Below, in pieces: positions 1 to 64,000 of a stretch of DNA of 64,000 bases (positions are counted from its first letter, which is position 1; each line of letters starts with the position of its first letter). The notes under the pieces were generated by a model, which did not search any database, was not told the DNA's origin, and saw only the letters and a program-made list of their open reading frames with translations. The stretch spans positions 186,001 to 250,000 of the forward strand of contig NIVC01000236.1 of NCBI GenBank assembly GCA_002269645.1, in the 5' to 3' direction. The translations under genes and the position numbers were made by a program. Source of the stretch: Macrostomum lignano (lineage: Eukaryota).

Positions 1-1031
1 GCCAATATGGGGGGCAGAGCAGCTCCGACTCTTGCGCCTGGGCCCCGGTGTTAGACTTTGCCATCTCCGTGCGCTTGCTGTCTCCGGCCGGAGATCGCAA
101 GACAAATGTGAGTCTGCTTTGCGATCTCCAGTCCCAAGAGTCGTTGTCCCAAGGTTTTTTGACTTTTTGTTAAAAAAATCATTTTTTAATACATTATAAC
201 TTCTTTTACCAGGACATCACAAACCGGATATCGCAAAGCAAACCTTAAGTTTTCGGCCGGATATTCAACCTAGCTTGTGACTTCCGGGGGGGGGGAGACT
301 GCAAGTACCCCGGAGAACGTGACTGGCATTATTGGCTTTACAATTTACAGTCAATAAAGTGGCCAGCTCAAAAATTTAATACAGGTAAAAAGTTGGAATA
401 TCTAAAATTTGCCTCAATAATAATAATTTCAGCTCCCAGAATGACCGTCTGTCTCACCTGACTTTGCCAACCCCCCCCTGAATCAATCAATAAACTGAAT
501 TTAAGTAGCGTTGATGATGAATGCATTTTATGAGCCGCCTGAGCGCATATAATAATGAGAGACGCCTAACAAGAGCCGGCAGCGGCTGACTTCAAGGATT
601 AAAGCAAATTTTAATTGCCTCGGGGCTGGATCAATTTTTTTGTTCCAGATACAAGTTTAATATTTATGAGATAAACAGATATGAGCATGCATATGATTCC
701 ACTGCCAGAGCTCTACTAAAGGATAGTAGGGGGGGGGGGGATATGCGTCCTCGGCGCTGACAAATTGCGACTAAAATAGCATGGTGGTATTGCTGAGTCT
801 GTGGTCATTGGTAACACAAAAATATAGTAGTTTTTGTACTTCCATACTTATATTTTTGCTTCTTTTCTTCAAGAGCTCACTGTAAACAGCAATAGCTTTT
901 ACTCAAATTCAATCGTCAAAAAGATAGAACACATTAAGTAACGTATAAAATATAAAAAAAGTAATGAGTTGTCATAGCTACTGCAAAGTTTCGATGCTAA
1001 AGAAGTCCGCTATCAAACAGTTCCAAGGCAA

Positions 1032-3020
1032 TCAGTGGCAAGAGGCCTTGGACAGAAAGTGGACGACCACCCTGCCTTGATCTTCCGGATTTCCGCCGGT
1101 GACGCCATAGCAACCGTTGTTGCCATGGCAATACGAGCCGCCGCCGCCTCCCGGCTGGTGGCTGGCCAGGCCGGCGCCGCCCCCGCTGAAGCCGCCGCCA
1201 CCGCCGCTGCCTCCAAACGCGTTGCCGCCGCCGCCGCCTCCGCCGAAGCCACCGCTGCCGCCGGAGTTGAGGACGCCGGCCACTCCGCCCAGCCAGGCCT
1301 CGCCGCGGCTGCCGCCGCCGTCCCCGTCGGCAACGGAGCGCCGGTTGTCCGGGGCGCGGCCGAGCCAGCCTGCGCCGGCGCCGCCGAAATAATAGACACT
1401 GGAGGCGTTGGCGACGTTCACGATGCCCGGCTGGCCGTTGGTGCCGCCGAAACCGTAAAAGCGGGAGTTGCAGCCGCAGGGCGTCGTGTCCGAGCCGCTG
1501 GTTCCGTTCTGGCCGGGAATACCTGCTCAGCGGATGCAAAATCATTTCATCATTTGGCCATTTAGCAGTGCCCCAGCTGACTTTGCAATGCCTTAATCTT
1601 GCAGTCAATAAGCTTAGCAGTCAGTCCAGCTCACCGACATCCCAAAGGTCCCTCCGCCGCCGCCGCCAGCTATGATCAGCGGCTGGTCGCCGACCTCAGT
1701 GCTGACGTACACGAAGCTTCCGCCGCCGCCGCCAGCTCCGGCTTTCTCGTGCGCCTGCGACGGGTCGCCGCCCCGCTGGCCAACCACGATGGCCAGCTGG
1801 GTGCCGGCTGTCAGGTTGAAGCTTCCCGCCATGAAGGCCCCTAGGCCGCCGGCTGTCACAGTCGGAGGCGTTGAGCTTGTCGGAGCTGAGGTACCGCCTT
1901 TGGCGCCGAAGGCCTCGATTCGATAGCAGCCGGTTAGGGAGATCGTCAGGGCCTGAATGGTGCCGTTGGGGCCTGTGCTCGAATCTGCAATTAAAATCAA
2001 ATCTTTGAACTTCGAGATCATATAAAGAAGCCACCACATGTGCTTGGTCAGAAGTGCATTGTCGACTTTGTTTCTTTGAGCCGGTCCAATATGTATTGGC
2101 AGATCCTATTAAACCACAGTTGATGCTATGCAGGCTACGCAGAGCAGAAGGCACAAAATTTCTTTAGCAAACTTGTATAGTAAATCACAAATTGATCACA
2201 CGTGCACCAACCTTACAATACGCATACCGGAAGTCCCAGAAGGTGAGGATGTAGCCAGCCAATTTAGTGGCAAAAAATACTGGACTTCTTAATGTTACTT
2301 TTCCATTTCGAAGCAAAATTGGGCCCTATTATAGCAAACTTTCATAATTTTGAAGTGTTTTTTCATTTACTGGTCCCTGGGTGCAGTAAAACATCACGTT
2401 TCCATCTCACTGAATTTCACTGCATTTTAAAGCAAAATTGGGCCCTCAAGAAGCAAATTTCCATCACTGACTCGTTTCGTCCTTCCACTGCCAGTGGTCC
2501 CTGGATGCAGCACCGGCTAAAACGTTCGCTTACTTTTGAAGACAAAGTTTCCGTATTTCCTGTCATTTAGCAGCTTCTGCAGGTCGGACACCTTCCACAC
2601 CTGATCGCCTGGCTCCGCTCCCACCAGCCGCGGCACGTGACTGTCAGGTGGACCCGCCGTCGCCGAGGCATCGTTGACGACGATCAGCTGGCAGAGCCCG
2701 CCCGACCGTAGCACCAGAATGGCGCAGCGCCTCAGCGCGCACATCACAAAGCAGCTGAGACGCAGGGAAACCACCGTCTCGGCAATCACGGAGCTGACAG
2801 ACTCCTCCAGCTGGATCGGTCCCGAAGGCTCCAGAAACTGACCGCTCGAGATCGTCAAGGTTGTTGGGGTGGCAGTCACGTCTGGATGAAGTTGCGGCTC
2901 AGTCTGTTTAGTTTTCTAAGAAAAGCTAGACTCAAGTAGTCAGTACATGTACTTACCAGTTGCTAACAAATGTACAACCGCAGCAATCCAGATGCCCAGA
3001 CCGGGAATTAACAGAAGCAT
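1032..3020 (-). CDS. Secreted protein: signal peptide + Cys-containing PAN/apple-like domain + ALK/LTK-type glycine-rich domain, with no TM or kinase domain (exons 3020-2957, 2881-2534, 1984-1635, ~1522/1508-1032)
   Basis: Exon 1 encodes MLLLIPGLGIWIAAVVHLLAT (hydrophobic) then G|GTAAGT. The first two introns join in frame with phase-1 GT-AG sites. Motifs YRIEAFGAKGG, LAIVVGQRGG, GAGGGGGSFV, PLIIAGGGGG and GGFSGGG..GGGGGSY match the ALK/LTK glycine-rich domain. The last junction is ambiguous: a phase-0 donor meets the first AG in phase 1, and an alternative AG lies at 1509-1510. Confidence 0.75.
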
Positions 3021-3628
3021 TTTGAAAGCTTCAACCAAGTTTTAGCATTTGATAAACTGTTTAAAGTCAGGGGCTAAGCAGCGAGGTGAGTCGGTTTTCA
3101 AAACAATTTACTTGATTTATAAACGGCTCACTCACTCCCCCCCCCTAGAGCAACAATGTAGGACCGGGACAATTGCCATTGGCTGAGCGTCAAATTTTTA
3201 ATGAAGAGTTTATATTCTTGCTATTTGCAAATACGTCACCTTAGCATTGCTCCTCAGATGCAAACTATTAATCAGAGACGTTGTATTCGTCTCACAGTCG
3301 TCGCAATAAAACGCGGGCCATCCCGATAGAAATGAATCAAGAGGCCAAACTTTGCAATAAATTTTGCGGCAGAAACAACACAATCGATTTATTTGTTGTT
3401 CTAAAATATTTGCTCAGTGGTGAATAAAATATTTCATGTGAAAAGAACCAAGCGAACTTTAAGACCGGGATAGATGATAAAAATGCAGATATAAAAAATC
3501 CTCGTTTGAACGCTGGCACAAGCAGATTTGGTATCGCAAGGGGGTTTTAAGATCCAAACAGTGAGCAAGTAGCAAAATGGTCTATTTATAGATGAGCTGA
3601 GAACATGCCTTTCGTCTCCGCACGCTGC

Positions 3629-5047
3629 TCACGACTTGGCACCGTCCGAGGGCGCTTTCGCTGCTGTCACCGTTTTTGCCGTCTTCGGCGCGGCACCCTG
3701 GTTCGAAGGCGCAGCTTTAGCTTGAGCAGTAACGGTTGCAGCCCTTGGAAGTGTTCCAGTAGATGGAGCAGCGTTCTTCTTGACTCTTGGCAGGGTTGAA
3801 GTAGAAGTCCCGTCAGTTGCTGCTTCCGCATTGCCACTTGAAACAGCCGCAGCTGCACCGTTTGAATTGGTGCCAGCCTTCACGCCTGCAGTACCGGTGG
3901 TTGTATTGGGCTTAGCGACTGCCTTTTTAACCACAGTGGCTTCCGAGGACGCCTTGGGAGCCGCAGTAGCATTGGTGATGGTCTTGGGAGCTGCAGCGGC
4001 ATTGGTGGTGGTCTTGGGAGCTGCAGTGGCATTGGTGATGGTCTTGGGAGCTGCAGCGGCATTGGTGATGGTCTTGGGAGCTGCAGCGGCATTGGTGATG
4101 GTCTTGGGAGCCGCAGTAGCATTGGTGATGGTCTTGGGAGCTGCAGTGGCATTGGTGATGGTCTTGGGAGCTGCAGCGGCATTGGTGATGGTCTTGGGAG
4201 CTGCAGCGGCATTGGTGATGGTCTTGGGAGCTGCAGTAGCATTGGTGATGGTCTTGGGAGCTGCAGTAGCATTGGTGGTGGTCTTGGGAGCTGCAGTAGC
4301 ATTGGTGGTGGCAGTGGCACCGGTCTTGGCTACATTAGCTGCTTTTTGTGGCGCTGAAACAGTAGCAGCCTCTCGAGTTGCAGCATTGGCGTTCCCTTGA
4401 GAAGTAAAAGCGGCAGCGGCTGTAACAGTGGCCGCTTTGGTGCTTTCAGGAGCGGCATGTTTTGCAGACCTGGCAGCCGCGACAGCAGCCGCAGCAGACG
4501 CAACCGAAGCCAGCTGAGCGTTGGCGATGCAACTAGCAACTTCGCTAGGAGCCGCCCTAGTATTTGTACTTGTAGTACCAGTGGCGTTTGTGATGGCGCT
4601 GCTTTTGTTGTTGGATGGCGCGGCAGAATCCGACGACGCAACTGGCTTCTCACTTTTCGGTGGCACGGCAGCGCTAGTAACAGTACTGGCAGCAGTGACA
4701 GCGTTGGCGTGCACAGTAGCAGTCGAGACGGCGGCTGTGCGCGCAACGACGGGCGGCGAATCTGGCTTGTCCGGCGAGTCCACAACGAACGGCACAAAAT
4801 AGGCTTCATCGGAGCGGCCAAGGCCAGCGTTAGACTTTTTCCCGGCCGCTTTGAGAAGCGGAAAGTTGGGACTGCGAAGCTTTGCTTGATCGTTTTCCCG
4901 AAAGCGGAAGTTGTCCAGCGAGTCCTGCTTCAAGCTGTCATCATCGCTGTCAGCGGCGCGGGCGTTCTCAATGGCCTCGGTGTTGGCGGCATTTTTCTCG
5001 TCGACGCTGCTTCTCCGCCGGCAGCAGCAGCAGCACAGGAACCGCAT
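3629..5047 (-). CDS. 472-aa Ala/Thr/Pro/Lys-rich low-complexity protein with N-terminal Cys string (MRFLCCCCCRRR) and 12 x 10-aa repeats
   Basis: The ORF is uninterrupted and extends well beyond the repeat on both sides. The ATG directly follows an acceptor-like ctctag|a. A CpG-rich upstream region lies at ~5100-5450. Confidence 0.75.
   Translation of the reverse strand: MRFLCCCCCRRRSSVDEKNAANTEAIENARAADSDDDSLKQDSLDNFRFRENDQAKLRSPNFPLLKAAGKKSNAGLGRSDEAYFVPFVVDSPDKPDSPPVVARTAAVSTATVHANAVTAASTVTSAAVPPKSEKPVASSDSAAPSNNKSSAITNATGTTSTNTRAAPSEVASCIANAQLASVASAAAAVAAARSAKHAAPESTKAATVTAAAAFTSQGNANAATREAATVSAPQKAANVAKTGATATTNATAAPKTTTNATAAPKTITNATAAPKTITNAAAAPKTITNAAAAPKTITNATAAPKTITNATAAPKTITNAAAAPKTITNAAAAPKTITNATAAPKTTTNAAAAPKTITNATAAPKASSEATVVKKAVAKPNTTTGTAGVKAGTNSNGAAAAVSSGNAEAATDGTSTSTLPRVKKNAAPSTGTLPRAATVTAQAKAAPSNQGAAPKTAKTVTAAKAPSDGAKS
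3953..4312 (-). repeat. Coding 30-bp tandem repeat (T[I/T]TNA[T/A]AAPK x12)
   Basis: The plus-strand unit cattggtgatggtcttgggagctgcag[c/t][g/a]g repeats in frame within the 472-aa ORF. Confidence 0.95.
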
Positions 5048-5149
5048 TCTAGAGACTGTGGTGGTTGATGGGTTTGTATTTTTTGTCTGCTGGAACTCCT
5101 GAGCTCGCTGCGACTGGCGCTGGGACTTTCATATGCTCAGTTTACGATC

Positions 5150-5450
5150 AATCGATAAAGGGTGCATTTATTTAATTGGTGGGGGGCGATCGGGGACGGA
5201 AAAATGGGGGCCTATTGCGGTGACTCAGACTGCCTGGCTTAAGCTGGTGGTGTGCAGCCAGTTGTATCTCCTCTCCTATTGGCTCACGCAGTGGGGTGGA
5301 GGAAGCGAGGGGTAGAGGGACGAGTGTACATTGCGCGCACTCGCGTGTGGCCTTATTCTCCGATCAGCATCAGAATAAACGAGAAGGCGCGTAGTCTTAG
5401 CACCCACCCACTCCACCAACCCTGCTCTCCCGGCCTGTATTCTTGTGACT
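5150..5450 (-). promoter_or_regulatory. Probable promoter of the Cys-string gene
   Basis: CpG-rich, with a GC box (ggggcg ~5182), an AP-1-like TGACTCA (5221) and a CCAAT box (attgg ~5278) upstream of the ORF. Confidence 0.35.
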
Positions 5451-5740
5451 TCATTTTTCTCTCTTCTAATCGGCAGGCCAGCCTACAATGCAAGGCGGAC
5501 TAAAATTATTGCATAAATGGACCAGCATCCACGATTGAGTCATTTTAATCTTACGCTTTGGAATATTTTTGCGTGACGGCAAAAATATCAGCCGGGTTAT
5601 CAAATGTTTTCAGTTTTCTTCTCATCTCAGTTTTGAAGTCATCAGAATGTATACGCTCGTAATATTTTCACGAATAACTTTTGAACGAATTATTTCGTTA
5701 AATTAATAAATAATACTATAATTGATTACATCTCTCTAAT

Positions 5741-6003
5741 GGGCAGATGTGCAACCGACAGCTCAGCCGCAGCTATTGTGCAGCGCATCTGAAGGCTGCG
5801 TACGGCTGTTCAGTCTTCAGTCCAAGAACTGGGGGGGGGGGGGTCGCCGCACACACCTTTAATTACCCCAGCTAATGCTGGCACCCATTTTACAGCTGGG
5901 TGAGCTGAAGCAATGCAGAATTAAGTGTCTTGCTAAAGGACACATTGTTCCGATTGGGGTCGAGAAAACCCGACCTTTCAGTCGTGAGTCCAACGCTCGA
6001 ACC
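5741..6003 (-). mobile_element. tRNA-derived SINE, copy A (central CORE/Meta-like domain, stem-loop tail)
   Basis: Clear homology to 60387-60661 (+) and to the interrupted copy at 20405-21390. Central domain gtgtcctttagcaagacacttaattctgcattgcttcagctcacccagctgtaaaatggg. Confidence 0.8.
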
Positions 6004-6278
6004 TAGAGGCGTTAAAAAAGTTAGTATATATCCTTGAAGTTGCTTGTTTAAATGTTTGTTTTTAACGCCAAAAAGTTCTCTATAGTTTCTTAAATTGATT
6101 TTAAAATTACAAAAGAATGTGAATATTTTTAAAATAATATTTCCGTCCTAAGAAGACTACCGTATGAGTAGACTCTACCTTACAATATATTTCGCAAACA
6201 GTCAGAATAGTACGTCGGGAATACAATAGTTTAAAACATTTGTATAAATATAAGTCAGGACTCAGGGAGTCTAGCAGG

Positions 6279-7696
6279 CTACAGTCTGGGCAGGGCCTTG
6301 GGCAGAGTGGAGCCGCAGGGCCCGGCAACGAAGTAGCTGACGTCGCTGCTGCTGCTGCAGCTGGCGTCCAGGTTGAATTCGGCCAGCTGGGCGCCGGACC
6401 TGCGCGCATCCGGGGCGATCATGGCGGCCGGGTAGACGGCGTTGCTGGTGCCAACCACCAGGACGAAGTCGGACATGTTGGCGAACTCTTGCACGCTGCT
6501 CAGTTCGCCCTCGTTTAGCGGTTCGCCAAACCAAACCACGTAGGGGCGCAGCAGGCCAGAGCAGCCAGCGCACCTGCAAGGTGGCAGGCAGAGATCTATC
6601 TGATATGCAAGATGTGGTGGAAACCGGACAATTCAGACTCATTTTCAGAGTACGCACACAGCCTCGCATATCACATTATAATTTGTAAAGTTATTTTATA
6701 ATTGTAAACAAGCTTCGCAAAGAAATCTAAATGTAAAAAAATTGAATTAAAACGTGCAATCATTGCACTGCACTTAAATTCTTGGAAAGGCCAAGCTTTT
6801 CCTGCCTTAACAATTTCAGCAAAAGCAGCTAGTGTTTTAGGGATATTGTACTCAAGTAATCTTCTCTCTTTAGTCAATTAGCAATGCTAAATTGATATTT
6901 ATAGCTACAAATACGAGACCGATCCAATATGAATTGAGTGGATTGAGTGCAAAGCACAAAATAAGTTAGTTAGCAATTACTAATTATTAATAACTAGTCA
7001 GCACTATCCGGATTGGCAATTTTCGGAATCCCCTATGGTCGATCCTGGGATCCTGGGATAATTAGAATTTCTTAGATCTCGAGTGATTGAAATCCCGGAT
7101 TGTATTCTCTAATACAGACAGACAGACAGACAGCAAATAATTGTCAGCAGTAACCTGGGCAGCTGGTCCTCGGGAATCGGTGTGGAGTCGGCCTGCGGGC
7201 TGGGGTCGCCGCGGCCGCGCAGTGCCTCGCAGATCGGGCTGTCGTAGTTTTCAGTCACGGAGTCGCAGGCGGTGCAGCGCACCAGGAAGAGGCTCCGGTG
7301 CAGCTCGATAACGCGGCTGCTGCCGGCCCGCTGGTGCAGCCGGTCGATGTTCTGCGTGGCCAGCATGAAGTCGATGCCGCGCTTAAGGCAGAATTGCTCG
7401 AATTTGGCGATGGCCACGTGGGCGAGGTTGGGCTTGGCGGCCAGCGACTTCTCCCGCCGGTAGTGGTACAGCTCCCACACCTGGCTGGGGCTTCTCTGGA
7501 AGGCCTCCGGGCAGGCCAGCTCCGAGATGGTGAAGCCGCGCCAGCTGCCGGCCGTGGAGCCACGGAAGGTCGGGATGCCCGACTCGGCGCTGACCCCGGC
7601 ACCAGTCAGCACCAGGACTCGCTTCGACTGCGACAGCTTGTCGTGCAGCTCCGTCAGCCGCTGCTCATCCGATTGCTTCTGACCTCTGGTTGCCAT
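6279..7696 (-). CDS. SIRT5: NAD-dependent protein deacylase, class III sirtuin (exons 7696-7155, 6573-6279)
   Basis: Motifs GAGVSAESGIPTFRG, YHYRR (Tyr/Arg acyl-specificity pair), TQNIDRLH, CTAC...CAGC zinc site, LRPYVVWFGE, VVGTS..VYPAA and EFN. The phase-2 intron CCCAG|gttact...ccttgcag|G joins the frames. Confidence 0.93.
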
Positions 7697-8156
7697 GCCA
7701 GATGTCTGAATACGTGTTTAAAGGAGCCCGTGAGCTCTGCTGCAGTCTTATAACATATGCCTATATAGTCTGTAGAAAGTGTAACAATGCTAGAATATGT
7801 TCTGCGAGCTGTACACGGCCTCTATTGTGTTGCAGAATTGCACAGTCTGCTGCTCTATGTTTAGCACAAAATGAATTTCGTTTCGGTTTCTATTGCAGCA
7901 AGCTCTGTACCAACTCAATCAAGAAGTCTAAACTGCATAGCTGAGCAGGCCATAGCTATGAAATTCACCTGAAGTAGCACTACTTTTCGAGCATTCGGAA
8001 GTCGCGATGCCAGCCGAAGTGCAGAACTGAGTAGCCGATACTGAAAATCATTCAGAGAACACACACGAGAGCGTCAGCTACTGTAATTTGCGTTTCAGCG
8101 AATTCCGCCTGTCACAGAGGTGTCTACACAATTGGTATCCTAAATGACATGCTTGG

Positions 8157-8311
8157 GCGCAACCTTGGGATTCACTCAGCCGTTTCTATTGGCAACACAC
8201 ACATGTATGTCGCTATTGGACAGAATAGTAGTCACGTGACTGCTCTCAGCCAATAGAGACTTACATGTGTGTGTTGCCATAGAAACGGTCGGGTGATTCT
8301 CAAGGTTGCGC
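8157..8311. repeat. ~155-bp imperfect palindrome (hairpin/MITE-like) carrying RFX X-box, CCAAT and GTCACGTGAC motifs
   Basis: The left arm gcgcaaccttgggattcac...agtcac is the near reverse complement of the right arm gtgact...tcaaggttgcgc. The centre is GTCACGTGAC (8231-8240). Confidence 0.9.
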
Positions 8312-8404
8312 ATGTATGCGTAAGACTAAATTTAGGACAACTCCCAACCAATTACTACTGCTCGTCAGTAGTAAAATAAGTGGTTTATTTTGAGACTTCC
8401 TATA

Positions 8405-9775
8405 AAAAAACCAATAAGAACCACAGAATACCAAAAAACTAGATGGGTCACTTCTATAAGGGGTATAATATGCTTAGCAAAACAGCTCTGTACTTCCTGT
8501 TTAGTAGCAAGAAAGAATGCATAAGCTATTTTATAAAAAGAAGCAGATAAAATTACTGATAAGTTTAGAAGCCAAAGCTTGCAGACAATTGATTGAGCGT
8601 CACTGGAAATGTACATAGCAGCTTAGTCTGAGCACTGAGAAAGCCAATTAAAATTGGGCGGCGTGGCGGGAGGAGGGTGTGGGGGTAGAGGTTTTGTGTG
8701 GAGACGCAATTAGAGGGTTAAGTTAGGAGGGGTTATTAAGAAACAAAAACATCTTGTCTATAAAAATACGCTAAAATTCCTCTGTTTAGCTGTCTACTGA
8801 ACTGACAGTAGCTTACGCGCACATTTGCTGAGCGGCCCATCCAATCATTTTAAGTATCCGCGATAATAACCAAACCAATTAAAAAAAGACCAAAAAAGCG
8901 ATTTTGAAAGAGCGGCAAAAGTGCATCGGCAAGACGGTTGCAGCGCTTTGCCGGGCTCGCACCATCGTGTACTGCTGTTTATTATCAGGGCCTCAAGCTC
9001 TTGGAAAAAATCAACTATGACAGGCATTTTAAATAATTTAAATTAGCACTAACGCGAAGGTACCGCTAGAGGACAGGTTCTATTTATCAGTAATTGAAAA
9101 CTATGACAGTTGAAATGAATTGAAACCTTGAGGCCGGCTTAGCTACAGATTAGGTGCTTTCACAATCCCCGCACCAGTTTCAAACTCCAAAGTTTTACGC
9201 AGGTTTTATCCCAGGCCGCAAAGCCAGTGTGCAGTGTCAATTTGCATGAAATTTATTAGAGAAGGGCGAATGTGAAACTCGGGGATTGGGAAGCACGCCT
9301 CTGGTAGATAAATTGATTCCACTTTCTTTCCACGGAGCCACAGATACTAGAATAACTAGATGGGCCACTCAGCACATTTGCGTGTAAACTACTTTCAGTT
9401 CAGTAGTACGTTAAACTGAAGCATTTCATTTTTAAAGCCAAGGCTCTCATTTATTGGCTCTTACCCTCAGCTTAAACCCTCCGACCGCGCCTTTCCACAC
9501 TACCCCCTGCCACCGCCCCAATGTTTATTGCCTTTCTCGGAATTCCAGCCTAAAGCTGCCATGTACATTTCAGTGGACTGGCTAATGTCCATTATTGCTG
9601 AACCAATTAGCAAGTTGTTTACGCCAAACTTTGTTGGGCTTCTAAACTTATCAAAGTCATTTCAGCTGCCTTTATTTTTATAAAATAGGTTATGTATTAT
9701 TCTTTGCTACTGAACTGAAAGTAGAAAGCTGTTTTACTAAGTATATTTGCCTGAGTGGACCATCCAGTTCTTTTA
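8405..9775. mobile_element. Old long-TIR (foldback/MITE-like) element with diverged ~300-bp inverted arms (~8405-8720 and ~9470-9775)
   Basis: For example, ttagcaaaacagct..tagtagcaa..tattttataaaa..gataagtttagaagcc..aaatgtacatagcagc recurs reverse-complemented at 9550-9750. Confidence 0.6.
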
Positions 9776-10404
9776 GTATCTGTGCCACGTAGCAACAATT
9801 TAAAAACGAAACGCTATATCATATCACAATATGTATGATATTATAATTGCAATGGCACACAAATCTACTAGGGGAAGATTACAATCAGAATAAAAGACAT
9901 GGCATCTGCGTTTCAGCAATATAATTAAACTATCGCTAACAGACAGACCTCTGTCGGCGAGGTTTGAACAAAATTGATTAAAATTAAATTTGAGCATTCA
10001 TATAAATTGCAACAACAGACTGTCAGGCTCTTAATAAATCAGATCTAACCCGAGGAATCGCGCATACGGTAAAAGAAGCCACTGGCAGATTAATCAGAAA
10101 ATTTCTATCTCAGCCAATCAAATTGAGACAGCGCAAGTTAAAAGCAAATTTATTATAATAACATTTGCATTTGCAGCGAGTTAAGTGGAGCGACAAAATC
10201 GCAAAGGAAGTGCAGCAGGGGTCCCGGGTCTGTTTATTGAAGAGCTACAGTAAAAAATCGCATGAAAATTCAATGGCATGGCATGCAGTGAAATTAAGTG
10301 AAACCCACTTATTAATTTAATTAATTTACTGGAAATTGGAACTTTGTTTGCGCTAAATTCATTTGTAAAATTGTTGAGAAAGGGGATGCTTGGCTATTGG
10401 GATA

Positions 10405-11700
10405 ATGAACCACCCCAAGAATGCCCATAAACCACCCTCAGAATACCCATAAACCACCTCTAGAATGCCCATAAACCACCTCTAGAATGCCCATAAACCA
10501 CATCTAGAATGCCCATAAACCACATCTAGAATGCCCATAAACCACATCTAGAATGCCCATAAACCACATCTAGAATGCCCATAAACCACATCTAGAATGC
10601 CCATAAACCACATCTAGAATGCCCATAAACCACATCTAGAATGCCCATAAACCACATCTAGAATGCCCATAAACCACATCTAGAATGCCCATAAACCACA
10701 TCTAGAATGCCCATAAACCACATCTAGAATGCCCATAAACCACATCTAGAATGCCCATAAACCACATCTAGAATGCCCATAAACCACATCTAGAATGCCC
10801 ATAAACCACATCTAGAATGCCCATAAACCACATCTAGAATGCCCATAAACCACATCTAGAATACCCATAAACCACCTCTAGAATGCCCATAAACCACATC
10901 TAGAATGCCCATAAACCACCTCTAGAATGCCCATAAACCACATCTAGAATGCCCATAAACCACCTCTAGAATGCCCATAAACCACCTCTAGAATGCCCAT
11001 AAACCACCTCTAGAATGCCCATAAACCACCCCTAGAATGCCCATAAACCACCTCTAGAATGCCCATAAACCACCTCTAGAATGCCCATAAACCACCTCTA
11101 GAATGCCCATAAACCACCCCTAGAATGCCCATAAACCACCTCTAGAATGCCCATAAACCACATCTAGAATGCCCATAAACCACCTCTAGAATGCCCATAA
11201 ACCACCTCTAGAATGCCCATAAACCACCTCTAGAATGCCCATAAACCACATCTAGAATGCCCATAAACCACCTCTAGAATGCCCATAAACCACCTCTAGA
11301 ATGCCCATAAACCACCTCTAGAATGCCCATAAACCACCTCTAGAATGCCCATAAACCACCTCTAGAATGCCCATAAACCACCTCTAGAATGCCCATAAAC
11401 CACCTCTAGAATGCCCATAAACCACCTCTAAATGCCCATAAACCACATCTAGAATGCCCATAAACCACATCTAGAATGCCCATAAACCACATCTAGAATG
11501 CCCATAAACCACATCTAGAATGCCCATAAACCACCCCTAATAGCGCCCATAAACCACACCTAGAATCGCCTTTAAAACTAACTCTTCCCACCCTTAATAG
11601 CGCCCATAAACCACCCCCAGAATGCCCATAAGCCACTCTAATAGCACCCATAAACAACACCTAGAATTGCCAATAAACCACTCTAGAATCGCCCTATAAA
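10405..11700. repeat. 22-bp minisatellite (agaatgcccataaaccac[a/c]tct), >50 copies
   Basis: Direct tandem array with degenerate edges. Confidence 0.97.
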
Positions 11701-12271
11701 CAAACCTTAGAATTAGCCACACCTAGAGAGCGTACGGTAAAAGTTCGAGGTACCACTTGATACTCCGAAGAAAAAAATTTGTAAGTTAAAAACTCGAACC
11801 GAGTCGATAAAATATTGAGTCATTTGAGTCATTTCAATTATACTCGATTGGATTCAGTCAGCAGTTCCAATTGAAGTTTCCGCCTAAGCTACTCATTAGC
11901 ACTACTCAGATCAGTAGTTGGTATTGCATGAATAAATAAAATAGAAATGGAAAAGAAAGACACGCAACGCAGATTTACTGAACTAGATGCAAATTTACTA
12001 AAACAATCGCCAGATTTTTCTATACTACTTCCCAGTAGGCAGCGGTGATGATTGAAAATAATCAGCGAGTAATGAACAAAGCACAATTCGCGCAAAGTGG
12101 TCCCAAAGCAGTCAATCTGGTTTATAATATTTTCTATTGACGCACTCGCTGGGACAGGTAAAAATGAAAACAATCTAGGGAGAATCTAAGAATAGAACTG
12201 ATAGGAATTTGCACGGACCCGGAATGCGACCGAGCGGTCCCCAGCTGGATGAGGGACGGGGGCGCCCGGCG

Positions 12272-14465
12272 TCACCAAGAAATGGACGATTTGTACTCGT
12301 CCTTCAGCGAGAACCGCTTGATTGGCTCGTAGGACAAAATGATGAAGAAGCTGAACAGCGAGGACTGCAACAGGCGGGCGCTGAGGCCTTTCACCACAAA
12401 GGCGGCGCCCTCCTCTGTCCACAGGCGGCGCAGAGTGGAGGGCAGGTCCAGGCCTTCCACTTGCATGCGGACTCGAACCACATCGATGGGGTTGGTGATG
12501 AGGCCGGATGACATGCCAGACAGGGGGGCGGAGGCCAGCTGGACTGGCAGGCGGGGCGGCAGCTGCTGCGGGTCCTGGGAGCCGGGCTGGCCGACCGACA
12601 TCAGGGCGACTGCGGCGCGGCCGATGGCGTCGCAGTAGAAGTTGTAGAAGGCCCACCACAGGGCCGAGTTGGGCACAAAGTGGGCGATGGAGATCACGTA
12701 GCCCTGGGTTGGTGGGAATTGGAGCAAAGGGTTGACCACGGAATGTAGACTAGGGATCAGGACTCCGAGGCTAAAGATTGAGATTAGGGATTTTTTATTG
12801 GGGAACGGGGATCTTGGATTACGGATAGTGGTTCTCGGATTAGCTTAGGTGTAGAGGCCAACTGGATAAGGGATAGGGGCAATTAGATTAGGGATAGGGG
12901 CAATTAGATTAGGGATAGGGTCAACTGGATTAGGGATAGGGTCAACTGGATTAGGGACAGGGCCATAAATTATCATGTTAGACATTGGAATTATTACATT
13001 GACGTCTGGTTCTCTTTAAAATAGGATTGGGACTTTTACATTGGGATCAGGAATCTAGAGAATCTAATCGGGATTTACAAAGTCCAACAGGCATTGAAAT
13101 TAATTACCTTGTAGAAGGCAGCCACGCCGTTCCGCCTGTACAGGGTGCGAACCACGGCAAGCGCGCGGCCTGGCGCGGTGGTCGCTTCGGCCTCGCTGAT
13201 GCAGATCGGCGTCAGAGTGCGCGAAGAGGCGCCTGGCGCCCGGGACAAAACCTGCAGGTGCTGGGAGACAACGTCCAGAGGGACCAGCACAGTCTGGGAG
13301 ACCAGCGAGGCGCAGCCGCCGCCAAGGAAGCTGCGCATTGTTGGCGACATCCCGCGGGTGTCCTCGCGGACTCGCTCGTAGGTGTAGGCGTACATGACTG
13401 AGCTCAGTACCTGCGTCAGTGGGAATAGGGTTTCTGTGTAGGGAGGGCTTAGGAGCTTAAAATATCTGAATATTCGATACTGAAATCTGCCGAATTTTAT
13501 TGATTTAAAAGATGACTCCTAGCAGCGAAATTGGGATTCTCTGATGTGAGATTGGGATTGCTAGCTGTGAGATTGGGATTAATTTTTGTGATTGCGATTC
13601 TTTATTATGAGATTGGGATTCTTTGTTGTGAGATTGAGATTCCTAGCTGAGAGATTGGGATTCTCTGATGTGAGATTGGGATTGCTAGCTGTGAGATTGG
13701 GATTCTTTGCCGTGAGATTGGGATTCTCTGCCGTGAGATTGGGATTGCTAGCTGTGAGATTGGGATTTTTAGCTGTGAGATTGGGATTCTTTGCCGTGAG
13801 ATTGGGATTCCTAGATGTGAGATTGAGATTCTTAGCTGTGAGATTGGGATTCTCTGCCGTGAGATTGGGATTCATAGCTGTGAGATTGGGATTTTTAGTT
13901 GTGAGATTGGGATTCTTTGTAATGAGATTGGGATTCGTTGCTGAGATTTGGATTCTTTGTTGTGAGATTGGGATTTCTAGCTGTGAGATTGGGATTCTCT
14001 GCTGTAAGATTGGGATTCTTAGCTGTGAGATTGGGGACTCTTTGTCGTGAGATTGGGATTCTTAGCTGTAAAATAGGATATGAGAGCCGACTTGCAGTGA
14101 GTGAGGAGACAAGTCATCATTCTGACTCCGCTGACCCCCGAGCAACACACACAGGGTGCAAAGCGGGACTGACTTGATAATCTTGGAATTCTCACCTGAA
14201 AATTCTTGACCCAAAATCCGGCGTAAAGGCCTTGCACGCCCTCCTGGCCCAGCACAGTCCGAAAGCAGTGAAGAAGGCCCCTGTAAACTTTGTGGCCCTC
14301 CTGCAGCTGCAGCCGGGTGCGCAGCAGGGTCAGCGGGTAGGTCACCACCTGCACAGTCAGCGAGCCCACAGTTGACAGCGGGAAGAATTTCCGCTTGTCC
14401 AGCTGGTACAGCTCAATGACTGGGAAGCCGCCTGGGCCACTTTGGTCTTTCACAGCTGACGGCAT
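12272..14465 (-). CDS. SLC25A44: Mitochondrial carrier, SLC25A44-like (exons 14465-14196, 13410-13108, 12703-12272)
   Basis: N-terminal IELYQLDKRKFF (cf. IEWEHLDKKKF) and carrier motifs YPLTLLRTRLQ, VPLDVVSQHLQ and NPIDVVRVRMQ. Both introns are phase-0 GT-AG and join in frame. Confidence 0.92.
12855..12965. repeat. Short ~21-bp intronic tandem repeat (ggattagggatagggtcaact)
   Basis: About 5 copies in SLC25A44 intron 2. Confidence 0.85.
13525..14070. repeat. 21-bp intronic minisatellite (gtgagattgggattcttagct)
   Basis: About 25 copies filling SLC25A44 intron 1. Confidence 0.95.
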
Positions 14466-15943
14466 TGACTGGACCGCCGAGCTGCTGGCTGGGGCTGGTA
14501 GGGAAGCAAGTGACCAGGGAGCCTTGGTACGGCAGTCAATGGGATCGGGAGGAGAGATGGGAAGACAAACCAGACGCTTTCAGATTCGCAGTGGGTTGTG
14601 TTGCCTGCCACAGCTGCCGACGCCAGAGTTGCTAAGCTGCAAATTGCATGAGTGAAAATGTACAAATTGTATTAGTATGAAAATATACTTTAGCAGATGG
14701 CTCAATATACATGTATGTATTTCATCTTTACCCTGAATCCTTGACAGACATGACTGTTTTATAACCTTTTTTATAAAAACACAAAAATCAGCCAGCAGTC
14801 TCTACCGGTTGCACCCCAACATCGCCGACCAGCAGCTGGGCATACAGTTCTCAACTTTGGCTTAACTTAGGCTTACTTTTGGAAACCACAAGAACTTTCT
14901 ATTTTACCCAATATAAATTGTTTCTATGTTTTAATATATATTGAAATCATTAATCATGCAAAATAATTAATAAAAAAGATAAATCAGTTGTAGCCTACTA
15001 TTATAGGATTATGGATATGAATTTGGATGATATGGATATAGATAGGCTATGGGACCTTTTGTAGACATAGATAAAGATACAGATAGGAAAATTTTGAATT
15101 TGGAAAAACCCTACAAAAAAACTAGAATTTTTTTATCAAAGTATAAAATCAGTAGTAATCCTTTAAAACTAGCCAAGTAATAAATAAGATAAAATGCCAA
15201 GATAAAGATTATTAATAGTAAAGGAAACCTAGGAATGGATAAAATTAACATCTTGTTGGTCATTTTAAACATTTTTATAAAACCCAATTCATCTGCTATG
15301 TTGAAATATATACTAAACAATTGAATAGTACTATATCAAATAATTATTATCTGATAGACATTTTACAAAAATGGAAAATTAAAAAGATTTTATTAGCCTA
15401 ATCTTATTTGTACTCTTTGATCTTGTAAAATATTTGAAACTACTTTGACAAAAGGCTTTTGCTCTATATGAGTTAATTTGATGGATGGTTTATTCTATTT
15501 TATTTCTCTTATGTCTTTAATAAACAAGTGGCAAAATAATTAGATTGCTTTATATCAAAGATATGTCACTCTATGGCACAGTCAAGATGAGTGAAAGGTA
15601 TGTTCTAAGGCCAAGTTCTTAGAGATTTACAAGAATGGCATATAGAAAGTCAATTAGACTACATTTTACTTTATCCATAGTTTGGAATAGTCTATTTGTA
15701 CCCCAGAAAAAATGACCAATTTTTTTGGCATATGCCAATGTATGCTGAATATATTAACTTATGCAAAGCTTCAAATTGTAAATTTTGTAACAATACTACT
15801 AGACTAGTGATTTTAATATTTAATTTCAATTAGATAAAGTAGAAAACTAAAAATAATAACTATATTTGTATAATGTTTCATGTATATAAAGAAAACAACA
15901 AAATTTATGCATTTTTGATCATTTTAAATTCTTACCTTAAAAA

Positions 15944-16351
15944 CAGTGGCATATCTAGGAGGGGGGATCTGGGTATATTTCTCCCCTAACCCCCTATTTT
16001 GATGATTTTATAGGAAACAAAAATGAGTTTTTTGAAGAAAAAAAGCAAAGCAAAGCAGCTTAGATATAGAAAAATTGCTAAAAAATTGGTCTATTTCACC
16101 TATAGATTACTATTAAAATGTTTTAAACAATATTTCCACAAATCCCTAGTTCCTAAAATGCTGTAGACAGGAACGACATCTGCTGGCTTTATTCTGATTT
16201 TAACAAAGTAAAGTTTTAGCCTAATTAACATGGTTTTTGTACTTTTTAAATGCATCTTTCAAGCAAAAAATTGCAAAAAGACTATTTTATTAGTCTAAAA
16301 TTTTATCCCTAAAAGTTATCCCCCCTTTTCAAAATCCTAGGTATGCCACTG
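15944..16351. mobile_element. hAT-type MITE with CpG-decayed TIRs
   Basis: TIRs cagtggcatatctagg / cctaggtatgccactg. Flanks cttaaaaa and cttgtaaa form a degenerate 8-bp TSD. Confidence 0.65.
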
Positions 16352-17639
16352 CTTGTAAAATATAGATATAAGTTTTGGGTAAAATAGTTATCAAATTTTA
16401 CCATTATAATGCATAGACAACTATTGTGACTGCCATAGTCTAGCTCATGCTAGGTGTGTACCCAAACAAAAATTGAATAGTTACAAATACATGCATGCCA
16501 AAAAATTTGAATGCATACCCACACCCAAATCTAAGCCAGTTTTGCACCAATAAATGACCTTTTCTGCATTGCAACATTAAATGACCTTTTGTGTATTATG
16601 AAAAGGACTCCTTTTGGATAATAATTTGATTTAATATTTACTATTTATAGCACAAAATTATTACCAACAAACATTTGTCTAAATGTTTTTACAAGCTTAA
16701 AATACTAGATACCTTGAAATTTATGCTTAAAGATTGCTTTAATCTTTAATCTTAAAGATTGCTAGAATGCTTTTTAATCTATTTTCTATTTAACAGTAAC
16801 TCTTCCACATAATTCTATAATGTGCATGCCAGGTATATACATACACATTGTTTTTAGGAGTCATGCATTTCAACTATGCATAATTAACTTTTGAAATGCA
16901 AGGCCAATGCATTCCCAAATTTTTAGGCATACAGTGTATACTACATGATCAAGAGATTGTATGACTATTATTGATGATGTATTTTTTTAATTTTTGGTGC
17001 ATACCACTTATAACAACATTAAATGTATACCAAAAGACCAAAATCACTTTTTGTGTGCCAACATATATGCCATTTTTTAGTAGGCCTATATCCTAGAAAT
17101 TTCTAGTGTATATGCCCTATAGTCAAGATCATAACATACCAGTACCAATACCGGAATAAATCTTATCAAAAAGTTTGATTGCACTGTGCACTAGAAAAAT
17201 CTTATTAAAAAAGTTTGTTTGCACTGTCAGAATTTTTTTAAAGAGAAACACAAAAACTTGATAAATATCAATAAAGCTATAAGAAAGGCAAAATATATCA
17301 ATTAAGATAAACATTGGGTTTATGCCTTCTACTGCTTTATTGCTTCATATCAAAAGTAATAAAAAAATTATGTTGAAAAAATAAAAGCTTTCTATATCTA
17401 TATTGTATTTTTTAAAGAACCTATTGATAGCCTGTTTAATTAAAATTACATTAACAATAACACCACATTTTCTATAGAACAGATTTAAAAACAAGTTTTA
17501 GTGGTATTTTTCAAATAGAAATTTATACTGCTTCTTGTGTTTTTGTTTAAAAATTTAGGAGTCTATTATTTTTTTATTTGTTTTTTATTCAGTTTTTTAT
17601 CTTTCTATTTGATTAGTTCTTGATATTGCAAGTATTCTT

Positions 17640-17665
17640 TTTTATATATCTAAATCTAAGCTGTC

Positions 17666-17734
<69 letters not shown>

Positions 17735-17850
17735 GTAATTGATAATAGAAAAAACGGCTCAACCAATTTCCACCAAACTTGCACCATTTGATCAGAAATT
17801 TTTCCGTGACGGTACATGGGTCATGGCTAAGAGATTGCTCAATGCTAAAG
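17640..17850 (+). mobile_element. Helitron-like non-autonomous element with (CTGT)n microsatellite
   Basis: tatatatctaaa + (ctgt)~19 + aacggctcaaccaatttccaccaaact matches the layout of microsatellite-bearing non-autonomous Helitrons of invertebrates (from memory). Confidence 0.45.
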
Positions 17851-18329
17851 GGATTAAATATTCCAAAAACATGGCTTTTTTGCAAAGGTCAAGCAGCTCT
17901 TTTGACTTCAAATGCATTGTAAGAATGCTAGAGAAAAAACTGACTGGTTGAATTCTGATTCTGAAATAGATTGCATCACACCAGGCTTTTTATTTATCAT
18001 CAGTGTATACTGGCTGAATTTTGACACTGAATTGAATTGCGCCAGTCTGAAATACACAGTGTGGAAGCATATAGCACAAGACTTGATTGATATTGCGTAA
18101 TTGAATTGCTAACTTAAATAGTGACTGACACTGACTGACTGGAAGTAAATTATGTCATGACTTTTATTCCAACTGACGTGTTGTGACTGTGTTGAATTAT
18201 AAGTGCTACAATTCATGTATGAGCATATCAATCAATGAAAGCTAGCCTAGATGCAAACAGATAGAGCTGCTAAAGCAGTGACTGGGTTTGAATTTTAGTA
18301 GATAATTATTCATTGGGAAATTGCTAAAA

Positions 18330-19535
18330 TTTCAAGACCTACTGGGAAAACTGCTAAGATGTCGAGGCTATGGAGGGATTTGCTGAGATGTCAAGGCTTA
18401 TTAAGAATTGCTGGGATGTCAAGGCTTACACAATTCACTGCTAAGATGTCATTGTCAAGGCTTATTGGGGAATTGCTGGGATGTCAAGGCTTATAGCTAT
18501 GGGAATTTCTGGAATGTCAAGGCTTATTGGGGAATTGCTGAGATGTCTAGGCTTATTAGGCAATTGCTGAGATGTCAAGGCTTATGGGGAATTTCTGGGA
18601 TGTCAAGGCTTATGGGGAATTGCTGGGATGTCAAGGCTTATGGGGAATTTCTGGGATGTCTAGGCTTATTGGGGAATTGCTGGGATGTCAAGGCTTACTG
18701 GGGAATTGCTAAAATGTCAAGGCTTACAGCTATCAGAATTGCTGAAATATTGCTGAAATGTCAAAGCTTACAGTTGGGGGAATTGCTGAGATGCCAAGGC
18801 TTACAGCTGAGGGAATTGCTGAGATGTCAAGGCTTATAGCTAAGGGAATTGCTTTAATTTCTTAGACTTTAAGACTTAGTGGGGGAATTGCTGAGATGTC
18901 AAAGCACTGGGAGAATTGCTGGGATGTCAAGGCTTATAGCTGGGGAAATTGCTGGGATGTCAAGGCTTACAGCTGGGGGAATTGCTGAGATGCCAAGGCT
19001 TACAGCTGAGGGAATTGCTGAGATGTCAAGGCTTATAGCTAAGGGAATTGCTTTATGGGAGGTCGAGGCTTATAAAGAATTGCTGGGATGTCTAGGCTTA
19101 CTAGGGAATTGCTGAGATGTCAAGGCTTAGGCCCTATAGAGAATATTGCTGGGATGTCCAGGCTTACTAGGGAATTGCTAAGATGTCAAGGCTTATAGCT
19201 GGGGGAATTTCTGGAATGTCAAGACTTATTGGGGAATTACTGAATTGTCTAGGCTTATTAGGTAATTGCTGAGATGTCAAGGCTTATGGGGAATTGCTGA
19301 GATGTCAAGGCTTGTAAGGAATTGCTAAGGTGTCAAGGCTTATAGCTAGGGGAATTGCTGAGATATCAAGGCTTACTGGGAAATTGCTAGAATGTCAAAG
19401 CTTATGGGAAATTGCTGAGATGTCCAGGCTTACTGGGGAATTGCTGGGATATCAAGGCTTATAGCTAGGAGAATTATTGAGATATCAAGGCTTACAGTTT
19501 AGGGAATTGCAATTGCTGAGATGTCAAGGCTTACT
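18330..19535. repeat. Degenerate ~28-30-bp minisatellite (gggaattgctgagatgtcaaggctta...)
   Basis: About 40 variable copies, almost CpG-free. Confidence 0.92.
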
Positions 19536-20442
19536 TGAAGCATGAGTCTATTATTTAATATTTTAGCAACATTAACATTTTCCTTTTTGCACTTCCCAAA
19601 TGGGCTGGATTGCTAGTAGGCCTATTATAGTATTATATATAGGCCTAATACAAATACAAAGCTAATATTTATTGAAAATATCTAGATTTTATTACAAATA
19701 CTAGAGGCAACAAATTATATTTCATACCAATACCAATGCCATACCAATACCATGCCATGCCTAGACAAGACTAATCTATGCTGAATTCCATCCACCAAAA
19801 TCAAAATGCCCATTGCCTAGGCCTATCCTATCCTATACAGTATACTGCATAGTACCTCATATATATACCTCATATATATATATACCTCATATACTGCAAT
19901 TCTGCAAATCCTGCAATGGAGTAATTTGAGATCTAAATGATAACAAGATTGAAAAAAATGAAACAATACTTAATAAGGCTGCTTTGGCTATTTGACCTAT
20001 TTCACAAGTAATGTGAGTTTGACTAAAATTGAATTCGTCCAACGCAGGATTTTGTGTGAAATATAAATGAAAAAGAATTCACTACTGTAGCACCCACCCC
20101 TCATCCTACGCTTGCTCGATGAAGGAATTGAATGCACGATATGTCAACACACTCCACTGACGAAAAAGAAAGCCACCAACTGTAGGCGGACGCCGTCACC
20201 GACAAAATATAAGGAATCCGGCCTCGTTTGAATTTACCTTTGCTGCAGAAAATAAGTATAGAACGCGAGAAAACCAGTAGTGTAGGTGCTTTTAAAATTT
20301 TCCAAGATAGCAAATGCTCAGTCTAAATTTAAACAAAAATACAGATTGAATCTAAAATTTGCCATATTTGTTTAAAAACTTGCAATTCTTAGCCTGATAT
20401 TTTTTTTCTATTTCATTCGCTGCGTCCGGCTGTTCAGTCCAA

Positions 20443-20876
20443 GGGGTGCTTTCACAAGGTCGAAATTTCACAACGTCGAAAAGTAAAATATTTCACAAGG
20501 TCGAAACTTCACAAGGTCGAAATTTCATAACATCGAAAACTGAAATAGCATCCACTTTCACAAGGTCGAAACTTCATAAGCTCGAAATTTCGCAACATCG
20601 AAAATTTAATATAACAAAGCTAATACAATAGTTTTCTACGTTGTGAAATTTCGACCTTGTGAAAGTGGCTGCTATTTGAGTTTTCGATGTTCTGAAATTT
20701 CGACCTTATGAAGTCTTCGATGTTGTAAAATTTCGACCTTGTGAAGTTTCGACCTTGTGAAAGTGGCTGCTATTTCAGTTTTCGATGTTATGAAATTTCG
20801 ACCTTGTGAAATTTCGATCTTGTGAAAGAAGGTGCTTTCGACGTTGTGAAATTTCGAGTTTGTGAAACCCCCCCCC
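20443..20876. mobile_element. Foldback-type MITE built from ttcacaaggtcgaaa subrepeats
   Basis: The left arm carries ttcacaaggtcgaaa repeats and the right arm their reverse complement tttcgaccttgtgaa. The termini match as gggg..tttcacaa..tcgaaatttcacaacgtcgaaa. No TSD was found. Confidence 0.8.
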
Positions 20877-20913
20877 ACATACATGGTATGGGGGGTCGCT
20901 ACACACATGCAAC

Positions 20914-21174
20914 GGGTGTTGGTCTTTCGCGGCCCGGCCCGGCCCAGGGCCGCGGCGTTGTTACTTTAGTTTTAACTTAATTTAAAAAATAGAGCATCAG
21001 AAGTTCATTAAATTGACAATCAATATTTTACAACGTAGTAACCTCCCAATTGACTGTAAAAATATGCGGCATTCTGGTCAGTAGTTTTTGTTTTACTTAT
21101 TTACTAAAATAGATTTACATTGGCTAAATAGGGGCCGCCCGGGCCGGCCGGGCCGTGACGAATTACCGATACCC
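20914..21174. mobile_element. Mutator-like MITE with 10-bp target-site duplication
   Basis: cacatgcaac is duplicated at 20904-20913 and 21175-21184. Imperfect GC-rich TIRs gggtgttggtctttcgcggcccggcc / ggccgggccgtgacgaattaccgataccc. Confidence 0.8.
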
Positions 21175-22929
21175 CACATGCAACCCTCAATTACCCCAGC
21201 TAATGCTGGTACCCATTTTACAACTGGGTGAACTGAAGCAATGCAGAGTTAAGAGTCTTGCTCAATTAAGGACACAAATTGTTACGTTGGGATTCGGGAA
21301 TCGAACCCCGACCTTCAAGCAAGGACCCAATGTATATAGCTATGCAGTGGTCCTAATTGCCTTTAAGTCGTGAGAGTCCGACGCTCTAACCCCCAGAACC
21401 TAAATTACGGGGGCTACCCCCAGAAAACTTTTGCTGTAGCTTACATACTTGTACATGTTAATGTAACTTTGTTTAAAAACTTTGGACAGCTAAAAGGTTC
21501 AGAGCAATCAGAAAGCTTAAAACCAGTGTACCGGTAAATTTATGCAATGGAAAAACCCGCATTTCTGAGCGTGCAGTCTAAAACAAAATTCCAATTAAAA
21601 TCCTTATGTATACGGTAGTAGTAGTAGTAGCTACATTGCATGTGTACATGTTTGGGTAAATTGGTACATGTCGTAAATGCACACGTTGGTAAGTGAGATT
21701 GTTAAAATTCATTAATTTATCAATACTTAATTAAAATCGATATATTCTGGAAATGTGACACAAGCTGTGTTTCTTCATATTCAATATGGCATCATTTATT
21801 GCAGTAATATGATCATTAATACAACTATTTACAAGTGTACGGAACTACTGGAAAAAATTTGCCTTCATAATTCAAGTTTAATGATTTACAGATCAAGCTG
21901 CTGAGAGTACATCCGATAATTGAATCTTCATAAGGTGCCCACAGGTTTTTGAGAAGACAAAAAAGTATTTAATAACTCAAAAACAGGCAACAGTAAATTT
22001 CAAAGCAATTCCTATGTGACATTTTCACGAAAACGAACGGCCGGTGCTTGTCATTCATTGATTGGAAACAGCAGTTAGTAACTACGAAGAATTTCGGCTC
22101 AATTCCCAAGCATGTGTTTCTAAAAATGAGAAGAAAAATTCTCCGTTACAAAGCACTTATGTGCAAAAAACATGAGTACATGTTTCAGTACATGCAGTAT
22201 GGGACTGCAGATGGGAAAATTGGATTTAAAACAGGTAAATCTCAGGATGCCCAAAATCTGTGATGCCCCGGTTCTCTCCGGAAAATTTAGCTGTATCGAA
22301 TGAATATGGAAATTTGATATGCCCATTTACTCAACAGCTCTTGCAGATGAGGCAGACGAGAGAGTAGAGGATGGGAGAGGCTCTGGCCTCGCTGAACAAG
22401 AAAGTGCAGAGAGTTTAAAATAGAGGAAAAGAAGAGCACAGGGAGAAGAGGAAGCGAAGCGGGGTGAGTTAATCAGATTCTCCATCAGTCAGCCCCCCAT
22501 CCTGGGTGTTTTCTGCTCCCGGGGAACATAGCTAAGTGCAGGACGGAGAAAAGACTCCGGGTCTCTGGGGCACCGCTTGATGGCCACCGCCCTGCTGCGC
22601 TGTCGCTGGCGCGGCAAAAATCTGCGGACCCGTCGTCCGCAGCCGCCAGGCCGGGGCGGGGCCCGCATCCTGCGCAGTCTGGGCTGGCTTAAGATATGCG
22701 CGAGGATCTTCTCCTCGCACACCGAACCGAATCGCGCGGGAGAGAGGGAGGGCGGAGACGCCGCGGGCAGAGAGGAGAGCCTGGGGGACGGGCCGGAGCG
22801 CATCTAGGCCAGAGAGAGTGGTCGCATTCTCAGATGGGAATGCGGGGGCATGTTTGTAAATATTTATAGGCTCTTTACGCTGGTAACTCTCCTAACTTGG
22901 GAAAGACATGTACGGTACGAACTTGAAAG

Positions 22930-24090
22930 GAGCCGATGGGAGGAGAGCTGAAGGGAGGAGAGCTGAAGGGAGGAGAGCTGAAGGGAGGAGAGCTGAAGAG
23001 AGGAGAGCTGAAGGGAGGAGAGCTGAAGGGAGGAGAGCTGAAGGGAGGAGAGCTGAAGGGAGGAGAGCTGAAGGGAGGAGAGCTGAAGGGAGGAGAGCTG
23101 AAGGGAGGAGAGCTGAAGGGAGGAGAGCTGAAGGGAGGAGAGCTGAAGGGAGGAGAGCTGAAGGGAGGGGATCTGAAGGGAGGAGAGCTGAAGGGAGGGG
23201 ATCTGAAGGGAGGAGAGCTGAAGGGAGGGGATCTGAAGGGAGGAGAGCTGAAGGGAGGGGATCTGAAGGGAGGAGAGCTGAAGGGAGGGGATCTGAAGGG
23301 AGGAGAGCTGAAGGGAGGGGATCTGAAGGGAGGAGAGCTGAAGGGAGGAGAGCTGAAGGGAGGAGAGCTGAAGGGAGGAGAGCTGAAGGGAGGAGAGCTG
23401 AAGGGAGGGGATCTGAAGGGAGGAGAGCTGAAGGGAGGAGAGCTGAAGGGAGGAGAGCTGAAGGGAGGAGAGCTGAAGGGAGGAGAGCTGAAGGGAGGAG
23501 AGCTGAAGGGAGGAGAGCTGAAGGGAGGAGAGCTGAAGGGAGGGGATCTGAAGGGAGGAGAGCTGAAGGGAGGGGATCTGAAGGGAGGAGAGCTGAAGGG
23601 AGGGGATCTGAAGGGAGGAGAGCTGAAGGGAGGAGAGCTGAAGGGAGGAGAGCTGAAGGGAGGAGAGCTGAAGGGAGGAGAGCTGAAGGGAGGAGAGCTG
23701 AAGGGAGGGGATCTGAAGGGAGGAGAGCTGAAGGGAGGAGAGCTGAAGGGAGGAGAGCTGAAGGGAGGAGAGCTGAAGGGAGGAGAGCTGAAGGGAGGAG
23801 AGCTGAAGGGAGGAGAGCTGAAGGGAGGAGAGCTGAAGGGAGGAGAGCTGAAGGGAGGAGAGCTGAAGGGAGGAGAGCTGAAGGGAGGAGAGCTGAAGGG
23901 AGGAGAGCTGAAGGGAGGAGAGCTGAAGGGAGGAGAGCTGAAGGGAGGAGAGCTGAAGGGAGGAGAGCTGAAGGGAGGAGAGCTGAAGGGAGGAGAGCTG
24001 AAGGGAGGAGAGCTGAAGGGAGGAGAGCTGAAGGGAGGAGAGCTGAAGGGAGGAGAGCTGAAGGGAGGAGAGCTGAAGGGAGGAGAGCTT
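22930..24090. repeat. 15-bp polypurine minisatellite (gaagggaggagagct), ~77 copies
   Basis: Highly homogeneous array with a gaagggaggggatct variant. It lies within a predicted YPEL 3'-UTR intron. Confidence 0.97.
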
Positions 24091-24119
24091 AGGCGGGCGG
24101 CACTCGCAGCTGGCCCACC

Positions 24120-24576
24120 TTAGAGCGCCTCGGGCTCATCCGAGTCCCAGCCGTTGTCCTTGATGAGGTGCGCTAGCTCGATGATGAACTTGCCCTCCTT
24201 GTAGCGCTGCGAGCTCTCAAAGGCGCGCTCGTACTTCCAGCCTAGGACGGTACGGCAGCCCTGGCACTGGATGTCAGCCACGCTGTGCAGCCCGTGAGCA
24301 GCTGGCGGTCCTCCGCTGGCCCGGCCGTCACGTTGACCACCCGGTCGAACAGGTAGGCCCGGCCCTGGCTGCCCTGGAAGCTCTTGCTGATGAGGTCGGC
24401 GTGGGCGGCCAGGTGGGCCCGGCAGTGCACGCAGGCGTAGGTGCGGGCCCCGCCAGGCGAGCCTGGACTGCTGCTGAGGTACACCTGGAAGGTTTTGGTG
24501 CCGCCGACGGAGCCGGAGCTCGTGGAGGAACCGGCAGGGCCGGGCGAAGCGCCCGAGGACGACTGGACGCTGGGAC
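24120..24576 (-). CDS. YPEL: Yippee-like zinc-binding protein (YPEL1/2/3 type); 1-nt frameshift at ~24290; start codon not located
   Basis: [34 protein letters not shown] and VVNV lie in one frame; [44 protein letters not shown] lies in the next. Expected GGC CTG CAC reads GGCTGCAC. Acceptor ccgcag|GT at 24576. Confidence 0.88.
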
Positions 24577-24604
24577 CTGCGGACCGGGAAAGTGCGTAGA
24601 GATG

Positions 24605-24850
24605 TGCATATAATCCAACTGAGATGTTTACCTAATCCCACTGAGATGTTCACCTAATCCCACTGAGATGTGTACCTAATCCCACTGAGATGTGTACCTA
24701 ATCCTACTGAGATGTGTTACCTAATCCCTTTGAGATGTGTACCTAATCCCACTGAGATGTTCACCTAATCCCACTGAGATGCGTACCTAATCCTACTGAG
24801 ATGTGTTACCTAATCCCACTGAGATGTGTACCTAATCCCACTAAGATTTT
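24605..24850. repeat. 22-bp intronic minisatellite (taatcccactgagatgtgtacc)
   Basis: About 11 copies starting ~30 bp from the YPEL acceptor. Confidence 0.92.
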
Positions 24851-25199
24851 TACCAAGGACCACTAGGAACACTTCGATATGGCCTAGTCTATAGTAGTCC
24901 TTGATTTTTATCCACAAATTTGTACCTTAATCCCACTAATCCCACTGAGATTAAAATTTTTACGAAGTCATTCTAGCTTTTATTTGTATTTTAACTTCAA
25001 TTTTGGACTGTGCATGGGGAGACTACAATGCTGCACCATCCTATTGTGCACACAGGTGACCCCTTGAAAGAACCAGCTGGGGCAAATCAATGTCGGGCCG
25101 GTCTTCCTACTCCTTCGAGACAGAATCTCTGAGCTGCCCACGCAAAGCAAACAGAAGATAGCGCACGCGCATGCGCTCCAAATCTACGACTCACTTGGC

Positions 25200-25800
25200 G
25201 GCTCCAGGGCGAGGTCTCAGATGACAGTCCCGAGAAGTGCCGGTTTGGATGAAGGATCACGGATGAGGGTGGCTCTGGCGGCCCGAACGCTTAAAAGTGC
25301 ATTCAGGTTGGCTAGGCGATCTCAGTCCCTTTCTATCCCCTTCAGTTGAGCTGCAGGTAAGCCGCCGAGGCAGTCGGGGAGCGGCACCGGCCTGTCCGCA
25401 AGCAGCCCAGCTTGGCAAGCAAAGCGGCGTTTTCCACCTTATAAAGGCGGCGACGCCAACCAGCGATAATGAAAATGGCTAGATGGTGGGGAGAGGATCC
25501 CGGATGGCGAGGGGGCGTGCGGATTTTGCGCGAATGCAAGCAGAGGTACACCGGCCGGGATAGAAGCAGAGACGGGGAGACGAGTTTTGGGAGAGAGCGC
25601 GCAGGAGGGCAGAGAGAAGCCCGACCGGCAGGGGCGCAAAAGCAGGCAGAACAGCGAAGGCGACTGCGGGAAAGAGCGGACGGAGTAGTTGAGAAACGGA
25701 CGGCGCAGGCAGGGACTCGGGGGATCGGCTTGGGGCGGGGCGAGCCGATCAGCTGACTCGGGGGTGAGGGGAGAAACAAGGCCGAGAGTCCAGACGGAGA
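25200..25800 (-). promoter_or_regulatory. CpG-island-like 5' region of YPEL (probable untranslated exon with donor CCAA|GTGAGT at 25195)
   Basis: High CpG density and a strong donor consensus. No convincing ORF. Confidence 0.4.
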
Positions 25801-26239
25801 GAGTGAAGACGGGAGAAATTTCCCAATCTCCCCCACCCCGACTGTTCTCTCCCTGACCGGCTCAAATGCTTCTCTTTTTGGGTTTCATTCTTGAAGGACT
25901 TGGACTGCTCAAGCAATAGAAATAGGGCTGCAGAGCCCTGGACCGATCTTCCCTGTGAGCTCGCGCGCACTCGAAAGCTCCTTCCATTGCTTGACAGTGC
26001 CAGCAGTTGAGTACTCGTACGATTATTTGCACTTGCGCGAACTTTTCTTTCACTTTCCTGAAATGCTAATCACTGTATAATACGATGGAATCTTCATTCT
26101 TCAGGCAAGGAAGGGCAAAAGGCAATTAACAATTACTGATAAACCGAAGCTTTTCGAGCCCAGCTCAAACTCGAATTTTGTGCAGAATCACTCGTAGCAT
26201 GGATACCATACTCAGTTTGAGTTCAGTTCGCTAAGAATT

Positions 26240-26705
26240 CTTTCACTGAGCGCTGCTGTCCCCCACCGATGCTTCAGTGAGCGCCGCTGCCCCCCACCGA
26301 TGCTTCAGTGAGCGCCGCTGTCCCCCACCGATGCTTCAGTGAGCGCCGCTGTCCCACACCGATGCTTCAGTGAGCGCCGCTGCCCCCCACCGATGCTTCA
26401 GTGAGCGTCGCTATCCCCCACCGATGCTTCAGTGAGCGCCGCTATCCCCCACCGATGCTGCTTCAGTGAGCGCCGCTATCTCTCACCGATGCTTCAGTGA
26501 GCGCCGCTATCCCCCACCGATGCTGCTTCAGTGAGCGCCGCTGTCCCCCACCGATGCTTCAGTGAGCGCCGCTATCTCTCACCGATGCTTCAGTGAGCGC
26601 CGCTGTCCCCCACCGATGCTTCAGTGAGCGCCGCTGTCCCCCACCGATGCTTCAGTGAGCGCCGCTGTCCCCTACCGATGCTCCACAGTGAGCGCCACTA
26701 TCTCT
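26240..26705. repeat. 31-bp minisatellite (cagtgagcgccgctgtcccccaccgatgctt)
   Basis: About 14 copies, with CpGs retained. Confidence 0.95.
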
Positions 26706-27414
26706 CTTAATTCAGCTATAGAATACGAGCGTAATGAGGCCTGACAAACAGCGACATTGGCAATAAGTTATGAATAATCCTTTGATTTTGGGCCAGGAAG
26801 ATAAATCAATAATTAGAAGCATCTTTATAATATATATTTTTTTATATTACTTGTCTCCCGAATCGACACTTGACATGGAAATACGGTAGCGAATTGTGGC
26901 TATTCCGGCGTATTCAGTACACAGAGTAAGCAAATTTTAAATCACACGCATACTACTCTAAATAGCTATCATAGGACCTTGAAAACGACGATTAAGGAAT
27001 GATTTTTGGGCGATAATTAAAATTCTTGGCTTCTAATGGGAGACCTTCGAGATGGTCCGCAGTTAGGGTCGATTCTCGCGGCAGTGCAACGCTGAATCTG
27101 CGGTCAGGTCGGCAACAAGTTTTGCGTGTCGCAGTAAAAAATCCCGACAACAGCACAGCGCACTTGGGTTGGTCGCAATTAATTAATTAAAAACGGAAAT
27201 GCGGATCTGTAAAAATAATAACTTCAAAGCAATTGTTCGCCAAGACGGCTGTCAAGTTGACCAGTTGAGAGCTGAAGCTAATTAAAAAGCAATCAGCCCA
27301 CCAAATGTAAAACACATTGCGGCCCAGACGGGGGGTGGGGGTGGGGGTTACAATATGACGGAATCAGTAAGCTTGGGGTGTGAAAGCATTTAGCTGCACT
27401 GTGAGCTGGTGAGG

Positions 27415-27442
27415 AGACAGACAGACAGACAGACAGACAGAC

Positions 27443-27491
<49 letters not shown>

Positions 27492-27539
27492 GACAGACAG
27501 AGACAGACAGACAGACAGACAGACACAGACAGACAGACG

Positions 27540-27599
<60 letters not shown>

Positions 27600-27630
27600 C
27601 AGACAGACAGACGGACGGACAGACAGAGAG
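27415..27630. repeat. (AGAC)n microsatellite
   Basis: Direct reading. Confidence 0.95.
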
Positions 27631-28134
27631 ACACTAAGAAACAGTGAATCGGGAGCAGGGAATACTGGGTGCGCAGCATGCCATGTGAGCAGTACAATCG
27701 AGGCGTGCATTCAGTTATCGAAGACAATTAGACCCTGGAGTCGCTAGTCAAATATTAATTCCTATTCAGAGCTGTGCGACTAACTGAGGGCAAGACAAAA
27801 CAGAGAATTCAATAAATAAGGAAAGCTATTAATATGACAGTGGAGCCCAGTATAAGCATGCAGTTACCGCACTGGCAGGTTAAATAAAATCGCATGGTGC
27901 CGGACAGTTCAAAAGTGCCGGTGTAGAATTTATAGAGCAGAGCGGGTCCCGGCACGAGATAACTCATAGTGCCTAATACTGCCAGGCCCGCAAATGTTGG
28001 ATAGAATTTCTAGCAGTCGAAATGACTAGCCAGCCCTACTTTCCCTATACTCTTTGAATTGGAAATCTTCTTAGATAAGCATAAAATCCCACTGGATGTC
28101 GCGTGGATGTATAATTAAAGTCTTCTAGCTCGTA

Positions 28135-28500
28135 GATGATAAAATCTCTCTCAGATGTTAAAATCCCAAAACTCTCTCAGATGTTAAAATCCCAAAACTC
28201 TCTCAGATGTTAAAATCCCAAAACTCTCTCAGATGTTAAAATCCCAAAACTCTCTCAGATGTTAAAATCCCAAAACTCTCTCAGATGTTAAAATCCCAAA
28301 ACTCTCTCAGATGTTAAAATCCCAAAACTCTCTCAGATGTTAAAATCCCAAAACTCTCTCAGATGTTAAAATCCCAAAACTCTCTCAGATGTTAAAATCC
28401 CAAATCTCTCTAAGATGTTAAAATCCCAAAACTCTCTCAGATGTTAAAATCCCAAATCTCTCTCAGATGTTAAAATCCCAAATCTCTCTCAGATGTTAAA
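28135..28500. repeat. 26-bp minisatellite (gatgttaaaatcccaaaactctctca)
   Basis: About 14 copies starting ~70 bp downstream of the HACD3 stop. Confidence 0.95.
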
Positions 28501-28568
28501 ATTCCTTAAAATCAGGATTTTAGACCCCAGAAATGAGATCCTAACGCCCAGCACACGGTCCGGCGGCT

Positions 28569-31500
28569 TCACTTGGCCTTCTTCTGCTGCACGCGCCCCC
28601 CGGCGCCGTCGCCGCTGTCCAGCCCCAACGCGCGCCGCTGATTCCGGCCGGACAGGAAAGGCAGGAGGCCCCACCGGCTGAACTGGGAGCGCGGATTGGC
28701 GCCGAATTTCTTCTTCCGCTGCGCGTACATGTGGCTCATAAGGGCGTAGGCGCCGACCAGGAAGCCCACCATGTACACCCGCAGGAACAGCGAGAAGTCG
28801 AAGGACATGTTGAACTTGTTAGGCAGCTCCACGCTGTACCAGCGCTCCTCCATCACCCGCGGCAAAGCGGCCAGCATCACCAGGCCTTCCAGCACGAAGC
28901 CTAGCGGGTAAAGCGGAATCCACATCGTGTAGCGCAGCCAGGTGACGAGGCCGGACTCCTGGCCCAGCACGGCCAGGATGTAGTAGGGGTAGCGGACCAC
29001 CTCCACTGCCGACCAGGTCACAGCCAGCCAGAGCACCGGCTCCATGCGCTGCAGCTCTTCGTATGGCAGCACCAGCATGAATAGGATCATGCCGCGGCCG
29101 AATACCTGCGATTAATGAATGTTCTTACGTGTAGAATAGGTTGCATAGCAACTGGGTCGCAAGGACAATTGATATTTTCTAGGATGTAAAAACCTTACAA
29201 TGGGAGAGATAGGGAAAACTGACAATGGGAGAGATAGGGAAAACTGACAATGGGAGAGATAGGGAAACCTGACAATGGGAGAGATAGGGAAACCTGACTA
29301 TGGGAGAGATAGGGAAACCTGACAATGGGAGAGATAGGGAAACCTGACTGTGGGAGAGATAGGGAAACCTGACTATGGGAGAGATAGGGAAACCTGACTA
29401 TGGGTGAGATAGGGAAACCTGAAAATTCAGAATGCAGGAGGTAGCAGGCGAATAAGCAAGGATTCCAATGCTCCAGATCTGCACAAGGGTGAGATCAGAC
29501 AAGATTAAGATACGTACATGGTGAGATCAGACACAGATTGAGATATGTGCATGGTGAGATCAGACACAGCTTGAGACATGGACATGGTGAGATCAGACAC
29601 AGATTGAGATATGCGCATGGTGAGATCAGATACAGATTGAGATATGTACATGGTGAGATCAGACACAGATTGAGATATGTACATGGTGAGATCAGACACA
29701 GATTGAGATATGTACATTGTGAGATCAGACACAGATTGAGATGTGTACATGGTGAGATCAGACACAGATTGAGATATGTACATTGTGAGATCAGACAGAT
29801 TAAGATATGTATACATGGTGAGATCAGACACAGATTGAGATATGCGCATGGTGAGATCAGACACAGATTGAGATATGTACATGGTGAGATCAGTCACAGA
29901 TTAAGATATGTATACATGGTGAGATCAGACACAGATTGAGATATGCGCATGGTGAGATCAGACACAGATTGAGATATGTACATTGTGAGATCAGACAGAT
30001 TAAGATATGTATACATGGTGAGATCAGACACAGATTGAGATATGCGCATGGTGAGATCAGACACAGATTGAGATATGTACATGGTGAGATCAGACACAGA
30101 TTGAGATATGTACATTGTGAGATCAGACAGATTAAGATATGTATACATGGTGAGATCAGACACAGATTGAGATATGCGCATGGTGAGATCAGACACAGAT
30201 TGAGATATGTACATGGTGAGATCAGTCACAGATTAAGATATGTACATGGTGAGATCAGACACAGCTTGAGGTATGTACACGGTGAGATCAGACACAGATT
30301 GAGAATATGTACATGGTGAGATCAGACACAGCTTGAGAATATGTACATGGTGCGACAAGCTAAAACAGAAGGTCATAGATAGACAATGGACAAATGCCAG
30401 TCACAACAGATGTTCATGGCTCAGCAGCTGCAACTCTCTAGCTCACCTGCATGCCGGTGGCCAGCACGCCGGAACGAACCCAGCCGAGGGCGGCGTTGAG
30501 AATCTCCAAGCTGGCGGCCAGCTGCACCATGCAGAGCTGCGGCCGGATGCTCGCGAACGCCTCCTGCCGCTGGGCCTGGGGGAGACAGAAAAGAAGCTGG
30601 TGGATATTTACAGATGCCGCGCCATCTACCCATCTGTCTACCATCCCCTTGTCTCCCCTTGTCAGCGCTTTCTTTGTCTATCCTTCCTCTTTCCTCTAAC
30701 GTTGCCTGGGGTTCATAAAAAATTCCCACTATCTGTTTCAGTTTCGCATAGTTATCTCTCCCATTATAACAATCATGTCACCTTAGAGCCGGCCCGCAGG
30801 TAGCTGTACAGAGACACGTGAAACACGTAGCAGAAGCCGACCCACTGGAACATGTTGTACAGAAACAGGTAGAGCTTGAGCGGGCTGCGGAATACGGCAA
30901 AGAATTTGTCCATGTCCTTCGACACCGCGTCGCGAATTCGATCGTCGTCGCGTCGACGCCGCGACGACGGGGCGGGCGAATCGTCCGAGTCCCACTTGGG
31001 GAAGGGCGGCTCCTCCTGCTCGGAGTCGTCCGAGAACTGCATGTGATCGAAGTTCACCTTGATCCACGGCTCGCGCTGCTTGGCGCTGGTGAGGCGCGGC
31101 CAGATCTCGCTGCTTTCCTTCATCAGGTGGAATTCCACGCATTTCTCTTTCACCTGAGGGCAGCCGGAGTGTATGGGTGTATAATATCCCGCGAACTTTT
31201 GCCTACACTGAAACATTCGCTGACTGGCAGTTGTTCTGCTGCTGACGCCTAATTTAGCAAACATTTGCCATTCACCATGATACGTTGGCTTTGAAAACGA
31301 CCTCACACGAAACAGACCGCTGATTAAGTATTGATGCAGCCCGTTCCTGACACTACATAAACATATTGTAACTAATATTCGCTTTGGAAGAATACTTCTG
31401 CAACTACTGCAAACACGCTGCAAGCAACCGCTCCCGCACAGGCAGTTGCAGCACTTCAAAATCCAAAAAGCAGTCAAGAAAGGCACTTGTCCTCCCAGTC

Positions 31501-32013
31501 AGAGTCTTTGTGACGCGAGCAGCTCAGAATCCATCCAAGAGCTCACTCTCAGGAAAAGAAACACTGTAATCTCATTCTTAAGCAATTAGGAAATCTTAGC
31601 CTAGGGATGACAACTACCTCAGAAATCTTCGGGCATGAGCAGCTGAGTATTCTACAATCTACAGGCTAGGGCCCTAGGCTCAGGATCTCAGCTTTAAAGG
31701 TTTATTGCACCGCTCCATAAAATTAGCAATTCACAAATCGCACGAGAAAGCTGTACTTCATTACCTTCCAGGAGCTCAGCTTGCGCTGCACCGGCAGATA
31801 CAGATCGATTTCAAACTGATACACATTGTTGCCATGACAACCATAACCTTTGGCAAAGAATGTCAGCCGACCCTCGTCCAAGTTAATAATGGGGTCCGTG
31901 ACGCCCTGCAGCTGCACAGTGAGGTACAGATTCTGGTCCTTCTGGCCCCACAGAACAAACGGGTGCAGCACTTTGCGGTCAACGGCCGAAGCGCCATTGG
32001 ATTCTTGCGTCAT
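28569..32013 (-). CDS. HACD3: Very-long-chain 3-hydroxyacyl-CoA dehydratase 3 (CS domain + PTPLA domain; exons 32013-31765, 31153-30782, 30575-30447, 29105-28569)
   Basis: N-terminal CS domain VLHPFVLWGQ..LYLTVQL..FFAKGYGCHGNNVYQF. Also YLFLYNMFQWVGF, WSAVEVVRYPYY, WLRYTMWIPLYPLGFVLE (catalytic Tyr-x6-Glu) and HMYAQRKKK. All three introns are phase-0 GT-AG. Confidence 0.95.
29195..29425. repeat. 25-bp intronic minisatellite (gacaatgggagagatagggaaacct)
   Basis: About 9 copies in HACD3 intron 3. Confidence 0.93.
29480..30350. repeat. 33-bp intronic minisatellite (acatggtgagatcagacacagattgagatatgt)
   Basis: About 26 copies with recurring variant blocks in HACD3 intron 3. Confidence 0.95.
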
Positions 32014-32323
32014 GCCTGACAAAACTTAATAGCTCGATCGATTCGATTGATTGCCTATCAATAGTTGACAGTTCCGCCTGCAAGCTGATCCGTTAGTTTA
32101 AAAACATAAATCAAAAGTTTAAATAGTTGAGTTTATTTGACAGCTACTCGAGCTGTGCTCAGCTTGAATACAAAGGTCCCGATGAGCCGACTACCAATTA
32201 GCGAGCCTTTGAGATGTCTCTCTCTGCCTACTTGCTGGATAGTCCTGGGTAGAGAAAGGGAAGGCGAGGAGAAGAGTTGAGGACAGCTTCATTAAGGTTA
32301 CAAAGATCGAAGCGCGCAGGCCT

Positions 32324-32337
32324 GTTGTCATAGTAAC
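32324..32337. promoter_or_regulatory. RFX X-box-like motif upstream of HACD3
   Basis: GTTGTCATAGTAAC fits the GTYNYCATRGNAAC consensus ~310 bp upstream of the ATG. A CCAAT lies nearby (agccaatag ~32430). Confidence 0.5.
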
Positions 32338-33655
32338 AGATGGATAGGCTAATTGGGAAGGGACAGATTGTGTCGAAGGTAAACTGCAACTATTGCAGGC
32401 TAAGTACAGGCAAATAGATGACAGCTCACAGCCAATAGCGCAGTCATAGACTCAGCAAAGCAGCAGGTCTACAACCAAGACCATGCTCATAGAGAAGCGC
32501 ATGCCACGCATTTGTACAACTGATAATAGAACAAACCCCTAAAGCTCACTGAATCACTACTTAGATCACTATGGTCATCTTCATGGCTAAAATTCATCAG
32601 TGGTATACTGGTTGCTGCTCAACAGAGTGTGCACATTGTCTCAAAGTAAAAGGGGCCTAAGCTAATGAAGATATGCAAGTATGGCAAGAAGTGTATGAGC
32701 TGCAATAGCAACTATAGAAAGGATGAGTGCATAGCAATAGATAAGTAGAACAGCAACTGCAACAGGCCAAACCACTGCTGCTGTATAAAGAAACAGGCAA
32801 TGGTCAGCAAGGACATAAACATAAACTAGCAAGTCACCAACAAATATTAAACTGTGGCCAATATAATCAAGTTTTCAATTCTACAACAAGTCTAAACAGT
32901 AGTGCCTTAATGTTAGTAATCAGCTTATCAACTTCAAGAGTTCAATGGCATGGCATATAGTCCAAGGAAACATATTACTAACATGGCTTATGGTCTATAG
33001 TGAATCATTCATTTGTGATCTATTGAACAAATGCTTTTGCTTATGTCCAAGGGAAAAATGGCCTAAGTCTTTCTACATTGTTGATGGCAATATGAGCCTT
33101 CTTAGCTATCTAAAATTATAGAATAATGACTAAAGAAGGTTTAGTTTCTACTAATAGATAGTTATAAAGATTATTCATTATATCAAACTTATATAATAGC
33201 ATCTAGTATACAAATTCTTAGCTTGACCTACTATAGCTTTTTGCTAAAACTTCAAATAAAAAAGTATAAAAAATGATATTAGCCTAATTAGGATCAAATA
33301 TTAAATATTAAGTACTTTATAAACTAATTAGCTTATAAAGATACTCAACAAATGTATAACATTCTATATGTTATATGTATACTTACGTATACTATCTACT
33401 CTATTTAGGAATGAGAGGGCCCCATTTTTTGTATCAATTTATCTTCTTATATACTTTTCATCATTCCATTTATTTTTTGAGTATATTCAAGTTATATATA
33501 AATTTTAGCCCTAGCCTCATTTATTAAGAGGATTATTTTTTTTGCAAAAAAGTATATAGTTATTTCTCTGTCTAGGGAAAATATGTTGGTTTTTTTCTAT
33601 TTATTTGGCTTATAGCTCAGAACAATCTCCTACTAAAGACTACTAAGACTATATA

Positions 33656-34915
33656 TAAGGGTTGTTCTAAAAGTTTATGGACAATTTTTTTCCAAATGAA
33701 AGGCAGTTAAGTCACCATACTTTAGGCCATAGACAGCACTTATGACCCACAACTTTTAATAACAGTGTGATCAACTATGCTTATATTATTTTTACAGCAG
33801 TCATTTAAGTTACCCACTATTTTTGGCACTATGGAAAAAATGAAAAAGCCAAGCAAAGCATAATTTGGTTTTTATGGAAAGAAGGGAAGCAATAGGCTGA
33901 TATTGTTTGTGAGTTGCATGCAGCATATGATAAAGATGCCCCCTCAAAGTCAATGGTCAGCAAGTGGGTGCAGCGCTTTGAGGATGGCTGGGAGACAGTC
34001 AAAGATCTGCCACGCAGTAGAAGGCCAGCCACCACAGTCAACATGTTCAACATTGAATGCGTGCATCAGGCACTTGATGTCAACTGCCAGATCACCATTA
34101 GTAGTTCACAAAATTCTCATGGCCAAGCTTGGGATATTGCGAGTTGTTGCTCATTGGGTCCCAGAGCTTCTGATAGATGATCAGCAACACAAGTGGGTCT
34201 ATGCATGTCAGTAGCTCCTGCAGGCCTAACTGCAATGACCCAAACTTTTTGGATTGAATTGTGACTAGGGATGAGTCGTGGATCTATTACAGTGAACCAG
34301 AGTCCAAGATGCAGAGCAATGTCTAGAAGGCAGCTAGAGAACCCACCCTAGTGAAGGCCCTGGCTGTACCATTGGCTAGAAAGCAGATAGCCACAATCTT
34401 CTAGGACAAGGAGGGCATCCTGCTCATTGACTGGCTTCTATATGGCACTACTATTACCAGTGCTTATTATATCCAAGTGCTAGAGAAATTGCCTGAAGCT
34501 ATCAAGACTGAGCACCAGGGCAAGCTAACCAGGGGGATCCTGCTGTAGCAGGACAATGCCAGGCCCCAAACCAACCAAACAGCAATGGCTGCCATCTTTA
34601 GGCTGGGCTTTGAGCTGCTGCTGCACCCACTCTATTTGCCAGACCTAGCACTAAGCAACTGTTTATGCAGATGAAGAAGTCAGTCCAAGGTTACCATTAT
34701 GGCAGTATTCAGGCCCTAGCCTCTACCGACAGCCAGTGGGTCAGAAGTACCCCCCAAAGAATTCTTTGCTGCAGGGATTGAAAAGCTACCTAAGTGCTGC
34801 ACAAGTATGTATGCCTCGAGGGCACATATTGAAAAGGTCAATGACTAAGGTTTTCAGTTTTGCTACTTTTTTAACAATAGTTCATGTTTGTCTACAAACT
34901 TTTGGAACAACCCTT
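33656..34915 (+). mobile_element. Full-length but dead Tc1/mariner (mariner-type) transposon
   Basis: 28-bp TIRs (33657-33684 / 34888-34915). Decayed transposase motifs: SKWVQRFEDG, WVP, VT(R)DESWIY, F*DKEGILLIDWL, QDNARP and HPLYLPDLALSN (=HPPYSPDLAPSD). Confidence 0.93.
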
Positions 34916-36903
34916 TTGAAATCAAACTTTGAAAAACTTTGAAATCAATATTTTTTTCAAAAGTAGTTAATAAAATGGTTAAATTATTCAATCTATAAAA
35001 CAATATGAATAAGCCTAAGGATCTAACCAAGTCTGGATAAGTCAAATATTTAAATGATTTTTATGATAATTTAATTATTATTATAATTTTAAGTTGAGTT
35101 TTGTCTATAACAAATAAATGATTGCTGGAGATTAAAATTTTCAAATTTTTTAAGACTTGAGATCTATGTATGCTTAATTGAGATAATCAAGATTTAAGAT
35201 TAAACCTAATTAGTACCTAGTAGGCCTATTTATACTTCAATCTATCAATGCCAATGTTTATTTGTTAAATGTGTACAATGATGATAATAAAAGAAAAAAC
35301 AATTATAATATAATTTTGAGCTTGTTAATAACTTGATATATATCTTATATCTAAAGCTGAGCGGACCAAGTGATCGATCAACCAGTAGACTGGGTTTAAT
35401 GCGTATCTTCTCCTAGATGGCTGCAAGCTCAAATTCGGGACTTATATATATCAATGCAGAATTTTCCTATACAACAAATAGGCTATTTTAATGTTGAAAT
35501 TTTCAAAATTAGGTCTGTTAAAAAGCAGAAAACTGTTTTCTTAACCTTCTTTGGCCATTTTGCTTCTCCAGTGGAGTTGGTAGCATGTTTGTAAAAAGAA
35601 ACACCCCAACCTTTGCCTGCAGGTTACTGTATATTGGAGGGGTGGGTGACACATGTTGGGTTGGGGCTACAGTTAAATTTTAATGATTCCCCTGGAACAG
35701 GGGGTCAAGCTGAGTGTACAAAGCAATGTACAGTGTAAACAGAGGCTATAGATAGCTAGGACTGTGTTGAGTTTCAATTGGTTTTATTATTGGTGCCTTT
35801 TAATAGGCAGCCCTGAAATTCAATGAATTGGATTGCGAGACTTTTGCTGTAATAGGCAGTGAACATATACATTCCATGTTTCAATGCTTTAAATCAAGAA
35901 GTTCAAATGCTAACTGTGCCTCAAGTTATAAGCTTTGAGAGGAGATATATTGCGAGAAAGATCTTGCAATACTGAGTTTAGGGATATAAGTTGTTTGCTT
36001 TAAATATAAAACAAAAAGCACAGCATTGAAAAAATGATTTCCATACTTTAAAACTTTTTGCAAAGATTGTAGTTATTTTTGCAATAGGTCAGTCAGACTT
36101 TGGGCCTTTTCATATTGCTTGCTCTGGTTCCAGAACCAGAACCAATTTTTGTGAAGTATAACTTTTTGTCTCCATAACTAGAGGGAGATATGTGCTATAA
36201 AGTTTTTATTATTGAATGACAATTGCCAAGAAGAAAGTGAAAAATTGTGCTAAGTTACGTTGTTAAGGCAGTCAAATATTAACAGAGTTTAATAGTTATA
36301 CTGCTGTTTTTCTTGGAATTCCGAACCAATTCTGGTTCTGGAATTGGTAATATAAAAAGGCCCATTAAGTTGGGGGAGGTTGCATATGCACATTCAAGCC
36401 AGCTATTATTTGAGTAATTTCAGTAATGGAGGTGGGTGACAAATTTTAATTGGTTTTTATTATTGGTGCCTTCAGTCAGTCAGATAAGAGAGTAGAGAAA
36501 AGAGTGAAAGGAGAAGAGAGGAGAGATAATAGAAAACCAAGAAAAGACAGTAGATAAAAAAGTAGAGAGAAGAGAGAAGAGATAAAAGAGTAGGGAGGAG
36601 AGATGAAAGAGTAAGAGGAGAGGAGACATGAGAGTCTTAGTCTGAATGATGGCAGTAGATAAATGGTATTTGAGAAGTTCTATAGAGGATTTGGAAAGGA
36701 TTTGGAAGTCTGGAATTCTAGTCATGGGATTCAGCTGATGGATTTTAGGAAATGGAATTCTGGCAATGGGAGTTCTATTCCCTTTTCCTCCAACAGAGGA
36801 ATTGGCCTCGTCAAATATAAATAATAATATGAGGCAATCTTCAATTTTATTGGAACAAATTTTTTTTCACATGAAAAATAGGCCCTAGTAAAATAGAAAG
36901 TCA

Positions 36904-37200
36904 TTAGTCTTTAGTATCAATATTAGGTATATTATGTAATATTAGGTACTCATTAAGATGGATGTCAAAATCAAATAGGGCATTGCTAGTGCCGTGCATT
37001 GCCCTGAATTTGGCCTTGACACCTGCCCATGACCTTTCAATGGTGTTTGTATTTGTATGGATAGTTAGGTTGTAGGGGTCTAGAAAATGGAGTTGGTAAT
37101 TGATAGCTAGCTCCACATGATTCTGCAAGCCATTGTAGGCTGATTGTAGTTGGTGCTCTAGGCCTCTTAGAGCCATTTGGCTATCACTAAATAGGCTGAA
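36904..37200 (-). mobile_element. Merlin (IS1595/ISXO2-like DDE) transposase fragment
   Basis: SAYNGL..H..AINY.LHFLDP....HTN..TIERSWAGVKAKFRAMHGTS..LFD matches the AY.GL..H..VNH...F.DP..G.HTN.IE..W...K motif of this family. Confidence 0.75.
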
Positions 37201-37722
37201 AAGTTTAAAAATAATAAAATATGGTAAACTAGAAGATTGCCAAATACAATAATATTATAGTTACCAATACTTATGGATAGGCCTATATAGTCATAAATCT
37301 TGATATTTTTTCAAGATCTTGAAACCAAGATTAAGATTGAGAAAATTGCCAAGATCTTGACAATCAAGACCAAGATTGAGATCTTGCCTGACCCAAAATA
37401 GGCTAATTGATAATAACTTATCTTAAGCTCTGCCATAACTAAACTTTTCCTATGCTATGGCTATATTTATATTTGTACTTATAGCCATATCAAATTTTTT
37501 TCATTACAACAATAAAAATCCTAAACAACAGTTAAAAGTTATTATCAAGTACTTTAAAATATAAGTGTTTAAGGCTAAGTTGCCCTAAGGTTTAATTTAA
37601 TATTTAAAAAATTAAATCTATTAAATAATTGAATTAGGCTACTGATTAAGTTAGATATAAATGTAGGCTAGTAGAATTTTTTAAATTTATTTGTTACTTT
37701 CTATCAATTTATGAATGATTGG

Positions 37723-37901
37723 CAGTGGCGTAGCCCTAAATTTTCTTTTGGGAGAATGGAGATAGATAGATAAAACTTTTGTGTTTGGGAGAATCCCTTA
37801 GGCTTACACGAGTATTACTTAGAAAATCGGGCATTTTCTTTCAACAGTTTAACTGTTTCGGTTTTTTAGGGAGATGCATCCGTAGCCCTCCTACGCCACT
37901 G
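37723..37901. mobile_element. Short hAT-type MITE
   Basis: TIRs cagtggcgtag / ctacgccactg with CpG intact. TSD not evident. Confidence 0.6.
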
Positions 37902-39499
37902 ATTAAAAACAACAAAATGACAATACAATCTGAATAAACAGTTCATGCATCCTGATTCCTAATCCGGATTGGCAAAATCACTTGTTTATTGTGACTACCC
38001 AATGGCTAATTGTAGTGGTAAGTGTTTAGCTCGAGCAAAAAAAACTGCTGGCTTGTATGCTTCCTGCTCGATAAAAACAATATAATCTTAACATTAATAT
38101 AAAGTTCAAATAAAGGGCTCTGGCTGGCCAGCTGAGTAGTGAGTACGCCAGTGCATCGATCGTAACCCCTATGGGTGGGTTATACTAAATTTTTTTTAAC
38201 TTTTTAAAAAAAGCTCTAAGACGCATTTTATCGTTTTAATAAAGTATTTTTATAACCTTTTATCTGGTAAAGAAAACTGAAATAAATTAGTAGTAGTAGT
38301 AAGTTGGCTCAGGCAAGAAGCCTGTTTGGCCAATATATTTCTATGTATTTAAGATTGCTTCAGGAATAGGAGACAATATTTTAGCACTAGTTATTTAATT
38401 ATGATTAGTACGAGTTTTGCAAAATGGTATTTGAAAGAACGCGGAAAAGTTATTAACGATACTTGGACGACTAACGAAGCGAAAGAAAAAGCAAGGAGTT
38501 AAAAAAAGTATTGCAGTTAATAAAAGTAAAAACGAAAGAAAAATGAACAAAAACGAACTTCGAAGGGACTTTACGTTAAGCGAATGACGACGATTTAAAT
38601 AGGTATTAGATAGGAAACTAATTAAATACTAATTAAGTGCTAATTAAGTAGGAAATTAAAAATGGGAAAGGCGGATTTATTTCACTGCTGATATGTCTGT
38701 TTCAGTTTGCATAACTGTTTTAGCTATTCATGACTTCATATATTTTAGCTACACCAGTGAGCTCTTTTCTGACTCTTTTTTCATTTGTAGCATATCCTAA
38801 CTTGTGTACTTGCTTGTCATTTAGGAGGTACTGACAGAAGTATTATTGATTAGCCAATTTTTTATTTAAATATTACTTTTTTGCGTGCATGTGCTTTAAT
38901 TTAAATAAATACCTACGCATACGCAATTTCAGATTTTTACTGTTCAATGTTCCGTGTTTTCTGTACTCGCTCGCCAGCTCGCTACTCGTTAAAAATTAAG
39001 AGTATAAAAAATTTTGTAACTTTTTTATGGCGCATGTCTAAGGTAACACACTTAGGTGGCCACAGTACAGGCATTGCTTTAAATCAGCCAATGCAAAGAA
39101 ATAGGCCTAACTTTTAAGTTTTAACCTCTAATTTAAATTACTATTGGCTATTCTAGGGATTTCTAGCTCCTGGGGTATAGAGAAGAGTCAGATGATCATT
39201 ATGATGTCTTTTAATTCTTAACTATAACTTTGACTAAAGACCTAATTAACAATTATAGGCATAATTTTCAGTTATATATTATTGACTAATTGATTACTTA
39301 GTCTTAAGTTAAAAATTTAAATTAAAGCTAGGCCTACCTAAAACTCATTACTCATAGACATACATAGTCATAGGTAGTCATAGTCACAGAGGTTGAAATA
39401 AGTAAGACTAAGAGGAATTGATAAAAGGAGAGCTTCTATTTTTATACCTTACCCTCTTCTCAGTCGTAGCCTTCCCTTCAAACAAAGCAATAAAAAAGG

Positions 39500-40480
39500 T
39501 TTGCCTTGTGGTCTATCACCCTTTTTTATTTGACCAATTTCCTAAAATAGATTTAGGATGCTTTTTTAGACAAAATTAGCAAATAAAAAGATTGGCTTTC
39601 CTTATTCCTTTGGTTTACGATCACCCCAACTAGTGATGATCACCACAAAAAAACAGTTATAAGACAAAATTCATAGTTTTTAATGAAACAAAATCAAATG
39701 TTGGCAAACTGACTTTGTTTTTTTTCAAAAGATGGTAAGATTGTCGTAGCACCTTATATTTCACCTTTGGTTTATGATCACCTAAACATATGACATATGT
39801 TGCCCATTGAAATGATCACGAACCAAAGCTGGCAATAGGAAAACCTGTCAAACTAATTTCAACTATCACATCACAAGTTTGAGCTATAGTAGCCTATATA
39901 TTTTACCTTTGGTTTACAATCACCCAAACAATGTTGCCCATTATGTTGCCCATTAAAATGATTGTAAACTGAAGTTGGCTATAAGAAAGTGTACTAGGGT
40001 TGATATGCTTTCCTACAACCAGCTTCGGTTCACAATCATTTCAATGGAGTGCATGTATAAAAGTGATTGTAAACCAAAAGTGAAAGGGGGTGGGGCACTG
40101 AAGATTAATTATATTAGCTAGGGTTGACATGCTTTCCTATAATCAGCTTTAGATAATCGTAAACTCAATGTGATATATATAAGCTACTAATAAACCAATG
40201 TACAAATCTTTTCAATTTTAAATAACAAAGTTAGTTGATCAGCCAACTTTTGCTTTCTTTTTATTTGAAACTATACACCATCAGTTTTTATGTCTTAGTT
40301 TTAAATACATCATTTTTGCAGTGCAGTAAGCAAAATATAAAGTGATCGTAAACCAAAACTGGAAAAATAGAAGGTGATCATAAACCAAAACTGGCAAAAT
40401 AGATGGTGATCGTAAACCAAAAGACTGCCAGAAGATTGGGCTATTAAATTGGAAGAATACTAATAATAACAATAAAACTT
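39500..40480. mobile_element. Foldback-like element with ggtttacgatcacc subrepeats
   Basis: The left part has ttggtttacgatcacc, tatgatcacc and tacaatcacc. The right part has the reverse complements gtgatcgtaaacc, gtgatcataaacc and gtgattgtaaacc. Confidence 0.6.
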
Positions 40481-42054
40481 TCAAAAGCTTACTAAAACCC
40501 TCCTAGTAAAGCCTAATCTAATTTCTAAATAAGAATATAAGTTATAACTCTAATTTTAATTTATTAAAGCTAGGCCTATAAATATTTTAGTTTAGTATTA
40601 TAATATAAATGTCATTGTTATTATTTTCAAGTCATAAGACAAAGTATATAGCCTAAGCATAATATTAATAAGACTAAGACTAGCCTAATGAATTTCTTTG
40701 AATTTGTAAAAAAATATAAAGTTTTATTAGCTATTATAGTGTTTTTATATATAATAATATAAATTATTATTCATTCTAGTTTTTTGTTATGAAGCCATAG
40801 CATAAGGTCTACTAATTAAAAATTAGGATATGAAACCATATTTAAGACCTAGGTTTAGTTTCAATTCAAGATAGTTTATATATAATCTTTGACCTAAATA
40901 TTTTTTATAAAAAAGAAAACTAGTTTTGATTTATTTGGTGATGTAGTTTAGCTATAGAAATAATCTACTATAATAAGCATAATTTTTTATGCCTATCCTT
41001 CTAACTCTTTAGTATTTTTACCCTTTTAATATTTATTAGCTTCTTTAGAATAATTTTCTAGTTGTACTAATTAGTTAACATTCAATTTAAAAAAATTTCA
41101 TTTTAAATAGTGGTTTTTATTTAATGTTTATAGACTTTTGTCTTAGCTAATAAGCTTCTGTTGTCTTTTATAAAAGTTTACTCCAATATTTTTTTGAAAT
41201 CTATTATTATATTAAATGAATAAAAAAATATATTTACATTTGCTTTAATTCAATTCAATTAAACAAAAACTTAGGCTTTTTTTATATTTTCAAATAAAAT
41301 AAATTAGGTATGTTAGGCTGTTCTCTAATATAGACTATAGATTATATTAAACAATATTAATACTTTAGACAAAAAGAATAATATGAAAATAATAAAGCAA
41401 ATCTTATAAACTATACATAAAAATATCTAAGTTATCCTTACCTTAGGCAAAATGTTTTATTTTATATACTTTAAAGTGTTAGATAAATCATCTTTAAGCA
41501 AAGTGATTTTAGTTATGGTAGCTATATACCCTAAAGCATAAAATAGCATATTGGCTAATACATTTGCTAATAATAAATAATACTAAAGGTCTATTATTGC
41601 CTATTAGTAAAAAAACAGTAATATTCTTGAGATTTATGATTTTCTAATGAGGTTATTTCTTTTAGCTCATAAGTATCCTTAATTTTAATCAACCTAAAAC
41701 CTATTGTCAAACATAAAATGATTGAAATCTAAACTATAGAATAATATGTGTTTTATCATAAAGAATTTGTTACCTAAATTTTAAGTATAAAGTTAGTATA
41801 AAGAAAAGTATTTCTGATAATTTTCTAAAATTTTATTGCTATCTTTATGACTAGTTTGTAGCTTTTCATTTTGAAACAAGACAATATAACCAATTTATAT
41901 TACATTTTAATTATGTTTCTGAATTTTTATGTTATATATACTAATGTTTTTGTGCTTATGAATGTTGATTTCAAAATTTAAATGTAAACAATATTATTTG
42001 GATATTAATGTCTGTCACTCCACTATAAAAATATATTTATTTTTCTTTTTGTGC

Positions 42055-43959
42055 ATGATGCTTGAGCAGATTAAATTGGTCTGCAAGAAGCTGGCTGCTA
42101 GTGAGGAGCCAGTCCGAATCAAGGGCTTCTTAGGGGCAAAGAAGCTTCTTTCTGGTGCAGAGGCAGTATCATTTGATAACATGATGCTCATAATGAAAGG
42201 CCTGCACTACATGCTGTGGATGCAGGACCAGCCAATTAAACACGAGGACATTGTAGACATGATCTGCTCTCTTCTGGGTGCGATATCCAGTCCAAAGGAC
42301 AAGTTGAACTTTATTAAAGCGCTATTCGAGACAGAAGCCAGAGAATGGTCTTCAATCGACTTCTGGCGCGCGGACAAGTTCATGATGCTCGTGCGTCGCT
42401 TCCTCAAAGCCTCCCTGGCGTTTTTGCAGTCCAACGAATGGAGCAGCGAACTGGTCAGTCAGTTCGTTCAAATCCTCAGGGACAGCGTTGTTAATGCCGA
42501 TTTCAACCAGCCTAGCAACGGCCTGAAGCTGCACTTGGCTGACATTGTCTGCGAGGAGCTCAGCATCACCACTGCCGGTCCAGATGCTGTGCTGGCAATT
42601 TTGCGACCCTTCATCGATATTGTGGCGTCCGGGATGCACAAGCACCACGTGGTGGACAAGGTTGAGCAGGCGGTGCTGCAGTATCTGGCCGATCAGGCAC
42701 TCTACCAGGCGGAGTCCGCGCAGCAGGACTCGGTTGAGTCGGAAGTCTGCTTAGTTGACATCGACATGGAGGAGCTGTGCAAGTGCCTCTTTGCCCTGGG
42801 ATCAGATCCCAGCGTGAAAAGCCCCAATCGAAAGCGACTGTTTCACTGGTACAAGACGTTTAGAAATATTCTGAGCGGCAATGTTGGATCGGAGGGCCTG
42901 GTGCCCGCCGGACCGACCCTGGGCAAGGAGGAAATCACAGCGGCGGTTGCCCGCCTCATTAAACAGGAGAACAAGCGGAGAAAAAAGAAGAAAGCAAAAC
43001 GTCTAGTTGAGGACGGCCAAGCAGGAAGTTCGAATACGCAGCCCAGTGCACCAGCGTCAGGCGCTAAGCTGACCAAGGTCAAGACCCCGAAAGCTTTGGC
43101 CAAGCAAAAACAGACTGTTGGAGGCGCCAAGTCTTCATTGGCTTTGGCAAAAAAGAAAGCCATTGCTGCTGGCGCTTCGCCTCAGGGTGCCAGCATTGAA
43201 GCGCAGCCTGGAGTGGCCAAGTCCCCCCAAAGCCCAAGAACTGCCAAGCAGTCTGGGCAGTCGCCAAAATCCAATGAGAAATCGCCCGCCATCCAAGGAG
43301 CGCCTGAAGTTTCAGCCAAAGAGAAGTCGCCTGTCATAAAAAAATCGCCAAAAGGCCCAGCCCCGGCCAAAGCCAAAGAAAAATCGCCTGCTGTCCAGCA
43401 ATCGCCCCAGGTCTCAAATAATAAAAAATCACCTCAGGGCTTGGCCAAAGAGAAATCGCCCGCGACCTCGAAGTCTCCCAAGGACTCTGTCAAGCCGGAG
43501 TCCCCAGCCGGTGGCAAGCGCAAGCAGCCGTCTTTGTCGCCTTTGACGGCTGCCGGTGCGGGCAGCAGTACGCCGCCATCAGCTAAGCGCGCGCGCATGT
43601 CGCCCGCAGTGTCAGCGGACTGCAGCGTCACCCCGGCATCGCAGTCCGCAACGCCGAAGCAGCAGCTGCTTCTGTCCACGCCCCAGAGTGCTGACTGCGA
43701 CAGCGAGGGAAAACAGAATCGTTCCGTAACATTTGGCAAGATATTTCGCAAGCGATTCAACAAGAAGGACCGGGTTGTTACGCCGACGGCTTCGGGTGAC
43801 GATAAAACGCCGGAGCGGTCGATTTTGAAGAAGTCGAGTGGCTTGGGCTCCTCGCTGAGGCTGCGCTCGCCAGGCTCCAAGAAGTCGCCAGGCTCCAAGA
43901 AGTCGCCGGCCTCCAAGAAGTCGCCGGCCTCCAAGAAGTCGCCGCAGAATCGCGTTTGA
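42055..43959 (+). CDS. RRP1: Ribosomal RNA processing protein 1 (Nop52 domain) with long Lys/Ser/Pro-rich tail; intronless
   Basis: Nop52-domain motifs KLAASE, KGLHYMLWMQDQP and REWSSIDFWRADKFMMLVRRFL, plus NRKRLF. The first plausible ATG is 42055; the ORF-track extension is AT-rich non-coding-like sequence. Confidence 0.9.
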   Translation: MMLEQIKLVCKKLAASEEPVRIKGFLGAKKLLSGAEAVSFDNMMLIMKGLHYMLWMQDQPIKHEDIVDMICSLLGAISSPKDKLNFIKALFETEAREWSSIDFWRADKFMMLVRRFLKASLAFLQSNEWSSELVSQFVQILRDSVVNADFNQPSNGLKLHLADIVCEELSITTAGPDAVLAILRPFIDIVASGMHKHHVVDKVEQAVLQYLADQALYQAESAQQDSVESEVCLVDIDMEELCKCLFALGSDPSVKSPNRKRLFHWYKTFRNILSGNVGSEGLVPAGPTLGKEEITAAVARLIKQENKRRKKKKAKRLVEDGQAGSSNTQPSAPASGAKLTKVKTPKALAKQKQTVGGAKSSLALAKKKAIAAGASPQGASIEAQPGVAKSPQSPRTAKQSGQSPKSNEKSPAIQGAPEVSAKEKSPVIKKSPKGPAPAKAKEKSPAVQQSPQVSNNKKSPQGLAKEKSPATSKSPKDSVKPESPAGGKRKQPSLSPLTAAGAGSSTPPSAKRARMSPAVSADCSVTPASQSATPKQQLLLSTPQSADCDSEGKQNRSVTFGKIFRKRFNKKDRVVTPTASGDDKTPERSILKKSSGLGSSLRLRSPGSKKSPGSKKSPASKKSPASKKSPQNRV

Positions 43960-44917
43960 CCCGAGTCGGTGTGTGGCCTGTCTGCAGCGCTGCGGGACTT
44001 TCTGTGGCAGCATACGGTTGGGGAATGAGGTGAGTAAATTCTGCTGCTCGCATGTTTGATTTCAGCCTTTTATCTGCCATCAGAAATATCAACTGTCATC
44101 CCATGCTAGAGCCTGTTATTTAAAAGTTCAGTTAGTTCTAGTTAGAGGCAGGGAGCTGCCCATTCCGCCGATTCCCTTGAGCATGTCACACAAGCGCGCG
44201 GATACGTACGCAGTCATACGCACAGGCACACACTCACACAGGAGTGTACAGCGGCCCTAAACTTTATGTATCGGTAGGCATGTACACTTCACTGCGCCTT
44301 GCGGATTGGTCCTCAAGAACGTTAATTGAACGAGAAGACACAAGCCGGACTTCCAATTTAGCCTAAAGTAATGTGACGGCACCTGGGCCGCTGGCACATA
44401 CTGAAGTGCAGATATGCCAAGCAATACTTTCACTTGTGCTCTTATTTCATGAATTCAAAGTATAATCTTTCAATAAAAGACGAACATTTTTTCAGATTGA
44501 AATTCAACAGTTCGCTTGGCTACCTGGCGAGCTGGGAATGTAATATTTCGGCATTTATGATGAGGCCAACTGCGTTCCGCTCTTCGAGATTGACCAGCTT
44601 CCTTCTATCTCTTGTTCTTCGTAGCCTGAAATGCCTGTTTTTTCGCAGACTATTGTAAATGCCTAATTTACACTTATTATTAAATTAAGGTTTCATTGCT
44701 TTTTTTATAATATTACTCATAGTAGTTTAGACAATGCGCGAGTTTATCAATCTGCTATCTAAACTCCCTGCGGGCATTCTCTGCTGATATTGTAGTTTAG
44801 CCATATTGTACGTGCGCCCTAAACCATCCGCCATGCTGCACTGACACTTATAAACTGGTTATGTTCTGCTTTTTAATTTATTATCTAATTCGATTGACTT
44901 GTTGTTCAATTTCTAGT

Positions 44918-47900
44918 ATGCCAACAGAATCAGTGCGAGTGCACACTTGCTTATATTTTGGCCGTATGTTTGCAGCCTTAGCCGTTTGAGCATTTTATTA
45001 TTGTGCTTTGTTTCACACCTGTTCCCAGCTTCATTGTCATAATTAATAATTTTTATGGACTGGACTGGCGTGACTACGGAACTGATATGCGATCGCAGTG
45101 ACTAAGTTATAAGCAGTCTGGTCTTCATTTCCTTATTGTGAATTATTTCTTTATCGTAAGGTAAATTGAGTATTTGGGCGGGTGCTATTGTAGTGCAACA
45201 CTAAGGGGTGCTCAGGCTAGAACTAAGGGGTGCTCAGGCTACTGTAGTGCAGAACTAAGGGATGCTCAGGCTACTGTAGTGCAGAACTAAGGGGTGCTCA
45301 TGCTACTGTAGTGCAGAACTAAGGGGTGCTCATGCTACTGTAGTGCAGAACTAAGGGGTGCTCAGGCTAGTGTAGTGCAAGACTAAGGGGTGCTCAGGCT
45401 AGTGTAGTGCAAGACTAAGGGGTGCTCAGGCTACTGTAGTGCAAGACTAAGGGGTGCTCAGGCTACTGTAGTGCAAGACTAAGGGGTGCTCAGGCTAGTG
45501 TAGTGCAGAACTAAGGGGTGCTCAGGCTAGTGTAGTGCCAGACTAAGGGGTGCTCAGGCTACTGTAGTGCAAGACTAAGGGGTGCTCAGGCTACTGTAGT
45601 GCAAGACTAAGGGGTGCTCAGGCTACTGTAGTGCAGAACTAAGGAGTGCTCACGCTACTGTAGTGCAAGACTAAGGGGTGCTCAGGCTACTGTAGTGCAA
45701 GACTAAGGGGTGCTCAGGCTACTGTAGTGCAAGACTAAGGGGTGCTCAGGCTACTGTAGTGCAAGACTAAGGGGTGCTCAGGCTACTGTAGTGCAGAACT
45801 AAGGGATGCTCAGGCTACTGTAGTGCAGAACTAAGGAGTGCTCAGGCTACTGTAGTGCAGAACTAAGGGGTGCTCAGGCTACTGTAGTGCAGAACTAAGG
45901 GGTGCTCAGGCTACTGTAGTGCAGAACTAAGCAGTGCTCAGGCTACTGTAGTGCAGAACTAAGGGGTGCTCAGGCTACTGTAGTGCAGAACTAAGGGGTG
46001 CTCAGGCTACTGTAGTGCAGAACTAAGGAGTGCTCAGGCTACTGTAGTGCAGAACTAAGGGGTGCTCAGGCTACTGTAGTGCAGAACTAAGGGATGCTCA
46101 GGCTACTGTAGTGCAGAACTAAGGAGTGCTCAGGCTACTGTAGTGCAGAACTAAGGAGTGCTCAGGCTACTGTAGTGCAGAACTAAGGAGTGCTCAGGCT
46201 ACTGTAGTGCAAGACTAAGGGGTGCTCAGGCTACTGTAGTGCAGAACTAAGGGATGCTCAGGCTACTGTAGTGCAGAACTAAGGAGTGCTCAGGCTACTG
46301 TAGTGCAGAACTAAGGGGTGCTCAGGCTACTGTAGTGCAGAACTAAGGGATGCTCAGGCTACTGTAGTGCAGAACTAAGGAGTGCTCAGGCTACTGTAGT
46401 GCAGAACTAAGGAGTGCTCAGGCTACTGTAGTGCAGAACTAAGGGATGCTCAGGCTACTGTAGTGCAGAACTAAGGGATGCTCAGGCTACTGTAGTGCAA
46501 GACTAGGGTGCTCAGGCTACTGTAGTGCAAGACTAAAGGGTGTCAGGGGTTCCTGCAATGTACTGCTGACTCAAAGTGGCCCCACTAGTATGATACAGAA
46601 CTCCTGCTTCTCCTGTTTGCAATAGCGGCAATCCAAATCCTCGCTGACTTCAGTCTCTGGACGCCCGTCTGGCATCCCTGGCCGAGTGCCAGCGGCGGCT
46701 CTCTGGCTTTCGGGACGCCCAACCCACTGAGCTGCCATCGGAAGCGGAGCTGGCCGCCTCCTGGTCTGGCTTCATCTCCGCCTTTGCCGAGCTGTCAGCT
46801 CAGGCCGGTCAGCAGCGAACTCGCGCCCTGGATTCGGCCGCCGCGACCATCAAGCGGGTGGCCGCCAAGGGCCGCCGCCAGTTTCAGTTTCTGCGCGCCG
46901 GATTCGTTCAGCTGGCGTCCGCCTGGCTGAGCCGCGCCAACTCGTGGCGCGAGCGCTCCAGCGTGCTGCTGGAACTGGCAGTCAGCTGCAGCCTCTACTG
47001 GATCTGCTGCTCCGGGCAACGCCGCAAACGGCGCCGGCAGAAACAGCCGAGCGAAGTTGACGCGACTGCAGCGACTGTTGCTAAGAGAGTTGGCCGCCTC
47101 GGCGACCTCTGGGTGGACGGCCTTCTGCTCGGCGGCACTGACTGCCCTGCTGGATTCGAGGAGGACAGGTTCGATTCTCGGCCAATTGACAGGGTTTTAA
47201 TGAAATAAGGGTGCTGGAAGTGCCTGAAGATAGGGGTAGTGATGTAGAGAGGTCACTGCACTGCCATTCGTACGCCAGCGCACACTGGTTTCACTCTTCT
47301 CTCCGTGCCTGCAGCGACTCGGCGTTGGAGTTCCGCTGCCTGCTGGTCACGCTGCTGCACGAGTACGTGGGCCGGTTCGCCTACGTCAAGGGACTTCATC
47401 CGGCCTTCGCTGACCTCTTTGTCCGTCTGGTGGCCGGCCTGCCCGCCGGTTCGCCACTGTCCGAGCACGTTGTTAGGTGCGTATTCGAGCACTACTACTG
47501 CCAGTACTATCCGCTGAGTAAGATTCGCACGGAGCTGAGCAGCGGCAACCCAGCCCGGCTCACTGGCGCCGACATCGGCCTCGCCCTCACCAAGCACGGC
47601 TTCTTGGCTCACCGCATCAACTATGCCAGCTTGCTGCGCCAGCTGATTGGCTATGCCAGAATGCCGGGCACGCCCGCGCCGACCAGGGACCTCCTGCTGC
47701 GTCTGGCCGCCATGGCCGCCTGCGTCATCGAGGACCGGCCGCCGCACACCAGCTGGAAATCGGTGCAGCCGGACGACTTCAGGCGGCTGCTGACTGCGGC
47801 AGAGACCGACGCGGACGGCGATGAAGATGTGGAGAATCAAGATTTGGAAACCACTTTGGGTGAGCGAAATCAATCCTGACTTGATGCCCTTCTCAATATA

Positions 47901-48737
47901 TCGATCCTCAATCGATCCCAAAGCCTAATTAACACGGGAAATCTATCCTAAGCCCTAATTAACAGGGGAAATCGGTCCCCAAGCCCTAATTAACAGGGCA
48001 AATCGGTCCCCAAGCCCTAATTAACAGGGCAAATCGATCCCAAGCCCTAATTAACAGGGGAAATCGATCACCAAGCCCTAATTAACAGGGGAAATCGGTC
48101 CCCAAGCCCTAATTAACAGGGGAAATCGATCCCAAGCCCTAATTAACAGGGGAAATCGATCACCAAGCCCTAATTAACAGGGGAAATCGGTCCCCAAGCC
48201 CTAATTAACAGGGGAAATCGGTCCCCAAGCCCTAATTAACAGGGGAAATCGATCACCAAGCCCTAATTAACAGGGGAAATCGGTCCCCAAGCCCTAATTA
48301 ACAGGGGAAATCGATCCCAAGCCCTAATTAACAGGGGAAATCGGTCCCCAAGCCCTAATTAACAGGGGAAATCGGTCCCCAAGCCCTAATTAACAGGGGA
48401 AATCGGTCCCTATGCAATAGCATACGGTGCAAGCGCTCGAAATTCTGCTTTGACAGACGCTCCATTCATTGACCTGGACCTCTGCGATGCCGCTGAAGAA
48501 ACCGCAGCAGCCACCGGCTCAGCCGCCACGTCCGCTTCCGTTAATCTCTCGGCCGCCGGTCAGCCAGCGCCGCCGCAGGACGCCAGCGGCAGCGTGGAGG
48601 CCGGGCGGAAGTCGGCCAAGAAGCGGCCCAAGTCCGGCAAGGAGAAGCCGCAGACCGAGCCGCCCAATGCGGACGACAATCAGGCCGAGAAGAAGCAGAA
48701 TAAAAAGAAGAAAAAGTGCCACAACGAGGCCGAGTAG
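44918..48737 (+). CDS. Uncharacterised multi-exon, predicted helical protein with acidic + Lys-rich C-terminus (exons 44918-44963, ~45112/45115-45160, 46654-47168, 47315-47859, 48457-48737)
   Basis: All four introns have GT-AG ends and consistent phases (1,0,2,1), giving MPTESVRVHTCLYFG..WSSFPYCELFLYRK-SLDARLASLAEC...-DAPFIDLD...KKQNKKKKKCHNEAE. The exons show GC-rich coding-like codon usage. The 5' exons are less certain. Confidence 0.7.
45190..46545. repeat. 32-bp intronic minisatellite (aggctactgtagtgcagaactaaggggtgctc), ~42 copies
   Basis: The direct array begins ~30 bp after the AAG|GTAAAT donor. Confidence 0.97.
47920..48415. repeat. 31-bp intronic minisatellite (aagccctaattaacaggggaaatcggtcccc)
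   Basis: About 16 copies filling the last intron of the unknown gene. Confidence 0.95.
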
Positions 48738-49164
48738 CCCCGTTGTCGAACTCTCTCTATTTTTCACTCTAGTTTGCTTATAATAACCCGAATAGGGATT
48801 TGAATTGATTGGTTATAAAGTTTTTTGTTATCCCTCTGTGTGTAAGGCTGTCCTATTTCAAACTGAGTGCATTTGTTAAATTCCAAACTACTTCAAGTAG
48901 CTTTGTCGATACTAATAAATTGATCAGCATATTGGCTGGGCTTTGGAAATTTCTTAGTTTCATAAGCTATTTTTAGCTTGTAATTGCTTTATTCTGTTGT
49001 ACTCTATAAATAGCTCTTATTTAACTCAAGTGGAGAAGATTGGGCTCCTGGAAAAATCTATAGAGATGTATAGGCTAAGATGAGCTCCTTTTCACAGCTT
49101 AATTCTTAACCCAAAATAATTCATCAATCTTGGATATTCTTTGCTTCCAGCCAATCTGGTCCGG

Positions 49165-50596
49165 ATGCCCGGAACTGAGCGCACAACCAGGCAGTTTGAT
49201 GAGGTAGGAACTAATTTGATAAACTTTGCAACTTAAATGCATCCAGTGGGGGGGTGGTGGTACCTGCGAGTTTGAAAACTAGTGGCTAGGTGTTGAGGAT
49301 AGGGAATTATTGGCTGGAAATCAGCGGCACACAGTGCAGTGACTTAGTGACTGGGGATCAGTGACTTAATGACTGGGGATCAGTGACTTAGTGACTGGGG
49401 ATCAGTGACTTAATGACTGGGGATCAGTGACTTAGTGACTGGGGATCAGTGACTTAATGACTAAAGATTAGTGACTTAGTGACTGGGGATCAGTGACTTA
49501 ATGACTGGGGATCAGTGACTTAGTGACTGAGGGATCAGTGACTTAATGACTGAGGGATCAGTGACTTAGTGACTGGGGATCAGTGACTTAGTGACTGGGG
49601 ATCAGTGGCACAGGGGAACTGCCTGTAGCCGGTAGCCCAGGCAAAGGTGAAAGACAAGTCTTTGATTTTGTTGCAGACGCAGCTGCCACCAAAGAAGCGC
49701 CTGCGCAGCGATCGGCAGACGCCGGCCGGCTCCCCAGCCGCCAATTCGCTTGGCCAGCAGCTGGTGCAGGAGACGCTGGCTCGGGACCGGGCCATCCTGG
49801 ACATGCAGGAGCTGGCCGCGCTGGAGCGGAAGCGCCAACGCCTGCTGTTTGAGTTGCGACGGAACGGGAAAAAAGTGCACAACGGTTCGAGTCCTCCTCA
49901 GCAGCGGAAATCGACAACTGCTGTCCCCGCGGTGGCTGAGTCAACTGGTGCAGAGGAGCGAGCTCTGCTGAGCACTCTGGCTCGGATCACCGTGCTGCTG
50001 GCCAAGCAAAACAAGACAAAAGGTGGGTACTTGGTCTTTGACCCATGGAAATTGAACTGTTTTGTCTTATCCTTTCATCATTTTTATTCAGGGTTTTGTA
50101 GATTATCCCAGAATCCTTTCACCCATACGCGCGACTCAGAATCCTTTGACCCATGCTCTTCGACCCATGCTCCCCGACCCAAAATCCTTCGACCCATGCT
50201 CCCCGACCCAAAATCCTTCGACCCATGCTCCCCGACCCAAAATCCTTCGACCCATGTTCCCCGACCCAAAATCCTTCGACCCATGTCCCCCGACCCAAAA
50301 TCTTTTGACCCATGTCTACTCGACCCGAAATCCTTAGACCCATGTCCAATCGACCCAAAATCATTTGACCCATGCTCCCCGACCTAAAATCCTTCGACCC
50401 ATGTCTCCCGACCCAAAATCCTTTAACCCATGCTCGCTGACTTAAAATATCCATTCGATTGTCTATTTCAGAGGAAAATACTTCAAAATGGAATGTCTTA
50501 ATAAAGCCGCAGCAGCACATGAACAAGTCGGAGCCAGAACAGCAGCAGAGGGAAAAGCAAGAGGGTGACAGCATTGCCGTTAGTGGCTACGATTAG
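49165..50596 (+). CDS. Uncharacterised ~169-aa protein with NLS-like PPKKRLR and a short coiled-coil-like segment (exons 49165-49203, 49677-50022, 50472-50596)
   Basis: Junctions GAG|gtagga..ttgcag|ACG (phase 0) and AAA G|gtgggt..tttcag|AG (phase 1) join into one open frame ending SGYD*. Confidence 0.7.
49340..49605. repeat. 22-bp intronic minisatellite (gtgactggggatcagtgactta)
   Basis: About 12 copies. Confidence 0.93.
50135..50435. repeat. 29-bp intronic minisatellite (cgacccaaaatccttcgacccatgctccc)
   Basis: About 10 copies. Confidence 0.92.
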
Positions 50597-50769
50597 TTCT
50601 TTTTGTGTACTTTTAGAAGCAAAAAACTAGCTCAAAAAGGCGCTTTTATGAAATTATTTTTACATTGACCAACTTCTTCATTCTTTCAAACTGAGCTGCT
50701 TTGCTTTTTGACATCTTTTTGCTGCAACTGTTTCATGCTTTATAATCAGCCTTGCTGCAATGCGACTGT

Positions 50770-51275
50770 CTGACCCACCCTGACCAATCAGAGTTGTTCC
50801 AGCCTGAATGTGTCTGACCCAGCCTGACCAATCAGAGTTGTTCCAGCCTGAATGTGTCTAACCCACTCTGACCAATCAGAGTTGTTCCAGCCTGAATGTG
50901 TCTGACCCACTCTGACCAATCAGAGTTGTTCCAGCCTGAATGTGTCTAACCCACTCTGACCAATCAGAGTTGTTCCAGCCTGAATGTGTCTGACCCACCC
51001 TGACCAGTCAGAGTTGTCCCAGCCTGAAAATGTCTCACCCAGCCTGACCAATCAGAGTTGTTCCAGCCTGAATGTCTGACCCACCCTGACCAATCAGAGT
51101 TGTTCCAGCCTGAATGTGTCTAACCCACCCTGACCAATCAGAGTTGTTCCAGCCTAAATGTGTCTAACCCACCCTGACCAGTCAGAGTTGTTCCAGCCTG
51201 AATGTGTCTGACCCACCCTGACCAATCAGAGTTGTTCCAGCCTGAATGTGTCTGACCCACTCTGACCAATCAGAT
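50770..51275. repeat. 44-bp minisatellite with a CCAAT box in each unit
   Basis: Unit ctgacccaccctgaccaatcagagttgttccagcctgaatgtgt, 12 copies. Ten carry CCAATCAG and two carry CCAGTCAG. Confidence 0.95.
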
Positions 51276-51947
51276 TTGGTGCTCAAACTTATTACTGGGC
51301 ACAAAAAAGCTTTATTATCGGAGGTGTGGCACTGTGTTTATAAATTTAAATTATTTTTATTGACATCTTTTGAACCAAGAACTTATAATTGCGTTTCTTT
51401 CCTCCATTTGGTGCCGGGTCTTTCTGTATTTAGCGTTCATTTTTCTTGAGTGATAATTTTCTGAGACGGAAAGATGTTCAAGTCGTACTGGTGTGACAGC
51501 ATTTTATCGAAGGCCGGGTTGTAGTCGGCTTGTATCTGCGATTTAGTCATAATCATGAATATTAAATATACACGGCGCTGGTGCTGCCATTTTTTGTTAA
51601 ATAAGAGCCGATTTTTGCTGTTTTTTGGACTTTAATGAACTAAGATTTTCGCAATACTCAGTCGTAATACGTTTAACCCACCGATTTAACATTATTATTT
51701 TTTGAAATGCTTTGAGAATCCCATTTGCACGAATAGCTGTTAAAATCCCATTTCTCGGAATCGCTGTAGGAGTCCCATTTCTAGGAATCACTGTAGAAAT
51801 TCCATTTCTAGGAATCACTGTAGAAATTCCATTTCGAGGAATCTCTGTAGAATCCTGTTTCGAAGAGACATTTACCTGTCAGTGCTGTGCTGAATTCAAT
51901 GCCATCTGCCACCCGATCCATTGCATGCTTAAATCGCAGACGCAGTC

Positions 51948-52979
51948 ATGCATCTGATGAACGCCATCAAGACTGTGAACCCGCACCTGCAGCAGGGCCT
52001 GCCCCGCCACTACGGCTGGGTGGTTCTGGCCGGCTCTGGCGGGTTCTTTGTCAACTATTACCTGGCTGGCCGGGTCATGCAGGCCCGCAAGAAGTTCGGA
52101 GTGGAATACCCGGACATGTACAGCAAGGATAGCAAGGAGTTCAACTGCGTGCAACGTTCGCACCAGAACTACCTGGAGTCGATGCCGTTCTTCTACTTCA
52201 TGCTGGTGTTTGGCGGCCTGCAGGCTCCCAGGTGAGCGGCGCGATAACTTCCGGTGTTGTGAGGTTCCGGTGTTAAGGTTCCGGTTTGAAATTCCGTGTC
52301 GTAAGGTACCGGTGTTGTGAGGTTCCGGTGTTGTAAGGTTCCAGTGTTGTGAGGTTCCGGTGTTGTGAGGTTCCGGTGTTGTGAGGTTCCGGTGTTGTAA
52401 GGTTCCGGTGTTGTGAGGTTCCGGTACTGTAAGGTACCGGTGTTGTGAGGTTCCAGTGTTGTGAGGTTCCGGTGCTGTAAGGTACCGGTGTTGTAAGGTT
52501 CCGGTGTTGTGAGGTTCTGGTGTTGTGAGGTTCCGGTTTTGTAAGGTACCGGTGTTGTAAGGTACCGGTGTTGTGAGGTTCCGGTGCTGTAATTTCGGTG
52601 TGGTGCTGCAAGCGCAAGAGCCGAGTCGAATTTGCAGCAGCTAAGATGGCAGCTCCTATGTGTAAAGCAAGTCCATGTAAAACTAACTGGGGCTGGTTAA
52701 TTCTACTGCCAACATTTTGTGGGGAATCTGCCCGATCTCAACAGAGGACAGCTTAGCAAATAAATTCTACCGTTAAAATCCCCTAACCCCTCCCCCAGGT
52801 GCTCGGCCGCCTGCGCCGCCATCTACCTGGCCGGCCGAGTAGTGTACGCCCAGGGCTACTCAACCGGCGACCCGAAGAAGCGAATGCGCGGCGCCTTCGG
52901 CTACATCGGCCTGTTCACCCTGCTGCTGAACACCGTGATCCTGGGCGGCCGCATGATCAAGGCCGCCTACGACAACTGA
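51948..52979 (+). CDS. MGST3: Microsomal glutathione S-transferase 3 (MAPEG family; exons 51948-52231, 52799-52979)
   Basis: Motifs VMQARKKFGVEYPDMY, FNCVQRSHQNYLE and GRVVYAQGYSTGDPKKRMRGAFGYIG. Phase-2 intron CCCAG|gtgagc..ccccag|G. Confidence 0.95.
52245..52595. repeat. 16-bp intronic minisatellite (ggttccggtgttgtga)
   Basis: About 21 copies starting ~15 bp after the MGST3 donor. Confidence 0.93.
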
Positions 52980-53689
52980 GCCGGGAACTAAGAGTACAAA
53001 TCAGTGCGAACTGCACACAGTACAGTTTCTAGTGTGAGACCTGTTTGTTGAACTCTGCACCAGTGAGCTCGGATTGCCCCCCCCCCCGCTTTAGTCAGTG
53101 TTGTCTCCATAACTATCTATTAAAATTAGTGATTTACAGTGTAGTTTATTGCTAGTTAGAATCGCTCTGTCCCACTATTTGCTTCAGTGAAGCTGTCGGG
53201 CTCGTCTGACAGCGCTGCGCAACTTTTTTAGATTTTAGTGTGCAACTACTCAAATCAGAAGGCGTATTTGTGTTTTTTTCTTAATTTTGAATTTAGAAAA
53301 ATGCTACAGTTGATGGGAAACACAGTTTTTTTAAGTTTAGCCGCTTGAGCAATCTCAGTTACTTCGCTGTTTTCTAGAAGATGGTAGTCTTTAAGTCAAA
53401 AACAGTCTTTGTCGGTCATTTTGTTCCCTTAGATAATGCGCTCTTTTGTTAAAAAAATGCTTCCCCCTCTGATGTTCAGCTGGTAGTTTCCCAGTAATTA
53501 CTCTGTAGCCTAAGTGTTAGTCAGGCAACTTAGCGAGTCAATGAAATACAAAATGTTGAATTGCATACAGCTTTTTCTGTTACACCCAGTCTCCATAGTT
53601 ACAGCACTCTGTCTGAATCTTCTGTGTTGGCGCACATTTTTGTCAAGTCGTATTCATTTCGTTTTTAATTTATTTTCTTAAAGAAATTA

Positions 53690-55545
53690 CTCCTCTCCGC
53701 TCCCCCCGCCTCTCCGCTCCCTCCGACTCTCCGCTCCCTCTGACTCTCCGCTCCCTCCGACTCTCCCCTCTCTCTGAATCTCCCCTCCCTCCGCCTCTCC
53801 GCTCCCCCGCCTCTCCGCTCCCCCGCCTCTCCGCTCCCTCCGACTCTCCCCTCCCTCTGAATCTCCCCTCCCTCCGCCTCTCCGCTCCCTCTGAATCTCC
53901 CCTCCCTCTGAATCTCCATTCCCTCTGACTCTCCCCTCCCTCTGAATCTCCACTCCCTCTGAATTTTCGCTCCCTCTGACTCTCCCCTCCCTCTAAATCT
54001 CCGCTCCCTCCGACTCTCCCCTCCCTCTGACTCTCCGCTCCCTCCGACTCTCCCCTCCCTCTGAATCTCCACTCCCTCCGACTCTCCCCTCCCTCTGAAT
54101 CTCCACTCCCTCTGAATCTCCACTCCCATTGAATCTCCACTCCCTCTGAATCTCCGCTCCCTCTGAATCTCTACTCCCATTGAATCTCCGCTCCCTCTGA
54201 AATTCCGCTCCCTCCGACTCTCCCCTCCCTCTGACTCTCCGCTCCCTCCGACTCTCCCCTCCCTCTGAATCTCCACTCCCTCCGACTCTCCGCTCCCTCT
54301 GAATCTCCGCTCCCTCCGACTCTCCCCTCCCTCTGATTCTCCGCTCCCTCCGACTCTCCCCTCCCTCTGAATCTCCGCTCCCTCTGAATCTCCGCTCCCT
54401 CTGACTCTCCCCTCCCTCTGAATCTCCGCTCCCTCCGACTCTCCCCTCCCTCTGAATCTCCACTCCCATTGAATCTCCGCTCCCTCTGAATCTCCACTCC
54501 CATTGAATCTCCCCTCCCTCTGAATCTCCGCTCCCTCTGAATCTCCGCTCCCTCCGACTCTCCCCTCCCTCTGACTCTCCGCTCCCTCCGACTCTCCCCT
54601 TCCTCTGAATCTCCGCTCCCTCCGACTCTCCCCTCCCTCTGAATCTCCACTCCCTCTGAATCTCCACTCCCTCCGACTCTCCCCTCCCTCTGAATCTCCA
54701 CTCCCTCTGAATCTCCGCTCCCTCCGACTCTCCACTCCCTCTGAATCTCCACTCCCTCTGAATCTCCGCTCCCTCCGACTCTCCCCTCCCTCTGACTCTC
54801 CACTCTCTCTGAATCTCCACTCCCTCTGAATCTCCGCTCCCTCCGACTCTCCCCTCCCTCTGAATCTCCACTCCCTCTGAATCTCCACTCCCTCTGAATC
54901 TCCGCTCCCTCCGACTCTCCCCTCCCTCTGAATCTCCGCTCCCTCTGAATCTCCGCTCCCTCCGACTCTCCCCTCCCTCTGAATCTCCATTCCCTCTGAA
55001 TCTCCGCTCCCTCCGCCTCTCCCCTCCCTCTGAATCTCCCCTCCCTCTGAATCTCCCCTCCCTCTGAATCTCCCCTCCCTCCGACTCTCCCCTCCCTCCG
55101 ACTCTCCCCTCCCTCTGAATCTCCCCTCCCTCTGAATCTCCGCTCCCTCCGCCTCTCCCCTCCCTCTGAATCTCCCCTCCCTCTGAATCTCCCCTCCCTC
55201 CGACTCCCCTCTCTCTGAATCTCCTCTCCCTCTGAATCTCCCCTCCCTCTGAATCTCCCCTTCCTCTGAATCTCCTCTCCCTCTGAATCTCCCCTCCCTC
55301 CGCCTCTCCCCTCCCTCCGACTCTCCCCTCCCTCCGACTCTCCCCTCCCTCTGAATCTCCCCTCCCTCTGAATCTCCCCTCCCTCTGAATCTCCGCTCCC
55401 TCCGCCTCTCCCCTCCCTCCGACTCTCCCCTCCCTCTGAATCTCCCCTCCCTCTGAATCTCCCCTCCCTCTGAATCTCCCCTCCCTCTGAATCTCCCCTC
55501 CCTCTGAATCTCCCCTCCCTCCGACTCTCCGCTCCCTCAGTCCCT
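53690..55545. repeat. 17-bp polypyrimidine/polypurine minisatellite (ccctctgaatctcccct and variants), ~100 copies
   Basis: C/T-rich plus strand with variants ccga/ctga and cgct/cact/ccct. Confidence 0.95.
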
Positions 55546-56124
55546 CAAGCCACTTAAAGCATTTAAAGCAATCAAAATGCAGAGAAAAAAAACGGTACGC
55601 ATCATTGAATTTAAATGTAATGATTTAATGCAATTTAATTAGCGACAACGCTCATTTGATGCGTTGTCTGTTTGTTTATCCTAGTTACCGGGCGCCAACA
55701 ATGTCTGCGTTCAGTTGTCTAATGGCTTCCTTGTAGAAGGCTAAGCCTAGGAAGACCGAAGGATAACTGCTTTCTTCGGGCTAAGAGGAACAATGCAAAA
55801 TGGGAATTGCATAGTTCGGCTGTGTCCTTGTGTGGTGTCTATGTTGTAATTAAACCACTGTACAACTCGCTTTGGTTCCACTTTTTTGAAAACTAAAAGC
55901 CGAAAACAAGGTAAGCATGCTTTGATAAGCACAAAGAGTTACATGCAGGCAAAAACATAGGATTTCGCACTTCTTTCCCTAGCCTCATCTGATAAATTCG
56001 TCACGAAGTTTTGCCCAGCCTCCACTTCTGCTGCAATTTTTACTCGTAGAACTCCGTGGTTACTTGGACGCAGGGCGCAGGCTGGCTGCGAGTTTTCATT
56101 ATGCATGCCAGGACAGAAGCAATC

Positions 56125-57720
56125 ATTTGAGTAGGTAGGCAGGAAAAGCGGCACCCAGCCCAGCACCATAGTTTGAGTAGGTAGGCAGGAATAGCGGCAC
56201 CCAGCCCAGCACCATAGTTTGAGTAGGTTGGCAGGAATAGCGGCACCCAGCCCAGCACCATAGTTTGAGTAGGTAGGCAGGAATAGCGGCACCCAGCCCA
56301 GCACCATAGTTTGAGTAGGTAGGCAGGAATAGCGGCGCCCAGCACCATAGTTTGAGTAGGTTGGCAGGAATAGCGGCACCCAGCCCAGCACCATAGTTTG
56401 AGTAGGTTGGCAGGAATAGCGGCACCCAGCTCAGCACCATAGTTTGAGTAGGTAGGCAGGAATAGCGGCACCCAGCCCAGCACCATAGTTTGAGTAGGTT
56501 GGCAGGAATAGCGGCAACCAGCCCAGCACCATAGTTTGAGTAGGTAGGCAGGAATAGCGGCACCCAGCTCAGCACCATAGTTTGAGTAGGTAGGCAGTAA
56601 TAGCGGCACCCAGCTCAGCACCATAGTTTGAGTAGGTAGGCAGGAATAGCGGCACCCAGCCCAGCACCATAGTTTGAGTAGGTTGGCAGGAATAGCGGCA
56701 ACCAGCCCAGCACCATAGTTTGAGTAGGTAGGCAGGAATAGCGGCACCCAGCTCAGCACCATAGTTTGAGTAGGTAGGCAGGAATAGCGGCACCCAGCTC
56801 AACACCATAGTTTGAGTAGGTTGGCAGGAGTAGCGGCAACCAGCTCAGCACCATAGTTTGAGTAGGTAGGCAGGAATAGCGGCACCCAGCTCAGCACCAT
56901 AGTTTGAGTAGGTAGGCAGGAATAGCGGCACCCAGCTCAGCACCATAGTTTGAGTAGGTTGGCAGGAATAGCGGCACCCAGCCCAGCACCATAGTTTGAG
57001 TAGGTAGGCAGGAATAGCGGCACCCAGCTCAGCACCATAGTTTGAGTAGGTAGGCAGGAATAGCGGCACCCAGCTCAGCACCATAGTTTGAGTAGGTAGG
57101 CAGGAATAGCGGCACCCAGCCCAGCACCATAGTTTGAGTAGGTAGGCAGGAATAGCGGCACCCAGCCCAGCACCATAGTTTGAGTAGGTTGGCAGGAATA
57201 ACGGCAACCAGCCCAGCACCATAGTTTGAGTAGGTTGGCAGGAGTAGCGGCAACCAGCCCAGCACCATAGTTTGAGTAGGTTGGCAGGAATAGCGGCACC
57301 CAGCCCAGCACCATAGTTTGAGTAGGTAGGCAGGAATAGCGGCACCCAGCCCAGCACCATAGTTTGAGTAGGTAGGCAGGAATAGCGGCACCCAGCTCAG
57401 CACCATAGTTTGAGTAGGTAGGCAGGAATAGCGGCACCCAGCTCAGCACCATAGTTTGAGTAGGTAGGCAGGAATAGCGGCACCCAGCTCAGCACCATAG
57501 TTTGAGTGGGTAGGCAGGAATAGCGGCACCCAGCTCAGCACCATAGTTTGAGTAGGTAGGCAGGAATAGCGGCAACCAGCCCAGCACCATAGTTTGAGTA
57601 GGTAGGCAGGAATAGCGGCACCCAGCTCAGCACCATAGTTTGAGTAGGTTGGCAGGAATAGCGGCAACCAGCTCAGCACCATAGTTTGAGTAGGTAGGCA
57701 GGAATAGCGGCACCCAGCCC
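56125..57720. repeat. 46-bp minisatellite (atagtttgagtaggtaggcaggaatagcggcacccagcccagcacc), ~35 copies
   Basis: Direct array with no unique spacers. Confidence 0.97.
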
Positions 57721-58520
57721 ATTTCTCATCAGATTTGCTATGCTACATGTATTATCGATTTTTCCAACAAGACAAGACAGTGCGTGAATAATATTTCGAT
57801 ACCATTTTGATATCAATGTCTTCAGAGCCTGGTAGATCTTGTTTATTAGTCAAAACTTCGTGAACCGTCGTGTTATAAAGTTTTCCTCGATTCATTCCGA
57901 GCTGTCGGTCACATTTAGCCGTAGGCGACCACCTCGCAGATGGTGAAGAATTCATTTAGCCGGCTGCGGCCGCGCCTGTTGCAGCTGAAGTTCCGCACCA
58001 AGAAGGCGGTTGAGGTGACGAAGTCCACACAGGCGACGCCGTCCACGGAGATGACGAAGTTGTTGAGTCGCTCCGGGCAGCAGTCGCCGCGGTTGTACAG
58101 CGTCACCTCAGTGATGAAGACCTCATCGGCTGTGCCAGCAGCTCCCACCACTGGTTGGCCCCTTCGGCGCTGCAGAAGCAGGTCGGGAAAGTCTGCACGA
58201 GGTTGCCGTCGATGGCATCGCTGCACAGGTTGTTCCAAGGAGAGTAGAAGGAGCTCTGCTCGCAGCGGGACAACGGCAGTTTGAGCGGCGAGGCTGCAAA
58301 TGTCAAGAGAAACTCGGGAGCGTCAGTCTGGGGTGATTTTAGCTCCACTGCAACCAATTTTTCCCGTATCCATATCTAAGGCTGCTGAGGTACATGTATA
58401 TTGCAAAGAGATGCTACATGTAGTTTATTCCAAAACTTGTACTGCATTTTTGGCTCCCCAACGCTAAGATACTAAGCTAAAAAATACTACTAGCGCTTCA
58501 CAAACTTATGCAGATGTCAG

Positions 58521-58745
58521 GCTGTAGGGTTGGTGTTAGGGTTAAGGTTTAGGGTTAGGTTCAGGGTTATAGCGGTAAGATTCGAGTTAGGGCTAGGGTT
58601 AGGGTAGCTTATAACTTAGCTCATGTAGCTTATTAAAAATGTTTATCATAGAAGCGTCATGCAAAAAATTATAGAAGCATCATGCAAAAACTCATGGACA
58701 AAATATTAAATTTAGGGTTATGGTTAGGGTTAAGGGTTAGAAGTT
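58521..58745 (+). repeat. Degenerate (TTAGGG)-like repeats inside an intronic element
   Basis: gttagggttaaggtttagggttaggttcagggtt.., ttagggctagggttaggg and tttagggttatggttagggttaagggttag. Confidence 0.7.
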
Positions 58746-59083
58746 TGACAAGGGATTTTTTAAGATTTCAAGGCTACATGTAGCTTATTAAAAAAACGTG
58801 TATTGCATTTCTTTGGCTCCCCAACGGGGGGCGTAGATTGCTAGTCCATATCTAAGGCCGTATCTAAATCCCCCCGCGCTGCATATCCGTATATTTGATT
58901 ATTTCCCTCAACAGTTCTGCCATCATTTACTATAGCATAGTGATAAAGTAAAGAATGACTAATAATTCCTAACCTATAGGGCTTCGAAAATCTGTTGCTT
59001 GAGTCCCCGACTCGGGGAATATATAAATCCTTCAGGCCCTCGGATTCTCCTCCTTTCTGCCCTAGATAACCTGCTGGATTTGT

Positions 59084-59964
59084 ATTCCTTCTTGATTTTG
59101 CGGGCGGGCCGAGAAACGACATTCTTCGGCCCGCGAGTCAAACTGCATTTGCTTCAGTCTAAGTTCAGTGCAAGTCCTGATTCTCGGCCCGCAAGAAAAT
59201 GGAATTTGTCTATGGCACAAAATGCAAACTGTATTTCATTTTAGCTCTGAGCCTAAAAGAGCGACTGACAAAGTAATAAGCTCGTAATTAGTCTAACTTT
59301 TTATTAAAACTGAATTTCATTAACTCCTGACCCGAGCGTTCTGAGAACATGATAGACTACTCCTGTATAAAAGGAGGCGAGATTTCTGGGTTGCAGCGCG
59401 AAGAAATCGACTTTGTATGCCAACTCCGTGGCCGTGGGCGAATGTTCAATCAGTACACTGGCTTGCCTGTGCCTGGAATTGGAGTCAGCAAGGCGCTCGA
59501 CAACGGCCTGTTGGATGATCTAGTAAACGATCTTTCTGCTGAAGCGAGCAGCGACAATCAACTCTGGGAGCTAACAAGTGATGAAGTGAGCGCCATTTTG
59601 GATGTGGAGAATGCCTCACGCGTCGTCTCTACCGAAGCAAAAACAAGACAGTGTGTGGAGAAATTCTGATACTGACTGCGAACAAAGGGACTTTAATGGA
59701 GTTCTGCCGACTGCAGTGCTAGAGAAAAATGGATCCCGTGTTCTATTTTTCCTATAAGTGAGTACCTCTGAACGCCATGTACTGTAAAGACGGCGTGGGT
59801 TGCACCACAAGACTATATTAAATCGTTACTGTTGTCCTCTTTGTAATGTTGCACTTTTAACGTTTTAAATACAATCGTTTCGGCTTCGTCTATGGCCCAG
59901 CCCGATATCGGGCAGAGAATGGGCCATTTCTTAAGCAGTCTTGCCCGCAAAATCAAGCAGGAAT
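59084..59964 (+). mobile_element. Possible Crypton-like (tyrosine-recombinase) element remnant bounded by ~22-bp inverted repeats
   Basis: Inverted repeats attcct[t/g]cttgattttgcgggc at 59084-59105 and 59943-59964. The internal ORF ends ILDVENASRVVSTEAKTRQCVEKF*Y*LRTKG, reminiscent of Crypton/KCTD1-like N-termini (weak, from memory). Confidence 0.4.
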
Positions 59965-60386
59965 TAAGATTTCTCTCACAAAAGCTCTGACAACATCCAT
60001 TCATTTCTACTGCTCTACCCCCCCCCATGAAATCAAGGGCTCAGATGATCTTTTAAGTCTTTTAAGTCTCAGTTTTTGAGTGGCCAATGCATGTATTACT
60101 AGCTGGCGGGAACTAAGAAATGGTGAATATGCGTTCCCTTAGCCCGTAGCTACGGCAGTGCTGCATCCCAGCTGTTTTGTCGGGTTGGTCGTTGTCACAA
60201 ATTAAGACAATAAGCAAGTAGGCAAGCCACTGAGCACACACAGATTCACACAGATACGAACTCGGGCACAAACACCCAGTGTACAGCGGCCCCGACTTTC
60301 TATTATTATTGTCATCGTCAGGCTTGCACCCTCCGTGATTTGGGGACACTCGTGAGCGGGGATTGCTCGACAAACCCCAGGTTTAG

Positions 60387-60661
60387 GGGGTTGCAGCCTA
60401 GTGGTTGGGGCGTCGGACTCACGACTTGAAGGTCGGAGGTTCGATTTCCGATCCCACTGGAAAAAATTGTGTCCTTGAGAAGACATTTAATTCTGCTCTG
60501 CAACTGGGGTAATTGAGGCTGTGTGTGGCGACCCCCCAGTCCTTGCACTGAACCAGCCGTACGCAGCCTTCAGATGCGCTGCGCAAAGCTGCGGCTGAGC
60601 TGTCAGTTGCACATCTGGCCCAATTGGGGCAGGTGTAATCAATCTTTAGTATTAGTATTAG
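60387..60661 (+). mobile_element. tRNA-derived SINE, copy C
   Basis: Pol III A-box-like tagtggttgg and B-box ggttcgatttcc, a partly deleted central domain, a stem-loop cagatgcgc..gcacatctg and a (tagtat)n tail. Confidence 0.82.
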
Positions 60662-61574
60662 CCCAAGAAACCTTTGGTCCGACAGCTCGCAGTGCCAGCT
60701 TACTTGTATAGCCCCGCCGTCTGTACACGGGCCGAGCCGCTGGTGAAACCGCAGCGTCACCAGGCAGCATCAGGTGGCACTTGGAGTCGGCGAACCGAGC
60801 ACAGGCGCACCACCTCAGGAGCGAGCACTGGTACAGGCACAGCAGGACGCTGCGGCTGCTCACAACCAGCTCAGCAGCTCCGCATTGACCGTCCGTTTCC
60901 AGCCACAGAGCGCTTTCAGCAGCGGAGTCGTGAACTTCGAGCGATGCCAGCAGTTAGAAGCCCAGAAGCAGATGGTGGAACATCCTTGGACTTTCGACTG
61001 GGTGAGACGGCAGGTTCCGCTTCTGGCTCTTTGATATACAGGTATTTATTACCGAGCAAACTGTATGCTGATTGGCTGCACTGCCTGTCCAATGGCATCG
61101 CTGACAGGCTGGACCGGTTCCGTTCGGTTCGCCATCATTTGTTTTTCGGAGTTCTGATATCTCGGGTTGATTATGGGAAGTGCTTTCGGAGTTGTGATTT
61201 TTCGGGTTATTGATGCCCCCGTTCCCTCTCTCACAGAGAAGTTGGTGTAATATTGATGAAATGATTTTCTAGCGTAACATGCCAACTTCAGTTTAAAACA
61301 TTGCGATATTGGGAATGAAATGTTCCCATTTTAGCACTAAACTGGCACCATTGGGGCGAGTATGCTTTTGTTCCGGGACGGGACGGAAGAAAATCGATTT
61401 TAATAGATTTAAAATACCAAATGGAGACCAGCAAAGTTGAAGTAGTACCACCGCGTACCAAGGTCTCCACTCTGTGTGCTCCAACATTTTTCAAACTTTT
61501 AATAACGTGACTAAAACAAATTATCTATCCTTATAGTTTGCCTTTCATACTACTCGAAACAGAAAGTAGCGAGA

Positions 61575-62810
<1,236 letters not shown>

Positions 62811-63049
62811 GAGGCAGGGAGGGAGGAAGACGGACAGGCAGATGGATTGCTCAAGTTCAGCTCAAGAACCATCAAGCGCCCCCACACAGCGCATTCCTCT
62901 GCTTCAAAGAAGTCAATTCCAGAGCCAGGCAACTCTTCGGCAGCAAGCCGGTCCGTGGCCTCGTCCGCCTCCTGACCCAGTTCTCAGTTCCCCGATCAAG
63001 TCTATGAAGATTGCATTGCCGCAAGCGGGCTGAGACTGCGCAATGAAAT

Positions 63050-63330
63050 TGCCGTGGCGCCACGTCGCAACCGCCGCCCCCAGCCCCCCAATTTACTCGC
63101 CCCTCCGGCCACGTCAGCGGCTCGCTTGGCTGGCCAATTGTTTTCTAAAATAGGAGAATCCAGTAAATAGGAAAATTCCCGCCTGCCCCATTAGAGCCAA
63201 TCACCGGCCTCGCATCCGAGCGCCCCGCGGCTCCCCCGGCGCAGGGCCCGGGGGCTACTTATTGGGGCGAGGCGGTCGTCCAGAAGCCTGCGCGCACCTG
63301 CCGACTCCGCCACCGACGCCAAGAGAGGAG
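63050..63330. promoter_or_regulatory. CpG-island promoter of a gene beyond or at the window edge
   Basis: Dense CpG, GC boxes (ccgccccc, ggggcgaggcgg), CCAAT (agccaatcac) and a CRE-like cacgtcag. Confidence 0.5.
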
Positions 63331-64000
63331 GATCAGCTTCCACTACCGACTGTTCAAAGTGAGGAAAATTCTTCAGGATAACTTCTGAGCCTATTCAGAG
63401 AGTCTGTGAGTTTCGCCATCGCAACTTTCGCTTATTTACCACACTCTAGGTGGGGGGCTGGAAACTGTTTTGATCCTCTCAAGATTGCTGCTCAGTGCGG
63501 CGCATTCTCTCACCTTCTCACTTTGGACCCAGCAGAGGGTGGCTGCTGACAAAGTCCTTGTTGTTTCTGCTGCAACTTCTCGCTATCTGAGTCAGCAGTG
63601 GCGAGTCCTCAGCTCTCCTTTGTCTCACAGAGCTGAGCCGGCTGGGAGTTGGACTCGGGCAGTGCAGCTCAACAGCAGTGGGAGTACTTGAGTGCCGGCT
63701 GCTTCATGGGCATTGTTGAATGGCAGAGCAAGAAACCACTTGCAACAATTGCTGATAGCTCGCATTGGGCCTCGAAACCAAACTGCCTGGATGCGGGGAA
63801 GGAAGGAGACGCAGAGCTGCAGTCCCTGCCTGCCGATCTGCTGCTACTTCGCCACATTCTGACAGGCAGAACCAGCGCGTCAGACGCAAGCCCTCCTCAA
63901 GAGGAGCAAGTGGAGCTGCTCTCCACGTCAGAACCATGATTCCCCCCTTGTGCCCAGCTTTCGGATGTCTCGGCTGGCCCGTTTTTGCAGCAGCTGTCCA

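What the first reader, a model, noticed from the sequence alone, without database searches (positions are those of the whole stretch)
33656..34915. RIP-like C->T hypermutation (CpG plus CpA/TpG->TpA) of a mariner transposon in an animal genome
Seen: the two 28-bp TIRs (aagggttgttcTaaaagtttAtggacaa vs aagggttgttccaaaagtttgtAgacaa) differ at exactly three sites, and each is CpA->TpA or TpG->TpA. Relative to the mariner motif consensus, the transposase damage I could interpret is almost all C->T/G->A. TpG/CpA-context changes: TGG->TAG twice (V*KAA, F*DKEG), a third TAG before DNARP, VTG->VTR (actGgg->actAgg), SG->SR, AG->AR, ATG->ATA and CCA->CTA. CpG-type changes: R->W, R->C, T->M, S->L and D->N. 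Only 7 CpG remain in ~1260 bp, against roughly 60 expected at ~45% GC (hand estimate). Established: CpG decay is the usual methylation footprint, whereas CpA->TpA targeting of repeats is the hallmark of fungal repeat-induced point mutation. Inference: this animal may have a repeat-directed cytosine-modification/mutation system acting on both CpG and CpA, for example non-CG methylation by a DNMT3-like enzyme or a deaminase.
Basis: partly seen in the sequence, partly recalled or inferred. Interest (0 to 1): 0.92.

Follow-up and report, generated by a model that had tools for sequence, protein, structure and literature searches.

The report
Dead flatworm mariner with cytosine decay
This is a long-dead mariner transposon in the flatworm Macrostomum lignano that lost about 90% of its CpG sites, and many CpA and CpT cytosines, through slow C-to-T decay; this looks like wear from DNA methylation, not like the fungal RIP defence.

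Summary
A 1.26-kb mariner lies at 33656-34916. Its 28-bp TIRs differ at 3 sites, it has 7 CpG against 62 expected, and all six premature stops arose by C>T or G>A.

The window is Macrostomum lignano contig NIVC01000236.1. Reviews report that this flatworm keeps DNMT1 and DNMT3.

I polarised the changes against three intact relatives that are CpG-rich (63-81 CpG each). C>T on the window copy then follows a context order: CpG about 45% per strand (24 of 27 dinucleotides lost), CpA 25%, CpT 16%, CpC 4%. T>C is 3-6%. The same test run on the intact relatives shows no such excess. The CpA excess is therefore real (p=7e-5 against CpC).

It is not RIP-like:
- CpG is the main target, not CpA.
- CpA and TpG remain over-represented.
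- The RIP composite index (-0.86) is no different from that of the intact relatives.
- C>T and G>A are equal in number and randomly interleaved.
- The AT-rich flanks outside the element are also CpG-poor (o/e 0.40).
- All three TIR differences sit at ancestral CpGs: a single hit on one arm, a double hit on the other.

Best reading: gradual deamination of methylated cytosines in place, possibly including DNMT3-type non-CG methylation. No other copy of the family could be obtained, so whether the process is directed at repeats remains untested.

The parts
33656..34916 (+). Whole dead mariner element (1261 bp).
   Evidence: Aligned end to end with intact relatives L001, L004 and L006, which end in TA|CGAGGGTTG...CAACCCTCG|TA. 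The window reads TA|TAAGGG...CCCTTT|TG. The one-base extension is my inference.
33657..33684 (+). Left terminal inverted repeat as reported: AAGGGTTGTTCTAAAAGTTTATGGACAA
   Evidence: Ancestral CpGs at CCG and CGCG now read CTA, TA and TG.
34888..34915 (-). Right terminal inverted repeat; reverse complement AAGGGTTGTTCCAAAAGTTTGTAGACAA
   Evidence: The same ancestral CpGs now read CCA, TG and TA.
33654..33655 (.). Left copy of the TA target-site duplication
   Evidence: Read from the sequence by analogy with the TA flanks of L001, L004 and L006.
34917..34918 (.). Right copy of the target-site duplication, now TG (one change from TA). Tentative.
   Evidence: Read from the sequence. A T-run here makes the register uncertain.
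33831..34845 (+). Mariner transposase pseudogene. The ATG is retained. Six in-frame stops lie at 33893-5, 34212-4, 34255-7, 34324-6, 34402-4 and 34546-8. There are seven indels, including a 35-bp deletion after 34091 and a 7-bp deletion after 34658. The third catalytic D is changed to N.
   Evidence: Translations, Pfam, protein alignment to P0001-P0006, lesion table.
31501..33655 (.). Left AT-rich, CpG-poor flank (GC 38%, CpG o/e 0.47). It appears to share the element's mutational regime.
34917..41900 (.). Right AT-rich, CpG-poor flank (GC 30%, CpG o/e 0.36; CpA and TpG o/e about 1.0; TpA 0.94).

Best explanation
An autonomous mariner (DD34D type, TA target, about 30-bp TIRs beginning CGAGGGTTGTTC) inserted into non-coding DNA of Macrostomum lignano, died, and has since decayed in place. 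The decay is dominated by independent, strand-symmetric C>T transitions. Their rate depends on the 3' neighbour: CpG >> CpA > CpT >> CpC, with CpC close to background. The most likely cause is spontaneous deamination of 5-methylcytosine in a germline-methylated, AT-rich compartment that contains both the element and its flanks. CpG methylation (DNMT1/DNMT3) removed about 90% of the CpGs. A weaker non-CG component then acted on CpA and CpT. That component is either off-target DNMT3 methylation or an intrinsic context effect on deamination. It turned native CpA/TpG, and some former CpGs, into TpA. Shown here: the element's anatomy, the spectrum, its context order, its strand symmetry, its absence in the intact relatives, and the CpG-poor flanks. 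Taken from the literature: that the host has DNMT1 and DNMT3. Inferred: that methylation is the cause, and that non-CG methylation contributes.
For: Host and locus: window = NIVC01000236.1:186001-250000 of M. lignano Mlig_3_7 (PMC5730564).

Spectrum against three intact outgroup lineages (GC 52-55%, 63-81 CpG each):
- C>T is 25/55 at CpG per strand (24 of 27 dinucleotides lost), 25/99 at CpA, 12/73 at CpT and 4/91 at CpC.
- T>C is 3-6% and transversions are 1-10%.

Method control: with each intact relative as the focal sequence there is no CpG or CpA excess.

Changes made after the element died (codon positions 1-2 of residues invariant in six intact proteins):
- 28 of 35 are C>T/G>A.
- C>T is 17.4% per site against T>C 1.5% (p=1e-6).
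- By context: CpG 9/30, CpA 6/24, CpT 2/21, CpC 1/42.

CpA events fall on codon positions 1, 2 and 3 alike.

Strand symmetry: 46 C>T against 53 G>A, runs z=0.15.

Decay happened in place: the two TIR arms carry different outcomes of the same ancestral CpGs.

The effect is regional, not confined to the element: flanks have CpG o/e 0.36-0.47 and 16-20 kb has 0.09, while GC-rich exonic parts have 0.87-0.94.

The +2 base also matters: CAC 7/23, CAG 7/21, CAT 4/11, CAA 0/15.

The 5' base order is AC and CC > TC > GC.

Precedent: in human cells, deamination of CpA methylated by DNMT3A yields CpA>TpA alongside CpG>TpG (PMC11564873).

The host is reported to keep DNMT1 and DNMT3 (PMC11292947, PMC9246332, PMC10658182).
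Against: Only one copy was analysed, and the outgroups are 67-70% identical. Ancestral states are therefore secure only at about 825 sites, and counts per context are small. CpA against CpT is not significant (p=0.19). No methylation data exist for this locus. Reviews describe 5mC in adult M. lignano as low and its genomic pattern as unknown (PMC9246332). Rates derived from the mariner predict an equilibrium GC of 10-20%, yet the flanks are at 32% with only intermediate dinucleotide biases. So either the element is hit harder than its flanks or the flanks are not at equilibrium. Differences between homeologs in the neighbouring genic region show no CpG effect at all (7 differences over about 1,190 CpG+TpG-context pyrimidine sites, 460 of them CpG). 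This fits compartmentalised methylation but is not direct evidence for it.
Confidence: 0.6

Rival explanations
1. Methylation-independent neutral decay. The element is simply drifting toward the AT-rich composition of its surroundings under a general GC>AT mutation bias. The ranking CpA > CpT > CpC would then reflect intrinsic sequence-context effects on cytosine deamination (less stable stacking next to A or T) plus small-sample noise.
For: The flanks are at 30-38% GC. C>T is the commonest spontaneous mutation in most organisms (general knowledge). CpA against CpT is not significant. The dinucleotide biases of the flanks (CC/GG 1.20, CT/AG 1.18, TC/GA 0.86) lie between a model with no context effect and the context-dependent model.
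Against: The CpG rate is about 24 times the CpC rate, and CpC C>T (4%) equals the T>C background. There is therefore no general GC>AT bias at all; the whole excess depends on context. CpG o/e of 0.11 in the element and 0.09-0.47 in neighbouring non-coding DNA is hard to obtain without methylation. To my knowledge, animal genomes that lack methylation keep CpG near expectation.
Confidence: 0.2
2. One reading: a RIP-like defence triggered by homology. It would recognise duplicated DNA and deaminate cytosines, preferentially at CpA, in the germline of an animal.
For: C>T/G>A dominate and native CpA>TpA is elevated. The non-CpG order CpA > CpT > CpC matches, as I recall, the preference reported for Neurospora RIP. 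The TpA count doubled relative to intact relatives, from 30-38 to 75.
Against: CpG is the preferred target, not CpA. CpA and TpG remain over-represented. The RIP indices fail, and the composite is unchanged relative to intact relatives (thresholds from PMC7882544). There are no strand-coordinated runs. DNA next to the element is also CpG-depleted. Signatures of RIP are reported only from ascomycete fungi (PMC12543289). The copy number of this family in the genome is unknown.
Confidence: 0.04
3. Editing by a single-strand DNA cytidine deaminase of the AID/APOBEC type, acting during transposition or replication.
For: The spectrum is almost purely C>T/G>A. As I recall, AID/APOBEC-like deaminases are known in some invertebrates.
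Against: The dependence is on the 3' neighbour. There is little 5' specificity: A 17%, C 18%, T 17%, G 12% at non-CpG sites. Known APOBECs read the 5' base (TC, CC or WRC). There is no strand bias and no clustering. The TIR arms decayed independently after insertion.
Confidence: 0.04
4. Most of the changes were inherited. The family's master copy was already CpG-poor and TpA-rich before this copy inserted, for example after long residence in a methylated genome or after horizontal transfer.
For: The nearest available relatives are distant (57-60% aa, 67-70% nt). Part of the branch therefore predates the insertion.
Against: Six nonsense mutations, seven indels, and 35 changes at residues invariant in six intact transposases cannot have been present in an active master copy. 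The two TIR arms show different decay products of the same CpGs.
Confidence: 0.07

Closest known systems
Methylation-driven CpG decay of dead transposons, the classical footprint of 5mC deamination (for example, old mariner and other repeat copies in vertebrate genomes)
   Same: About 90% of CpGs are lost. They are replaced by TpG and CpA, which become over-represented (o/e 1.33 and 1.48). The changes are strand-symmetric, gradual and occur in place. The host has DNMT1 and DNMT3.
   Different: The host is a flatworm whose 5mC is reported as low and whose methylation pattern is uncharacterised. The non-CpG C>T rate depends strongly on context (CpA 6x and CpT 4x the CpC rate). As far as I recall, this is much stronger than in mammalian neutral DNA.
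CpA>TpA mutagenesis from deamination of non-CG methylation made by DNMT3A (signature SBS96 in MBD4-deficient uveal melanoma, PMC11564873)
   Same: CpG>TpG and CpA>TpA occur together. AC and CC are the most mutable 5' contexts. CAC and CAG are favoured over CAA.
   Different: That case is somatic, occurs in human tumours and depends on a repair defect. There the CpG:CpA burden is about 9.5:1. Here the per-site rate ratio is about 4:1, CpT is also raised, and the setting would be an invertebrate germline. No methylation data exist for this locus.
Fungal repeat-induced point mutation (RIP; Rid1- and Dim2-dependent)
   Same: C>T/G>A transitions inactivate a transposon, many create stop codons, and CpA>TpA is elevated.
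   Different: Here CpG is the main target. There is no CpA/TpG depletion, the RIP indices are negative, there are no strand-coordinated runs, and the flanks are affected too. A homology trigger was not tested. Signatures of RIP are reported only from Ascomycota (PMC12543289).
mariner family of Tc1/mariner DNA transposons (Mos1, Hsmar1/SETMAR)
   Same: The size is about 1.3 kb with about 30-bp TIRs and TA flanks. The domains are HTH_48 and Transposase_1. The intact relative P0001 matches Mos1 transposase 3HOS at E=1.6e-58 and has DD34D spacing.
   Different: This copy is a pseudogene. The closest intact relatives found (environmental and SRA contigs) are only 57-60% identical at protein level, so the sub-lineage is not named.

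Membership tests
mariner (Tc1/mariner superfamily) | Transposase with an N-terminal HTH and a DDE/D catalytic domain of the mariner type | tested here: met
   Pfam Transposase_1 scores 40.6 bits (cut-off 24) and HTH_48 scores 26.5 bits (cut-off 24.1) on the conceptual translation. Relative P0001 matches Mos1 3HOS at E=1.6e-58.
mariner (Tc1/mariner superfamily) | DD34D catalytic triad | tested here: met
   In P0001-P0003 I counted 34 residues between the D of (H/Q)DNARPH and the last D of SPDLAPSD in the alignment. In the window copy the third D is N and a 7-bp deletion follows it, so the feature is met ancestrally and destroyed here.
mariner (Tc1/mariner superfamily) | Short terminal inverted repeats and a TA target-site duplication | tested here: met
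   The TIRs are 28 nt and 89% complementary. TA lies on the left. The right side reads TG, which is tentative. Relatives are flanked by TA.
RIP (repeat-induced point mutation) | Dinucleotide indices: TpA/ApT high, (CpA+TpG)/(ApC+GpT) low, composite >0 | tested here: not met
   The values are 0.86, 1.72 and -0.86. Intact relatives have composites of -0.63 to -0.86. The thresholds are >1.15, <=0.75 and >0 (PMC7882544).
RIP (repeat-induced point mutation) | CpA is the dominant target context | tested here: not met
   The per-cytosine rate is 1.10 at CpG against 0.29 at CpA. CpA is second, followed by CpT.
RIP (repeat-induced point mutation) | Triggered by sequence duplication and confined to repeats (plus limited leakage) | not testable with these tools
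   No other copy of the family could be retrieved. The flanks, which are not part of the element, are also CpG-poor. This argues against confinement to the repeat.
RIP (repeat-induced point mutation) | Strand-coordinated runs of C>T or G>A | tested here: not met
   46 C>T against 53 G>A, with 51 runs against 50.3 expected.
RIP (repeat-induced point mutation) | RID or DIM-2 type cytosine methyltransferase homologue in the host | not testable with these tools
5mC-deamination decay of a methylated transposon | CpG depletion with reciprocal TpG/CpA excess, symmetric on both strands | tested here: met
   CpG o/e 0.11, CpA 1.48, TpG 1.33. Fates of ancestral CpGs: CA 11, TG 8, TA 2, CG 3. Strand symmetry.
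5mC-deamination decay of a methylated transposon | The host has maintenance and de novo DNA methyltransferases, and the locus is methylated in the germline | tested here: inconclusive
   DNMT1 and DNMT3 are reported for M. lignano (PMC11292947, PMC9246332). Methylation of this locus cannot be tested here.
Non-CG (DNMT3-type) methylation footprint | C>T ranking CpA > CpT > CpC at native non-CpG sites, with CAC and CAG favoured | tested here: met
   25/99, 12/73 and 4/91. CpA against CpC p=7e-5; CpA against CpT p=0.19. CAC 7/23, CAG 7/21, CAT 4/11, CAA 0/15. The counts are small and come from a single copy.
Non-CG (DNMT3-type) methylation footprint | Direct detection of mCA or mCT | not testable with these tools
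   This needs EM-seq, bisulfite or nanopore data.
AID/APOBEC editing | Specificity for the 5' neighbour (TC, CC or WRC) and strand-clustered edits | tested here: not met
   The 5' base has little effect (12-18%), whereas the 3' base has a large effect. There is no clustering.

The most novel reading that the evidence does not exclude
The germline of Macrostomum lignano methylates transposon-rich, AT-rich non-coding DNA rather than gene bodies. It does so at CpG and, at roughly a quarter of that mutational weight, at CpA and CpT. G:T repair is weak enough that the methylation leaves a heavy CpG>TpG plus CpA>TpA footprint. This would be a TE-directed methylation system with non-CG activity in an invertebrate, acting in effect as a slow mutagenic transposon inactivator.
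Probability: 0.22. Interest if true: 0.65.

Novelty: new member of a known kind. Interest (0 to 1): 0.35.

Why it matters
If the ordinary reading is right, this is one more dead mariner worn down by methylation. It does give sequence-level evidence that CpG hypermutation operates in M. lignano non-coding and TE DNA but not in the neighbouring exons. That is useful because reviews describe the genomic pattern of 5mC in free-living flatworms as unknown (PMC9246332). If the CpA and CpT component reflects real non-CG methylation, it would be an invertebrate germline counterpart of a mutational process so far documented in human somatic cells. It would also show methylation serving genome defence in a phylum where most studied members have lost DNMT1 and DNMT3. 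It is not evidence for RIP in animals.

Tried and rejected
More copies of the family:
- The protein search found nothing above 60% identity.
- The window holds no second copy.
- The metagenome scan returned only distant mariners of 26-46% identity, by their contig series apparently a few related metagenome sets.
- TIR pattern scans of the genome and viral collections gave 0 hits.

Reaching the insertion in a homeologous contig:
- Exact-product look-ups of the RRP1-like ORF failed.
- The HACD-like query returned no M. lignano protein.
- The 98%-identical paralogue P0139 sits on NIVC01001262.1, which ends 1.4 kb upstream of the gene, short of the mariner.
- The 99.85% duplicate NIVC01001263.1 would carry only about 2 differences in the element, so I did not pursue it.

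Independent spectra from the same genome:
- Slicing minisatellites by period was spoiled by register shifts and showed no C>T bias.
- Self-BLAST found only one 3-copy dispersed repeat.
- Differences between homeologs in the genic 41-52 kb region numbered only 90 and showed no CpG or CpA effect.

Equilibrium simulation from the mariner's rates compared with flank composition was indecisive.

Rfam found nothing in the window.

A UV signature was rejected: there is no dipyrimidine preference and CpC is the coldest context.

Wasik et al. 2015, the primary methylation report for the species, is not held in the library.

Full report
**What is there.** The segment is a decayed mariner.
- Two 28-nt inverted arms (33657-33684 and 34888-34915) with 3 mismatches enclose 1.2 kb. 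The TIR sequence occurs nowhere else in the window.
- The three forward frames together spell a mariner transposase broken by stops and frameshifts. Pfam Transposase_1 and HTH_48 both pass their cut-offs.
- The closest intact proteins in the 5.8-billion-protein collection are P0001-P0003 (57-60% identity, 352-353 aa). P0001 matches Mos1 transposase 3HOS at E=1.6e-58 and has DD34D spacing.
- I fetched their DNA (L001-L006), which represents three lineages, and aligned it to the window. These elements end in TA|CGAGGGTTGTTC...GAACAACCCTCG|TA.
- By that alignment the window element runs from 33656 to 34916, with TA on the left and a probable decayed TA (now TG) on the right.
- Relative to the intact ORF, the copy keeps its ATG (33831). 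It carries six in-frame stops and seven indels, including 35-bp and 7-bp deletions.

**Where it is.** A single-exon gene of the window (3629-5047, minus strand) is on record in GCA_002269645.1. Locus L066 from NIVC01000236.1 is 100% identical to window 1629-7047. The window is therefore Macrostomum lignano Mlig_3_7, NIVC01000236.1:186001-250000 (assembly identity: PMC5730564).
- A 99.85% duplicate (NIVC01001263.1) and a roughly 97% homeolog (NIVC01001262.1) also exist. This fits the neopolyploid genome.
- Reviews state that M. lignano, unlike planarians and parasitic flatworms, keeps DNMT1 and DNMT3 and has low 5mC, with an uncharacterised genomic pattern (PMC11292947, PMC9246332, PMC10658182).

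**Checking the observation.**
- CpG: 7 observed against 62 expected (o/e 0.11) at 44.4% GC.
- The intact relatives have 63-81 CpG, 52-55% GC and TpA o/e of 0.45-0.51.
- All six stops arose by C>T or G>A: three CAA/CAG>TAG, one CGA>TGA and two TGG>TAG.
- A caveat on this list: a single transition can only create a stop from CAA, CAG, CGA or TGG, so any list based on stops is bound to be rich in CpA and TpG.
- The three TIR differences are real, but the relatives show these positions were CpGs (…TTCCGAAAGTTCGCG…). The left arm now reads CTA, TA, TG and the right arm CCA, TG, TA. They are independent decays of the same CpGs after insertion, with three of six having taken a second hit to TpA.
- Given a second-step probability of 10-25%, three or more double hits out of six has p=0.016-0.17.

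**An unbiased spectrum.** At alignment columns where the three outgroup lineages agree, the window shows 99 C>T/G>A changes, 17 T>C/A>G changes and 40 transversions.

| 3' context | C>T events | Share |
|---|---|---|
| CpG (per strand) | 25/55 | 45% |
| CpA | 25/99 | 25% |
| CpT | 12/73 | 16% |
| CpC | 4/91 | 4.4% |
| T>C, all contexts | | 2.6-6.1% |

- At CpG, 24 of 27 dinucleotides were lost. Their fates were CA 11, TG 8, TA 2 and other 3.
- CpA against CpC gives p=7e-5. CpA against CpT gives p=0.19. CpA against CpC+CpT gives p=0.0014.
- Majority-rule ancestors give 22%, 15% and 10% for CpA, CpT and CpC (p=0.005 for CpA against CpC).
- Expressed as rates, CpG:CpA:CpT:CpC is 1.10:0.29:0.18:0.045.
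- The result is stable whichever pair of outgroups is used. It disappears when an intact relative is made the focal sequence: every context then shows 3-12%, with no CpG or CpA excess. It is therefore not an artefact of the method or of codon structure.
- CpA events occur at codon positions 1, 2 and 3 alike (6/22, 4/15, 9/40).
- I then restricted the count to codon positions 1-2 of residues that are invariant in six intact relatives. An active element could not have carried changes at these sites. There, 28 of 35 changes are C>T/G>A. C>T is 17.4% per site against T>C 1.5%. By context: CpG 9/30, CpA 6/24, CpT 2/21, CpC 1/42.
- The +2 base also matters: CAC 7/23, CAG 7/21, CAT 4/11 against CAA 0/15 (p=0.008).
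- The 5' base matters little (A 17%, C 18%, T 17%, G 12%).

**Why it is not RIP-like.**
- CpG is the principal target, not CpA.
- CpA and TpG are over-represented (1.48 and 1.33) and TpA is still below expectation (0.77).
- The RIP product, substrate and composite indices are 0.86, 1.72 and -0.86. The intact relatives give 0.57-0.62, 1.20-1.43 and -0.63 to -0.86. The composite has not moved toward RIP. It is far from the RIPper thresholds of >1.15, <=0.75 and >0 (PMC7882544).
- C>T and G>A are equal in number (46:53) and interleave at random (51 runs against 50.3 expected). This argues for many independent events rather than processive or strand-wise episodes. For the same reason, together with the missing 5'-base specificity, it argues against APOBEC-type editing.
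- The depletion is not confined to the repeat. The AT-rich DNA on either side has CpG o/e of 0.36-0.47, and 16-20 kb has 0.09. GC-rich exonic stretches have 0.87-0.94.
- Signatures of RIP are reported to be restricted to ascomycetes (PMC12543289).

**Best mechanism.** The order CpG >> CpA > CpT >> CpC, with CpC close to background, matches as I recall the substrate preference of DNMT3-type enzymes. It parallels a documented human case in which deamination of CpA methylated by DNMT3A produces CpA>TpA alongside CpG>TpG, with AC and CC as the most mutable 5' contexts (PMC11564873).
- I therefore read the element as a dead transposon lying in a germline-methylated, AT-rich compartment and being eroded by 5mC deamination.
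- A non-CG contribution is plausible but unproven.
- The alternative is an intrinsic context effect on deamination of unmethylated cytosine. That could explain CpA/CpT > CpC, but it explains the 24-fold CpG effect and the CpG-poor flanks poorly.

**Controls that were weak or indecisive.**
- Differences between the window and its 97% homeolog in the genic 41-52 kb region (90 substitutions, 46 transitions and 44 transversions) show no CpG or CpA effect. This fits an unmethylated gene compartment, but these sites are under selection and the changes are unpolarised.
- The minisatellite variant spectra were unreliable.
- I simulated sequence evolution to equilibrium under the mariner-derived rates. 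This predicts 10-20% GC, CC/GG 1.46-1.70 and CA/TG 0.65-0.88. The flanks show 32% GC, 1.20 and 1.02, which lies between that model and one with no context effect. Either the element is hit harder than its surroundings or the flanks are not at equilibrium.

**Limits.** No second copy of this family could be obtained. The homeologous contig ends before the insertion site. Three things therefore remain untested: whether the process is directed at repeats, how far changes are shared among copies, and the family's copy number. All per-context counts come from one 1.26-kb element.

**Verdict.** The RIP label is rejected. The weaker form of the interpretation, a cytosine-modification process acting on CpG and CpA, possibly through DNMT3, is supported as a lead. 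This is a new member of a known kind with a modestly interesting twist, and I score its interest at 0.35.

Noticed in passing
window 1-64000: The window is Macrostomum lignano Mlig_3_7 contig NIVC01000236.1:186001-250000. The same region exists as a 99.85% duplicate (NIVC01001263.1, 6 mismatches in 5.4 kb) and as a roughly 97% homeolog (NIVC01001262.1). This is as expected for this neopolyploid genome with a redundant assembly.
   Followed up: yes
window 1-8000 and 40001-44000 versus 16001-20000 and 31501-41900: CpG o/e is sharply mosaic. It is 0.87-0.94 in GC-rich exonic stretches but 0.09-0.47 in AT-rich non-coding stretches. As I recall, this is the opposite of the usual invertebrate pattern, in which methylated gene bodies are the CpG-poor part. 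It suggests that historical methylation here targets non-coding and TE DNA.
   Followed up: partly
window, 51 TRF rows; e.g. 10408-11566, 22930-24089, 45219-46547, 53711-55538, 56126-57721, 61579-62841: Minisatellites and microsatellites are extraordinarily dense. Examples are 22 bp x53, 15 bp x77, 32 bp x42, 17 bp x108, 46 bp x35 and (CAGG)x316. Several have extreme strand composition: GC skew is +0.50 at 22-24 kb and -0.63 at 54-56 kb.
   Followed up: partly
window 20450-20603 and 20633-20827: Two adjacent arrays of a 16-bp unit (TTTCACAAGGTCGAAA) lie in opposite orientation, forming a large imperfect palindrome of tandem repeats.
   Followed up: no
window 8467-8858 and 9343-9747: A pair of roughly 400-bp inverted segments, 67% identical and about 500 bp apart. 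They could be the arms of a foldback-type or other old DNA element.
   Followed up: no
window 5711-6003, 21183-21319, 60403-60654: A short dispersed repeat is present in three copies at 78-81% identity. It may be a MITE or SINE-like family. Three copies are too few for a spectrum analysis.
   Followed up: no
window 3629-5047 (-): A single-exon 472-aa gene rich in Ala, Thr and Ser contains a 30-bp coding minisatellite (12 copies, TNATAAPKTI-type repeats). It is annotated in the assembly, has no Pfam hit, and is identical on two contigs.
   Followed up: partly
window 40746-41229 versus L068:205-677; L068:1-204: The homeologs are colinear and 89-97% identical up to about 1.2 kb upstream of the RRP1/Nop52-like gene. 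Beyond that they diverge completely. L068 also lacks a roughly 210-bp segment (about window 41230-41442) that the window contains. The AT-rich block that holds the mariner may be absent or rearranged in the other subgenome.
   Followed up: partly
L001-L006 (environmental JGI metagenomes 3300038379 and 3300043259; SRA runs SRR12687280, SRR30276804/8, SRR31730527): Apparently intact, CpG-rich mariners of the same sub-lineage occur on short contigs from unrelated samples. They have full ORFs of 352-353 aa, TA flanks and TIRs beginning CGAGGGTTGTTC. The lineage therefore seems to be active somewhere today. Its hosts are unknown.
   Followed up: partly
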